From Candidatus Binatia bacterium (lineage in GTDB: Bacteria > Desulfobacterota > Binatia > UBA9968 > CAXXLF01): a stretch of 64,000 nt of DNA. The notes beneath the pieces were generated by a model. That model saw nothing but the letters and a program-made list of their open reading frames with translations. It did no database searches and had not been told where the DNA came from. Shown here one piece after another: positions 1 to 64,000 of this stretch. The stretch covers positions 32,001 through 96,000 of the forward strand of contig CAXXLF010000001.1 of the NCBI GenBank assembly GCA_963664015.2, in the 5' to 3' direction. Made by a program: the position numbers and the translations under genes. Every line of letters begins with the position of its first letter. Positions within the stretch are counted from its first letter, which is position 1.

Positions 1-115
1 CCGCCACAGTGGGCATGGCCACGTCGAAGATCCTGATGGAGGCCCCGGAAACAAACGCACCTAACAATGCATTGGATAGGAGAAGGGGATCGCCGCGTGG
101 ATTCAATGGTTGCAA
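1..115 (-). CDS. 5' end of probable MFS transporter (runs off window edge)
   Basis: GGAGG RBS (121-125, minus strand) before TTG at 115; reads MQPLNPRGDPLLLSNALLGAFVSGASIRIFDVAMPTVA, resembling DHA2-type MFS TM1. Confidence 0.45.
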   Translation of the reverse strand, partial: MQPLNPRGDPLLLSNALLGAFVSGASIRIFDVAMPTVA

Positions 116-268
116 GATGGCCTCCCGGCATTAACGTGTCCAGGACACCGAATAGTGCCTAGCACCGCCCATAATCTGGATGGTTGTTGGAAAGTAAAAT
201 GGAAAAAATCGACCGTGACGTCGATCGACCACGTACGAGGCAACAAGGAAAGCTGCTATTTTTCTCAA

Positions 269-1345
269 TTAAGCCCGGCTGTTGAGTGGGTGGCTCATCC
301 GGACCGGTGTACCATGGCGAGCGCATTCCCTCTCAAAGAGCGAGTGGATTTTTTCGGCAACGTCTGGATCGAGATCCTCGAATTCGAACTGATTACCGCC
401 TTCTTTGACGCTGGTCACCGTCCCGTCATGCATGTGGGTAACCGGGCGATGGAGGCTGTTCAGCTTAAGGGCCAGGTGTTTGCCCGGTTCTTTCGAAGTA
501 ACGCAGTGCATGTGCCACCACCAGGTAGGCGGCACGAGCATGGTTCCTTCCTTCCAGTCCACCTTTTTCATTTCCCCGCCATCGGGCCAGGTTAGGGAGT
601 ACCCTTCCCCGGCAAGCCAGATCACGTGGGCCCCGGGACCGTGACGGTGCAGCTTGCTGTAAACTCCGGGGGCTATTTCCAGGATATGCGCACCCATAAC
701 CCCATTGGCCATCTCGATAAGGTAGTTCTTTGTCCCTTTACCACGGCTCACCTTTGCCCCTTCCTCAGCGGGCATCTTGAGCGTGTTCACATTGGCCACA
801 AGGTTGGACTCAAGGACTTGATTCACCGAGTCATCGGACCGGGAGAAGTAATCGCTCTTACCGTCATAACGATCCGGGAAAACGCATGGGTTTTCGAAGA
901 TAAAATCCGGTTGGCGATAGAGGCTGAGCACGATGGGAGCGGTCGTGACGGAGAGAAAGCGCACTGGTGAATGGCCCTCCACGTTAAAGTGCTGATGCCA
1001 GGCATTCAAAGGGACCGCGAAGAGGCTGCCGGCTTCCCATTCAAAGGTTTGCTTGGGCCATCCCTCGTACCACACAGAAGTCGCCCCCCGGCCGGAAAGG
1101 ACATAGATCAATTCTTCATAAATATGCCGCTGGGGCTTGAACTCTTTGCCCCCCTCGATTTCAGCGACATAGGCTCCGAGCAGGTCGCCCGTACCTTCAA
1201 GATCGACATGAGCCGCCGCCCCCCCGATTCTCTCCCACCACCGAAGGGCAAGCTTGGTCATATCGTCGATGTGAAAGCCACGAATGATCTCCAATCCCTC
1301 TTCCTCAACCCACTCTTCGTAATACGTTTTCCGACCTTGAAACAT
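269..1345 (-). CDS. Bicupin (two cupin domain) protein
   Basis: Cupin motifs QRHIYEELIYVLSGRG...PLNAWHQHFN and HRHGPGAHV...PPTWWWHMH; start chosen at MFQGRK. Confidence 0.8.
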   Translation of the reverse strand: MFQGRKTYYEEWVEEEGLEIIRGFHIDDMTKLALRWWERIGGAAAHVDLEGTGDLLGAYVAEIEGGKEFKPQRHIYEELIYVLSGRGATSVWYEGWPKQTFEWEAGSLFAVPLNAWHQHFNVEGHSPVRFLSVTTAPIVLSLYRQPDFIFENPCVFPDRYDGKSDYFSRSDDSVNQVLESNLVANVNTLKMPAEEGAKVSRGKGTKNYLIEMANGVMGAHILEIAPGVYSKLHRHGPGAHVIWLAGEGYSLTWPDGGEMKKVDWKEGTMLVPPTWWWHMHCVTSKEPGKHLALKLNSLHRPVTHMHDGTVTSVKEGGNQFEFEDLDPDVAEKIHSLFERECARHGTPVRMSHPLNSRA

Positions 1346-1644
1346 AGTCAATTCCCCCACCAAGGTGACTCTCTGTGACCCTGTAGCACTTTTAAAATAT
1401 ATAATTAGATACTTAAACTATTCTATGCAAACTAACTGTATCCAGGCGTGTTGCTAGCAATATATTATGAGCTGATCCAGTCTGGATTTACAAAATCAAA
1501 CTCTTCCTAACCGGACCCTATGAGCATTTCATCTCCTAAATACGGGATATGAATTAACCCGAGCATAGCAAGTGCTCCCTAAATAGGTCAATTTAAAACG
1601 AGCAAATTCTATTTGTTTGGGCAATAGATTCCAAGGGTCCTGAA

Positions 1645-2016
1645 ATGGCAAAGGTCTTTTATCGTACGTTCCAGTTTGACCTGACAGACGCAGATCCATT
1701 TTTTATGGACGTCAAAGACGTGGTGATCAGAGTGGAAGACGGTGATTCAGGGCTTGATTAACAATACGGGGATTGGGACCGCGCAACGTGCATTCATACC
1801 TCACAAAGGTTTCTCTTTGAGGCTATTTCCGGTCGACGCATCATAAGTGAGGGTTTCTTTGATCAAGAAATGGGATTGACTCCACGCCGGGCAGCGGATC
1901 TCGATAAAAGCGCTGCTGCTATTATCGCCTGGTTTTATAATCTCATTCGTCTGTCTCACGAGCAAATAGCAAGGAAAGCCAATCAAAACGATAGGTCCAA
2001 TCTTGCCAACCAATAA
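1645..2016 (+). pseudogene. Possible hypothetical ORF interrupted by TAA (1759-1761)
   Basis: ATG 1645; frame open for 124 codons apart from one internal TAA; no family recognised. Confidence 0.3.
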
Positions 2017-2033
2017 CCGTCCGCAGTGAACTC

Positions 2034-3178
2034 ATGGCTACCAGAAAGAAAAGAACCACACCTAAAAGCAATAAATCAAGATACCAGGACTTCAGTCATA
2101 CTGGGGCTGATACACTTGCCGACCAATATCTACGAACATTCTGGTGGCCCTTGTACCGCTCTGATGACCTGAAGTCCCGAACGGCCCGACCGGTTCGCAT
2201 CTTGCACGAGAATTTCACCCTTTATCGGGGAAAGAGCGGAAAGCCCAGCGTTCTGGCCCCCCGCTGCGCCCATCGAGGGGAACAGTTGTCAATAGGTTGG
2301 GTCGAGGGAAATTCCCTTCGTTGCTTCTATCATGGTTGGAAATACGATGCAGCGGGTCAGTGTGTGGAGCAACCAGCGGAGGATCCGGCCTTTAAAAAAA
2401 GGTCAAGATTCGAGCGTATCCAGCCCAAGACTACCTGGGTTTAGTTTTCGCCTATCTGGGAGGAGGGAAGCCATCGGCGTTACCGCGCTATCCCTTCATG
2501 GAAACAGTCGACGAACCTGGTTGCATCCTGGCGGTGGGAACGAATACAAGACCATACAATTACAGAAATCGGATCGAGAACAGCTTCGATCCCGTCCAGA
2601 TCGTATTGGTACACCGAAACTCGGAGTATCAGGGCTTAACGGGTTACCCGGAAGTGCCGGCCGAAGAAACTGACTATGGATTGTTCCTGAACTCGAAACC
2701 ACCGGGAGGAGCCGTTCGGATTATCCAATTCCAGATACCGACCATTCTATACATCAAGCAAGGTCCCCGGCTGCCATTTGAAACCGCGTGGAGGGTGCCC
2801 ACCGACGACCACAGCAAAACACTTTTTTCTGTCACGCTGATCCGCGTTAAGGATGAGAAGGCGAAGCGCCAGTTCTCAGAAATCGACGATAAGATTATTG
2901 CCAATAACCCCGCCCCTCAACTGGGCGACGCCGTACTGGTAGGGGAAATGCACATTGACGAAATCAACGACCCCAAAGTACGGGTTAACGTTCAGGACTA
3001 CGTAGCCCAAATGGGACAGGGGACCATAGCAGACCCGGAACACGAGAGACTGGGCCGATCGGATACCAAGATCATCCTGTTACGAAAAATTTACGCGCGC
3101 GAGATTCAGGCCCTGGCACAGAAAAAACCCCTTAAAAAATGGTTCCCGCTCACCCCGTCAGCAACCATCGGGCTATAA
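2034..3178 (+). pseudogene. Rieske oxygenase alpha subunit (phthalate/vanillate-type), frameshifted
   Basis: CAHRG...CFYHGW Rieske motif in ORF 2034..2444; frame changes at the A7 run (~2394-2400) and continues VKIRAYPAQDYLGLVFAY into ORF 2498..3178; ENSFDPVQ lacks the first Fe-ligand His. Confidence 0.8.
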
Positions 3179-3233
3179 GGTTCTAAATCCGGATGTGCCT
3201 TCCAGATCGTTTGCGGGAACGACCCGCTAAAAT

Positions 3234-3517
3234 CTAATTTTTAACTTCAATTTCCTTATCAAACACAATGTAATCTTTAATATCTCCTGCTTTTCCTTTA
3301 GGGTCCGGGTAGTGCCAGGCGGTGTCCTTTATATACTGATCATTCACCTTCACGTGGTAATAACTGGCCACTCCCTTCCAGATGCAGGAGGAGTGCTTCT
3401 CACTCTTTTTCAGAAACTCCCTCCGGACGGAGTTTGGAGGAAAATAATGGTTTCCTTCGACTACGATTTTCTTGGCCGAGTCTGCAATGGTCACGTTTTT
3501 CCAAACCACATTCATAA
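3234..3517 (-). CDS. DUF427 domain protein
   Basis: VVEGNHYFP, SSCIWKGVASYY, AWHYPDPK motifs. Confidence 0.85.
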
Positions 3518-3597
3518 TTGCCTCCGGTGAATTCAACTCAAATTAGCGCATAATTTGGCATGAGGAAAAGGGGGGTTCAAACCTCAAAGGTTCTTGG

Positions 3598-4978
3598 CTA
3601 ACCGAAATAACCCAGATAGCGCCACCACAAAAACTGCAGTGGTAAGATAACCAGCCAGGCCAGGGCAGTCATAGCCAGCAGGAGACGCATGAGTTGGCCG
3701 GCACTCAAACCGCCTAGCTGGCATACAACGACCAGAGGCGGTAGCTGATAGGGGAATAGGGTCGTCGTCCAGATCGGCACTTGCGCCATCAGAACCGTGA
3801 TCAATGGCCAACCCGTGGCTACAGAGATCTTCAACGCTAGGCTGGTCATGATGGCCGGCTGGCCTGGAATGGTGACCAGGGCTGCAATGACCATTCCAAT
3901 GACACTGAGGGCGGCAAAGTTACCCGCGTCGTTTCCTGGGGTGAGCGGTACAATGGAAAAGAGCAATCGACCTACCAGCTCTCCAAAACCACTTTTCGCC
4001 GCCACGGCACCGAGCCCAATCACACCAACGATTGAGAACCATGGACCCAGATTAATCTTACTGAGTAATGAGCCTACGGGGACCATGCCCGTACGGGGGA
4101 GAAGGCAGGTTATCGCTGCGCCCATGGCGATCCATGCGGGGGATATACCATGGGCAAAATCGGCCATCCACAACGCCAAGCAACAGAACAGGATAACCGT
4201 CAGCCTTCTCTCCTCAGGGCTAGAGGGTTCCTGCACCTGGGGAGGGGGGGGGCGCTACGGAGCTCATCTGGATAGAGCACTCTGATTATGGCCGGGAGAA
4301 AAAGGATGCTCGTCGTAGCGATAACCGGGAACTGCATCAGGAAATACTGGCCGTACGTCACTCGAATGCCGTGAACGCTTTCGGCGGCACCGAGAAGGGC
4401 CAGGTTCGGGACTGCGGCCGTAAGGATACCGAAGCTCGGGTAAAGGGTTCCCGCACTGACAGCGAGGGTAATGGCGACCCGCCCGTTACTGCCCTGAGTC
4501 CATCCAAGCCGGTTGGCCAGGCCAAGAAATATGGGTAGCAGGATCATAATCCGCCCCATATTGGACGGCAGGACAAATGCCATCAATGCAGCAACGATGA
4601 CCGACCTTGCAAGAATACTGAAGTAAGAACCTCCGAAATAGCCAATTAGAGTGCCTGCGATTCGCGAGCCGAGGCCGGTCGTTTGCACCGCATGACCAAT
4701 TACCAGGCCGCCAAACACCATCCATGACGCAGTTGAATGAAATCCTGAAAAACCACCTGGGGCGGGACGTCGGTCAGGGTGACGGCAAGAAAGAAGAAAA
4801 TGATCGAGGTGAAGTATTCGGGTATGACCGCCGTCGCCCATAATCCGATTACCGCAACGATTACACCCGCGGTTCGCATCACACCCGGGGGCAAACCATC
4901 CGGCGCCGGGACAAAGTACAGCAACGCGCCCACCAAGCACACGAATGCTGCAATAGTGTGCGCTAAACTCCGAGTCAA
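3598..4978 (-). pseudogene. SLC13/DASS family anion transporter, split by two frameshifts
   Basis: Three overlapping hydrophobic ORFs (4700..4978, 4200..4940, 3598..4236) with LWATAVIPEY, PSNMGR, AAVPNL, FPYQLPP motifs; one shift lies at a G homopolymer near 4245. Confidence 0.75.
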
Positions 4979-5011
4979 AACCGTAACCTCGATCTGATTT
5001 GGCTGAGACCC

Positions 5012-5617
5012 TCAGCGAATCTCAAAGGGGATTTGTATGGGACCGTTTCCATGGGAGCAGGTTCTCTTTTCAGGGTCATAGCGCAGAAAATTCCCCCTCT
5101 GGGTTACGGGTACGGAACGAATGATGACCGCAACGGATCGGTTCGCCCCACCTTTCTCAGCATGAATAGCAAAGGGTGGCACCAGGTCCACCTTGCCTTG
5201 GCTTCCGTCGTCGACGTATTGCAACTCCAACTCCGCGTACCCTTCCTTCTTTCCGTCATCGAGGCGGCGATAGTGCTCCAGCTTCTCCTGACCAACGAGA
5301 AGCCCGTATGCGGTCCAGCACTCACCATGATCATGGACGCTACCCACTCGGCCGGGGGTGCGCACCACCCCATTGATGCAGAATCCGTAATCCGGGTCTT
5401 CAAAAAAAAGAAGGTTCTTGGCGGGGCGACCTTCGGTGGAAGGCCAACTATTCGAGTGTTCCTGCAGCGCCGGATGACTCACGACTCCTTCGAGCAACTG
5501 GGTGGCACGTTTCATTCGGGATTCCGTGTCAGGAAGCTCGCTCCATGCCGCACGCAAATCCTGAATGAATTGATTAAAAACCGGAGCTCCTTGCGAAATA
5601 GTCGCTGTAGCTTTCAT
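5012..5617 (-). CDS. Cysteine dioxygenase-like cupin protein
   Basis: GSVHDHGECWTAYG and PFAIHAE (3-His cupin); RBS GGAGG before MKATAT. Confidence 0.7.
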   Translation of the reverse strand: MKATATISQGAPVFNQFIQDLRAAWSELPDTESRMKRATQLLEGVVSHPALQEHSNSWPSTEGRPAKNLLFFEDPDYGFCINGVVRTPGRVGSVHDHGECWTAYGLLVGQEKLEHYRRLDDGKKEGYAELELQYVDDGSQGKVDLVPPFAIHAEKGGANRSVAVIIRSVPVTQRGNFLRYDPEKRTCSHGNGPIQIPFEIR

Positions 5618-5638
5618 TAAGTTACCTCCTGCTGGCAC

Positions 5639-6766
5639 TTAGTCCAACGCATAAAAACCAGCGCAATTGTTCCAAAGGATGTTTCGCCTGTCCTCGTCGC
5701 TCAAAGGCATTTTCAAGAAGGTTTGCAGAGCCTCAGGAAATCTGGAATCGCCATGGGGATAGTCGGTAGAGAAAATAATATGTTCGCTGCCCATATGCTC
5801 AATGACTTGAAGGGCGGGCTCTTCCTCAGGCTCGATGGAAACAAAACACTGCTTCTTGAAGTATTCGCTCGGTCGCATGGCCAGATCTATGGTCCAAATG
5901 TCTCCTTCGAGTTCGCAGGCCTCGTCCAGCCTCCAGAGGATCCATGGTAGCCAGCTGCAGTTACCCTCCAGAAAGGCCACTCGCAGTTTGGGGTGCCGCG
6001 CCAGAACTCCACCAGCGCACATGCTCCCCAGAGCAAGCATCTGCTCCATGGGTTGAGCGTAGACCCTTCGCAGCATAAAATTTGGTTCGAACCGTTGTCC
6101 CGGATTATTCACACCACTGCGGGTCGCTTCATGAAAACCCAATGGAATATCCACTTCTTCCAGGGTCGCCCAGAGAGGATCGTAGTATTCGTCGTACCAG
6201 TTGTGCCCATTGAAGAGGTTGGCCCGAATGAAGATAGCCCGGAATCCCAGCTCCTTGGCACAACGCCGCGTCTCCTTAACCGCCTCGTCTATGTCAAAAG
6301 GAGAGATCATCGCAGCGCCGAGAAGTCGATGGGGATCCGCACTGCAAAAATCAAAAAGCCAGTTGTTGTAAGCGCGTGCTATGGCTGCTGCAAAGCGGGG
6401 TTCCATATTGGGTTCCGCGAGCGCGGTCAGTCCCCTGGTAGGGTAGAGCACGGCAACATCGATCCCCTCGATATCCATGGCTTCGAGCTGAACCTTGGCC
6501 GACCAGCCCTGATCCGAATAATACTGATAGATGCCTTGCGTCCGATTAAAGTTCTGGCCCCGGCTCTGCCGGGTCTTTGCCCTGTCCGGGTTGTAGCCCC
6601 ATTGGCGACCGTCAGGGTGAGCCATGCGAAGATCCCTTACATCCTCGCTCGTCAGCCCGATGGGTGCCTCACCCTTGAACTCGGAATCGATATAGCGCTG
6701 CCAAAGATCAGGCGGTTCCATGATATGCATGTCGCTATCAAAGATCTTGAAACCATTTTTTGCCAT
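5639..6766 (-). CDS. Amidohydrolase family protein (Amidohydro_2)
   Basis: DSDMHIMEP, LGFHE, FLEGNCSW, FSTDYPHGD motifs. Confidence 0.9.
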   Translation of the reverse strand: MAKNGFKIFDSDMHIMEPPDLWQRYIDSEFKGEAPIGLTSEDVRDLRMAHPDGRQWGYNPDRAKTRQSRGQNFNRTQGIYQYYSDQGWSAKVQLEAMDIEGIDVAVLYPTRGLTALAEPNMEPRFAAAIARAYNNWLFDFCSADPHRLLGAAMISPFDIDEAVKETRRCAKELGFRAIFIRANLFNGHNWYDEYYDPLWATLEEVDIPLGFHEATRSGVNNPGQRFEPNFMLRRVYAQPMEQMLALGSMCAGGVLARHPKLRVAFLEGNCSWLPWILWRLDEACELEGDIWTIDLAMRPSEYFKKQCFVSIEPEEEPALQVIEHMGSEHIIFSTDYPHGDSRFPEALQTFLKMPLSDEDRRNILWNNCAGFYALD

Positions 6767-7023
6767 AGGGGACTCCCTTCCTGATGGATTTCTAATCTGA
6801 ATTACCTCAGTCGGGGCAAAATGTCCATATTTATGCAGGTAACAGTAATGTTCTTACCTTAAACAAATGCTGGAGATCACCTGGGTGCAAGAGGGTTGCA
6901 ATCGACCCTTAGTAGCTTTAGTTTCTTCTTGTTAAGCTACTGGATTGGCTCTACAATCACAATTGCAGAGAGTCGCCAGCCTTGGTCAAATGGTAACTAC
7001 GAATCATCATCGGACTGCAACAC

Positions 7024-7638
7024 ATGAAAGAGCCATCAGATACTTCCGAGAAGCTACAATGGCCAAAGGTGTTGGTTTTCTGCCTGCTCGCTCTTCTCGG
7101 CTTAACCGTTTTGGGGCTCTTCCACGGATATGTGATCCGTAGTCACACGATCCGAGCCTTCAAGATTGGATCCGCGTCCATTGCCCCAACCCTCTTGCCA
7201 GGCGACCAAATCCTCGTTGACAAGACCCTCTCGCCTCGAAACGTGCAAAGAAGGGACATTATCGTATTCATCTTCCCTGAAAACCCGCAGAAACGATTTA
7301 TGCATAGGGTTGTGGGTCTTCCCGGTGAGCAGATCGAATTAAGAGGGGAACACCTACTGATCGACGGTAAGCAGACAAGGGAAGACTACGTCCTTCACAC
7401 AAGCAATGATTTCGTGCCGAAACGGGATAATTTTGCACCGGTGGTCGTGCCTCCCGAATCGCTTTTTGTCATGGGTGACAACCGCGATCGAAGTTACGAC
7501 AGTCGATTCTGGGGCCCCGTCCACTTTGAAAAGGTCTTGGGAAGAGCTGAGATGATCTATTGGTCATGGGACAAAGAGAACTTAACCGTACGTTGGGGCC
7601 GGATCGGGAAGCGAATCGAGCAGGGGAGTTCAGGCTAG
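7024..7638 (+). CDS. lepB: Signal peptidase I (His at the catalytic Lys position)
   Basis: N-terminal TM, SAS..PTL (box B), RRDIIVF, HRVVGLPGE (box D), GDNRDRSYDSRFWG (box E). Confidence 0.8.
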   Translation: MKEPSDTSEKLQWPKVLVFCLLALLGLTVLGLFHGYVIRSHTIRAFKIGSASIAPTLLPGDQILVDKTLSPRNVQRRDIIVFIFPENPQKRFMHRVVGLPGEQIELRGEHLLIDGKQTREDYVLHTSNDFVPKRDNFAPVVVPPESLFVMGDNRDRSYDSRFWGPVHFEKVLGRAEMIYWSWDKENLTVRWGRIGKRIEQGSSG

Positions 7639-7698
7639 CGATATGCTTCGGATCTTATCCGCAATAGTAAATTCTATTTGACACGTAAGGAGGAACCG

Positions 7699-7848
7699 GT
7701 GAGCTTCAGTCTGGCCAATCCTGTTATCTTAACCATAGTCATTATCGGTTTTGCCCTGCTCTGTCTGGCTACCGTGTGGGTTTACTGGCAGGGATGGAAG
7801 ATCCTTGACGGGTTGAGTTCAGCGATTTGGACAAGGAACAAATCCTAA
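7699..7848 (+). CDS. Small single-TM protein (49 aa)
   Basis: Strong RBS AAGGAGG before GTG; MSFSLANPVILTIVIIGFALLCLATVWVYWQGWKILDGLSSAIWTRNKS. Confidence 0.5.
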   Translation: MSFSLANPVILTIVIIGFALLCLATVWVYWQGWKILDGLSSAIWTRNKS

Positions 7849-7888
7849 TTGAGAAACTCAGGGGTGATCCGATGATACCCCTCCCGCC

Positions 7889-8098
7889 ATGCGGCAGATT
7901 GAGGTTCGTGTCCTTACCCTTTGCGTTGTCCTTGCCGCCTGGCCCTTTCTCTCAATAGGCTACGTATTTCTCGGCGGATTGGCTTTTACCCTGATTGGGT
8001 TAATGTTTGGCCTGATCTGGTGGTATTTCTGGGAACGTACCATTGGTTTTTGTAACCGGGTAGCGGCGGCCAGGCACTGGCTAAAGACGAGAACTTGA
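7889..8098 (+). CDS. Small hydrophobic hypothetical protein
   Basis: 69-aa ORF with two hydrophobic stretches. Confidence 0.4.
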   Translation: MRQIEVRVLTLCVVLAAWPFLSIGYVFLGGLAFTLIGLMFGLIWWYFWERTIGFCNRVAAARHWLKTRT

Positions 8099-8154
8099 CG
8101 TTAAGGAGGTGGGAAGGAGAGATGCAATCAGGGAAAAGGTTCTTTGGAGAACCG

Positions 8155-8442
8155 TCACAGCCCCATTTTATTGAGAACGTCTTTGCTGCTGCGACCCGCT
8201 GGTCCCTCGCCCGATAGATAAAGCATCACCCCACCTCGGGAAGGTCTCGTTTCAATCACGACATCAGTAGCCAGCTGGGTCGTCCACTTAATGGGATCCT
8301 CGCTGAAGTAGTCACGAAAGGCCTGGTTGAACCCCGAGTAGACTGAGTGGATCCCCTTGTCGGGATCTTTCCTCAGGGTCACTATGGCCCGTTTAACAAA
8401 CTCGGCTTGAGTAAGCTGTTCCTCCTGAGGTTTTTCCGCCAT
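8155..8442 (-). CDS. Conserved hypothetical protein (95 aa) downstream of frdD
   Basis: RBS AAGGAGGA before MAEKPQ; KGIHSVYSGFN..F and RP..GGVMLYL resemble a recurrent uncharacterised family. Confidence 0.7.
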   Translation of the reverse strand: MAEKPQEEQLTQAEFVKRAIVTLRKDPDKGIHSVYSGFNQAFRDYFSEDPIKWTTQLATDVVIETRPSRGGVMLYLSGEGPAGRSSKDVLNKMGL

Positions 8443-8464
8443 TGGAATCCTCCTTGTTGCAGGA

Positions 8465-8800
8465 TCACAGTCCCAATAGAATCCACGCGGTGACGAAGGT
8501 GCCCAGCACTGCGCTCCCATAACACAAGAATGCAAGGGGTTTCTCAACAACCTTCAGCCCCATGTCCTTGAGAGTGAAGTAAAAACGGTGCGCCCAATGA
8601 TAAAGGGGAAGGGTGATTAGCACGAAGAGGTAGCACTTAACCCACCAAAGGTCATACAGCCGACTGGAATCTGTAAGCCAACCCATCGGAACCGCAAGAC
8701 CGGTGATTATGATATGGATGGGAATCAAAAAAGACGCCACGACGCCCCCCGCGGAAAAAAGACCCCACCAAAAAGGTTCGTTCGTAGTACGCTCACTCAT
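8465..8800 (-). CDS. frdD: Fumarate reductase subunit D
   Basis: NEPFWWGLFSAGG and LPLYHWAHR match E. coli-type FrdD; operon position. Confidence 0.9.
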   Translation of the reverse strand: MSERTTNEPFWWGLFSAGGVVASFLIPIHIIITGLAVPMGWLTDSSRLYDLWWVKCYLFVLITLPLYHWAHRFYFTLKDMGLKVVEKPLAFLCYGSAVLGTFVTAWILLGL

Positions 8801-8827
8801 TGTTCCGTCCCAATTTGCCCAATTTGC

Positions 8828-9235
8828 TCAATTTACGATAAAAAACCATAGGATAATTATCGATGCTACAATCCATGCCCCCAGATGCACCGCCATCACC
8901 AGGCTGCGCGGCACTATCATTTTGCCCACTTTAAGCTCCAAGACCACAGCGCTCGATTGGAACCAGGTTATGGTATGGAGCAGGGCGAAGAGTAAAGCCA
9001 CGAGATGAAAGATCACCCAGCCTGGAGAGCTAAACCTCTCCATGAAGGCGGCGTAGGATTCCTGCCCGCTACCCGATTGATAAATCTGGACGAGAAATAT
9101 AACCAGGAACGAAGCGATAAAAACGCTGGATAGCTCGCGCATCATAAAAAGAAAATAATGGCGCTGCCTTAACCACCACGTGGCAGGCATCTTTGGATAG
9201 TAGAGCTTAGAGGCGTCAGGTCTAATATTGGTCAT
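8828..9235 (-). CDS. frdC: Fumarate reductase subunit C
   Basis: MPATWW...YFLFMMRE, LLHTITWF; three TM helices; operon position. Confidence 0.9.
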   Translation of the reverse strand: MTNIRPDASKLYYPKMPATWWLRQRHYFLFMMRELSSVFIASFLVIFLVQIYQSGSGQESYAAFMERFSSPGWVIFHLVALLFALLHTITWFQSSAVVLELKVGKMIVPRSLVMAVHLGAWIVASIIILWFFIVN

Positions 9236-9304
9236 TCTTTGATCCTCTCCCCTCGATCTTCCCCCGGCGAGAGCCTCTGGGTCGAACGATCGAGGTCGAA
9301 TGGG

Positions 9305-10051
9305 TCATTTCTGTCCCCACGGGAGAAGCACTGATTTGAACCAGTTCGTTGCGCTATTAACCTTAGACCGCTGGATAGCAGCCGCTGGATCCACATGTTT
9401 GGGACAAACCTCACTGCATTCGCCGACGAAGGTGCAGTGCCATACTCCGTCCTCACCACCTATGACCGATTCCCGCTCCTTGTTACCCTCATCCCTTGAA
9501 TCCATATTGTAGCGGTACCCAAGCGCAATGGCTGCAGGTCCTACAAACGTGGGTTCCAAACCGTAGACGGGGCAGGCCGCATAACACAGCATACAGTTGA
9601 TGCATTGGGTGAATTGCTTATAGGCGCCGAGCTGTTCCGGGGTCTGCAGATATTCCCCCTCGGATACGGGCTTTTCCGAATCACGAATAATCCAGGGCTT
9701 TACGCTCTGCAATTTGTCCATGAAATCGCTCATATCGATCACGAGATCGCGGATAACCGGGAAGTGGGCCAGGGGTTCCACCTGGATCTCTCCTGGATAA
9801 TAATCGCGCAAGAACGCCGCGCAGGTCAGCTTTGGCTCATTGTTGACCATCATCCCGCAGCTGCCGCACACGCCCATCCGGCAGGACCAGCGGTAGCTAA
9901 GGGTACCGTCCATTTGGTCCTTGATGTAATTCAGCGCGTCCAGCACTACCCAATCACTGCGATAGGGGATGGTATAGCTCTGCAAGGTCGGGGCCGGATC
10001 CTTTCCGGGCCGGAAGCGCGTGACTTTTAGCGTTAGGGTCTGCTCGCTCAT
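9305..10051 (-). CDS. frdB: Fumarate reductase Fe-S subunit
   Basis: [35 protein letters not shown] clusters as in E. coli FrdB. Confidence 0.92.
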
Positions 10052-10074
10052 CAAAACTCCTTTTCGACTATGGA

Positions 10075-11805
10075 CTAGTACTTACGTTCCTCCGGCTTCC
10101 ACCGAGTGATGGTTACCGGCAAATAATCGATCCTCGGTGCCTCATCCGTCCGATAGGCCATCGAGTGTTTGAGATATTCCTCATCCATCCGATTGGGATA
10201 ATCTGATCTCGTGTGCGAGCCTCGGGACTCCTTGCGGTTGAGGGCGCTATGGGCCACGGCATGGGCGATATCCAGCATGAAGTCGAGTTCCAGGGCGCTC
10301 ATCAGTTCCGTATTGAACACCCCCTTGGAGTCCTCAACCTTGATATTGGCAAAACGCCCCCGCAACTCGTTGAGCTTGTTACAGGTCTTCTGCATCGACA
10401 CATCTTCGCGATAGATCCCAATCCCTTCCTCCATGGACATCTGCATCTCCCCCCGGATATCCGCAATGCGCTCCTTACCGTTCTTCTTGTTGAAGAACTG
10501 TTCGTCGATACGCTTCGCCTCATCTTTGGTAAGAGCTTCAAGGGGACTCGCCGAGGGAGCGGGCTGGTTCGTGATATATTCAACGGCCGCCCGCCCAGAC
10601 CGCGCCCCGAAGACGAGGCATTCGGTCAACGAATTGGAGCCCAATCGGTTGGCGCCATTTATGGAAACGCAGGCTGTTTCTCCCGCAGCGTATAGACCTT
10701 CGACGGGAGTCTTGCCCGTGACATCGGTGTGAATTCCGCCCATCATGTAGTGGATCACCGGACGAACCGGTATGGGCTCGTAGACCGGATCGATACCCAC
10801 ATACTTGCTGGCCAACTCTCGGACAAAGGGAATTTTCTCATTGATCTTTTTTTCACCCAGGTGCCGCAGGTCCAAGTGTACATAGTGGCCGTTGGGGCCC
10901 TCGAAGGTCCGTCCCTTTTGAAGCTCCTGCATGTGGCAGCGGGAGAGAATGTCCCGCGGTCCCAGCTCCATTTTTTTGTGCGTTGGTTCATCTGTGGGAG
11001 GGCCCAACCCATAATCCTGGAGATAGCGGTAACCGTCTTTGTTTTTGAGCCAGCCTCCCTCACCCCGTGACGCCTCGGTTATCAGGATACCGGTCCCGGG
11101 AAGTCCTGTGGGATGATATTGCACAAACTCCATATCTTTCAGGGGAACCCCAGCCCGGTAGGCCAACGCCATACCATCGCCGGTTTTGATGGCCGCATTG
11201 GTCGTGAAGGGAAAAACTCGTCCCGCACCACCCGTGCATAAAATAACTGCCTTCGCCGATATCCCCTCGAGCTCACCCGAGTAAAGGTTCAGTGCGGTTA
11301 CGCCACGAACCTTGCCATCGTCTGTTAACAGAGAGGTTAAGAAGAACTCGTCGTAACGCACGATATTGTCGTACTTAAGCGAGGTCTGAAACAGGGCGTG
11401 GAGCATGTGGAACCCGGTTTTGTCGGCCGCATACACGGTTCGATCGACACTCATACCGCCAAAGGACCGCACACTGACATGCCCATCAGGGTCACGGCTC
11501 CAGGGACATCCCCAGTGTTCTAACTGTATCAGTTCGCCGGGCGCTTCATTGACAAAGGTTTCAACAACGTCCTGATCGGCCAAAAAGTCGGCCCCGAAGA
11601 TGGTGTCTTTGCAATGGAGATCGTGGCTGTCGTTTGGACGCAATACCCCGGCGGATCCACCTTCAGCCGAAACCGTGTGGCTGCGCATGGGATAGACCTT
11701 GGAGACAACAGCAATGGACAGTTGCTTGGACTGCTCTGCGGCAGCAATGGCAGCTCTCAACCCGGCTGCACCGCCCCCAACAACGATAATGTCATGGTTA
11801 AACAT
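10075..11805 (-). CDS. frdA: Fumarate reductase flavoprotein subunit
   Basis: [16 protein letters not shown] (covalent FAD His), [22 protein letters not shown]. Confidence 0.93.
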
Positions 11806-12083
11806 AGATGATAATTCCAAAAACTATAGTCTGACCGAAAGCTTTAGAGGACGAGCTATTTTGCTACCGGAGGCTGGAAAATGTCTGCCGGCTTTAGAGA
11901 TGCCTTCTCCCCTTAGGAATTTATTCCGTAAAATTTAGCAGAAATCATTAGGTAATGCACGCGCTTTTTAGTTCCCATCGCTATCCCCGGTGTCCGTCCG
12001 ATTAGCATTTCGTAAGGAGCCTTTCAGGGGCCGACTGGCAAGTCGGAGTCTTCTGTGTTAGCAGAAACTTGGAACTACTGGCA

Positions 12084-12764
12084 ATGGCCTCATTGGCAAA
12101 TCTCAAACAAACCGTCATCTTCTGCGAACGATGTCCCAGGTTGGTTCGCTGGCGACAAGAGGCAGCTCAAAACCCGCCGCACCGCTACCGCGGAATAAGC
12201 TACTGGGCAAAGCCTTTGTCCGGATTTGGCGACCCCAAAGCCCGTGTATTGATCGTGGGACTGGCTCCTGCAGCCCATGGCGGGAACCGGACAGGGCGAA
12301 TGTTCACCGGGGACAGGAGTGGGGACTGGCTATTTGGAGCGCTGCACACCGCCGGCTTTGCCAATCAACCTACCTCGCTCCACAGCCGTGATGGCCTTAA
12401 GCTCGACGACTGTTACATTACTGCAGCCGTTCGCTGCGCCCCCCCCTTGAACAAACCGAGCAGGGATGAATTCGAAAACTGCAGGCCCTATCTAGAACAA
12501 GAGCTGCACTTGCTGAAACGGGTTCGCGTGGTGATTGCACTTGGAGGCATCGCCTTCGATTCCTTTCTGAAGGCATACCTTAACACCGGTGGACAGGTTC
12601 CGCGGCCGCGGCCCCGCTTCCGTCATGGGGCCTCGGTCTCATTGGAGGCGCACTTGAACCTTATAGCCTCGTACCACCCAAGCCAACAGAACACCTTCAC
12701 CGGAAAACTCACCCACGAGATGTTTAACGGAATCTTTAAGCGTACAAGAGCCCTTCTTGTCTAA
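12084..12764 (+). CDS. Uracil-DNA glycosylase family 5 (UdgB-like, Fe-S)
   Basis: CERCPRL, GLAPAAHGGNRTGRMFTGD, YHPSQQNTFTG. Confidence 0.9.
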   Translation: MASLANLKQTVIFCERCPRLVRWRQEAAQNPPHRYRGISYWAKPLSGFGDPKARVLIVGLAPAAHGGNRTGRMFTGDRSGDWLFGALHTAGFANQPTSLHSRDGLKLDDCYITAAVRCAPPLNKPSRDEFENCRPYLEQELHLLKRVRVVIALGGIAFDSFLKAYLNTGGQVPRPRPRFRHGASVSLEAHLNLIASYHPSQQNTFTGKLTHEMFNGIFKRTRALLV

Positions 12765-12829
12765 AAAACCGGCTAGCCTAAAACCAGCTATTCATAGACA
12801 AGCCGGTACGACACGACCATCCATATGGA

Positions 12830-13971
12830 TTACTTTGCAATCGGACTCGGACGTAACTGGAATTGAACAACCAGGGGCTTGTTTCCTTTACCCCCCTCCG
12901 TATGCCATGGTGCTCGATCGCCGCTGGTCGTCCAAAGACCGCGCCCCTTCCAACCGGCGTTAGGATCGTCAATGCGCCCATCGAAGCCTTTGGCAAAAAA
13001 GCCCATCGGGTAAGGTACACGTAGCACGATCATCTTGCTGTCCTTGAGGGCGATTAGGCCATCGTTGAGGTTGCCCGTCGCCATTGGCACGTCCTTGCCT
13101 AAACCAAAGGTGTTGTGCTGATCCACCCATGCGTAATAGCTCGATTCGGCACTGTTTTCGCCTAACCCTTTAAACCTCGGACCTGGAAACTGATGAAAGG
13201 ACCAGCCTTCGGTGCAGTGATTCCCCGTGGCCTTGGGACCGTTGAGCGGGCCCTTGCATTTTCGCCGGTCGAAGCTACAGAGATGACCGCTGGCAAGTGA
13301 CACCCATATAACTCCCTCCGAGTCGATGTCCGCACCCCGCACCCCGAAACCGGGCATGGGTCTGACCATATTATTACCGGCCTGGCCGGACTGCACCCTT
13401 CTTATCCCGGCGTGTTCTGAGGATTTGAATTCTCCGAGGGATTTGGGAATCGTCCGCGTGGCCAGATTGCCCATTTGATGGCACCCAACGCAGCCATTGC
13501 TTTTCATCGTATTGAGCCATTCCTCTTGAGTCACTTTAGCGGGGATTTCACTCTTGCCACCGAACTGGTCCTTCCCGGGGATCTTGAGCATCGAATACCA
13601 GTAGATAGCGGGATAGTCCTGGGCGGCCGCTCCCCCATTGGGTGCGGGGACTCCCTTGAGATTGACCACGCCACCAGGTTCAGCCTTCACCTTCACTGAG
13701 TCGATGAGCCCATAGCCCCGCACCCAGAGCCGATAGGTTGCTTTCGGCAGGTCGGGAGCACGTCGCGGCCCAGTTCATCGGTAACAACGATCTTGGCATA
13801 ACGTGTTTAGAAACTGTCGGTTTCGGCAATGACCCAGACGCCGGCCTCGGGTCCATTGGGTCCGGCAACGATTCCACCAATGTCATCACCGTCAATTTCA
13901 ATAGATTGAGCTACAGGCTGCGCCTTCCACAACGCTACCAGGCCGGTTATTAATGCCGCTATCAAAGCCAT
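12830..13971 (-). pseudogene. Secreted carboxypeptidase-regulatory-like domain protein (with CxxCH), decayed
   Basis: Signal peptide then DGDDIGGIV..GPEAGVWVIAET, internal TAA, frameshift, WVRGYGL, GCVGCHQMG; abrupt junction to the C-terminal part (PGFGVRG...FQLRPSP) suggests a large internal deletion. Confidence 0.7.
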
Positions 13972-14290
13972 TCTCAATAAATGGGAGTGATCGCCTGTTC
14001 GATGTATTAACTTCTCCTATGGATTGGGTTGCCAATCCCCCCCCCCCATTCCGCGGGAGATGATCGGTGGTTCAAAAAAGATTCCTTTCATAAGGCACCC
14101 CAAAATTGGTTGGGACAAACTGCTTAGGTCCAAGTTAATCCACGCCACTGATTAGACGGAATGCAGTTCCTTTCGAGTTCCGCTACAAGCGCTTCTCTGA
14201 GGGTTAAGCAGTATTGCCGAAACCCGGGCGATTGTGGCATTATATAGAGTTCCTTGTCGATCTAGCTACATTAGAGGATAAGCCAGTGCC

Positions 14291-15368
14291 GATGGTTAAT
14301 TTTTACGATCTAACCCTTGAACAACTAAGGGAAAACCTGACAGGGTTTGGCAAAGAGGGGTTCCGTGCCAAGCAACTCTACCAATGGGTCTACAAAAAAG
14401 ATGTGACCGAGTTCGACCAGATGTCGAACCTGTCCAAGTCCTTTCGACTGGAGCTTCCAAAACTCTTTTACTTCGCCCTCCCGAAAGTCGTAGATAAGCG
14501 TGAAAGCAACGATGGCACCATCAAGTTTCTACTGAATGTGGACGATGGGAAATCCATCGAGTCGGTGCTGATCCCAGCCGATGACCGCCTGACACTTTGC
14601 GTATCGTCAGAGGTAGGCTGCAACCTGGGCTGCAAGTTTTGTTTTACCGGCAAGAGAAATCTTGAAAAACGTTTGTCAGCAGGTCATATCGTCGGTCAGT
14701 TCCTCCAGGCAAGACGCATCTTGCCGACCGACAAACGCATCACCAACGTTGTGTTTATGGGAATGGGCGAGCCGCTGGATAGTCCAGAAGCCGTGTTTTC
14801 ATCGATCAAAATACTCTCTGAAGGCATCGGTATCAATTTTTCCAGAAAGAGAATCACCGTTTCAACATCAGGCCTTGTGCCCCTGATACCCTTGGTAACC
14901 GAATCCGGGGTACGGCTCGCCGTGAGCTTGAACGGTTCCAATGACCAAGTGCGTTCCAGCATCATGCCGATCAACAAGAAGTATCCGTTACAAGACCTGC
15001 TCGATGCCTGCCGGCGGCACGTCCGGGACTCGCGAGACCGGGTCACCTTCGAGTACGTTCTCCTCAAAGGGGTGACCGACTCATTGGAACAGGCACGGGA
15101 GCTCTTTCGGCTGACTCGTTCGGTATCGAACAACATAAACTTAATACCATTCAACGAACATCCCGATGCCGATTACACTCGTCCGAGTCAACAGGCCGTG
15201 CTTCGTTTCCAAAACGAGCTTATTCGCCTGGGAGCCCATGCGATGATCAGGAAAACTATGGGACGGGAGATCTACGCCGCCTGCGGTCAGCTAACTTCCA
15301 AATTCGATGAGCACCCTGGCCAGATGAATCGCGAACAGTTCGAAAAATTCCGGTACAGCATCGCTTAG
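14291..15368 (+). CDS. rlmN: 23S rRNA/tRNA m2A methyltransferase RlmN
   Basis: CVSSEVGCNLGCKFC, MGMGEPL, AACGQL. Confidence 0.92.
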
Positions 15369-15487
15369 AAATCCAGGACACGGTGGAGTGAGCAAAAGGA
15401 AGGAAAGGTAGAGGGAGAGACCCCAATCTCAGGGCTGTCCATTGTTCCGATGTCCAATGCTCGATTGCTCCAGGCCGCGAGGCGCCC

Positions 15488-16273
15488 TTAGGGTAGCCTG
15501 CTCAACCAGGAAGCATCTTTGAACCAACGGTTTTTAAGCGCCTCGATCCCTCCGCCTCTTTCGAAGGTACGCAGGAAGTTCTCGAGCCAGTTGACCATAA
15601 GAGGGTCGCCGGCGAGAATAGTAATCACCAAGGGTTAGTAGGTCACAGGAGTTACCAGCGAGACCAAACCACGGTTTGGATAACGGAATACGGATACGAT
15701 AGTGATAGGATAGTCGGCAATCAGCGCTTCGACCTTGTCGTCCAGAACCATTTTTACCCCATCGTCGTAACTCTTGACGGTAAACAGGTTGGCCCTGGGG
15801 AGAAAGTCCTTCACGAAGCGTTCACTGGTAGAATTTTCCAGACCTGCCAACGAAGTGTCCGAGCGGTTCAGTTTGTTAGCATCCGTGGCCAACTTGATGG
15901 TGGCCTTTTTGCTCAGGACCGATTTTCCGGAAATAAAGTAAGGGCCGACAAACGCAAACTTCAAATTCCACTCCGGAGTGATCGTCATACCCGAGATCAC
16001 CATGTCCACCGTTCCATCCTCCAGTGCCGGCAAGAGTTCACTGAAGGGCATGGGCGCGAGCTTGAGCGATACTCCCAGAGCCCCAGCAATGAGCCGGGCC
16101 AGATCGATCTCGTAGCCGATAATCTTGCCATCCTTGGTCGTCATGTTAAGAGGCGGCATGTTCGCTGCGGCACCGACAATCAAGTCCCCTTTCTCGGCGA
16201 CGCGCTGGATGGTAGTGGTCACGCAGGCGGACAGGCCCGCCGCAAACACAACCATCAGAACGAAAACTTTCAC
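15488..16273 (-). pseudogene. Amino-acid ABC-type substrate-binding lipoprotein (SBP family 3) with premature TAA
   Basis: LSAC lipobox, PPLNM, GYEIDLA; after the TAA at 15635-15637 the frame continues PLVITILAGDPLMVNWLENFL...RWFKDASWLSRLP*. Confidence 0.8.
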
Positions 16274-16435
16274 CTTGTTCCTTGTATCCCTTTCGTAAAG
16301 TATCCCACCTTTATTTTAATCCAGGTCGTCGCCCGGTGGGCGAATGCGCAACTTTCTACCAAGAGGCGCAAAAGATCAAGTCTGATGCAAGTCGTTTAAG
16401 TTTTTACCCTCGAGCGTGCTATCAGAAAAACCACC

Positions 16436-18672
16436 ATGGCCATGGGAGAATCCCAACCCTTTGAGGATGTTGTTTGCGAGCTCGAGAAACGAGTGGAAGG
16501 GGAGGTTCGCTTCGACCGTTACTCGCGCCTTCTCTACGCCGCCGACGCCTCCAGATATGAGATTGAACCCATTGGAGTCGTGGTGCCGCGCCATAGAGAG
16601 GACGTTCAAGCCGTCATCGAGGTATCCAATCGGTTCGGTCTCCCTGTTTTACCTCGAGGCGGTGGAACGTTTCTCGCCGGGCAGACCGTTGGCCGGGCCA
16701 TCGTCCTGGATTTTTCCAAACATATGAACCGGGTCCTTAAGATCGACGGGGACGGCATGTGGTGCCGAGTTCAGCCCGGGCTGGTTCAGGACGATCTCAA
16801 CGCCCAGATTAAATCATTGGGAGTCCTCTTTGGACCGGACACTTCTACCTCCAACCGTGCCACCATCGGCGGCATGATCGGCAACAATTCAGCGGGTATC
16901 CATTCCATCGCTTACGGTAAGACCGTGGACCACGTCCTGTAACTCACCATATTGCTGGCCGACGGCACAGAACTGGTTTTGAAGGACCTGTCACCGGAAG
17001 AACTGTCCCGCGAGTGCCAGAGCCATGGCGCCGAAGGTAATATATACAAGGAGTTGACCGCCATCGTGAGACAATCCTTGCACGCTATCCCAAGATCCTG
17101 CGTCGTGTTTCCGGCTACAACCTGGACGAGTTGGTCAAGCTGCAGCCTTTCAATCTATCGCGGTTGTTGGTCGGCTCCGAGGGGACCCTGGCATGCGTTG
17201 TGGAAGCGAAGCTGAAGCTCGTGCACGCGCCCCCCGGGGCGTCGAGACCATGGCCGCAATCGCCAACGAGATCTCCGACCTGGTCCTCAAGTGTGAGGGG
17301 TCCCTATCAGGCGAGCATGGGGATGGCCTGGCACGCAGCCATTTCAATGAAAAGTTCTTTGGAACTGAACTCTATCAGTGTTTCCGCAGTGTCAAATCAG
17401 TCTTTGATCCCAAGGGTCTGATGAATCCGGGAAAAATTGTAGAAGCCCCCCCCCCATGACCGAGTCGTTCCGAATGGGACCGTCCTACAAAGCCTGGGAA
17501 CCGGAAACCGTCTTGGACTTCAGCGCCCAAGGAGGATTTGCCGTAGCTGTCGAAATGTGCAACGGAACCGGGGCGTGCCGCAAAAAACTTTCAGGGAGCA
17601 TGTGCCCCTCCTACATGGCGACCCTGGACGAGGAACACTCGACCCGGGGCCGAGCCCATGCCCTTCGCGCAGTCCTCTCGGGGAAAGTCCCCAATGAGGA
17701 TTATACAGGCAAGGGGCTCTACCGAATCCTCGACCTCTGCCTGGAGTGCAAGGCGTGCAAAGTCGAATGTCCGTCCAACGTGGACATGGCCAAACTCAAA
17801 TACGAGTTCCTGTCGTCTTATCACAAGGTCCATAGCATGCCCTTGGGCCATCGGCTCTTCGCCAGAATCGACCGGCTCCGTCCCTTGCCGATGTTTGCCA
17901 CAAAGTCTTTCGAGAACTGGTTCCATGGGCGTTCGGCTACCGGGAGCGGATCCAGAGGAGAGGTCATCCTCTTCCACGACACATTCAACACCTACAATAC
18001 GCCTGCGATAGCCATGGACGCTACGCGCCTTCTCGAAAGTGCCGGGTATCGAGTGATCCTTGCCCAGCGACAGTGCTGTGGGCGGCCATTGATCTCCAAA
18101 GGGTTGCTGGTCGAGGCACGTTCGGCGGCCGCTCAGAATGTAGAGTGGCTTTCGGCCCATGCGAAAAAGGTAACCCCCATCTTGGGATTGGAGCCTTCCT
18201 GCCTGTTCACCCTACGGGATGAATATCCCGATCTCCGGCGCAGCGAAGAAGCTCGCCTGATGGCAGGGGATTGCTTCCTGGTGAAAGACTTTCTCTTGCA
18301 GGAACGGGAAAGGGGCCGATTGGAGCTGGAGTTTACCCCTATTCACGGTCCCGTGCTGCTCCATGGCCACTGTCACCAGAAGGCCTTAACCGGGACCGAC
18401 TCCACCGTTGCTTCACTGCGCTGGGCTGGTTATGCTGTGCGGACTTGGACGCTGGTTGCTGCGGCATGGCCGGGGCTTTTGGATTTGAGAGGGAACACTT
18501 CGACCTGTCCCTGGCCATCGGTAACCAACGGTTGGCACCGGCTATCCGGGATGCCGGGCCCGCAGTGGAGGTCGTGGCCAACGATATTTCGTGCCGGCAA
18601 CAGATTCAACACCGCACGGGCCGGCAGGCGAGTCATCCGGTGGAGCTTCTATGGAGGAGTCTTTCCCCATGA
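16436..18672 (+). pseudogene. FAD-linked oxidase / Fe-S fusion (YdiJ/GlcD-GlcF-like), decayed
   Basis: PRGGGT, ATIGGMIGNNSAG, GSEGTLA, GEHGDGLAR, CNGTGAC, CLECKACKVECP, CCG motifs spread over several frames; TAA at 16940; apparent internal deletions near 17230 and 17880. Confidence 0.85.
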
Positions 18673-18707
18673 ATCGATTAGAACACGTTAGATAGAGTTG
18701 AGGAGCT

Positions 18708-19946
18708 ATGGCTATCGTCAAGGCATTACGCTGTCCTAAATGTGGGGATGAATCCGAATCGAAGACCGCCTTCCAGTGTCTCGATTGCGGTGTCGTCCGG
18801 GAAGCTATCATCAACACGGCACACCTGACACGATCCCGTCTGCATGAGATCCGCAAGAGCACGGACCTGACCATCTGGCGCTGGCATGACTTTCTCCCGA
18901 TTCACGACCGTTCCAATATCGTATCTTTAGGCGAGGGCTATACGCCTCTGATCAGATCCAAACGCCTGTGCCAGGAGTTGGGGTTGAACCGCCTTTACCT
19001 CAAGAATGACACCATGCTTCCCACGGGCTCCCTCAAGGACCGCAGCAATTCGGTCGGTCTTTCCAAGGCCAAAGAGCTGGGCTTCGAAACCGCCGTTGCC
19101 CTATCAACGGGCAACGCGGCAGCCTCGGTCGCCGCATACGCAGCCGTCGCCGGTCTCCGGTGCGTGGTGATGGTTCCAACCGGAACCTCATTCGCAAAGA
19201 TCGTTCAAGCTCGCGCCTATGGTGCAAGGGTTGTCTGCATCGACGGCGATCTCGATAACGAGGGCGCTAAGCTCTACAATTCGGCCATCGAACAGTTCGG
19301 TTGGTACGACACCCTTTCCTCCAATCCCTACCGAAACGAAGGAAAAAAGTCTTATGCCTACGAGATGTTCGACCAGCTCGATGAGCATGTCCCCGACTGG
19401 GTGATCCACCCGACCGCAGGAGGAGCCGGTATTTCTGCCATGTGGAAAGGCTTCAATGAGCTTACCGAGCTCGGCTGGGCCCACCGTAAGCCCAGGCTGG
19501 TCGCCGCCCAGAGCCAGGCCGCAGCACCGATCGTGGCGGCCTTTGAACGCGGTAATGATAATATCGATCCGGTTTCCGTCAGTCAGACCGTCGCGGAAAG
19601 CATCAAAGTCGGCAATCCGTCATCCTTGGGTTGGCGGGCACTGAGCGCGCTGCGGGATTCGAAAGGAACCGCTCTGGCCCTGACCGACGAGGTGATCATC
19701 GAAGCCCAAATGCTTCTGGGGCATCTTGCCGGCGTCTTTGCCGAGCCTGCCGGGGCCATTTCACTGGCCGCTGCCCAACGATTACAACAGCAGGGGATCC
19801 TCAGTCGGGACGATACCGTAGTGTGCAACATAACCGGCCACGGTCTAAAGCAGCCTGACAGCATACCCTTCTCGGAAGACGAGCTAAAACCCATAGCACC
19901 GACCCTACCGGCACTGCGTCAGCACCTGGAAAAGTACAAAGAGTAG
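18708..19946 (+). CDS. thrC: Threonine synthase (PLP)
   Basis: SLGEGYTPL, PTGSLKDR, STGNAAAS, TGHGLK. Confidence 0.85.
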   Translation: MAIVKALRCPKCGDESESKTAFQCLDCGVVREAIINTAHLTRSRLHEIRKSTDLTIWRWHDFLPIHDRSNIVSLGEGYTPLIRSKRLCQELGLNRLYLKNDTMLPTGSLKDRSNSVGLSKAKELGFETAVALSTGNAAASVAAYAAVAGLRCVVMVPTGTSFAKIVQARAYGARVVCIDGDLDNEGAKLYNSAIEQFGWYDTLSSNPYRNEGKKSYAYEMFDQLDEHVPDWVIHPTAGGAGISAMWKGFNELTELGWAHRKPRLVAAQSQAAAPIVAAFERGNDNIDPVSVSQTVAESIKVGNPSSLGWRALSALRDSKGTALALTDEVIIEAQMLLGHLAGVFAEPAGAISLAAAQRLQQQGILSRDDTVVCNITGHGLKQPDSIPFSEDELKPIAPTLPALRQHLEKYKE

Positions 19947-19980
19947 CCAAGGGAAGAGCTACTCTGCTAGATTCACCACA

Positions 19981-21599
<1,619 letters not shown>

Positions 21600-21865
21600 T
21601 CAACTGGCACTGTGTTAAGTCCCTCTTAAGTCCCTCCTCGTTGGGTTCTCTGAACTCCAACACGTCGGAAAGCTGTGTTCTGTTCCGGTACCAGTGGTCT
21701 GTCCGAGGAGCCCTCGATTCGCTCAAAAGTCCTCTAGGACAGGGACTTTAAGGGCACAACTTGAACCTGTAATCCAGAGCCAAAGACACCCTGCCCATAT
21801 CGACTATTCAAAGACTACGGTTTGAACAGGCCTTGATTCAGGAATTCTTGATGCCCCATCGGGTG

Positions 21866-21895
21866 TTGACAACACTGGAATGAATCCAATAACGT
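21866..21895 (+). promoter_or_regulatory. Putative sigma70 promoter for RRM gene
   Basis: TTGACA at 21866-21871 with a weak -10 about 17-18 nt downstream. Confidence 0.35.
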
Positions 21896-22043
21896 GAATC
21901 CGGCTGGTCTGGAGAGGGACTCGTCGGCGGCCTCTGGAACTGCCAAGGCAGAAAGGTTCTGACCTTGCAGGAGCGGAGGAGACCCCGGCCGCAAGTCTTG
22001 CTCTTTTTATGGTCCTGACAGTCAAGAAATCAGGGAGGGTGAC

Positions 22044-22340
22044 ATGGCAAGCAAGTTGTATATAGGCGGAATTCGCTATTCGGTGACCGAGGCCCAGTTA
22101 GGAGATATCTCTGCCCAGCATGAAGAGGTCCGGTCTTCCAAGGTGATCACCGACAAATTTACCGGGCGCTCCAAAGGTTTCGGCTTTATCGAAATGGGAA
22201 CCGATGATGAGGGCCAGAAGGCAATGGAAGCGCTCAATGGGTCACAGCTCGAGGGAAGGACCCTGACCGTAAACGAGGCCAGGGAACAAGGGGACCGAAA
22301 AAGACCCGCGGGGGGCCCCGGAGACCGTGACCGTTACTAA
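22044..22340 (+). CDS. RRM-domain RNA-binding protein
   Basis: KLYIGG (RNP2), KGFGFIEM (RNP1), LTVNEAR. Confidence 0.93.
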   Translation: MASKLYIGGIRYSVTEAQLGDISAQHEEVRSSKVITDKFTGRSKGFGFIEMGTDDEGQKAMEALNGSQLEGRTLTVNEAREQGDRKRPAGGPGDRDRY

Positions 22341-22382
22341 GAGATTAGGCCCCCTAAAGCTGAAAGAATCCACCCTGAAACG

Positions 22383-22408
22383 GCTACCCGGCGTCTGTAC
22401 CGGGTAGC
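22383..22408 (+). terminator. GC-rich hairpin downstream of RRM gene
   Basis: GCTACCCGG-N8-CCGGGTAGC perfect stem; no U-tract. Confidence 0.4.
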
Positions 22409-22619
22409 GTCACCGAGCGGGCCGAAAACTCTTAACACTCATGCTCCTTGAAGATTCTCAAAATAGTAAACGTTGGCATTGATTTATTCTTCTCACACAT
22501 CAATCCCACTGGCCCACTGGCGCCAAAGCCCCCAATTACGATCCTAATACAATTTGCTATTTCGCATTTTAGTCGGGATGGTCTATCGTTGTGTTCTGTA
22601 TCTAGAAAGGAGAATTAAG

Positions 22620-24860
22620 GTGCCCCGTCTTTGGAATCCCAGAACCTGGGCCGGGATCACGCCCGGTGGCATCGGGCATATCAAGCCCAATCCATACGCC
22701 GAGATTGCTAAAACTATCTGGCACAACCGTAATCAGCTCCCATTTGCCTGGCGGATCCTCAGTAAAGGTGTTTGCGATGGCTGTGCCCTGGGCACCCGGG
22801 GCCTTCGCGATTTCACGATTGAAGGGATCCACCTGTGCATGATCAGGCTCAACCTCTTACGCCTGAACACCATGCCTGCACTGGATACGAAAATCCTGGC
22901 AAACGCAAAAGAGCTGCAGGGCAAAAATGGCCGCGAGCTGCGAGACCTGGGGAGACTGTCTTACCCAATGGTTCGGTGCCGCGGAGAAGCCGGTTTTCGG
23001 CGCGTCTCTTGGGATGAGGCCTTGGAACGCATTGCCTCAAGGATCCGTAAGACGGTTCCCGAGCGGCTCGCTTTTTACCTCACGTCACGGGGTATCACCA
23101 ATGAGGTCTATTACGTGGCCCAGAAGGTAGCCCGTTTTCTGGGCACCAACAACGTGGACAATTCGGCGCGCATCTGCCACGCCCCCAGCACCGTCGCACT
23201 GAAGCAGACACTGGGAGTGGCCGCCTCGACCTGCTCCTACAAGGACTGGATCGGCAGCGACCTGATCGTCTTCATCGGTAGTGACACTCCTAACAACCAA
23301 CCGGTTACGACTAAATACCTCTACTACGCTAAAAAGAAGGGCACAAAAGTCGCCGTTATTAATCCGCTGCGGGAGCCGGGGCTGGAGCGTTACTGGGTAC
23401 CATCGGTGCTTGAGAGCGCCCTGTTCGGGACCAAGCTGGCCGATGAGTTCTTTACCGTCCACACTGGCGGGGATATCGCATTTATTAACGGAGTGATCAA
23501 ATTGCTCCTCGAAAACAAGACGGTTGACGAAGCGTTCATCCGAAAACATACGGTGGGATTTGATCAGCTTAAAGCAAAGCTGGAGGGCCAAACGTGGGAG
23601 ATTTTAGAAAAATACTCGGGAGCATCCCGGGATGCGATGAACCGTTTCGCCCAAATGTATGCCAAGGCCAAATCGGCAATCTTCGTTTGGAGCATGGGGA
23701 TCACCCAGCACAGTTACGGTGTCGAGAACGTCAAGGCGATCGTCAATCTGGCGTTGGCCCGAGGAATGGTTGGAAGGGAAATGTGCGGTCTCATGCCGAT
23801 TCGGGGACACAGCGGGGTACAGGGCGGTTCCGAGGTCGGGTGCAGCCCGACCAGTTACCCTGGTGGAGATCCCATAGGTCCGGAGACAGTAGAAAAATTC
23901 ACGTCCCTATGGGGATTCCCGGTCCCGAAGACGAAGGGGCTATCCGCCGTGGATATGATCGTCAACGCCCACCAGGGACGGATCGATTTACTTTATTCGG
24001 CTGGTGGAAATTTCCTCGAAACCTTGCCGGAGCCGTGTTACGTCGAAGAGGCCCTGGCAAATGTTCCTCTTCGAGTCCACCAGGACATCGTGCTCTCCAG
24101 TCAGATGTTTGTGGAACCGGCGGATGAGGTTGTCCTCCTTCCGGCCCAAACCCGCTACGAGCAACGGGGCGGCGGGACGGAAACTAGTACCGAGCGATAT
24201 ATTATTTACAGCCCTGAAATTACGGGAAGACGCATCGGTGAAAGCAAGCCCGAGTGGGAGATACTCATGCAGCTCGCCGAACGAACCTATCCAGAGCGGC
24301 TGAAGCAGATTCACTTCGACGATGCTCATGCAATTCGAAAGGAAATTGCCGATTCGGTTCCTGCCTACCGGGGCATTGAGAAATTCCAGCATCAAGGTGA
24401 TGCCGTGCAGTGGGGTGGCAGGATTCTATGCCGCGATGGCCTATTTTCGACTGCCGACGGAAAGGCGCGATTTTCGCCGTTGACACCCCCCCAAATTGAA
24501 CTGCCCGAGGGGTGGTTTTTCATGAGTACCCGACGGGGTAAACAGTTCAACAGCATGGTGCAGTCTGCTTACGATCCACTCACAGGCGCCACCCGCGATC
24601 AGGTATTTCTCAATCCGGACGATGCCGGTCGCCTGGGGATTGCAGATGGCCAGGGGATTCTGCTGCGCTCCAGTACGGGTGAGTTTCGCGGCCGGGCCAA
24701 ATTGATGTCGATTCAACCCCGTAACGTTCAAACCTTCTGGCCCGAGGGCAATGTCCTCTTGAAACGCGGCAAAACGGATCCCCTCTGCGGGATCCCCGAC
24801 TACAACAGCCTGGTACAGGTCATACCGTTAGGGTTCGGGGAACGGGAAGGGGGCGTGTAG
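22620..24860 (+). CDS. FdhF/YdeP family molybdopterin oxidoreductase (formate dehydrogenase-like)
   Basis: CDGCALG, NSARICH (Cys ligand), [19 protein letters not shown]; followed by fdhD. Confidence 0.88.
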
Positions 24861-24863
24861 TCC

Positions 24864-25742
24864 ATGTCTTTCAAACAGTCCCTCCTGACGGGAGGCAAGC
24901 GATTTTCAATTCATCAGGTTCGCGGCCTTGACACAATGATTAACGACGATGTTCTCGCCGTGGAAGAGCCCTTGGAGTTGAGGCTGGAATCAGGGACGGA
25001 AAAGGAAAGGACCGAAAAGAGTATCTCGATCACGATGCGCACTCCTGGCCATGACGTCGAACTGGCAGCGGGCTTTTTTTATACGGAAGGAATCATCCAT
25101 GGTCGCAGCGATATTGAGGATCTTGCCCAGGTGCCAGGTCCAGGACAGCGGCTGGAGCTATGCAATGTGGTACGCCTTCGACTTCAGCCTGATGTAACGT
25201 TCGATCCCAAGCTCATCGAACGACATTTCTATACCACTTCCAGCTGCGGAGTCTGCGGCAAGGCGAGCCTTGAAGCCCTGAGAATCAACAGGTCAACGGC
25301 TATTGGCTTCACTACCGTTTCCCTCGCCGCCAAGACCCTGGAAAATATCGCAAGTGAACTCATAACGTCCCAGAAGCTCTTTCAATTGACTGGCGGTCTG
25401 CACGCCGCAGGTCTTTTCAACCCCTCCGGCCAACTACTCTGTCTGCACGAAGACGTGGGTCGACACAACGCCGTGGACAAGGTTATCGGCGACAGATTGA
25501 TAAAAGGCCACCTGCCGCTGAAAGACTCGGTCCTGATGGTCAGCGGCAGGGCAAGCTTCGAAATCATGCAAAAGGCGCTAATGGCCCGCATTCCCATCGT
25601 TGCCGCCGTAAGCGCCCCATCTAGTTTGGCCGTGGAGTTGGCCAAAACATTTAATATGACGCTGCTTGGCTTTGTGCGCGGAAACAAGTTCAACATCTAC
25701 AGCGGGGCCTCGCGGATTAAATCTGGCGTCACGCCCTCATAA
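24864..25742 (+). CDS. fdhD: Formate dehydrogenase accessory sulfurtransferase FdhD
   Basis: TMRTPGHD, SSCGVCG, TGGLHAA, EDVGRHNAVDK. Confidence 0.95.
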   Translation: MSFKQSLLTGGKRFSIHQVRGLDTMINDDVLAVEEPLELRLESGTEKERTEKSISITMRTPGHDVELAAGFFYTEGIIHGRSDIEDLAQVPGPGQRLELCNVVRLRLQPDVTFDPKLIERHFYTTSSCGVCGKASLEALRINRSTAIGFTTVSLAAKTLENIASELITSQKLFQLTGGLHAAGLFNPSGQLLCLHEDVGRHNAVDKVIGDRLIKGHLPLKDSVLMVSGRASFEIMQKALMARIPIVAAVSAPSSLAVELAKTFNMTLLGFVRGNKFNIYSGASRIKSGVTPS

Positions 25743-25838
25743 CCCCTGTACAAGCGCTCAAGTTGAAATAAACCCAGGGAATTTGTAAGGTAGCGAGGCG
25801 ATTCCACAACAGGTCCGACTTAGGGAAGGAACATAGCC

Positions 25839-26258
25839 ATGGCCGCAATGAGTTTGGAACTTGCGCAAGATTGCATCGAGCGAATCAGGCGCAAGGCCGC
25901 CGAAAAGGGCGTTGACGTGTCCATCGCGGTTGTCGACGATGCCGGCAGCCTCGTCGCTTACGCCCGTATGGGAATAAGGCGCGTTGGATTCGGCGAAAAG
26001 GTTGCCATGGCCAAAGCCAAAACCGCCGTGGCATTCAAGAAGGATACCGAAACAGTGAGAAAAGGTTTCGTGGACAAACCCGGCAACTATAACATCATTG
26101 GGTTGTCTGCCATGTATCCGGGCGAGTTCTGGGTAGGGGCCGGGGGCGTCCCCGTGGTCATCGAAGGCCAGATGATTGGCGGAGTAGGTGTGGCGGGTCC
26201 ATCCCCCGAGGAACTGCAGGCTTGGGTGAAGGAGGCCATTGGCGAACTAGTGGGGTAA
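25839..26258 (+). CDS. GlcG/HbpS family heme-binding protein
   Basis: IAVVDDAG, KAKTA, GGVPV..GGVGVAG. Confidence 0.85.
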   Translation: MAAMSLELAQDCIERIRRKAAEKGVDVSIAVVDDAGSLVAYARMGIRRVGFGEKVAMAKAKTAVAFKKDTETVRKGFVDKPGNYNIIGLSAMYPGEFWVGAGGVPVVIEGQMIGGVGVAGPSPEELQAWVKEAIGELVG

Positions 26259-26376
26259 TCTCTTTGGAATATAAGAAATAGTAACAAACTTTCCACAATC
26301 CAGGGAGCCTGATTTACCGAAATCTACAAATTTCCTGAGACGCGAAAAACAATCTTAACGGGAAGGAATATCAACA

Positions 26377-27540
26377 ATGCATGAAATCAAACAGACCTGG
26401 GACGATCAGCGACTGAAACGGGACCGCATCGCAAGGGCCCGCGAGCAAATGAAGAAGTGGGGCATCGGGGCCATGTATCTATGCGACAACGCGGTCGCCG
26501 GCCGATACCTGCTGGCACAGAAGGTGCCCGGCGGTGAACTCTTCGTTCCACCGGAAGGGGAAGTCCTTGCCTTTATACGGGGTCGGGACCAGGGCTACGT
26601 CAAAATGCACCACTCCAATGTACAGGAGCCCCTCTATCGCCGTGATGCGGCACGAGACGGCACTAGCGCTGATGAGGTTAAACGCTTTGGGACGGTGATT
26701 GCAGATCTGATGGCCAAGTACGGGTTGGCCGGGGAGGTCCTCGGCGTGGACCGTCTGTCCAGTTCCCTTATCCTTTCTCTCAATGACGCTGGGATCCGGC
26801 TCGCCGATGCCGCCCCGGTTATCGAGCATGCGGGTGCGGTCAAGACACAGGACGAATTGGAAATCTTTCGCATTATCGGAGACCAATATTTCCATACGGT
26901 CAGCGCCTTCCGTGACGCCATCCGGCCGGGGATCAGTGAAAACGAACTGGCTTCTATCGTGGTTTCTGCCTGGTATGAGGCCGGAGGCGAAGATATTGCC
27001 CAGCTCAATGTCTGCTCAGGAGAGAACATGAATCCATGGCGCCGTTGGCCAACCCAGCGCAAGATAAAAGAAGGGGAGTTCGTAGGCCTCGACCTCCACG
27101 GTCGCGGAATCCATGGCCTCAGAGGTGACGGTTCGCGCACCTTCTTCGTAGGCGATAAGCCAAGCGTCGAACAGCGGGATCTCTACAAACGGGCGTACAA
27201 TTATTTGATGAACACCATCGACATATTCCATTCGGGCCGGTCCTTTGCCGAAGTACTCGAGCGCCAACCGGATGTCCCCGACAAGTATGCCGTTCAACTT
27301 GACAACTACAACATCGGCCACGGCATGGGCCTCGGTTCGTCCGGTTACCCGCACATCACCAAGAAAAAGGCCCAAGCAGATGCGTATCTGGAACCCAATC
27401 AGGTCATCGCCGTCGAATGTTACATGGGCGAGGTCGGAAGCACCCAGGCGGTAAAACTCGAGGAGATCATCGTGGTACGCGAAGGAAAGGCCGAGATTTT
27501 GAGGCCTGGAATCCCTTATGACGAACGGCTACTAGACTAA
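26377..27540 (+). CDS. M24 (Xaa-Pro peptidase/creatinase fold) metallohydrolase
   Basis: Metal ligands D, D (DGSRTF), H (GHGMG), E (AVE), E (KLEE). Confidence 0.85.
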   Translation: MHEIKQTWDDQRLKRDRIARAREQMKKWGIGAMYLCDNAVAGRYLLAQKVPGGELFVPPEGEVLAFIRGRDQGYVKMHHSNVQEPLYRRDAARDGTSADEVKRFGTVIADLMAKYGLAGEVLGVDRLSSSLILSLNDAGIRLADAAPVIEHAGAVKTQDELEIFRIIGDQYFHTVSAFRDAIRPGISENELASIVVSAWYEAGGEDIAQLNVCSGENMNPWRRWPTQRKIKEGEFVGLDLHGRGIHGLRGDGSRTFFVGDKPSVEQRDLYKRAYNYLMNTIDIFHSGRSFAEVLERQPDVPDKYAVQLDNYNIGHGMGLGSSGYPHITKKKAQADAYLEPNQVIAVECYMGEVGSTQAVKLEEIIVVREGKAEILRPGIPYDERLLD

Positions 27541-27571
27541 CGTCGGCGGAGTTTCGCTGGACGGTGGAGGT

Positions 27572-29543
27572 CGAACCATGGGAGCGATCCTAAGGCGATA
27601 CGAAAATAGAATCGAAAGGGAGCTGAGGGACGGGAAGTCCAGGGGGATCCGAGTAGCACCAACCACCGGTTCATCCAACGGCAACGGTTCTCATTCAGGT
27701 CCCTCTCTGGAAGATTCCCGCGCCAGCATTCCCCCACTGGGACTTCGGGAGTACTGGTATCCTGCCCTGGCGGCAAAAAAAGTACGCCGCAAGCCTCTCT
27801 ACTGGAATATGCTCGGCGACGATCTGACCTTTTTCCGGGACAAGCAGGGAGAGGTCGTTGCCATTTCCGACATCTGCCCCCACCGCGGCGCCAGCTTGAG
27901 CGAGGGAGACTGCTTCTACAAGGGTTTTCTTTCATGCCCATACCACGGCGCCACCTTCGACGGGAACGGCGAGTGCGTCGCCTTCATCCCCGAGGGACCC
28001 GATTCCAAGATGGTCGGTAACTTGAGGATACGATCCTACCCGACAAAGACGCTACGAGAGTGGGTCTTTGTCTGGATGGGCGAGGGAGAGCCCGCTCCTA
28101 TCGAAGAAGACGTCCCACCGGAATTCTTTGAAGAAGGCAACGTGGTCATTAGCTCCTATACCTACTGGCCCATCAACTGGCTCATTGCTATTGAGAACCA
28201 TAGCGATTCTCATAACGCCCTCTACCTACACCGAAACTCTATCAAGCAGTTTCTGGGATTGTCCGCCGGGCGGACGCGTACTCCCCTCGGGGCACAGGGG
28301 AAAATCGTCAATGGACGGGGCCTGATCACCACCCACGCAAATGCCAAGTATTACGCCAAAAACGGTAAAGTTCCCTACCAGATGTACTATCCCGGAGTAG
28401 ACGGAGTTTGGCCGCAAAACCGTTGGCGTCTGCTCTGGCAATGGTTTTTCAAGCTCCTTTCGGGACCAAAAAAAGAAGGGAAGTACTTTGACGGGTACGA
28501 AGAATGGGGCCAGGGTCACCATCTCCCTGGGGTGGTCCGGACCGGCGGTGGCAGCACGAGGTATTCTATCGCTGCTGGGCCGAATTTATCACGCATCCTT
28601 TATTTCTATTTTCCACGAGCCGGCAACGAGGTAACTCGCACCCTACAGAGAATGTTCTACTACTTCATCTACGATCCATTGGAGTACAACTTTAGCAGTC
28701 AAGACGGTTGGGGGACCTCCTCGTGCCGCTACTGGACACCGGAACATCTCTCTTCGACGGACTCGCAGATCCTTGTTTTGCGCAAACTAATTTCAGAAGT
28801 CTCCAGGGACGCGCAACTGAGAAAGGCCGGGCCGGCCCACAGGGACCGGCGGTTGGAAAAACACAAGGAGGTCCAAGGTTAAGCGGACGCCGAACCATGG
28901 GAGCGATCCTAAGGCGATACGAAAATAGAATCGAAAGGGAGCTGAGGGACGGGAAGTCCAGGGGGATCCGAGTAGCACCAACCACCGGTTCATCCAACGG
29001 CAACGGTTCTCATTCAGGTCCCTCTCTGGAAGATTCCCGCGCCAGCATTCCCCCACTGGGACTTCGGGAGTACTGGTATCCTGCCCTGGCGGCAAAAAAA
29101 GTACGCCGCAAGCCTCTCTACTGGAATATGCTCGGCGACGATCTGACCTTTTTCCGGGACAAGCAGGGAGAGGTCGTTGCCATTTCCGACATCTGCCCCC
29201 ACCGCGGCGCCAGCTTGAGCGAGGGAGACTGCTTCTACAAGGGTTTTCTTTCATGCCCATACCACGGCGCCACCTTCGACGGGAACGGCGAGTGCGTCGC
29301 CTTCATCCCCGAGGGACCCGATTCCAAGATGGTCGGTAACTTGAGGATACGATCCTACCCGACAAAGACGCTACGAGAGTGGGTCTTTGTCTGGATGGGC
29401 GAGGGAGAGCCCGCTCCTATCGAAGAAGACGTCCCACCGGAATTCTTTGAAGAAGGCAACGTGGTCATTAGCTCCTATACCTACTGGCCCATCAACTGGC
29501 TCATTGCTATTGAGAACCATAGCGATTCTCATAACGCCCTCTA
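27572..29543 (+). repeat. Exact 653-bp direct repeat (27572-28224 = 28891-29543)
   Basis: By eye the two segments are identical from CGAACCATGGGAGCG to CATAACGCCCTCTA; offset 1319 bp. Confidence 0.9.
27578..28882 (+). CDS. Rieske non-heme iron oxygenase alpha subunit, copy 1
   Basis: CPHRG...CPYHG, ENHSDSHNALYLH, NFSSQD. Confidence 0.9.
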   Translation: MGAILRRYENRIERELRDGKSRGIRVAPTTGSSNGNGSHSGPSLEDSRASIPPLGLREYWYPALAAKKVRRKPLYWNMLGDDLTFFRDKQGEVVAISDICPHRGASLSEGDCFYKGFLSCPYHGATFDGNGECVAFIPEGPDSKMVGNLRIRSYPTKTLREWVFVWMGEGEPAPIEEDVPPEFFEEGNVVISSYTYWPINWLIAIENHSDSHNALYLHRNSIKQFLGLSAGRTRTPLGAQGKIVNGRGLITTHANAKYYAKNGKVPYQMYYPGVDGVWPQNRWRLLWQWFFKLLSGPKKEGKYFDGYEEWGQGHHLPGVVRTGGGSTRYSIAAGPNLSRILYFYFPRAGNEVTRTLQRMFYYFIYDPLEYNFSSQDGWGTSSCRYWTPEHLSSTDSQILVLRKLISEVSRDAQLRKAGPAHRDRRLEKHKEVQG

Positions 29544-30210
29544 TCTGCATCGAAATTCTATCAATCAGCTGATCGGCTTGTATCCAGGAAGGACACGTAC
29601 GCCCTTGAGCTCCCATGGAAAGATCGTCAACGGGCGAGGACTGGTGACGACCCACGGAGGTTTCAACTATTACGCCAGGGACGGGAAGGTCCCGTTTCAA
29701 ATGGTTTACCCGGCAGTGAATGGAAAATGGCCCCTCAACCGGGGGCGCTTGCTTTTGCTGCGCATTTGTAAACTCTTCATGAAGAAACAGCCCAGGCCGT
29801 TCGCAAAATACGAGGAATGGGGTCAGGGCCATCACCTGCCGTCGGTGGTCCGCACAGGAGGCGGAAGCACTCGATATGCGGTCCCAGTAGATGCAAACAC
29901 TTCGCGCATCGTCTATTTTTATTTCCCACGCCCCCAAACCCGAGTGACCCGGGCCTGGAAAAGGGTTTCCTTCACACTGATCCGCAACTCATTGGAGTAC
30001 AATTTTAGCGGCCAGGACAGGACCGCGGCAGCCTCGTGCCGTTTTTGGACAACCGAGCACCTTGCTCCAACAGACTCGCAGATCACTATATTTCGCAAGA
30101 TGATTACCGAACTCTCCAGGGACGCGCAGAGGGAAAGGACCCAAATCGGCCAAGGGGAAGAGATTCAAAGGAACCGGAGTCAGGAGCCGCCCATCGCACC
30201 GAAAAGTTAA
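28897..30210 (+). CDS. Rieske non-heme iron oxygenase alpha subunit, copy 2
   Basis: Identical N-terminal half to copy 1; diverged C-terminal half with NFSGQD. Confidence 0.9.
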   Translation: MGAILRRYENRIERELRDGKSRGIRVAPTTGSSNGNGSHSGPSLEDSRASIPPLGLREYWYPALAAKKVRRKPLYWNMLGDDLTFFRDKQGEVVAISDICPHRGASLSEGDCFYKGFLSCPYHGATFDGNGECVAFIPEGPDSKMVGNLRIRSYPTKTLREWVFVWMGEGEPAPIEEDVPPEFFEEGNVVISSYTYWPINWLIAIENHSDSHNALYLHRNSINQLIGLYPGRTRTPLSSHGKIVNGRGLVTTHGGFNYYARDGKVPFQMVYPAVNGKWPLNRGRLLLLRICKLFMKKQPRPFAKYEEWGQGHHLPSVVRTGGGSTRYAVPVDANTSRIVYFYFPRPQTRVTRAWKRVSFTLIRNSLEYNFSGQDRTAAASCRFWTTEHLAPTDSQITIFRKMITELSRDAQRERTQIGQGEEIQRNRSQEPPIAPKS

Positions 30211-30416
30211 TCCCACAGTTCATCCTGTGCCCACAGCTGGCGGAATCATGTCTTGAATTGGGAATCTCTTTCTGGCACCTACCCAATCCTAGAATTCCTT
30301 GCTCCACTCTCGGTTGTAATCATCCCAGGGACCCTGATTGTGCCAAAGGGCAGCAACGGGAGGCCTTCCCCTGATCGGATATAATAACCGGACTTCGAAG
30401 GATTAGTTGATTAATT

Positions 30417-31814
30417 ATGGTTGAAAAGATCACCAAAGAGGAACTCACCACCCTGATCGCCGTCTGTGGGGTAGCTTTCCTTTTTTCCTCCAGCTTTTTC
30501 GGTATCAATATCGCTCTACCCGCCATCCAGAAAGATTTTGGAAGCAGCCTGGGAGCCATTCAGTGGATATCCATCATGGGCAACGTCATGGTGTCCAGTC
30601 TCTCCCTCTGCTTCGGACGGCTGGGGGATCTGAGAGCGAAAAAAACGATTTATAAAATAGGGGTAGCCCTCTATACAATCGGTTCCGGGCTCTGCGCCAT
30701 GGCCACATCCTTTCCCCAGTTGGTCGTCTTTAGGATCTTTATGGCGATCGGCCTGGCCATGGCCTTTCCATTGACAGGCGCTATTCTCGTATCCAAGTTT
30801 TCACCCCTGAGGAGGGGACGGGGACTGGGGTTGCTCGCCTCGGCCATGGCCCTCGGAAGGATATCGGGACCCTCACTCGGTGGACTCGTTGTCGATTTAT
30901 GGAACTGGAGAGGAATTTTTTTGACAACCTGTTTGATAGGATTACCCATTACCCTAGCGGCGGTTCTTTTGCTTAAAGGGGAGGACCAACGGCGGGACGA
31001 GCCCTTCGACTTATGGGGTAGCTTATCCCTATTGATCGGCTATCCAGCACTGCTTATAGCCTTGAGTCTCGGCTCGAGGTCGGGTTGGCACTCCTTCCCT
31101 GTGTACCTTTGGTTGGGTCTCTCTCTAGTTGGATGGTTCAGTTTCGCTGTCATCGAATCTCGCACCGAAAAACCGCTGATTCGCCTTTCCTTTTTTCGGA
31201 TCCCAACACTTTCCGTCGCCATGTTATGCGAGGTTTTCACTTGGTCTGCTTTCTCCCCGATTTACCTCTTTGCCCCACTGTATATGCAGAACGTGTTGAA
31301 TTTGTCTCCATTAACGTCGGGGCTCATATTGACCACGCCTCCTTTATTCATTGCTGCCCTATCTCCCGTCAGTGGTTGGCTTGCCGATCGGAGAGACAGT
31401 CAACTCCTTATAACCGGTGGGTTATGCTTCATCATATTGGGCATATTGTTTTATTCCCGATCGGGGCCCATGACGAGTCCTCTCTGGGTGGGATTTGCTC
31501 TGTCTCTGATCGGTCTCGGCAACGGATTGTTTATCCCGGCCAACCAGAGGGCTGCCTTCTCCAGCGTGAGTGAAGCGGATTACGGAGTGGTATCCGCCAT
31601 GCTTTTATCTTTTGGCCTAGCATCGGGCACCCTGGGTACCACCATGGCCGTAGCACTCCTGGAATGGAAGACGGGAGGAAAAGGGATCTTGGCAGATCCG
31701 ACAAGCTTCGCCGAGGCGCAACAGTTTGTCTTCTCCCTATTGCTTCCCCTTGCCGTGGCAGCCGCCCTTATTTCCTTCGGAACCAAATCAAGAAAGTCGG
31801 TTAAATCACTATAG
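30417..31814 (+). CDS. MFS transporter (DHA2-like)
   Basis: ~14 hydrophobic segments, GRLGDL, GPSLGG, WRGIF. Confidence 0.88.
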   Translation: MVEKITKEELTTLIAVCGVAFLFSSSFFGINIALPAIQKDFGSSLGAIQWISIMGNVMVSSLSLCFGRLGDLRAKKTIYKIGVALYTIGSGLCAMATSFPQLVVFRIFMAIGLAMAFPLTGAILVSKFSPLRRGRGLGLLASAMALGRISGPSLGGLVVDLWNWRGIFLTTCLIGLPITLAAVLLLKGEDQRRDEPFDLWGSLSLLIGYPALLIALSLGSRSGWHSFPVYLWLGLSLVGWFSFAVIESRTEKPLIRLSFFRIPTLSVAMLCEVFTWSAFSPIYLFAPLYMQNVLNLSPLTSGLILTTPPLFIAALSPVSGWLADRRDSQLLITGGLCFIILGILFYSRSGPMTSPLWVGFALSLIGLGNGLFIPANQRAAFSSVSEADYGVVSAMLLSFGLASGTLGTTMAVALLEWKTGGKGILADPTSFAEAQQFVFSLLLPLAVAAALISFGTKSRKSVKSL

Positions 31815-32154
31815 CTAGCGCTTACCTCGACGGGCTGAGATAAGGGTCGAGGAGTGCCATAGTCAATGATCCAAATTCCACTTCACCGTCATAAACAGAT
31901 CATCCTTTGGCCGGCCGGTAACATTGCTAACGGTTTCGGCGCAGGCCATGATGCAGACCGTCAAGGAAGGACCACTCCGCATTGTCCCAATCCCCTCAGG
32001 ATTGATGTGAGCAAGGCAGAGCTCCCCAAAGAAGGCTTAAAAATTACCGGGAGGCCGTATTTCGACGGCGACGATCCCAAGTATGTGGACGAACGGCTAG
32101 CGGATAAATTATTGAACAAGGTCTTCAGGAAGTAACGAGAATAAGGAGAACACC

Positions 32155-32910
32155 ATGGCGAACGTACAAGAGACTAAAGAGCTGGTAGCCGAGTCGTGCC
32201 GGATTCTCGGCAAACTAAATCTAACCAAAGAGGCAACCGGCCACGTCAGCGCCCGTGTGCCCGATTCAGACAAAGTTCTGATTCGTGCCCGGGGATCCGA
32301 GGAAGAAGGCGTCCGTTTTACCACCTCTCACGAAATCATCACGGTCGACCTGGACGGCAACAAGCTCGATGGTGACGAGGGATTGGCCCGCCCTCAGGAG
32401 GTCTTCATCCACACGTGGATTTACAAAACCAGGCCCGACGTCAATAGCGTAGTCCATATCCATCCTCCGACGGTTGTCTTGTTCACCATTTGCAACAAGC
32501 CGTTGCTACCGCTCTACGGCGCCTACGACCCTAGCGGATTAAGACTCTACACCGATGGCATCGCCAAATACCCCAGGAGTATCCTGATATCTAACGATGA
32601 ACGGGGCAAGGAATTCGCCGCAGCCATAGGGGACAAGCGGGTTTGTTTGATGCGCGGTCACGGAATCACGGCCGTAGGGAGCAGCGTGCCCGACGCCACG
32701 GTCACCGCGATCAAGCTCAACCAGCTGGCGGAAATGAATTATCAGGCGACGCTTCTGGGCAATCCGGAGCCAATATCGGATGAGGATATCCAGTCATTCT
32801 CCAACCTGGGACATATGACCGTCGAATCGGGGCGCGGTACGACGGGACATCTAACCTCTACGTGGCGCTTTTACTCACGGCTGCTTGGGCAGGAGGAACC
32901 GAAGAGATAG
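32155..32910 (+). CDS. Class II aldolase/adducin family protein
   Basis: GHVSAR, EVFIH, VVHIHP, LMRGHG. Confidence 0.9.
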   Translation: MANVQETKELVAESCRILGKLNLTKEATGHVSARVPDSDKVLIRARGSEEEGVRFTTSHEIITVDLDGNKLDGDEGLARPQEVFIHTWIYKTRPDVNSVVHIHPPTVVLFTICNKPLLPLYGAYDPSGLRLYTDGIAKYPRSILISNDERGKEFAAAIGDKRVCLMRGHGITAVGSSVPDATVTAIKLNQLAEMNYQATLLGNPEPISDEDIQSFSNLGHMTVESGRGTTGHLTSTWRFYSRLLGQEEPKR

Positions 32911-32928
32911 GGCGAGAATCTGGGCGAC

Positions 32929-32963
32929 GACGGCCCCAGCATGTCGTGCAAGCAGGGGCCGTC
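32929..32963. terminator. Hairpin between convergent genes
   Basis: GACGGCCCC...GGGGCCGTC perfect 9-bp stem. Confidence 0.5.
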
Positions 32964-32994
32964 TCCGTTAAAATAAATTCGCGTAAATCTAATT

Positions 32995-33384
32995 TTATTT
33001 CTTTTTCTTCTTTCGGGCCTTCTTGAGTTCCCCTTTACCAATCACCTTGACGGAGAGGGCGGGAAAATAAGGGTCATCCGGATCTTTATAGAGAGTCACA
33101 ACCACTTTATCGGTCTTCTCCAGATCTTTAAGTGAAATCTCTTTCCCGTTTTTGGTTATTCGGGTGACACCGGTAATCCCGATATATTTGTTCCTCAGCC
33201 GGCCCCGGCTTTCGGTCTGGTAAGAGATGGTAGCATCATCAACCCGGCTAAGAACGATGGTCATCTCTTGAATCCTCTTACCAGACTGCCCCCCGAGTCC
33301 CTTGCCACGCCGTTGGGCCGAGACGCTGCCCAGGAAGAATACCAGCATCAAAGCAGTCATAAAAACAATTTTGGTCGCTTTCAT
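32995..33384 (-). CDS. Secreted basic hypothetical protein
   Basis: Signal peptide (MKATK...VSA), beta-rich body, Lys-rich tail. Confidence 0.7.
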   Translation of the reverse strand: MKATKIVFMTALMLVFFLGSVSAQRRGKGLGGQSGKRIQEMTIVLSRVDDATISYQTESRGRLRNKYIGITGVTRITKNGKEISLKDLEKTDKVVVTLYKDPDDPYFPALSVKVIGKGELKKARKKKKK

Positions 33385-33861
33385 ATAGAACCCCCTTTAA
33401 TCTGTTAAACTGTTTTCCCTTTAAGGCAGCTACTTCCTATGATTAGATAATCCTCACTCTTGAAACTTTAAGGGTAGAAATTCTTGACCATTGAGTCAAT
33501 CCCTAAAACTCCCAGCTTGAGAATAACAGGTATTTTTCTTAGGTAGGCAGCGAAGGAAGCCTTGTTTTCGGGAGGGGGGGGGTTAAAAGCGGGAACAACA
33601 GAGGACGGGAAAACCCAGTGGGAAAGGTCTTTAAGCGAAGTACCTGGATCTTCGAACGGCATTGAAGGTGATCAGAGACGCCCTGAGGAGTGTCGGAAAA
33701 CGGTAAACGCCCAATCCCGGATTCGTGATTTATCGACCCGTACACCAGGGAAGTTACACCAACGGGTAAGATATCCGGCCCCCATAAATCGCGTTTCATG
33801 AAAAGATCTCGGCATGAGCAATAGCGGTCTCGGACCGAACGGACTAACCTAGGAAAAAATA

Positions 33862-35035
33862 ATGCAAAAGGAACAACCGATTATTCAGGAAACGACTGAC
33901 AATGCGGCGGGCGCCTTCTGGAGCCGGGTCTCTGCGTACGACCAATGGACTGAGTCTCTGGGTATTCCCATCCATAAAGGGTATTACATCGAGGATTTGA
34001 GAACGCTGGAACTTGGAGAGTGGGCAGAGCGTGAATGCCAAGCAGCCTTTTTAAAGCTCGCCGGCCAGGAAGGAGTCGGCGAGGCCCGAGTTACCGAGAT
34101 CGCTCCTGGAAAACCGCTGCCTCCCTTAAAGTTTACTCTGATGAGATCGTTTATATCGTCGAACGGCGTGCTTTGACCACCCTGTGGGGAGGGGAAGGTA
34201 AAGCAAAGAAAACCTTCGAATGGCAGAAGCACAGCATGTTTTTGATCTCCCGAAATTACAGCCATCAGTTAAGCAATATGCAGGGCGATAAGCCGGTCAG
34301 GCTGCTGCATTACAATTACCTTCCCATTGCCATGTCCATCGTGCCCGACGTGAGGTTGTATTTCGATAACCCCTACGTCGATCTGGACGTTGTGTACGGT
34401 CAGGATGGTGAATCCTATTCTCAGGCAAAGATTTTGAGACAATCAAAAGGATGCCGTTCGGGCCGGAGCACGTCGCTCCCCGGGAGGAAGCGGTGCCTTC
34501 TGGTTCGGTAATTTTTCCCCCGATATGAAGGCCTGGGATCAACTGGTTCCCTTCATAAGGCAGGGGAGCCGGAGGCCATGCCGTCTGGATTCGATTCCCG
34601 AGCTCGCCCCTGTGGAGCCATATATCGGTTCTCCCTTCCCGAACCTACAAAAAGGCCCACAGGCACGGCCCCGGAGTGGTGATCGTTATTCCTGATGGTG
34701 AGGGCTTCTCTGTAATGTGGCCGGAAAGTAAGGAAAGGGTAGTCATTCCGTGGCATGAAGCTAGTATCTTTGTACCTCCCGCCCGGTGGGATTACCAACA
34801 CTTCAATGTTAGTGGCCTTCCTTCAAGATACCTTGCCTTTCACTCACCAAGAGGGTGGAATGCCTACAGTGAAAAAGTGGAAGACAGGGCAAGAGACCAA
34901 ATTGAATATCCGGATGAAGATCCTTGGATCAGAGAAAAATTTGAGAGTGGACTGGCTCAGAGGAGCCTAAAGTCTCTCATGCCTGGGGAGGCTTATCAGG
35001 ACCTAAACTTCGAATGGACCTACGAAGAGGACTAA
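33862..35035 (+). pseudogene. Bicupin protein (paralog of 269..1345), multiple frameshifts
   Basis: GYYIEDLRTLEL, DEIVYIV, TFEWQKHS, KKAHRHGPGVVIV, DQIEYPDEDP spread over three frames. Confidence 0.82.
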
Positions 35036-35233
35036 CCGCCTCAGCGGTGAAAATAGATATTTATTCACCGCAAGGGTGCAATGCACCCTGGAGCATTAGA
35101 AATTGGAGAAGGGGAGCAGTGGAGAGGCCAATGTGGTCCACTGATCAATTGTCCATTTTCTTTCCAGAACAATGACAACACTGGTACTCCGGTCTACTTC
35201 TCTACTATCCACGGCTCCAAGGCGCATTGCGCC

Positions 35234-36028
35234 TTAGGGGTATGGATTTTCCATGGCCGCCCGTTTCATCTGGGCGTGGAGATCGACCATGGCACGGGCA
35301 CAGTATTCCAGAGAGTAACCGGTCCTGAACTCCACATGGCCGCTTTCCAATGCTTGCTGAAGAACGGCGCGGTTAAAGGAGCCATGGCCCATAGCCTCTT
35401 GCCCGCTCTCGCCCAGCGCGTGGGACTCGAGATCGGCCTCCTCGTGAGTCGAAAAGTAGACCGCCTGCTCCTTGGTGAAGTTGTAATGAGTCGTGAGCGC
35501 CTTGAACCATGCCCCGGACCAGTGAGATAGGGATTCCTCGAAAACATGCATTCCCCACAGCTCAATGAGGGAGCCATCAATAAAAATCTTATGGGTAAAA
35601 TCATTGAGGGCTCGAGCCTCGGGCAGGTAGGGGTCTTCCAAAACCTCCTCTTTTGTCAGCCCCATAGCTTCCGCAGTCTGGACGAGCACGAGGACGTGTC
35701 CGGGGGCCCTGGGGGAGATCAATTCATCGGCGATCTTGGCACAAAACGGGCCCAGCAGCTCGTAGTGGCGGACAAAAAAGTTTAAATGGGTGTGATAGGA
35801 GAGGGCATTGAGAGCATTGACGTCCAAAGCGAAGTGTCCCCAGTTCTTGAAAAACTGCCGGATGACGGGCATGGGCAGTTTTCCCTCCCTTAGTTGGGTC
35901 ATGAATGGACTCCCCGGGATCTTGGTCTTCCAGTACTCGTACATCTGGCTGTACAGATAGTCCACATAGGCCTTGGCCTCGTCGGGGCTCATCTTCACAC
36001 CAGGGCGGAGCTCAGGGGTTTTTGACAT
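35234..36028 (-). CDS. Heme-oxygenase-like diiron enzyme (TenA/PqqC/CADD superfamily)
   Basis: All-helical; ADE...GH, FEE, YFSTHEEADLESH ligand pattern. Confidence 0.75.
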   Translation of the reverse strand: MSKTPELRPGVKMSPDEAKAYVDYLYSQMYEYWKTKIPGSPFMTQLREGKLPMPVIRQFFKNWGHFALDVNALNALSYHTHLNFFVRHYELLGPFCAKIADELISPRAPGHVLVLVQTAEAMGLTKEEVLEDPYLPEARALNDFTHKIFIDGSLIELWGMHVFEESLSHWSGAWFKALTTHYNFTKEQAVYFSTHEEADLESHALGESGQEAMGHGSFNRAVLQQALESGHVEFRTGYSLEYCARAMVDLHAQMKRAAMENPYP

Positions 36029-36162
36029 TTATCTTCCTCCTTGAATGGCCGGTGATTTTTCGCAATCAGAATATCTGGCGTGCTTACCATCGGTCACGCA
36101 GCTTGTCAAGAAACCCTTGTTGTGCTTTAAAACACTTGAACAAACGGGAAGGAGACACGAAC

Positions 36163-36828
36163 ATGGCTCAAGATAGTCTCGTCGCACGCCTGGCAAAACT
36201 CGATACTTGCGGAGTTTCCGATGCCCTGGACCGTCTGGCTCTCAGGGGAGCGACCATTGGGATTCGTCCCGTATGGCCCTGCCCGAGAATCGTGGGACGG
36301 GCAGTCACGGTCAAAATCAAACCCGCCGGCCTCGATAAATCGACCCAACACATCGGCACTCCGGCAATCGAAGCCGCTCAACCGGGGGACATCATTGTTA
36401 TTGATAACGCCGGCCGGCCGGATGTCTCCGTTTGGGGCGGGCTCCTGTCTTTGGCCTCCAAGACCAAAGGGCTCAGCGGTGTCGTCATTGACGGCGCGTG
36501 TCGGGACGTTGACGATTCTCGAGATGCGGGATTCCCGGTCTTTGCTCGAGCCGCTGTCTGTGTCACAGCAAGGGGGCGAGTGATGCAAAAATCGTTCAAT
36601 GAAGAGATCCAGTTCAGCGGCGTACAGGTGCACCCAGGGGATCTCGTTATTGCCGATCACAGTGGTGTAGTCATCGTGCCACAGGACAAACAAGAAGAGG
36701 TTATTACTCAGGCGGAGGAACTGGTGGCTACCGAGTCCCGAATGGCCGAGGGAATCCGCGCGGGTCGGCCCGTGGTTGAAGTCATGACAAACCTTGGATA
36801 CGAATCCATGTTAAAAAAGGAGGGGTAA
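36163..36828 (+). CDS. RraA/HMG-CHA aldolase family protein 1
   Basis: VSDALD, VWGGLL, DGACRD, PGDLVIAD. Confidence 0.88.
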   Translation: MAQDSLVARLAKLDTCGVSDALDRLALRGATIGIRPVWPCPRIVGRAVTVKIKPAGLDKSTQHIGTPAIEAAQPGDIIVIDNAGRPDVSVWGGLLSLASKTKGLSGVVIDGACRDVDDSRDAGFPVFARAAVCVTARGRVMQKSFNEEIQFSGVQVHPGDLVIADHSGVVIVPQDKQEEVITQAEELVATESRMAEGIRAGRPVVEVMTNLGYESMLKKEG

Positions 36829-36832
36829 GAGG

Positions 36833-37477
36833 ATGGATGCTCGAGTTGAGGCCTTCAAAGAACTTTCCGTCGCCGCGGTTTCCGATGCGATGGATCGACT
36901 GGGAATGCACGGGACCTGCCTAGGGGTCGCTCCACTGGCCAACGGGTACAGGATGGCTGGACGGGCATATACCTTAAAATATATTCCCGTAGGAGTCATC
37001 AAGGGAACAGTCGGGGATTATATCGACGATGTACCCCCGGGAGACGTGGTTGTTTTGGACAACGCTGGGCGTATCGATTGCACCGTCTGGGGTGACATCC
37101 TGACTTCCGTAGCCCACAAACGCGGCGTCGGTGGCACAGTCATCAACGGGGTATGCCGTGACGTGGCCCGCAGCCTGGGCCTGGTATACCCGATCTTCAG
37201 CCGGGGCAAGTTCATGCGCACGGGAAAGGACCGCGTACAGGTCGACGGCATGAACATCCCCGTCTCTCTAGGCGATGTCCAGGTCGCACCTGGCGATATC
37301 CTGGTTGGTAGCGACGACGGGATCGTTGTCGTCCCCAAGGAAAAAGAAGAAGAGATATTGAATGTGGCACTGTCCATCTCGGAGGCCGAGGGAAAACTAC
37401 TAGCTGAGGCCATGAAGGGGACACGCCTCGACGAAGCGAGAAAGAAGTATCGCTACCACGAACTGCAACGGCATTAA
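36833..37477 (+). CDS. RraA/HMG-CHA aldolase family protein 2
   Basis: VSDAMD, VWGDIL, NGVCRD, PGDILVGSDDG. Confidence 0.88.
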   Translation: MDARVEAFKELSVAAVSDAMDRLGMHGTCLGVAPLANGYRMAGRAYTLKYIPVGVIKGTVGDYIDDVPPGDVVVLDNAGRIDCTVWGDILTSVAHKRGVGGTVINGVCRDVARSLGLVYPIFSRGKFMRTGKDRVQVDGMNIPVSLGDVQVAPGDILVGSDDGIVVVPKEKEEEILNVALSISEAEGKLLAEAMKGTRLDEARKKYRYHELQRH

Positions 37478-37496
37478 GTTTCACTAAGGATCCCTC

Positions 37497-38138
37497 ATGC
37501 CTGATACAAAAGCTCCCAACATTTCTCCGCCGGACGCGGTACTTGTACAGCGGGCTGCCACTTACCCCTCGGCAACGTTACACGAGGCCATAGGGAGAAG
37601 GGGTGCGCTGCCCCATGACATCAAACCGATTGCTTCCAAAATGAAAGTCTGTGGGCCTGCTATAACAGTAAACTGTCCACCAATGGAAAACCTTGCGATC
37701 CATCGGGCCATTTATATGGCGCAACCCGGGGATGTACTGGTGGTCACTGTGGGTGGGGCGTACGGAGGCGGTTACTGGGGCGAGATCATGACCTTTGCAG
37801 CCCAGCAGCGAAAAATTGCCGGACTGGTTATCGACGGCTGTATTCGCGATAAGACTCTGATCGAAGAGATGGGCTTTCCCGTATTTTCCCGTGGGTTGTC
37901 GATTTGGGGCACGGTCAAAAACCAGGAGGGAACGGTCAACGCTCCCATCTCCATTGGAGACGTAGTAATCACCTCCGGCGACCTTATCGTTGGGGATGAC
38001 GATGGCCTCGTTGTGGTCCCCCGTCAGGAAATCGCGACCGCAATCGAAGCCTCGGAACAGAGAGAACAAAAAGAGGAGCAGTTCATGAAGGAGCTGGCCA
38101 AAGGTAAATCAACCCTGGAGCTCTTGGGTCTCAAATAG
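37497..38138 (+). CDS. 4-carboxy-4-hydroxy-2-oxoadipate aldolase-like (LigK/RraA family)
   Basis: ATLHEA, YWGEIM, DGCIRD, GDLIVGDDDG. Confidence 0.85.
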   Translation: MPDTKAPNISPPDAVLVQRAATYPSATLHEAIGRRGALPHDIKPIASKMKVCGPAITVNCPPMENLAIHRAIYMAQPGDVLVVTVGGAYGGGYWGEIMTFAAQQRKIAGLVIDGCIRDKTLIEEMGFPVFSRGLSIWGTVKNQEGTVNAPISIGDVVITSGDLIVGDDDGLVVVPRQEIATAIEASEQREQKEEQFMKELAKGKSTLELLGLK

Positions 38139-38237
38139 CAACCGCTAGTAAGCGACTCGCTGACAGCTTTCATTCCCACCGACAACTACCACGAACAAAA
38201 TCACGTTCTGCCACGCTCTACCCCTTACTCTAAGCGC

Positions 38238-39089
38238 CTAGTCGTCGTCGGAGTCGATCACAACTTCCCAGTCTTGCTCGGAAAATACTCGATGTGCCGC
38301 TTCGGCGCCTTGCAAGGTAATTCCCAACTGTTTCGCCAGCTCGATAGCCCGCCCCGTCCTCCCCGAACGGAGCCTGAGCCGGAACTTATGCTCGCCGTGA
38401 GTCAGCATCCCTTCAACCAGTTCGTTCAGGCGCCACGATTGGGCACACCCTCCGGTAACCGCACGCGCAAACAGCTTCGGATCCAGACCGGCCTTTTTGG
38501 CCAGGGAAAGGCCCTCATAGATCCCTAGTTCACACAGGGCCTGCATCATCTGATTGACCAGCTTGCCCATCTGGCCATTCCCGTTCTTTCCCAAATAGGT
38601 GACTGTGCTACCAATATACTGGAGCACGGGCAGGGCACGCTGGTAGGCCGAGTAACTTCCCCCGACAAAAACCGTGAGATGACCGTCGATGGCACCGGCA
38701 TCCGCTCCACTGACCGGCGCATCCAGCATCTCGACACCTTGTTCCCGTAGGGAAGTCGAAACTCGGATAGCCTGTTCCGGAGGCGTGCTGCTCAGATCCA
38801 CGAAGACCAGATCTTTCTTTCCACTGGTCACTAGCCCGTCTTTCCCCAGGGCAACTACTTCGGACGCCGATGCCTGAAGCGATGCCAGGACGATGCTCGA
38901 GCGACGGGCAACCTCGGCAGGGGAGGCAGCCATAGTGGCCCCTTCCGCCAGGTGGCGTTTCATCGCTTTTCCGTCGATATCGAACACGGTCACGGGAAAC
39001 GAGGCCCGCAATAACCGGAGCGCCATAGAGCCCCCCATGCTACCCAATCCGATAAAACCCACGCTGTCCCTTTGAGGTATTTCGGCCAC
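38238..39089 (-). CDS. NAD(P)-dependent oxidoreductase, 3-hydroxyisobutyrate/tartronate semialdehyde reductase family
   Basis: GFIGLGSMG, DAPVSG, GKLVNQ. Confidence 0.88.
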   Translation of the reverse strand: MAEIPQRDSVGFIGLGSMGGSMALRLLRASFPVTVFDIDGKAMKRHLAEGATMAASPAEVARRSSIVLASLQASASEVVALGKDGLVTSGKKDLVFVDLSSTPPEQAIRVSTSLREQGVEMLDAPVSGADAGAIDGHLTVFVGGSYSAYQRALPVLQYIGSTVTYLGKNGNGQMGKLVNQMMQALCELGIYEGLSLAKKAGLDPKLFARAVTGGCAQSWRLNELVEGMLTHGEHKFRLRLRSGRTGRAIELAKQLGITLQGAEAAHRVFSEQDWEVVIDSDDD

Positions 39090-39647
39090 TCAAGACCTCC
39101 CATCGAAATCTGGGGCATTCTCCAGTTGCTCCACACGAGAATATCCAATCATCTTATAGAGCCGATTGGTTGCCACGATCAATTGTACCGGTGACGATGG
39201 ATCCCCATTGAAGTGCTGGTGAATGGTGTTATGGGGGATATAGACCAGGTCCCCTGCCTTCCACCCCCACCGGCTGGGCTCTTTTGCCGGGCGCGCATGG
39301 TACCTGTCCGTGATCTCGACTTCCACTTCCCAGTGCATATCGAACCCACGCCCCTTGAGTATGTAAACAAACTCCTCGTTCTGGTGGCCGTGGCCCTTGT
39401 CCCTGGCGCCGGGGGCCAGAGTCACGTAGTGGGCGTGAAGACTCTGGGTGACAAAGGGCTCGGCCTGCGGGCTGAGGATGTTCTTCTCTTCCGCACTGCC
39501 GACCTTGTCCGAGCTTACCTCACGCCGGATCACACGTGGCACGGTCGCCAGCCGGTGCCGTCTGGCTTCGGTCAAAGAGTAGGTTTGACTCTCTACACCC
39601 TTTACGAAGATGCGCGATTTCGAATATCTCGCAGGAGGATTTGCCAT
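39090..39647 (-). CDS. Cupin domain protein
   Basis: GHGHQNEEFVYILKGRG, IPHNTIHQHFN. Confidence 0.82.
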   Translation of the reverse strand: MANPPARYSKSRIFVKGVESQTYSLTEARRHRLATVPRVIRREVSSDKVGSAEEKNILSPQAEPFVTQSLHAHYVTLAPGARDKGHGHQNEEFVYILKGRGFDMHWEVEVEITDRYHARPAKEPSRWGWKAGDLVYIPHNTIHQHFNGDPSSPVQLIVATNRLYKMIGYSRVEQLENAPDFDGRS

Positions 39648-40001
39648 ACCTTAGTTCCTTTCCTCATTACCTAATAGTGACGAGGGGTAGCGCAGCAATT
39701 AATGCTTCGGACTCCCGGTAGGCAGACCGCCCTAACGCCACAGTCGTAACCCCATGGTAAACGGTTTACATTTTTAATTCATTAATCTTGGAATTCGCTT
39801 ATCGGTATCTGATTTCGGTAACGTAAGGCATTGCGGTTGTCAAGGGACCAACGGATCAGGCATCCGAGAAAACGTTCTTGAGATACGATTCATTCTCGGC
39901 TAGTGTCAAAATCCATTACAGGTCAAGAATGGACAGTGCAGTAGACCTAAATAGTATAGTCCAGCAGCAACTAAGGAGCAGCAAATAATCAGCAAAATAA
40001 G

Positions 40002-40160
40002 GAAACGAGATACTGACCCGTATTGGCTCCGGCACCCCGGCGGATAAATTCCTACGACGCTACTGGCAGCCGGTAGCTGTTGCCGCCGAGCTGGACGGAT
40101 AACCCGATCAGGAGGGTGCGCATCCTGAGTGAGGACCTGGTCCTTTACCGAGGGAAAGCG
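40002..40160 (+). pseudogene. Remnant of Rieske oxygenase N-terminus
   Basis: ENEILTRIGSGTPADKFLRRYWQPVAVAAEL, then shifted RVRILSEDLVLYRGK; no start and no Rieske motif. Confidence 0.65.
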
Positions 40161-40498
40161 GAGCTTGCAACAGAAACGCGATACCGATCGTAATACCGCA
40201 GAACATCATTGCCTTGTTTACCTTGTCCGGATCATCGGTAATCAGCCTCCAGATGCTACGCTTGGGCGTGGTGACGACAGACACCAACACGGGTACATAC
40301 CCAGCAGGCCCTTCAGAATAAATACTATTAGATCCTTCATCGAAATAAATTGTCCTAAAGAATAGACCGCACCCTATGGTAGTCTAATCGAACGGTAGGA
40401 TTACCAGGAAGGGGGTTATGATGCTACTTCTAGCTTCGCAGCGGCTGTTCCGTCAACAAAAGACTCCCGACTCCTTTTCTTTCACATATATCAAAGCG

Positions 40499-40810
40499 CT
40501 ATTGCCGCCCCAACACCTTTAAATGTTGCATCACCTTTATATTGAGATCCTTAACGATATAATAAGACCAGATACTGAAGGCGACAATACCGATCGTCAG
40601 AACGATTTTGGTAATGGGTTTGTACTCTGGATGTATCCATGCCAAAGGCAGGGCAAATGGGCCGACAGAAAGCAGAGAGAAAGCAACGACAGAAGTTGAG
40701 AAATACCAGTTTCTTTTTGGCGGATGAGACTGGTTAATAAATTCATTGCCAGAACGACACTTTATGGCCGCATCTTGTATCTCTTCTGCGCAGAAAGGGC
40801 ATAAGGTCAC
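40499..40810 (-). CDS. Zinc-ribbon small membrane protein (possibly degenerate)
   Basis: CPFCAEEIQDAAIKCRSG (fourth Cys lost) followed by TM helices. Confidence 0.55.
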   Translation of the reverse strand: MTLCPFCAEEIQDAAIKCRSGNEFINQSHPPKRNWYFSTSVVAFSLLSVGPFALPLAWIHPEYKPITKIVLTIGIVAFSIWSYYIVKDLNIKVMQHLKVLGRQ

Positions 40811-41060
40811 AACTTGATTGTACTGCGGGTCCGGTATCTTAACAAGGGAAGATTAACGTGGGAAAATTGGATAAACACTGCACTCCCGGTCAGTGTATTT
40901 TGAGTAAGGAATTGATGTAGTGTCCTTTGAAATAAATGGGAGGAAGCTCGGATCCGGATAATTCACGTCCTCCTCGCTACGTGCCGGTTCAGGTCTATGG
41001 CGAAGCCTCGAGATACGATTCCCGAGATGATGAAAAATGGGTTTGGATATCCTGCCAATC

Positions 41061-41090
41061 TTGACAAGGCGAGCGGGAGTCCGATATAAG
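41061..41090 (+). promoter_or_regulatory. Putative sigma70 promoter of ligB/ligA-like cluster
   Basis: TTGACA-N18-TATAAG, 35 nt before the ATG. Confidence 0.55.
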
Positions 41091-41124
41091 AAGGGCCGGT
41101 CAATTCCCACCCGGAGGTTAATTC

Positions 41125-41982
41125 ATGGCAAAACTCGTTGAGATTATCGGCATTACCCACAACCCCTTTCTCCCTACACTAATGAAAGCACCCGCCCCGG
41201 ATCCGGTCATCGTGCAGACTGCCAAGGACTATGATTGGATGCGGCAAAAAATGACCAAGGCCAGACCCGATGTCTTGATCGTTGTTGCCAGCGACCACCT
41301 GAACCAGTGGTTCACGGACAACATGCCCGCATTTATGGTGGGCAAGGCACCCTCCATCGAGGGGCCCGCACCAATAGAGATTCGCGCCTTCGGCCTGGCC
41401 CCTTATAAAGCCAAGATAGACACGGACATTGCCAAGGGTATCATCACGGAAGGCTCCCGTCTGGGCGTGGACTTCGCATTCTCCGACGAGTGCATGATTG
41501 ACCATGCCTTCACGGTACCGTTAAATTTTATACGCCCCGAGATGGACCTTCCCATTGTACCCATCTGGACCAACGTCATGGCTCAACCACTACCCAAAGC
41601 GCAGCGTTTTTACGACGTTGGCCAGCGCATCCGGGAAGCCGTCGAGGCGCTGCCCAACGGCACCCGGGTCGGTGTCGTCTCCAGCGGCCACCTGGCGGTG
41701 GAGGTCGGCGGTCCCAAGTCCTCTGACTACTCCGGGGATACAGAGTTTGATCGGCGCATGATGGAGTTGATCACTACCGGAGACGCACAAACGTTGATTC
41801 GGGAGGCGACCTTCGAGCGCATGGTGAAAGCGGGCAATGTGACCCCCGGATTTTTGAACTATGTTCTCCTCATGGGGATCGCCGGCGGGGCCAAACCCAC
41901 CGCCACGGGGTTGGAATTTCCCGAGGTCACCGCGGCCATGCACTATATGGACTGGGAGATAGATGGAGGAGGAGCTGCATGA
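41125..41982 (+). CDS. Class III extradiol ring-cleavage dioxygenase, LigB-like subunit
   Basis: GITHNP, SDHLNQWF, DHAFTVPL, VPIWTN. Confidence 0.85.
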   Translation: MAKLVEIIGITHNPFLPTLMKAPAPDPVIVQTAKDYDWMRQKMTKARPDVLIVVASDHLNQWFTDNMPAFMVGKAPSIEGPAPIEIRAFGLAPYKAKIDTDIAKGIITEGSRLGVDFAFSDECMIDHAFTVPLNFIRPEMDLPIVPIWTNVMAQPLPKAQRFYDVGQRIREAVEALPNGTRVGVVSSGHLAVEVGGPKSSDYSGDTEFDRRMMELITTGDAQTLIREATFERMVKAGNVTPGFLNYVLLMGIAGGAKPTATGLEFPEVTAAMHYMDWEIDGGGAA

Positions 41983-42266
41983 ACAGGTATCAAGTGAATA
42001 AAGTTATGAGGCGAGTTATCCAGGAGCCGGATTGCTTTCAAGCCTTCAAGGAGGACGCTGCTGCCTTCCTCGAAAAACAGAATCTAACCCAGCAGGAACG
42101 GGAGGCACTGATCAAGGTTGACTATCCGACCCTCTATGCCGCCGGGGTTCACCCCTTTCTTCTCAACGGCTTTGTCAATCGGGTCTGGACCGGGGATCGC
42201 GGGAAGCTAAGGACCGAGTATCGTGAAAAGATCGCACCCTTTGGGTACCCGGATTTTTCCACCTGA
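41979..42266 (+). CDS. LigA-like small subunit of extradiol dioxygenase
   Basis: ATGA overlap with the ligB-like gene; Y.VNK, LT.QEREAL...L.AAGVHPFLL. Confidence 0.8.
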   Translation: MNRYQVNKVMRRVIQEPDCFQAFKEDAAAFLEKQNLTQQEREALIKVDYPTLYAAGVHPFLLNGFVNRVWTGDRGKLRTEYREKIAPFGYPDFST

Positions 42267-42379
42267 GCCGGTTACAAGTCCATTCTTCAATCCAGGCAAC
42301 GGTTGAATCCAAGCTCCCCATTGAGTAGGTATTTTTAGCTTCTCTAATAGTTTATTTTACAGCAAAAGGAGAACGCCTT

Positions 42380-43333
42380 ATGGAGTACCGACGGCTCGGC
42401 ACCTCGGGGCTCAAGGTTTCCGCCCTGGGTCTCGGCACCAACAGCATGGGACGCCGCGTGGACGAGCAGGGAGCCAAACGGATCATCGATCAAGCCCTGG
42501 GCTTGGGAATCAACTTTATTGATACGGCCAATATTTACGGGGGGGGCCTATCCGAGGAGTATATCGGCAAGGCCCTCAAGGGGAAGCGCCAGCAGGCCAT
42601 TCTCGCAACCAAGTTCGGCCGCGTCATGGACGACACCCCAAATGGCAGGGGTGCATCGTGCTCGCATATCGCGGATCAGGTGGAGGGCAGTCTAAAACGG
42701 CTTGGCACCGATTTCATCGACCTCTATCAACTTCACATTCATGACCCGGATACGCCCATCGAGGAAACCCTTCGCGCCCTCGACAACTGTGTGCGGCAAG
42801 GCAAGGTGCGCTACATCGGCTGCTCCCAGGTCTCTGCATGGCAGGCGTGTGAAGCCGTCTGGACCTCCATACACTTGAATCTGAATGCCTTCGTATCCGT
42901 ACAATCCCATTACAACCTACTGCAGAGGGAAATAGAAAAAGAAATGGTGCCGTTCTGCCGCGCCTATGGTCTCGGTATCATCCCTTACTTTCCCCTGGAA
43001 GGAGGGGTATTGACAGGAAAGTATCGCCTCGGGGAACCCGCACCCAAGGGGTCCCGCTTTGCTGGAAATCAAGCGGACAATAAACGCATGTCCAAAAGGA
43101 ACCTCTCCATTGTTGCCGGTCTTCAGAAATTCACGGAGCAACGCGGTAAGACGGTTGCCGAGCTCGCCGTCGCCTGGCTCCTTGCCGATCCACTGGTTAG
43201 TACCGTCATTGCCGGAGCCACCCGACCGGAACAGGTGCTGGCCAACGAGCGATCCGTAGGCTGGGATTTAACTCCCGAGGAATTGAAAGAAATCGATGCT
43301 ATTGTTCAAAGTGAAGGCATGACCGCCAACTAG
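42380..43333 (+). CDS. Aldo/keto reductase
   Basis: LGLGT, IDTANIYG, LATK, DLYQLH, GKVRYIG. Confidence 0.95.
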   Translation: MEYRRLGTSGLKVSALGLGTNSMGRRVDEQGAKRIIDQALGLGINFIDTANIYGGGLSEEYIGKALKGKRQQAILATKFGRVMDDTPNGRGASCSHIADQVEGSLKRLGTDFIDLYQLHIHDPDTPIEETLRALDNCVRQGKVRYIGCSQVSAWQACEAVWTSIHLNLNAFVSVQSHYNLLQREIEKEMVPFCRAYGLGIIPYFPLEGGVLTGKYRLGEPAPKGSRFAGNQADNKRMSKRNLSIVAGLQKFTEQRGKTVAELAVAWLLADPLVSTVIAGATRPEQVLANERSVGWDLTPEELKEIDAIVQSEGMTAN

Positions 43334-43353
43334 ACCAACTATAAAGGATTGAT

Positions 43354-43959
43354 ATGACCATCAAGCTATATGACTTTCCGAGTTCACCAAATTGCAAAAG
43401 AGTTAAGGTCGTCCTAGAGGAAAAGAAACTCGCCTACGACAAGGTGTTTATTGATCTTCCAAAAAGGGAGCAGAAACGACCGGAATATCTCAAGCTCAAC
43501 CCGTACGGGAAGGTACCAGTCATTGCCGACGGTGATAGGGTCCTTTACGAGTCGTGTATCATCAACGAATACCTGGAAGAGACCTATCCGGACCCACCCC
43601 TTATGCCTAAAAATCCTCACAAGAGGGGAAGGATTCGCATCCTGATCGATTACGGCATCAACCACTTCGGCGAGCCTTATCAAAAGGTTCGCAAGGAGAT
43701 GGGGAAGGATATCAAGGATCAAGATCAATCCGTTATCGAGGAAGGCAAAAAGACCTTGAAAGAGTTAATCCAACCTTTCGAGGATGAAATTAGAGACCAG
43801 GAGTATCTGGCCGGGGCTTTTTCTCTCCTGGACGCGGATTTGATCCCGCGCTTTGTTCGTTACGAGGAATGGGGTCTCATCCCCGATCCCTCGTTTCCCA
43901 AGCTGGGTCAGTGGTTGAAACGAATGAAAGAGCGCCCCTCGGTACGCGTAATACTGTAA
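43354..43959 (+). CDS. Glutathione S-transferase family protein
   Basis: SPNC, LNPYGKVP, ESCII.EYLEE, FSLLD. Confidence 0.93.
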   Translation: MTIKLYDFPSSPNCKRVKVVLEEKKLAYDKVFIDLPKREQKRPEYLKLNPYGKVPVIADGDRVLYESCIINEYLEETYPDPPLMPKNPHKRGRIRILIDYGINHFGEPYQKVRKEMGKDIKDQDQSVIEEGKKTLKELIQPFEDEIRDQEYLAGAFSLLDADLIPRFVRYEEWGLIPDPSFPKLGQWLKRMKERPSVRVIL

Positions 43960-44001
43960 TGGATAGCAAAGTATCAGACCGTCTTGATGAGGAGATTAAC
44001 T

Positions 44002-44550
44002 ATGAGCCAGGCTTCAGGAAAAATCGACCTCGCCAAGTTCAGAGAGGCCAATAAGGACCAGCGGGAGCGGGCCAAGAGGGGCCCCGGGGGGCACACGATT
44101 CAAACCCGCGCCGTGATCCGCCTGATCGAAAATCAACTAAAAGAGGCCAGGGTCGGAGATTATACCCTGCGGTGCGACGAGGCCAAGTCGCGAAAGGGAG
44201 GGGGAGAGGGGCCGTCGCCCCTGGCCTATTTCGTCGCTGCGACCGGATTTTGAATGTTCAGCCAACTGACGCGGTACGCGTCGGAACTGGACATTCAGAT
44301 CGATGATGCGGAAATGGATATCCGCATGAGCTACGACACACGGGGGAAGCAACACATTGCCGACGTCTCACCGGCCTGCCAGGAGGTGAATTACGTCTTC
44401 AAGATCAAGAGCCCCGCACCAACGTCCAAGATCACGGAGCTGGTAGAGATGATTGAGAAAGGGTGCCACACCATCAACACCCTGAAAGAGCCGATTCCTG
44501 TAAATGGTAAGCTGGCGCACAATGGGGAGACGATCGAAATAAAGGTCTGA
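44002..44550 (+). CDS. OsmC/Ohr-family protein with in-frame UGA, probable selenoprotein (Sec84)
   Basis: DE....GGGEGPSPLAYFVAATGF-TGA-MFSQ continues in frame to IEKGCHTINTL; TGA sits at the conserved Cys position; SECIS-like hairpin follows. Confidence 0.85.
44252..44296 (+). promoter_or_regulatory. Putative bacterial SECIS element
   Basis: GAATGTTCAG/CTGGACATTC lower stem, CCAA/AA internal loop, CTGACGCG/CGCGTCGG upper stem, GTA apical loop 20 nt after the UGA. Confidence 0.75.
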
Positions 44551-44574
44551 AGGCGCTTCGCGCCCTGAGCCAGT

Positions 44575-44814
44575 TGTCAGATGTCGGAGATCCGACGTCA
44601 GAGAAGAGACATAAGAGGTCGGAGAACCAAGATCAGAGTTCGGCTAAAAGGCAGGTAGCGTCAAGGTGCCAAGCTCGCAAAGAAAATTATTGTCCGATTC
44701 CTCCGACCTTGGCGTACTTTGTGTCTTTGCGCTCGCCCCATGGAGTATTGATCTCAAGGTAGGCCGAGTAAGCCCCAAAGGCTTTACTCCACGGGGCGAG
44801 CCCTCTTATTTCCG
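44575..44814. repeat. Intergenic repeat cluster: GTCAGA/GTCGGA units, host repeat, nested 17-bp inverted repeat
   Basis: GCTCGCCCCATGGAGTA (44731-44747) / TACTCCACGGGGCGAGC (44785-44801) inside CTTGGCGTACTTT...CTTATTTCCG. Confidence 0.7.
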
Positions 44815-44838
44815 GTTCTTTAACCAATAATTCTTTGA

Positions 44839-46413
44839 CTAAAATTTGATAAATATTTCTTTAGCCTCTTCGCCGGTCAACTGGCCGATGGTGGTGATCT
44901 TGTCGCTGAATTCCTTCAGCGTCCCCAGAGAGTTGGGACCGACATCGATGAGGATCGAAAATAGCGAGAAGCCCAGCTTATTCTTTTCCTTGCAAAAAGC
45001 CTCTGCCCATTCACCGTTGACCTGACACTCCCCGTCGGTAATAAACACGATGTCTCCCTTTCGGGAACGCGACTTTTTAAGGCAATCAAGGGCTGCATCC
45101 AGTGGTTTCTGAAAATCCGTTCCGCCGCCGGGGAAGTACTCGGCCAGATCCATGACCTTATCCATCTCGACCTCGTAGCGCTCCTTGGGATTCATGTCGA
45201 GGATCTGGAGGGGTGACTCATCCGAAGAAAAGCAAATGGATTGAAAAGGGCGACGCTGGCGTCTTGCCATCTCGAGCAACGTTAGGGTAACCGCCTTGGA
45301 CCAGATCTCCTTGTCTCCTGCCATAGAGGAGCTGCCGTCCAGGCAGACCACCATGGGCCCCTTACCCTTCTCATCGGTACCCCTGAGGGAGTACTGGAGC
45401 AACTCCTGATCGAGGAAACGGCGATAGAAGTCCTTTCTAAGCCCCGGATGATGCAGCACCATCAGCTCGTTGGGAAGCAAGTGGTGAATCGAATCGCCCC
45501 GTTCAATCTCCAGGATCTCTTCGCTGGAGCGCTCGAAGACCTTTTTGCGTAGCGCCAGGGCGGAAACCTTCATGCGCCCCACCATTCGAACCAGTTTTTT
45601 TAGCTTCTCGTTACCCGCAAGGCGTCGGCCGAGTTCCAGCTTTCGCCCGGCAGGTGAACGATAACCGGTTCCCAACGTCAAGCTCCATTGCTCAGCCTCA
45701 TCGGCGGCATCTTCGAGCAGTTGGGCGACCCGGATGGCCTCCACCTGGAAACGGGCGGTAGTTTCCTTCTCCAACCGTTCGAGTTCCTCTTTGAACCTGC
45801 CCGCCTTTTGCCTGAGCTGGGCCCCAGCCCCGTCGTACTCCCCCTCGATTTTTTTCTTTCCCTGTTGCAGGTTTTTCTTGGCTTCCTGACTTAGATCCTC
45901 CTGCGATAGCCTCTCTGCTTCATCCAGTTCCTCTCCCTTTTCTTCGATAATCTCCTCTTGTCTTTTCAAGTCCCACAGGTCCAGCATCCCATGCCGTGAA
46001 AGTGCCTTTTCCGACTTGAGCAGCGCGATCACGCTTTCGCCCAGTAGGAAGGTGCACAGACCGGCCTTGGCCTCGTCGAGCAGGGTCAATTCGCGCAACG
46101 AGTGGTAGAGCTGGCCCGTCTGAAGCGCCTGAATTAACGTGCGATTATACAGCGCACTGGGAAGAACATCAGACTCTTTTAAAAATATAATGTTATACTT
46201 GAAGAGTAAGCAGAAAAGATCCTGTAGTAACATCGGAAAGTATGGCAGCAACTTATTACCAATCAATTCCAATTGGCCAAAGGCAGGGGACTCTCTACGA
46301 ATGGTATCGTAGCTGTGCCGGTCGTAAGCATCGCTTTCGATCCAACTGGAGTTCCGGGGCAGGGAACGCAGGACCGGTTTGTGGGGTAGGGTTTTCTTCC
46401 GCTTCGGCGGCAT
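44839..46413 (-). CDS. VWA domain protein (ViaA-like)
   Basis: C-terminal MIDAS DGSSSM, GGTDF, ITDG; lies downstream of a MoxR ATPase. Confidence 0.85.
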   Translation of the reverse strand: MPPKRKKTLPHKPVLRSLPRNSSWIESDAYDRHSYDTIRRESPAFGQLELIGNKLLPYFPMLLQDLFCLLFKYNIIFLKESDVLPSALYNRTLIQALQTGQLYHSLRELTLLDEAKAGLCTFLLGESVIALLKSEKALSRHGMLDLWDLKRQEEIIEEKGEELDEAERLSQEDLSQEAKKNLQQGKKKIEGEYDGAGAQLRQKAGRFKEELERLEKETTARFQVEAIRVAQLLEDAADEAEQWSLTLGTGYRSPAGRKLELGRRLAGNEKLKKLVRMVGRMKVSALALRKKVFERSSEEILEIERGDSIHHLLPNELMVLHHPGLRKDFYRRFLDQELLQYSLRGTDEKGKGPMVVCLDGSSSMAGDKEIWSKAVTLTLLEMARRQRRPFQSICFSSDESPLQILDMNPKERYEVEMDKVMDLAEYFPGGGTDFQKPLDAALDCLKKSRSRKGDIVFITDGECQVNGEWAEAFCKEKNKLGFSLFSILIDVGPNSLGTLKEFSDKITTIGQLTGEEAKEIFIKF

Positions 46414-46484
46414 TTGATATTTACCTATCCATCCCTCAACAGAACAATTTCAACCATGTGTATCGGGCCAAGCCGGCCCCGAGT

Positions 46485-46726
46485 TAAAGTCCGAATTCCG
46501 AAGCTCGGAATCTCAAACAAACCGAGACACTCAAATCCAAAATTCAAAATCCAAAACCAGACTATTTGGAGTTTTATGTTTATTGATCAATTGGCTTTGT
46601 TTCGAATTTCGGATTTCGAGTTTCGAATTTGTAATCTTCTTTATACTTGGCGTACTTTACGTCTTTCCCTCGACTATGCTCGGGACCCTGAGCCTGTCGA
46701 ATGGTGCACGGATCATCTTATTTCCG
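46485..46726. repeat. Heptamer-based imperfect palindrome plus second host repeat with nested REP-like palindrome
   Basis: CCGAATTCCGAAGCTCGGAATCTCAAACAA...TTGTTTCGAATTTCGGATTTCGAGTTTCGAATTT, then CTTGGCGTACTTT...TCGAC..GCTCGGGACCCTGAGC..GTCGA...CTTATTTCCG. Confidence 0.7.
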
Positions 46727-46764
46727 AATTGTAATCCAAAACGGAAACCTTTTTATTTCATTGC

Positions 46765-47883
46765 CTAGAACTTTTCCAACATCTCCTTTTGGACCTCTTC
46801 GATATCTCCTTTAACGGCCTCGACCTTGTTCAGAGGTCGACCGAGTCTCTCGGCCTTGGCCAGGATCTGCTCCACCTTGGCCAGGATGTTACGGAGCTTG
46901 GTGTGGACCTCGATCAGGGCCTGAGCGCGGGCCTCATTGGACTCCCATGTACGCATGGCGTATTCACGCTGTTCTCGGGATTGGTAAAGTAACTCCTGGA
47001 GTTCTTCCTCATAGCCCAGCAGAAGATCGTGGATAGTCGATCGGACTTCGGGCAGCTCCCCCGGGTTGCGCCACAGGGAGTGCTCGAGAAAGAAGAGATC
47101 TCTTTCGCTGACTTCTTTACCACCGGTTAGATAGCAATGGGCCTGGAGCAGAGACAGGCATTGACGATAGCGCCGGTCCGAAGCGATGATGTTCTTTTTG
47201 CCAAGCTCTCTGCGGATATCCGCCATGGTCCGGTAGATGGACTCTGGGACCGGGATCTCACGGACCTCGGCCTGCATGCTGCGAAGCCCCTCCAGATCGA
47301 GGGTCGTGCGCTCCCCTTGGGCTGGTGCTTCCAGCATTCGGATAAATCGGGAATCCTCAACAATATAGTCGACCACGAAGCGCAGTAGGAATCGATCGTA
47401 AAGGGCAACCAGTTCGTCATCTTCTGGTAGCTCGTTGCTCGCACCGAACAGGGTCAATAGGGGAACCGGAACGACGGCCCTGCCGTTGTGAAAGATCCGT
47501 TCGTTAATAATCGTGAGTATGGCGTTGAGAATGGAAGAATTGGCTTTGAAGATCTCGTCCAGAAAGGCAATATGGCATTCGGGAAGTTTGTATGACGTCA
47601 CCCGGCGATAGTCGTCCTGCTCAAGCGCCTTGAGGCTTACCGCACCGAAAACCTCTTCCGGCGTGGTAAACCGGGTCAACAGCCACTGAAAATACTCGGC
47701 CCCAACCAACCGCCGGCAGATCTCGTCAGCCAGCATGGACTTCGCCGTCCCTGGAGGACCAACTATCATCACGTGTTGGGAGCAAAGCAGGGCGCAGAGG
47801 GAACCATCGATCAATTCGCTTCGTTCCAAAAAGCCCTGCTGGAGCTCGGTGCGGATTTTGATGAGAATTTCCTGAGGTGTCAT
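46765..47883 (-). CDS. MoxR-family AAA+ ATPase, RavA-like
   Basis: GPPGTAKS, LLTRFTTPEEVFG, FLDEIFKA, ASNELP, ALYDRF. Confidence 0.9.
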   Translation of the reverse strand: MTPQEILIKIRTELQQGFLERSELIDGSLCALLCSQHVMIVGPPGTAKSMLADEICRRLVGAEYFQWLLTRFTTPEEVFGAVSLKALEQDDYRRVTSYKLPECHIAFLDEIFKANSSILNAILTIINERIFHNGRAVVPVPLLTLFGASNELPEDDELVALYDRFLLRFVVDYIVEDSRFIRMLEAPAQGERTTLDLEGLRSMQAEVREIPVPESIYRTMADIRRELGKKNIIASDRRYRQCLSLLQAHCYLTGGKEVSERDLFFLEHSLWRNPGELPEVRSTIHDLLLGYEEELQELLYQSREQREYAMRTWESNEARAQALIEVHTKLRNILAKVEQILAKAERLGRPLNKVEAVKGDIEEVQKEMLEKF

Positions 47884-48049
47884 GGGACTTGACCTGAGCC
47901 AACCGGTCCTTATAAAGGTAGCAAATGACCCGGGATGAGACAACAAAAACCCTCGACCTGGGAGTGACAATTGCACCGGATGGAGGTATAAGTAAACTTA
48001 TAGCAAGGCGAACCTGGTTAGAAAAAAGTCGTAGTAGGAGGGAAACACT

Positions 48050-48868
48050 ATGCCTATTATCACCATATACCGCGGCGCCTCCAGTGGGGGAGCCGACCTG
48101 GCCGAACGAGTGGGCGCCGAGTTAGGCTACCGGTGCGTGAGCCGCGAGGTTCTACTCGAAGCGAGCCGGCGTTACGGTATCCCTGAAACCAAATTCACCG
48201 AAATCTTGGAATCCGAGCCCCACTGGTGGGAGCGTTGGCGCGAGAGTCTAAAGCTATATCGGGTCACGCTTCAGGCGGCTATGTGCGAAATGGCCCTGGA
48301 GGGGAATATCGTCTACCACGGTCACGTGGGGCATGAACTCCTCCGCGGCGTCAGCCATGTCCTCAAAGTCCACCTGACCGCAACATTGGAATATCAGATC
48401 GAGCAGGTGCGCAGCCGTGACGGGATGGACGAGGAGAGCGCTCGCCGTTACATCGAAAATACCAACAAGGCCCGCTCACGCCGGCTGCAAGACCTCTTTG
48501 GCGCTGACTGGATGGATTCTAGCCGTTTCGACATGGTCCTCAATCTCGCCCACATGAAACCGGAGACCGCCTGCCAACTGATCGTCGCTGCCGTTAAGGC
48601 AGAGGAGTTTCAACCATCGGCCGAGTCACAACAGGTCTTCGAGAATCTGGCCCTGGCCTCAAAAGTAGAAGCCGCCCTGATGAGCACCCCGAGCATGCGC
48701 CATCTCAACATCTTTATCCGGGCCGATGGTGGGGTGGTCCAAGTCAGTGGGGTGTTGACCCAACCAGCCCTACAGGATGTGATCGTCCATGAGGTCGAGC
48801 AGGTCCCGGGCGTCACCCAGGTCGTTGCCGAGCTGGAAACGGCACCGATGGAGTATATATTCCCTTAG
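48050..48868 (+). CDS. Cytidylate kinase-like protein with C-terminal BON domain
   Basis: IITI.RG..SGG..LA..V...LGY; C-terminal V.ADGGVVQVSG...VPGVTQV. Confidence 0.75.
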   Translation: MPIITIYRGASSGGADLAERVGAELGYRCVSREVLLEASRRYGIPETKFTEILESEPHWWERWRESLKLYRVTLQAAMCEMALEGNIVYHGHVGHELLRGVSHVLKVHLTATLEYQIEQVRSRDGMDEESARRYIENTNKARSRRLQDLFGADWMDSSRFDMVLNLAHMKPETACQLIVAAVKAEEFQPSAESQQVFENLALASKVEAALMSTPSMRHLNIFIRADGGVVQVSGVLTQPALQDVIVHEVEQVPGVTQVVAELETAPMEYIFP

Positions 48869-48889
48869 CCCCCTCGGCCTGTCTCTTTT

Positions 48890-49492
48890 ATGATTGCAGC
48901 GGTTATTTTATCCGGGGGTGAATCCAGCCGGATGGGTTCTCCCAAGGCCCTTCTCCCCGTGGATGGGCAGTCCTTTATCGAACGGATCGTTGGCGCCCTC
49001 CAGGCCAGCCGGGTGGGAAGGATCCTGGTGGTACTCGGCCATCACGCGAGCGAGATCGGACCCAGAATTCAACACCTATCGGTTACGGTGGTAGTCAATC
49101 AGGACTACCGAAAGGGGCAGCTCTCCTCGCTCGTCGCTGCCATCCAGTTCCTAGAAGCGGAAGAGGGTACAGAACCCATAGACGGCCTGATGGTCCACCT
49201 GGTGGACCACCCGTTTCTGAGCCCGGCGTTGGTTGACAAGATGATCGAACGTTTTTATCAGTCGGGAAAGTGGGTCGTGGTGCCCACGTATAAGGGCAAG
49301 CGCGGGCATCCGGTCCTATTTTCAAAAGAGCTTTTTTCCGAGCTCCTCGATGCGCCGCTGGAACAGGGCGCCAAGCGCGTCGTTCACGGCCACCGAAACG
49401 AGACCCTGGAGATTGCGACAGATGAGAAAGGGGTTGTGGTTGATATCGACACGCCGGAAGAGTATCGGGCCCACCTCGACCGGTCACCATGA
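48890..49492 (+). CDS. mocA: Molybdenum cofactor cytidylyltransferase-like nucleotidyltransferase
   Basis: LSGGESSRMGSPKALL, LVDHP, GHPVLF, DIDTPEEY; near an XDH-family gene. Confidence 0.75.
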   Translation: MIAAVILSGGESSRMGSPKALLPVDGQSFIERIVGALQASRVGRILVVLGHHASEIGPRIQHLSVTVVVNQDYRKGQLSSLVAAIQFLEAEEGTEPIDGLMVHLVDHPFLSPALVDKMIERFYQSGKWVVVPTYKGKRGHPVLFSKELFSELLDAPLEQGAKRVVHGHRNETLEIATDEKGVVVDIDTPEEYRAHLDRSP

Positions 49493-49517
49493 ACCGCCCG
49501 AGACCATGAAACTCTAA

Positions 49518-50255
49518 ATGGTACTGGCCCTGCTCCTTGGATCATCCATGCTCATGTCCTTCTGGGGAAATTTCAACCTGGCCAAGGATCATCGTACCGC
49601 AGACCGTTCTAGCGCCGAGATCGCCCCGGACCCAGCAGAAACCAAAGAAGCGATAGTCCAAGTCTACACGGCGCGTGCCTTTAACTGGCGTGGCATCTTC
49701 TCGCTGCACAGCTGGATCGCCACCAAGGAGACCGGGGCTTCATACTATACGATCTACCAGGTCATCGGCTGGCGCGTACGGCGAAATCTCCCCGCGCTTG
49801 TGGCCCTCCAAGACATCCCCGACCGAAACTGGTTTGGCGCCCGACCAAAAATAATATCCGACCTGAGAGGCGAGCCCGCCACAAAAGCCATTACGGGGAT
49901 CAACCAGGCCGTCGAGGAATATCCTTACGCCGGGAAATACACACTTTGGCCGGGACCCAACAGCAACACATTCACCGCCCATGTTGCGCGGAGGGTCCCC
50001 GAACTCGCCGCCGAGATTCCTTCCACGGCCATCGGTAAGGACTTTCTGACCAACGATTCGATCATCGGTCCTGCCCCTAGCGGAACCGGATATCAGCTAT
50101 CCCTATATGGCCTTGTGGGATTGCTCTTGGCCAAAGATGAAGGCTTGGAGATTAATCTGCTGGGGTTGATCTTTGGCATCGATCCCCTCGGACCTGCTAT
50201 AAAGTTGCCATTCATCGGCCGTCTCGGTTTCTCCCTCGACCAACCCAAAACCTGA
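49518..50255 (+). CDS. DUF3750 domain protein
   Basis: WRGIFSLHSWI, VIGWR, WPGPNSNTF, AIGKDF. Confidence 0.8.
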   Translation: MVLALLLGSSMLMSFWGNFNLAKDHRTADRSSAEIAPDPAETKEAIVQVYTARAFNWRGIFSLHSWIATKETGASYYTIYQVIGWRVRRNLPALVALQDIPDRNWFGARPKIISDLRGEPATKAITGINQAVEEYPYAGKYTLWPGPNSNTFTAHVARRVPELAAEIPSTAIGKDFLTNDSIIGPAPSGTGYQLSLYGLVGLLLAKDEGLEINLLGLIFGIDPLGPAIKLPFIGRLGFSLDQPKT

Positions 50256-50344
50256 TCGCCGTCGACCTGGGACCGGTAAAAAAAGATTGCAAATCACTGG
50301 AAAATCCGTCATCTTCTCCCTCCAGAACCGAGTCGTCACACCAA

Positions 50345-52576
50345 ATGAAGGAGCCAGCAGTGAAAAGTCAAATCGTTGGAATTTCCACTCCAAGAGTCGA
50401 AGGAGAACTGAAGGTTACGGGCAAAGCGGTCTACACGGTCGACAGGGTCCTACCCGACATGCTCTGGGGTAAGGTTCTAAGGAGCCCCATCCCCTACGGC
50501 TGTATCAAGCGAATTGACGTGAGCCGGGCGCGAAACCTGCCCGGGGTCAAGGCCATCGTTACGGCAGAGGACGCTCCAGGACGCAAGATCGGAAGACGAA
50601 TCTATGACATGCCGATCCTCGCCGAAAATGTCGTACGATTCATTGGAGAAAAGGTCGCCGCCGTTGCCGCAGAGACTGAGGATATAGCCGAACAAGCCGT
50701 CGATCTTATCGAAATCGAATATGAGGAAATGGATCCCGTACTCGACTCGATCCAGGCGATGGATCCTTCGACGCCGCTTATTCACCCGGATGTATTGAAC
50801 TACAAAGGTCGGCCCGGCAAGCTCGACGCCCCGAGCAACGCCTTTATTCAGCTTTCCTGGGGCAAGGGAAGCATTGAAGAGGGCTTCCAGCAGGCAGACA
50901 TCATCGTGGAGAACTCCTTCACGACCCCCATGGTACACCACGCTTACATCGAGCCGCACTCCTGCCTTGTCAAAACGAATACGGCCGGAGGTGCCGAGAT
51001 CTGGGCCTGCTGCAAAGCACCCTACGGCCTGCGCGACCAGATGGCCAATGCCTTTGATATTCCTACCGAGAAGTTCGTGTTGAACCCTTCATACATCGGC
51101 GGCGACTTCGGCGGTAAAGGCGATTTTATGGACGTCCCCGTTTGCTACCTCCTATCCAAGAAGGCGGGCCAGCCGGTCAAGATGGTCATGGACTACGAAG
51201 AGGAGTTAACCGCCGGCAATCCGCGCCACGCATCGATCATCAAGGTCAAGACCGGCGTCAAGCAAGACGGACAGATCGTCGCCCATTATATGGAATTTAT
51301 CTTCAACAGCGGCGCCTATGGTGCCTTCAAGCCCGTGGGTTTTCTAGGCGGCCCCCAGGAATCGGCCGGTCCTTACATGATTCCTCATGTGCTCATCGAA
51401 GAAAAGATGGTCTATACGAACCAGGTCCCCTGCGGGCACATGCGCTCGCCCGGTGACCCCCAGGATTTTTTCGCCAATGAGAGCCAGATGGACCTTATCG
51501 CCAAAAAGCTCGTCCTGGACCCCATTGCATTCAGAAAAAAGAATCTGATGCACGACGGCGACCTGTCCCCCACGGGCAAGGTTGTACCCTTTATCAAGGC
51601 CGAAGCGACCCTGGATAAGGCGCTCGAAGCCTCGGGCTATTACAAAACAAAACCGAAGAACGTCGGTCGAGGACTGGCCCTCACCCAATGGATGACCAAT
51701 GGGGGCAAGGGAACCGTAGCGCTTGATATCGACCAGGAAGGGATGGTGACCCTTTCCTCCGCTTTGGTCGACCAGGGTGGAGGAACCTTCACGGTGCTTT
51801 GTGAGGTCGTGGGGGAGGTGCTCGGCATCCCGGTGGAACAGATCAGGGTGCAGAGCCTGGACACGGGGCGGGGTATTGAAGACACGGGTATCGGCGGGAG
51901 CCGAGGGACCCGGGTCTTCGGCAACGCGGCCTATACGGCAGTTGCCAAGGCCGAAGAAGAGCTGAAAAACACCGCCGCGTCATTAATGGGGTTAAGTCCC
52001 GTGGATTTGCTCCTTGCCAAGGGGGCCGTCCAACATGCCAAAGGTAAGCGGCGTATGACCTACAGTGAGATCGTCAAGGCTAAGGGGGCACCGATCAGCG
52101 TTGTGGGCTCCTATGACGATACTGCCAAGGTCCCCGATGCCTCCATGTGTGTGCAGGTGGCGGAGGTGGAAGTGGACCAGGAGACCGGGGAAATCAAACT
52201 CAGGCGATTTACTTCAGCGCACAACACGGGGACGATTCTCAACCCGCTCATGCATCAGGGCCAGATCGAAGGCGGTATCGTGATGGGGTTGGGTTACTCC
52301 CTCATGGAACACCTCAGAGTCGAGGACGGCAAGGTTGCGACCACCCATTTTGGAGACTACAAAATTCCTACGATCCGCGATGTCCCGAACCTCAAGACCG
52401 CTATCCTTGAGGTACACCGCGGCTCCGGTCCTTATAACAGCATGAGCATCGGCGAGACCTCCAACATCCCGGTGGCCGCTGCCGTCGCCAATGCGGTGAA
52501 TGACGCCGTAGGAGTCAGGGTTAAATCACTCCCCATCGGCCCCGAAGAGGTCCTCGCGGCCATGAAACGATTCTGA
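50345..52576 (+). CDS. Xanthine dehydrogenase family molybdopterin-binding subunit
   Basis: KVTGKAVY, YIEPH, GGDFGGKG, MRSPG, GQIEGG, IGE. Confidence 0.92.
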   Translation: MKEPAVKSQIVGISTPRVEGELKVTGKAVYTVDRVLPDMLWGKVLRSPIPYGCIKRIDVSRARNLPGVKAIVTAEDAPGRKIGRRIYDMPILAENVVRFIGEKVAAVAAETEDIAEQAVDLIEIEYEEMDPVLDSIQAMDPSTPLIHPDVLNYKGRPGKLDAPSNAFIQLSWGKGSIEEGFQQADIIVENSFTTPMVHHAYIEPHSCLVKTNTAGGAEIWACCKAPYGLRDQMANAFDIPTEKFVLNPSYIGGDFGGKGDFMDVPVCYLLSKKAGQPVKMVMDYEEELTAGNPRHASIIKVKTGVKQDGQIVAHYMEFIFNSGAYGAFKPVGFLGGPQESAGPYMIPHVLIEEKMVYTNQVPCGHMRSPGDPQDFFANESQMDLIAKKLVLDPIAFRKKNLMHDGDLSPTGKVVPFIKAEATLDKALEASGYYKTKPKNVGRGLALTQWMTNGGKGTVALDIDQEGMVTLSSALVDQGGGTFTVLCEVVGEVLGIPVEQIRVQSLDTGRGIEDTGIGGSRGTRVFGNAAYTAVAKAEEELKNTAASLMGLSPVDLLLAKGAVQHAKGKRRMTYSEIVKAKGAPISVVGSYDDTAKVPDASMCVQVAEVEVDQETGEIKLRRFTSAHNTGTILNPLMHQGQIEGGIVMGLGYSLMEHLRVEDGKVATTHFGDYKIPTIRDVPNLKTAILEVHRGSGPYNSMSIGETSNIPVAAAVANAVNDAVGVRVKSLPIGPEEVLAAMKRF

Positions 52577-52778
52577 GGAAATCGTTTTTACGACTCGCCC
52601 TCGCCCGGGGAATCCGAGTCACTCAAATTGACGGCCCCCTAAAGTCGGCCTTTTGCGTTCGAGCGTTTCGTGAATTGCCCCTTCCCCTACCACTCGATAG
52701 TGCCAGCAAAGCCCACTGGGTGGGTTGGATCGCACTTATTCGCTTATCCTCGCCTCAGATTTATGACAAAATACCAAC

Positions 52779-53288
52779 GTGACAGGCAATCAAGGTTTAT
52801 CCTATATTGACGAAAAGGGCAGGCAGCGCTGGCATGCCAATGATAAGATTGCCAACGATATAAAGCGCCTGGGTGATTACCTGATCATTTGCGGGTACGC
52901 CGAATCCCATGCCAAACGGTACGGAATACTGGCCTACACCATCTCCCGCTATCCCGAATCGGTTGTGCAATTACACAGGGAAAGGCACTTGAGTGATATC
53001 CCGGGTGTAGGCGCGACGATTGCAGGGATCATCGACGAGTTTCTTAAGACCGGAACCTGCGCCAAGATGGAAGAATGGGCCGTACGGGTTCCGAAAAGCG
53101 TCCTGGAGATTACCGCTATTCCAGGACTCGGGGCGAAAACCATTCGTACCCTTAGCCGGAAGTATCACATCAGGAGTCTTAGCGACCTGCAAAGGGCCTT
53201 GGACGAAGGCAAACTCGATGGGGTCAAGGGAATCGGCGTCAAGACCATCGACCGCATGCGCCAGCATATAGCCGAACATGAGAAATAA
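52779..53288 (+). CDS. Helix-hairpin-helix protein resembling the N-terminal part of PolX
   Basis: IPGVGATIA, IPGLGAKT, VKGIGVKT HhH motifs; no palm or PHP domain. Confidence 0.75.
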   Translation: MTGNQGLSYIDEKGRQRWHANDKIANDIKRLGDYLIICGYAESHAKRYGILAYTISRYPESVVQLHRERHLSDIPGVGATIAGIIDEFLKTGTCAKMEEWAVRVPKSVLEITAIPGLGAKTIRTLSRKYHIRSLSDLQRALDEGKLDGVKGIGVKTIDRMRQHIAEHEK

Positions 53289-53371
53289 ACGATCACGGCG
53301 ACTCTTGTAAACGAGCCGCCTCTGAGAATCGAGTACCTTTTCATCGATTTCAAACACACTGGATGTGGACC

Positions 53372-53686
53372 ATGCTCAATTATCCCATGCTCTTCAAGCT
53401 TACGGATCATGGGGTACAATTGAGGAGGGAGTTTCCGGACAAGATTGACTCGCTTAAAAAGATTTATCGCGACGCGGGTGTAGAGATGAAATCGGCTTAC
53501 CATTCGACGGGTCCTTTTGAAAGGTTGCAGATCGTTGAAGTTCCTGAGGACTCCGCCATCGCCAAGCTCGTCCTGATTCTAGAGTCCGATGGCTTTATCC
53601 GGGTCCAGACCCGCCGTCTCTACACTGTTGAGGAATATAGGGAAATGGTCGCCGAATTACCTAGAGCCAATATCGAGCCATTCTGA
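53372..53686 (+). CDS. GYD domain protein
   Basis: L.KLTDHG..., Y...G.F....IVEVP, G.IR.QT. Confidence 0.7.
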   Translation: MLNYPMLFKLTDHGVQLRREFPDKIDSLKKIYRDAGVEMKSAYHSTGPFERLQIVEVPEDSAIAKLVLILESDGFIRVQTRRLYTVEEYREMVAELPRANIEPF

Positions 53687-53748
53687 TTAGAAACAAGGCG
53701 GATGTTGGACCCCAAAGGGGTAAGCTTATGACGTAGACGGCAGACGGT

Positions 53749-54345
53749 TTAACCAACTGTTTTAAAGAGTGCCATCAGAAGCCGGTGGGTCGGAAAACAG
53801 ATCAGTATCGGATAAATGATCATGAGGGTGACCAGATAGAGTGAGGCCGGCATCCACTGCTGGGGTACGTCGATCACCCCAAAAACCCAATTGATATTTT
53901 GTCTGGGCTGGGTCACCGCATAAGTGAGCGGGACCAGGATCCAGCCCAAAAGGACCTGATACTTCCAGGCTCGAGGATCATAGCCAAGCTTGCCGAGAGC
54001 CCAGAGCTGAACCACCGGCAGAGCAACGTGAAAGAGAGACAAGGCCCGAATAAAAACAGAAATCTCGGGATTGAACATATAGCCTACCAACCCAACCGAT
54101 CCGGTTTGCCGAATCAGCTTGGTAAAAAAGATCAGGCTCCAGATGATATCAGTGATCAAGACACCGGTCGTCATCATGCCGACGAGGAAGGGGCTTTCGA
54201 GCCAGAGGGCCGCCAGGGTCACGATAAGCGCTATATCAGATATCCAGAGAAGATTCGTCGGGCCGTATCGTATCCAATAGACTGGTACGAATACTATCAC
54301 AAAGAGCGTATAGGGGAGCTTGATCCAGAGAGAAATGGACTCCAT
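53749..54345 (-). CDS. Integral membrane hypothetical protein
   Basis: YGPTNLLWISD, LSLFH, NINWVFG; multiple TM segments. Confidence 0.75.
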   Translation of the reverse strand: MESISLWIKLPYTLFVIVFVPVYWIRYGPTNLLWISDIALIVTLAALWLESPFLVGMMTTGVLITDIIWSLIFFTKLIRQTGSVGLVGYMFNPEISVFIRALSLFHVALPVVQLWALGKLGYDPRAWKYQVLLGWILVPLTYAVTQPRQNINWVFGVIDVPQQWMPASLYLVTLMIIYPILICFPTHRLLMALFKTVG

Positions 54346-54688
54346 GTTACATACCGCTAATCACGAAGTTATTAGAGTATACTTCCACTGGTCCTCCCTG
54401 GCGTCAAGGAGATTTTTGACTTGCCAAGAAGAGCAGAGCCCAGTCGGTAGCAAAAACCGCCCCTAACTGTCAGCTATCAGGGGATATTTAAAGGGAAGCA
54501 CCGAGAACCCAAGGCAACCTTCCGGTGCGTGGGCTTGACACCTTCCCGTGATAAGCGGTAAGCGAAAGCAAGAAACTCTAACCTAAATTCAACCGGAGGG
54601 AACCGATGAGCCTAGGGAAACCCGAATCCTGTCCTTTGCTAAAGACATTTATACAAAGGCCGAGCTGGCAGAGGCACCATGAGGGCAC

Positions 54689-55414
54689 ATGCAATTCCGG
54701 CTGATGACATACAATATCCATAAGGGAATTGGGGGAGTGGACCGGCGATATCATCTAAAGCGGATCATCGAAACCGTGGCCCAATGCGAACCGGATATCG
54801 TTCTGTTGCAAGAAGTGGCAGCCGCAGTCCCCCGATGGCGCCATCACGAGCAGGTTCATTTAATCGGAGACGCGCTGGACTTCCCCCATCGGGCCTTCCA
54901 GCCCAATGCCCAGCTACGCAAAGGACATTACGGAAATGCCATCCTCAGCCGCTTTCCGTTATCCGAAATTCAGGATATCGAGCTCACTGTGCCGCTCAAG
55001 AAAAGGCGTCGCGCCCTGGCTGCACGCTGTCATCTCCGAGTTGGCTCCCGCACGCAGACATTGGCCATTTTCAATTTTCATCTAGGGCTTGCCGCCTATG
55101 AACGAACCATTCAGATCCGGCGGTTCCTCTCCAGCCAGGCGTTGACCCACACTCGCACCACCACTCCGGTGGTAGCGGCTGGGGATTTCAACGATATGTG
55201 GGAAACCCTAGGGAAGCGCCTTTTGGAAACCGCAGGGTTTACCCTCGCATCGGGACGATTGAAAACTTTTCCCGCGTTCCGACCCATTCGCCGCTTGGAC
55301 CAGATTTATTTTAGAGGCAATCTGCAGGTACTGAACTCTTTTCACCCGCAGAGTCTGGTCGCAAGGAGGGCATCGGATCATCTACCCATGGTTTCCGACT
55401 TCCAGATCCTTTAA
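54689..55414 (+). CDS. Endonuclease/exonuclease/phosphatase family protein (YbhP-like)
   Basis: TYNIHKG, LQEV, GNAILSR, GDFND, LDQIY, SDHLP. Confidence 0.92.
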   Translation: MQFRLMTYNIHKGIGGVDRRYHLKRIIETVAQCEPDIVLLQEVAAAVPRWRHHEQVHLIGDALDFPHRAFQPNAQLRKGHYGNAILSRFPLSEIQDIELTVPLKKRRRALAARCHLRVGSRTQTLAIFNFHLGLAAYERTIQIRRFLSSQALTHTRTTTPVVAAGDFNDMWETLGKRLLETAGFTLASGRLKTFPAFRPIRRLDQIYFRGNLQVLNSFHPQSLVARRASDHLPMVSDFQIL

Positions 55415-55475
55415 TTGATCCGGGTAACGAGAAGGGGAAATAGCGTAGCTCCGATTGTCCCGCTGGACAAGGGCC

Positions 55476-57395
55476 TCACTGACGCCGGGGCTCGGACTCT
55501 TGTTGCAGGGATTCAAGCTCGGACCAACGCTCAATGGCCTGATCGAGTTCGCCCTTTTTTGCCAACAATTGGTTGAGGATGGGTTGGACCTTCTCGTAAG
55601 GTTGAGAGTAGAAGTCCGGGTGGGCGCTCTGTTCTTCCAGGCCTGCGACCTCTTTCTCGAAAACGTCAATCCGTTCCGGGAGCTGTTCAAGCTCCCGTTT
55701 CAGCTTATAACTGAGCTTTTTCACCTGGGACACCATCTCATCCGGGGAATCCACTTGGGTGCTTTTGGCTCGGCGCCGGGTGTGCCCGGAATCGTCCCTT
55801 TCAGTGAGCGATATGCCCTGTCTCAGCCAGTCGCTGTATCCACCCACATAGGGTTGAACCTTTCCTGAATCTTCAAAAACGAGTGTGCTTGTCACCGTAT
55901 TGTCGAGAAACCTACGATCGTGGCTGACAACAATTAGCGTACCTTTGTATTCGGACAAGCGTTCTTCGAAAACCTCCAGGGTCTCAATGTCCAGGTCGTT
56001 GGTTGGTTCGTCCAGTACCAGTAAATTGGTAGGCCGCGTAAAGAGTTTTGCCAGAAGGATCCGATTGCACTCACCGCCGGAGAGGGCTCCAACCGGAGTT
56101 ATGGCCCGTTTGTAACTGAATAAAAAGCCTCTCAAATAGCCAATAACGTGTTGATCCTTACCGTTTACCGTAATGAATTCCCGTCCTTCACCAACGGTCT
56201 GAGCAACGGTCTTGTGGGGCTCCAGTTGTCCGCGCAGCTGGTCAAAATACCCGATCTCTAAATGGGTGCCCCATTCGACGGTCCCTTTATCGGGCACCAA
56301 CTCTCCCAATATGATACGAAGCAATGTGCTCTTGCCGATACCGTTGTTTCCGAGTAGCCCGATACGATCGCCCCGCGTAATTTTAAACGATAGACCCTGG
56401 ATCAAGGGCTGATCATTGTAGCTGTGACTGATCTTGCGAAGCTCTATCACTTTGCGCTCAGACCGTTCCGCTTCTCCCACTTGGATGCGCGGTTTGCTCT
56501 CCGGCTTGACCCGCTGGGCGTATTCCTCGCGCATGGCCACCAGGGCGCGAACGCGGCCCTCGTTGCGAGTCCGGCGTGCCTTGATTCCCCGCCGTATCCA
56601 GGCCTCCTCCTGTGCGAGTTTCTTATCGAACAGCGCTTCATGACGGGCCTCGTCCTCCAGAGCCTTCTCCTTACGTTCCAAGAAGTTTGCATAGTCTCCC
56701 GGCCAACTTGTTAGCCGACCCCGATCCAGCTCGACAATGCGGGTAGCGAGTCTCTGTAGAAACGCCCGATCATGGGTGATGAACAAAACACTTCCCGAAA
56801 ACTCACTGACCTTGTTCTCCAACCACTGAATGGTACTCAGATCGAGGTGGTTGGTGGGCTCGTCGAGGAGTAATAGGTCCGGGCTGCAAACCAGCGCCTT
56901 GGCCAGAGCCACTCGACGACGCCACCCACCGGATAGTTCCCTGATCTTGCGTTCCGCCGGAAGGCTAAGCTCTGCCATTGTGGTCCTCACGCGATGATCG
57001 AGATCCCACCCTCCCTCCGCTTCGATTCGCTGGTGTAGGCGTTGCAACTCCAGCAGACCGGGTTTATCCAGTTTCTCATTGGAACGACCCTGATAGAGAT
57101 CGATCAGCTTCTGAAGCCCGGCTAGACCGGTGGCTACAAGCTCTTCCACGGTCTCATCAAGCTCACGGGGCAGGGTTTGTTCCAGCTGGCTGATACGAAT
57201 GCCTGTCTCACACCGCACCTCGCCTCGATCGGGCTGATACTCACCGCTTATCAATCGCAGCATCGAGGTCTTTCCCGTACCGTTACGGCCGATCAGACAA
57301 ACCCGCTCACCCCCCTCGATGACGAATTGGGCCCGGGTCAGTAGTTTTTGATCGCCAAACTCCAGCGATACATCTTCAAAGCGTACTAGGGACAT
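55476..57395 (-). CDS. uup: ABC-F family ATPase Uup
   Basis: Two ABC domains, IKARRTRNEGRVRAL linker, C-terminal KKLSYKLKREL. Confidence 0.92.
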   Translation of the reverse strand: MSLVRFEDVSLEFGDQKLLTRAQFVIEGGERVCLIGRNGTGKTSMLRLISGEYQPDRGEVRCETGIRISQLEQTLPRELDETVEELVATGLAGLQKLIDLYQGRSNEKLDKPGLLELQRLHQRIEAEGGWDLDHRVRTTMAELSLPAERKIRELSGGWRRRVALAKALVCSPDLLLLDEPTNHLDLSTIQWLENKVSEFSGSVLFITHDRAFLQRLATRIVELDRGRLTSWPGDYANFLERKEKALEDEARHEALFDKKLAQEEAWIRRGIKARRTRNEGRVRALVAMREEYAQRVKPESKPRIQVGEAERSERKVIELRKISHSYNDQPLIQGLSFKITRGDRIGLLGNNGIGKSTLLRIILGELVPDKGTVEWGTHLEIGYFDQLRGQLEPHKTVAQTVGEGREFITVNGKDQHVIGYLRGFLFSYKRAITPVGALSGGECNRILLAKLFTRPTNLLVLDEPTNDLDIETLEVFEERLSEYKGTLIVVSHDRRFLDNTVTSTLVFEDSGKVQPYVGGYSDWLRQGISLTERDDSGHTRRRAKSTQVDSPDEMVSQVKKLSYKLKRELEQLPERIDVFEKEVAGLEEQSAHPDFYSQPYEKVQPILNQLLAKKGELDQAIERWSELESLQQESEPRRQ

Positions 57396-57529
57396 ATGTT
57401 ACGGGAGAACCCTCGGTAAAGATTCCTATTGGAGATTACAGGTTAGCGAAACTACAGGCAACAGGCGAAAATTCGCTGGTAAGCTAGACCTATCGACGGC
57501 CATCGTACCAAAAGGTACAAAAACGCCAA

Positions 57530-58010
57530 TCTCGAATGGACCGGCGCGGATACCTGAGTATCCCCAGCAAGACCCTGAAAAGTTCGCCACGAGTATATGG
57601 CTTTACCTTCCAACCCGAGGTGAGGAGCGGGTGGCGGTCTAATAAGACTAAGTCGCAACCCTTTTTTCGAGTCCAGCGTTTCAGGCACCCGCTGAAGTCG
57701 ATTTCCTCAGCGGCAAAATCTTCCAGGCTAAAACTTCCGAAGAAGCCACGAAAGGCTGTTTGCATTCATCACCGCAAGTTTTCGCCGGTCACCCGAAGCT
57801 CCCGTGATTAAACTGGGATAGGGGATCTACGGGAAGAGTGCCTTCTACCACGCATAGGGGCCCTTACACGCCTTCAATACCTGCAATACCTGGGTTGCCA
57901 GAGTGGTTCACTCGACGGGATATCCAATCTCAACCGCCACAATCAGCGTCAGGGGTATCATGTCTCAGCTGGAGCCGAGCACTAAGGAAGAGATACCCTG
58001 CTACTCAGTC
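57530..58010 (+). pseudogene. DUF2459-like protein remnant
   Basis: RLFAFITASF...KLG*GIYGKSAFYHA*GPLHAFNTCNTWVA with TAGs at 57819 and 57855; boundaries approximate. Confidence 0.6.
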
Positions 58011-58306
58011 CGTTAGCCTTGTGCCGTTTTTATTCAGACATCGCTCCGATCCTACTACCCATGCTCCCCGATCAACTGTACTAGGTTAAGCAGCCAGTGA
58101 AAAGAAGAGGGTTCACCATCTTCCTCACAAGTGGTAGAATGATCGATACTAAAGATTAAGGACTAACCGGGAGGATCCATGCATCACGGTAAAGTAAGCA
58201 AAGAAATCGCTACCGGCACCGAAGTTGAGAAACTGGATCAGATCCTGAAACGTTAAAACCGGCATTATCAGCCGAATGGAGAATAAACACTTGGGGAGGT
58301 TATTGG

Positions 58307-58840
58307 ATGATTCTTAATGAGCAACTTGCAAAATCAATGTCCAGCCAATTCGTAACCCTGATCCTGGATAACGAGGTGACCGTCGGATATTTTGTGGCTG
58401 AGCCGCCGTTCCCGTGGACCCGTGTCGTCCAGCTGGGCGGACCCTACCAGGCCGTCGCAGACGCTCCAGTTCCATTAACCGCCGGGCAAACCAAGATCGA
58501 GATGAAAATCTGGGACGAGGTTTTACTCCAGGGAATCATGGATACATTGAAGGATCTAAATGGCTCCGTGGACTATGCACTGATCGGAAACAATGCAGGG
58601 CAGGGGATTCCACTCGCACGATGTCTGGATCAGAGCATCAAATCCGATCGGGCCGCCGTCATCTACGGAACGAATCTGCCGGAACAAAGAGAATACGAGC
58701 AGATGGGTTATCGAACCTTTTTCCCCAGGGCAGAGTCCGTGCCGCGCCTGCTCCAACTGGCGCAAGGGGCCGGCCGACCGTTGGCGCTATACTTCATCAA
58801 TACCATACAACACAACGAGTCCAACTATCACGATCCTTAA
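58307..58840 (+). CDS. Hypothetical protein
   Basis: 177-aa ORF with RBS GGAGG. Confidence 0.65.
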   Translation: MILNEQLAKSMSSQFVTLILDNEVTVGYFVAEPPFPWTRVVQLGGPYQAVADAPVPLTAGQTKIEMKIWDEVLLQGIMDTLKDLNGSVDYALIGNNAGQGIPLARCLDQSIKSDRAAVIYGTNLPEQREYEQMGYRTFFPRAESVPRLLQLAQGAGRPLALYFINTIQHNESNYHDP

Positions 58841-58898
58841 ACCAACGGAAGACACCTGCGGCAAAGGGGTAACGCAAATAGGATTGTCTACAAGGGAA

Positions 58899-59180
58899 CT
58901 AGCGGTTTACCGGTAGCTTGCGATCGTTACACTCAACCATTCCCCCTTTGAGGTTCGAGACCCGCCCGAAACCCAGACCCGTGAGAATTGCCGGCCCCGT
59001 CGTGCTGCGTGCACCCGCACGACAGACAACGACAAACTGCCTATCCCTGTGGGGGGCCAGTTCACCGGCGCGGCTAGGAAGTTCCTTCAGAGGTAGGAGC
59101 AGGCTGTTGCTGATATGCCCGAGCTCTCCCGAATACTCCTCTGATTCACGCACGTCGACAACCAGAGGGGTCGGCCCCCT
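58899..59180 (-). pseudogene. Rhodanese domain fragment (5'-truncated)
   Basis: LVVDVRESEEY..ELGHI, VVVCRAGARS, LKGGM; no start or RBS. Confidence 0.65.
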
Positions 59181-59369
59181 TCAGTGCGAGACGTTTCACA
59201 TCCGATTAGGTAGATTTTACATTGGGAACGATTGATCTCGTGGAAAAACATACCCCTACACCAAAGGTTGATGTGCGAAGTTAATGGGGCACTTGATTTT
59301 ATCCACGGAGGCCATGAACGTCAAATCATTTTCATGAGTTCACGTCAGATGCACTCACGGGCGTTTTTT

Positions 59370-60161
59370 CTAATCCCCACCAACGTCATCCGGCAGGCCG
59401 ATATTGTTGGCCTGGAGCAGCTTCACGTAATGATTCCAACCGAAGTTCTCGACTCCCTCCAGCTTTGCCCTCCAACCGCCCCGCTGTCCTTCGGATCTGC
59501 CTTTGCGATCATACCGGGCCATGTCTTCATCGGAAATATTCAGCGCTTTCCGTCCCGATAGGGCGATCTCCCACATGATCCTGGAAACCCGGTCAAAGCG
59601 AATGGCCAATTGTGTTGCTTGCTGCACCGAAGGACCGGTGACGGTGATGCCGTGCCCGCGCATCAACAAGACGTCACGTTGGCCCATGGACTCGAGCATG
59701 TCGGCCGCCAGTTCCTTATTTATAACGGTCACGGCTCGTGGAAAAATCGGAACTCCCTTTTGGATGATATCGAGAGACGACGGGTCGTAAGCCGCGAACA
59801 CAGGCTTGAACTCCATGTGGGTTACACCGCACAAGAGGGCGTAATAGGGGTGAGCATGGACGACCGCCTGGACTTCCGGGTGGGCCCGGTAAATCTCGCC
59901 GTGTATCGGGGTCTCGTTAGGCGAGGCGTGTTTGTCCCCTACGCCAGCTCCCTTACCATCGAAATCCGTGCGCCGGATATTGTGCAAGCCGGTGAACGTA
60001 AGGCCGCACTCGTCCCCACCGCGGCACCGCATCCACATCTCGTCGGTACCCGGTATCCGTGCGCTCACGTGTCCCGTGGACTCGTTTACAAGCCCGAGCA
60101 TCCCCAGGATCCGGCAAGATATCGCTACATTCTTCCTAATCTCTTCGATTCCGCTGCTCAT
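59370..60161 (-). CDS. Class II aldolase/adducin family protein
   Basis: GHVSAR, ETPIH, VVHAHP, LMRGHG. Confidence 0.9.
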   Translation of the reverse strand: MSSGIEEIRKNVAISCRILGMLGLVNESTGHVSARIPGTDEMWMRCRGGDECGLTFTGLHNIRRTDFDGKGAGVGDKHASPNETPIHGEIYRAHPEVQAVVHAHPYYALLCGVTHMEFKPVFAAYDPSSLDIIQKGVPIFPRAVTVINKELAADMLESMGQRDVLLMRGHGITVTGPSVQQATQLAIRFDRVSRIMWEIALSGRKALNISDEDMARYDRKGRSEGQRGGWRAKLEGVENFGWNHYVKLLQANNIGLPDDVGGD

Positions 60162-60285
60162 GGTTTCTCCTTCGTCCATATCAACAATATGAGGTATCCC
60201 AATGACTATCCCACCAAAAAGGGCTTGTCCATGGCTTCCTAAGGGGGGGGGGACTATTTCGACCATTTCATCTTGCGAATGTGTA

Positions 60286-60315
60286 TTGACAAGCAGACAG
60301 GTCCCGAACTATAAA
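60286..60315 (+). promoter_or_regulatory. Putative sigma70 promoter
   Basis: TTGACA-N18-TATAAA upstream of amidohydrolase. Confidence 0.55.
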
Positions 60316-60382
60316 TCGTCAAATCGGGAGAAACAGTTTAAATCGGATCTGCCTCGGCCGTGAGGGTAGGGAAGGATAACTT

Positions 60383-61405
60383 ATGTCAAAAGGTTACATT
60401 GATGCTGACGGACATGTCATGGAGAACGAAGACGATCTGCTATCATTCGTAGCAGCGCCATTCAATAACCGGGGAGCGCGCAATATGGTACCGAGTTTAG
60501 ACCACTTTCACACGCCCTCCGACGGCACGCCACGAACACCTGGAACCTTCGATAGGAACACCGGGCCGGATCAATGGCTCAATTTCCTACAGAAATCGGA
60601 AACCGAGTATACGGTGCTCTATCCGACTACCGGATTGGCCTACGGCAATATGGCCTATCCGCAGTGGGCCCTGGCCTACGCCCAAGGCTACAACGACTAC
60701 ATCCACGCCCGGTACCTCAAACGGAGCCCCCGCTTTCAAGCGGTTTCTCTCATTCCGATGCAAAATGTCCCCGATGCGGTGACCGAACTGCGCCGTTCGG
60801 TTAAAGAACTGGGGTTTGTCGGAGCCATGATACCTTCCAACGGACTGACCCGCCACGTGAGCCACCCCGAGTTCTGGCCGATCTACGAGGAAGCGGAAAA
60901 ACTGGGTTGTGTCCTGGCCGTCCATGGAGGCAGCTATATCAATCTCGGCTTCAACACCTATATGGAATTTCCCGCAACCCGCGCCCTTGGGATGCCGTTC
61001 CCACTGGCTATCGCCCTCACGGGGATGATCGTTGACGGGGTATTGGATCGGTTCCCAAAGTTGCATTTAGGATTTATGGAGGGGGGGACGGCCTGGATTC
61101 CCTTGGTACTCGACCGACTCGAACGCGAGTTGGAATACGGCGGCCTCAAACTCAAACGGCACCCTGAGGACTACTTCACGGAGGACCGAATCTTCGTCGG
61201 ATGCGAGGGTAATGAGAAGGCCCTAGCGTACGCCATCGAGCGAGTGGGGCCACAGCCTTTCATGTTCGCTTCCGATTTTCCCCACGAAATCTCCATCAGC
61301 AATTGCATGGAAGAGATCGACGAGATTCTGGAACGGGAGGATATCAAAAAGGAACACAAGGCCGCTATTCTGGGTGAGAACGCACGCCGGTTCTACCGTC
61401 ACTAA
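60383..61405 (+). CDS. Amidohydrolase family protein (Amidohydro_2)
   Basis: DADGHVME, LAVHGG, FMEGG, FASDFPHE. Confidence 0.9.
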   Translation: MSKGYIDADGHVMENEDDLLSFVAAPFNNRGARNMVPSLDHFHTPSDGTPRTPGTFDRNTGPDQWLNFLQKSETEYTVLYPTTGLAYGNMAYPQWALAYAQGYNDYIHARYLKRSPRFQAVSLIPMQNVPDAVTELRRSVKELGFVGAMIPSNGLTRHVSHPEFWPIYEEAEKLGCVLAVHGGSYINLGFNTYMEFPATRALGMPFPLAIALTGMIVDGVLDRFPKLHLGFMEGGTAWIPLVLDRLERELEYGGLKLKRHPEDYFTEDRIFVGCEGNEKALAYAIERVGPQPFMFASDFPHEISISNCMEEIDEILEREDIKKEHKAAILGENARRFYRH

Positions 61406-61813
61406 ATCCATTAGCCGTGTGAACGGCTGCTCCACGCTTCGATGGTGCCAGTTTACATGTGCAGGCTCTGGGAGAGATGACGTCCTGACAAGGGGTCTGT
61501 CAGATAATTCCCCTTGATATTGAAAGGGAACCAGACCAGGGTCGCGCCGGCCACGGCAAGTTCATCCTGCTGAAGAGATTAAAAAGGAAGGGGAGTGCCA
61601 GATACTAAGCCTCTGATATTTAAAGATTTTGCCCGAATAGGAGAGGGTAGCCGATACCCTATTATGGAACAACTTGGTAAAAAACGTCCTGTTTCGGCAT
61701 TCACCGGATTTGCTAAAACCGGTGGGAAATGGATCGACACTATTAAATCGACCGCCGGCAATAGAGAGGCGCAACGGATTAGGAGTGGAGAAAGGCGGAA
61801 AAACTCGCCGCGG

Positions 61814-62902
61814 CTACAACTGATAGAGCCGCTGCGGATTCACTGAGAGGATCTTTTCCATCGTATTATCGCTGAGATCGCCCCGGGCTTTAAGTCCAAT
61901 GGCCAACTGATCCTGGCGAAAATTATCGCCGTGTGGAAAGTCCGTCGCCGTAACCAGGAAGTCTTTGCCTACCTTACTCATAATATAAGGGATATCGTCA
62001 TCCAACGCGCACGAGACAAAGACCCTCTCGCCCAGCACCTCGTCGATGATAGCCCCTCTGCGCGCCCGCAAGCCTTTAACGAGACGGACAGTCCACTCGG
62101 ATCCGGCCTCCAGAAAACTGAACCGGAGTTTGGGAAAGTCTTCGAGGATGCTCGAGCTGAGAATCTGCTGAAAGGCGTATAGAACGTAAGGCCCGCTGAC
62201 CAACCCGTTGCCCAGCGGGTGAATATGCGGCCGCGAGTCGTCGTAGGCGGGACGGGGCACACCCTGAAACATCTCACGGATCATGGGGCTCGACCCGTTA
62301 CCTACATGAACGGTAATCGGGAGATTCTGCCGCTCGGCTTCTTCATAGATAGGCCAGTGATCTGGATGGGTCAGGGGCCGGTCCCACTCAATGCCGCGGG
62401 CGTATATCCCGGCTACGGAACCAAGGGACTTGACCCGTTTGATCTCCTTAACCGCCAACTCGGGTCGGCGCCAGGGAACGATCGCCACGTACCATAGGCG
62501 CCCACCCGATTGGCTGCACTGCGTTGCCATGAACTGATTGTAGCTCCGCGCTAGCGCCGCCTCGAGATCGACGTTTTCCGCAAGGCACCCGAGCCATATG
62601 GATGGGAAGACGACCTGCTTATCGATACCGAGCTCGTCCAGACACGATAGCCGTGCCCTGACGTCGCGCATCTCCTGTACCGGTATCGGCACGTCCTTCT
62701 CATGGGCGCGCTTCATCAAAGTCGGATTGGCAGCAAAGAAGCGCAGCTTGTAATCGATAATCCAAGCCGCATTGTGCGAGCCGAAGCAGGTGTCCTCTGG
62801 TAAAACGACCGGAATGGGTCGAAGCAGATAGAACTCAGGGTCGAGGTGATGCCACGTTTCAAGGCACTCTTCGACGTGCGCGTCGCAATCGATCACTCCC
62901 AT
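61814..62902 (-). CDS. Amidohydrolase family protein (Amidohydro_2)
   Basis: DCDAHVEE, TVHVG, FLEAG, ATDFPHGD. Confidence 0.9.
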   Translation of the reverse strand: MGVIDCDAHVEECLETWHHLDPEFYLLRPIPVVLPEDTCFGSHNAAWIIDYKLRFFAANPTLMKRAHEKDVPIPVQEMRDVRARLSCLDELGIDKQVVFPSIWLGCLAENVDLEAALARSYNQFMATQCSQSGGRLWYVAIVPWRRPELAVKEIKRVKSLGSVAGIYARGIEWDRPLTHPDHWPIYEEAERQNLPITVHVGNGSSPMIREMFQGVPRPAYDDSRPHIHPLGNGLVSGPYVLYAFQQILSSSILEDFPKLRFSFLEAGSEWTVRLVKGLRARRGAIIDEVLGERVFVSCALDDDIPYIMSKVGKDFLVTATDFPHGDNFRQDQLAIGLKARGDLSDNTMEKILSVNPQRLYQL

Positions 62903-62991
62903 AAACTGAATCCTCCAGGGTAAATAACCTTACCTACCGATGGGAACGCGGAATGTCAATATTTCGGATTCCGCAATTAAAGCCGTGACCT

Positions 62992-64000
62992 CTAGGGGAA
63001 TTTGAAATCTTTGACTTCGATATTTTCTAGTCCGAGTTTTAGAAAGGTCTCGATGTCTAGGCTGTCTTCCTCCCGTTCCACGTCGATGAGGCTTGCCTTG
63101 GTCGCAGGGTGCTTGGGCACGAACAGGGTGCAGCAGTCTTCGTCGGGAACCGCCGAAAAGTTAAAGGTCCCGATGGCCCTGGCCTGATCCACTATCTCCT
63201 GCTTATCCATACCAACCAGTGGGCGGAGGATCGGCAGATGGGCCGCATTCTCGATCACGGTTAGATTCTGCAGTGTCTGGGAAGCCACCTGGGCGAGGCT
63301 CTCGCCCGTAACCAGGGCCTTCGCCTTTTCCTTGCGGGCAATGGCTTCGGCCAGTCGGACCATCATTCTGCGGTAGAGGACGACCCGGAGTGGTCTTGAG
63401 ACACCGGCAACAATCTGGCGCTGGATTTCCCCAAAGGGGACCAGGTAGAGACGGGATGTGAACTGGTGCCGCGTCAGTATGCCGACAAGCTGCTGCACCT
63501 TTTCCTGTGAGGATCGGTCCAGATAGGGCACACTATGAAAATGAACGAATATCAGACGGCACCCGCGCTTCATCATCCGATAGGAAGCTACCGGCGAATC
63601 GAATCCTCCCGAGATGAGTGAAACGACTCTGCCGCTGGCTCCGACCGGCAGGCCACCAGGCCCGGGAATCTTGTCCAGGCTGAAAAAAGCCTCACGGGAG
63701 AGGAGCTCGATGGATACCGTGAACTCGGCGTCTTTGAGGTCTACCCGCGCGCCTGACTGGGCCTTAACGGCTCCGCCCACTTCACGGTTAACCTCCGGCG
63801 AAGTGAGGGGATACCTCTTGTCGGCCCGCTTGGTCTGGACACGGAAGGAATCGAAGTGTTTATCTTTGACGCCTTCGAGGATACGCGCTTTCAGGGTCTC
63901 CAGATCGAGCGGAGACTTTTCGGCAAAAGAAAAGTTCGCCACACCGAAGACCGTCGCCACCCTACGGCGAACCTCCTCATGATCCACCTCACCTTTGAAA
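62992..64000 (-). CDS. thiI: tRNA 4-thiouridine synthase ThiI (5' end outside window; no rhodanese domain)
   Basis: THUMP domain, SGGFDS PP-loop, GESLAQVASQT, RPL..DK, EDCC. Confidence 0.92.
   Translation of the reverse strand, partial: FKGEVDHEEVRRRVATVFGVANFSFAEKSPLDLETLKARILEGVKDKHFDSFRVQTKRADKRYPLTSPEVNREVGGAVKAQSGARVDLKDAEFTVSIELLSREAFFSLDKIPGPGGLPVGASGRVVSLISGGFDSPVASYRMMKRGCRLIFVHFHSVPYLDRSSQEKVQQLVGILTRHQFTSRLYLVPFGEIQRQIVAGVSRPLRVVLYRRMMVRLAEAIARKEKAKALVTGESLAQVASQTLQNLTVIENAAHLPILRPLVGMDKQEIVDQARAIGTFNFSAVPDEDCCTLFVPKHPATKASLIDVEREEDSLDIETFLKLGLENIEVKDFKFP

Follow-up and report, generated by a model that had tools for sequence, protein, structure and literature searches.

In the window, the 64,000-nucleotide stretch of DNA that was analyzed, the gene of interest is the last in a run encoding LigB-like, LigA-like, aldo-keto reductase, and GST proteins. 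It appears as two open reading frames, 43984/44002-44253 and 44254-44550, which share a frame broken solely by the TGA at 44251-44253, as the original prediction had stated. Read through with this TGA as selenocysteine (Sec), the gene at 44002-44550 yields a protein of 182 amino acids with U84 and C155, 71 residues apart, in agreement with the joined product and second Cys that had been proposed; its true stop is a second TGA at 44548-44550. The following features were recognized:

43989..43994, + strand: Shine-Dalgarno-like GAGGAG, read from the sequence, 7 nt 5' of the ATG at 44002
44002..44550, + strand: predicted gene for a 182-aa OsmC-related (Ohr-like) selenoprotein, from NF041052 and PF02566 matches, a predicted structure, and a fold search
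44176..44193, + strand: Asp59-Glu60 and Arg64 codons, from alignment rows
44221..44223, + strand: Leu74 codon, aligned with the initial Glu of the canonical OsmC "NPEE" motif, which we take to be the catalytic Glu position
44251..44253, + strand: in-frame UGA, predicted selenocysteine 84; it corresponds to the first catalytic Cys and falls midway along helix 73-95
44251..44297, + strand: predicted bacterial SECIS hairpin, from folding, orthologue comparison, and bSECIS constraints
44251-44261 with 44287-44297, + strand: SECIS lower stem, 11 bp including the UGA, 8 bp beyond it
44266-44273 with 44277-44284, + strand: SECIS upper stem, 8 bp
44274-44276, + strand: SECIS loop GUA, with the loop G 20 nt after the UGA
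44464..44466, + strand: Cys155, the second Cys, at the resolving position 71 residues past Sec84
G000:C2:687840-688298, 1336540-1336980, and 1596922-1597380: UGA-bearing OsmC-like paralogues in the same genome, 26 to 32% identical

A scan for promoters and terminators gave signals near chance levels, and no terminator was found after the gene. A 239-nt contig from one RNA run covers 44393-44631, 3' of the UGA, with a word share of 0.05, which does not establish transcription; a single contig among the RNA contigs listed bridges the UGA, and its run is possibly the source of the window DNA itself.

The sequence from 44251 to 44310 has a folding energy of -25.8 kcal/mol (z -4.4), and none of 200 shuffles was equally stable; the candidate satisfies the four bSECIS model constraints published in PMC13188914. 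The 8-bp upper stem, the GUA loop, and the position of its G at 20 nt were as first described, whereas the lower stem comprises 11 bp including the UGA and not 10 bp after it. Silent divergence is halved within the hairpin (pS of 0.35, against 0.64 and 0.69 outside it; 23 sequences), two of four fourfold columns are invariant there compared with 0/40 outside, and close orthologues keep 90% of the pair cells. The covariation that had been proposed as a check was obtained in part: there was no compensatory base-pair change among 24 distinct close orthologues, because their hairpin sequences are too alike, and double changes (G-C to U-A and G-C to C-G) were confined to comparisons between paralogous clades and thus represent few independent events. 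With the paralogues added, all seven upper-stem pairs formed in 38 of 46 distinct Sec sequences but in none of the 10 Cys sequences, and an apical GGUA was present in 43/46 and 0/10, respectively. On this comparison, the predicted hairpin goes with the UGA and not with the protein and is lost in the Cys relatives; it is conserved in TGA-bearing homologues, as a SECIS element should be on the original prediction. The genome contains 111,938 TGA triplets; 65 of them had the upper stem and the G in register, and 1 had both stems, a count that is partly so by construction because the template was taken from the 44251 site. Since the scan with the exact hairpin register retrieved only this gene and one paralogue, no count of the selenoproteome can be drawn from it. 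In the third paralogue (1596922-1597380), the hairpin is weaker and lies in another register, and Cys orthologues of this gene occur in other genomes.

The genome, which is 97% complete, contains selA, selB, and selD in one block together with a tRNA-Sec, so that every component of the selA/selB/selC/selD set that was to be sought is present; its selD has an in-frame TGA of its own. Of the 23 orthologue genomes, 21 gave a selA match and 20 a selB match; two of the three genomes with gaps have a TGA-bearing selD, and one of these two has a clear tRNA-Sec. In G065, a fragmented assembly, no selA, selB, or selD was found, and the tRNA-Sec match was borderline only; one missing contig could account for these gaps. 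We fetched 25 orthologue loci, two of them from one genome and two frameshifted elsewhere (L038 and L039), and in all 24 in which the motif was readable, a TGA is followed by an ATG. A search of 123 genomes of the order gave 25 full-length matches with at least 68% identity (this gene included; the matches overlap the 25 fetched loci), each with one TGA. Two database searches yielded 191 proteins when pooled, 122 of which span the Sec84 site; Cys occupies that column in 113 of the 122 and in PDB entry 3CJE, and Trp occupies it in 1 (P0002, 74% identical), so that the comparison suggested at residue 84 returned Cys or TGA and not a column of Trp or other residues. The expectation that standard annotation would split the gene was also borne out, in that 55 of the 191 database proteins are halves cut at the UGA, 47 beginning right behind it and 8 ending at it. 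Both sides of the UGA are under purifying selection (pN/pS of 0.13 before it and 0.21 after it; 23 sequences, with the two frameshifted loci excluded), and the genome holds four NF041052-type genes, three of them exceeding the family cut-off, with one TGA each in the same column.

The Sec machinery, the conserved TGA, the Cys homologues, and a SECIS element tied to the UGA all favor the selenoprotein that had been proposed. Judged from sequence comparison, the locus is almost certainly one gene in which SelB uses the hairpin for insertion at residue 84 and the product is a 182-aa protein with the OsmC/Ohr fold; SelB with Sec-tRNA would recognize the hairpin 3' of the UGA and place selenocysteine there. 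A pair of translationally coupled genes, the first stopping at the TGA and the second restarting at the adjoining ATG, might be read from the invariant ATG of the 24 orthologues and from the database half proteins, but we consider it highly improbable. Met85 is also found in the Cys relatives, and Leu follows the UGA in three paralogues, so the ATG reflects a constraint on the protein; half proteins are the usual output of gene callers at a Sec codon, TAA or TAG never substitutes for the TGA, and a clear Shine-Dalgarno sequence was not found before Met85. Residue 84 lies inside helix 73-95 of the predicted structure, and a split gene would therefore break a core helix and remove the catalytic residue. 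Less credible again is a pseudogene in which the catalytic Cys codon, TGC or TGT, suffered a nonsense mutation to TGA: such codons are one base away from TGA and some broken genes are apparent in the window, but the TGA is common to orthologues of 65 to 78% identity whose silent sites approach saturation, and the purifying selection seen in both halves is incompatible with a recent nonsense mutation, so that conservation refutes this explanation. The least probable of all is an alternative genetic code in which TGA specifies Trp or another standard residue, since the lone Trp of P0002 is set against a column that is overwhelmingly Cys, TGA terminates many ordinary genes here, including this one, and the sole tRNA found with a TCA anticodon is called tRNA-Sec.

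The joined protein scored 148.4 bits against NF041052, "OsmC-related (seleno)protein" (cut-off of 95), over positions 2 to 144 of the 144-position model, and 52.5 bits against the Pfam OsmC domain PF02566; neither TIGR03561 (Ohr) nor TIGR03562 (OsmC) matched it at an E value of 0.01, and neither had a match in the genome at 1e-30. The product of 44002-44550 is thus very probably an intact Sec/Cys redox enzyme of the NF041052 family. OsmC-like selenoproteins had been said to be on record, and this is so: they entered the literature in 2005, when a UxxT motif and a SECIS element were reported for them in the Sargasso Sea data set (PMC1088965), are listed in PMC9312934, and are counted as a known selenoprotein family in PMC1976440, while a 2026 inventory places the family under "Predicted with high confidence" and not under "experimentally verified" (PMC13188914). 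The family is therefore already known, and the present product is an additional member for which the substrate class is a prediction only. It resembles the NF041052 or "OsmC-like protein" selenoproteins in scoring above the cut-off, in having a PF02566 domain, and in carrying Sec at the first Cys position with a SECIS element 3' of it, but has UxxS where the published proteins have UxxT (PMC1088965), and its N-terminal ~32 residues, a predicted helical arm, fall outside the NF041052 model. Our literature search, which covered work on selenoprotein neighborhoods in part, found nothing on this clade or on a link between OsmC and molybdenum (Mo) hydroxylases, and term searches showed that "OsmC" is absent from PMC13653126 and bioRxiv 2022.07.06.499078.

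The predicted structure (pLDDT of 85) has the OsmC/Ohr fold, and a fold search gave 2OPL as the best match (TM of 0.74), followed by 2ONF, 1LQL, and 3CJE. The best matches by sequence and fold are thus Ohr-like/YhfA proteins (3CJE from Jannaschia, 2OPL, which is Geobacter GSU2788, and 1LQL), with which the protein shares two redox positions ~70 residues apart and the absence of the catalytic Glu; 3CJE has Cys at both positions and 2OPL lacks the second Cys, whereas here Sec replaces the first. Canonical Ohr (TIGR03561) and OsmC (TIGR03562) proteins share the fold, at 10 to 17% identity in structural alignments. In an alignment with three canonical OsmC proteins (TIGR03562 matches), Sec84 and Cys155 align with both catalytic Cys residues, Leu74 occupies the column of the catalytic Glu, and Arg64, within a loop that contains gaps, falls opposite the "RFE" Arg, the residues of "RFE" and "NPEE" being presumably the catalytic ones, to judge from the motifs and from the positions described in PMC5384416. 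Asp59-Glu60 is invariant in 20/20 aligned rows and Arg64 is present in at least 90% of them, although only 31 of the 122 wider homologues have Arg in that column. The OsmC/Ohr family is defined by two Cys residues ~60 residues apart, to which the Ohr and OsmC subfamilies add an Arg and a Glu that are absent from "Ohr-like" proteins, a Jannaschia protein among them (PMC5384416). We accordingly file the product as Ohr-like, and not as OsmC or Ohr, because the catalytic Glu is absent, while noting that Arg64 may match the OsmC Arg that Ohr-like proteins reportedly lack.

Of the peroxidase or reductase activity originally assigned to the protein, the selenoprotein part is supported, but peroxidase activity is less secure with Leu74 at the catalytic Glu position, and for one Ohr-like protein, the peroxidase results of two laboratories conflict (PMC5384416). 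By analogy, we lean toward a two-center thiol/selenol reductase. The Sec84 selenolate would attack an oxidized substrate, most likely an organic hydroperoxide or a similar electrophile, Cys155 would resolve the oxidized Sec84 to a selenenylsulfide, and a dithiol donor, either a lipoylated or an AhpD-type protein, would reduce the selenenylsulfide again. Being more acidic and more nucleophilic, the selenol may compensate for the missing catalytic Glu; as a speculation, Arg64 might form a substitute activating pair with Asp59/Glu60. Lipoylated proteins serve as donors for Ohr/OsmC, with an AhpD route in Corynebacterium, and the YhfA group is described as uncharacterized (PMC8945050). The genome has two CMD/AhpD-domain matches and five biotin/lipoyl-domain matches; one CMD/AhpD-domain match (G000:C2:289687-289845) contains one in-frame TGA and is likely to be a further selenoprotein.

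A conserved dioxygenase operon was considered as the genomic setting and rejected: none of the 40 loci tested gave a match to ligB, ligA, or the aldo-keto reductase gene, and two genomes of the same family keep the block from ligB to the Mo hydroxylase without osmC. The local context, which had been put forward as a source of novelty, is thus not conserved. Within 1.5-kb flanks of the 24 Sec orthologue loci, the gene directly upstream is AhpD-like in 10 and encodes a Mo-hydroxylase large subunit of the xanthine dehydrogenase family in 4, and 10 have neither; those AhpD-like neighbors that were read contain an in-frame UGA. At L027, L028, and L030-L034, an OsmC-like selenoprotein gene is clustered with two or three AhpD/CMD-like genes whose in-frame UGA is part of a CxxU motif, with a gene for a reductive-dehalogenase/QueG-like Fe-S protein and, in some cases, with a GST gene, a possible multiselenoprotein redox operon in other Binatia-like genomes.

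Several other parts of the window deserve mention in their own right. The LigB-like and LigA-like genes (41125-42266) have relatives in 90 of the 123 genomes of the order (E value of 1e-70), and the LigB-like protein shares the first two His positions with gallate dioxygenase but has Val at the His of "GGLSHQ" and no Glu in the "AEVVMW" column, residues that we take to be the base and the third iron ligand; from its sequence, the pair may combine a ring-cleavage fold with altered chemistry. Downstream, 44839-52576 encodes a ViaA-like VWA protein, a RavA-like AAA+ ATPase, cytidylate-kinase/BON, MocA-like cytidylyltransferase, and DUF3750 proteins, and a stand-alone Mo-hydroxylase large subunit that scores under every family cut-off, with ~18 related large-subunit matches in the genome; the order of these genes is conserved in G002 and G004. 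The two tandem open reading frames at 27578-30210, which we assume from motifs to be Rieske-type oxygenase-like, are nearly identical over their N-terminal two thirds, which suggests a recent duplication or an assembly repeat. The genes at 35234-39647 encode a TenA/heme-oxygenase-like protein, three tandem RraA/HMG-aldolase-like proteins, a hydroxyacid dehydrogenase, and a cupin, the first four being syntenic in G002, and open reading frame fragments at 16436-18691 and 33862-35035 resemble a frameshifted FAD/Fe-S oxidoreductase gene and a frameshifted cupin gene, respectively.

A sister group with 35 to 48% identity comprises 24 rows without a stop, and the 21 that were read all have Cys. All 24 genes lie directly 3' of the same Mo-hydroxylase large-subunit gene (18 placed by coordinates and 6 separately), and Sec and Cys forms occur together in four genomes. 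In a tree of 30 rows (15 of 45 were dropped) with the Sec/Cys site masked and a root that was chosen and not inferred, all 10 Cys rows fall in a single clade (100/100), which is placed with the close Sec rows and apart from the five outgroups, themselves Sec-bearing (97/98). On this tree, parsimony favors one Sec-to-Cys change, and the clade probably arose by a change in this direction; such changes are rare in bacteria (PMC13188914). A hint from a quick tree that the Cys clade is nested inside the Sec clade was set aside, a grouping of the 15 close Sec rows together not being rejected (AU P value of 0.41). The Cys clade loci (L109-L112, L071-L076, and L120-L132) are without a SECIS element and sit on a long branch, and the glycine-rich loop after Asp59 is altered.

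This arrangement raises the doubtful but substantive alternative that the product is a real selenoprotein but the dedicated partner of a Mo hydroxylase of the xanthine dehydrogenase family, and not a general peroxide reductase; a sulfur/selenium carrier, a cofactor reactivator, or an electron sink would be its roles, none of which we regard as probable. The position of the Cys sister clade behind the same large-subunit gene, the four Sec orthologue loci with that arrangement, the copy of the Mo-hydroxylase gene in the window (50345-52576), 5.8 kb from the gene, and the missing peroxidase Glu all favor such a partnership. Against it, 20 of the 24 Sec orthologue loci, some cut by contig ends, have no such neighbor within 1.5 kb, the osmC-like and Mo-hydroxylase genes are not adjacent in the present genome, two genomes of the same family retain the whole block without osmC, and OsmC goes unmentioned in a 2026 review of Moco sulfuration; moreover, the Cys rows that were tested group as one clade, and the 24 cases may therefore represent a single inherited arrangement. 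The two-center reductase is the function that we prefer.

At an E value of 1e-30, 3 of the 123 genomes of the order had a canonical OsmC match and none a canonical Ohr match; an NF041052 gene above the cut-off is present in 58 of 61 relatives, this genome included; the near absence of the canonical enzymes thus leaves room for the NF041052 family to fill their role. These observations could be joined in one scheme, which we put forward very tentatively and consider unlikely to hold as a whole. A Sec-containing Ohr-like set would have replaced Ohr/OsmC in the order and expanded, selenium substituting for a Cys activated by Arg and Glu; the present clade would have begun as a Mo-enzyme partner and yielded a Cys copy, and that fast-evolving copy would have stayed beside the Mo gene, even where the Sec copy was kept.

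In summary, the analysis corrects the annotation of a gene that gene callers routinely split, in a family whose OsmC-like selenoproteins have so far been predicted only and within an Ohr-like subgroup whose activity is unsettled in the literature consulted. The scarcity of canonical Ohr/OsmC, the Mo-linked Cys clade, and the AhpD-selenoprotein neighbors are useful leads that leave the kind of system unchanged; of these, the Mo-hydroxylase link gives a concrete clue to function. With its Cys sister clade, the gene offers a natural comparison of what selenium contributes where the catalytic Glu is lacking; if the joint scheme were true, an uncharacterized Ohr-like subgroup would gain its first specific partner together with a natural Sec/Cys test pair.
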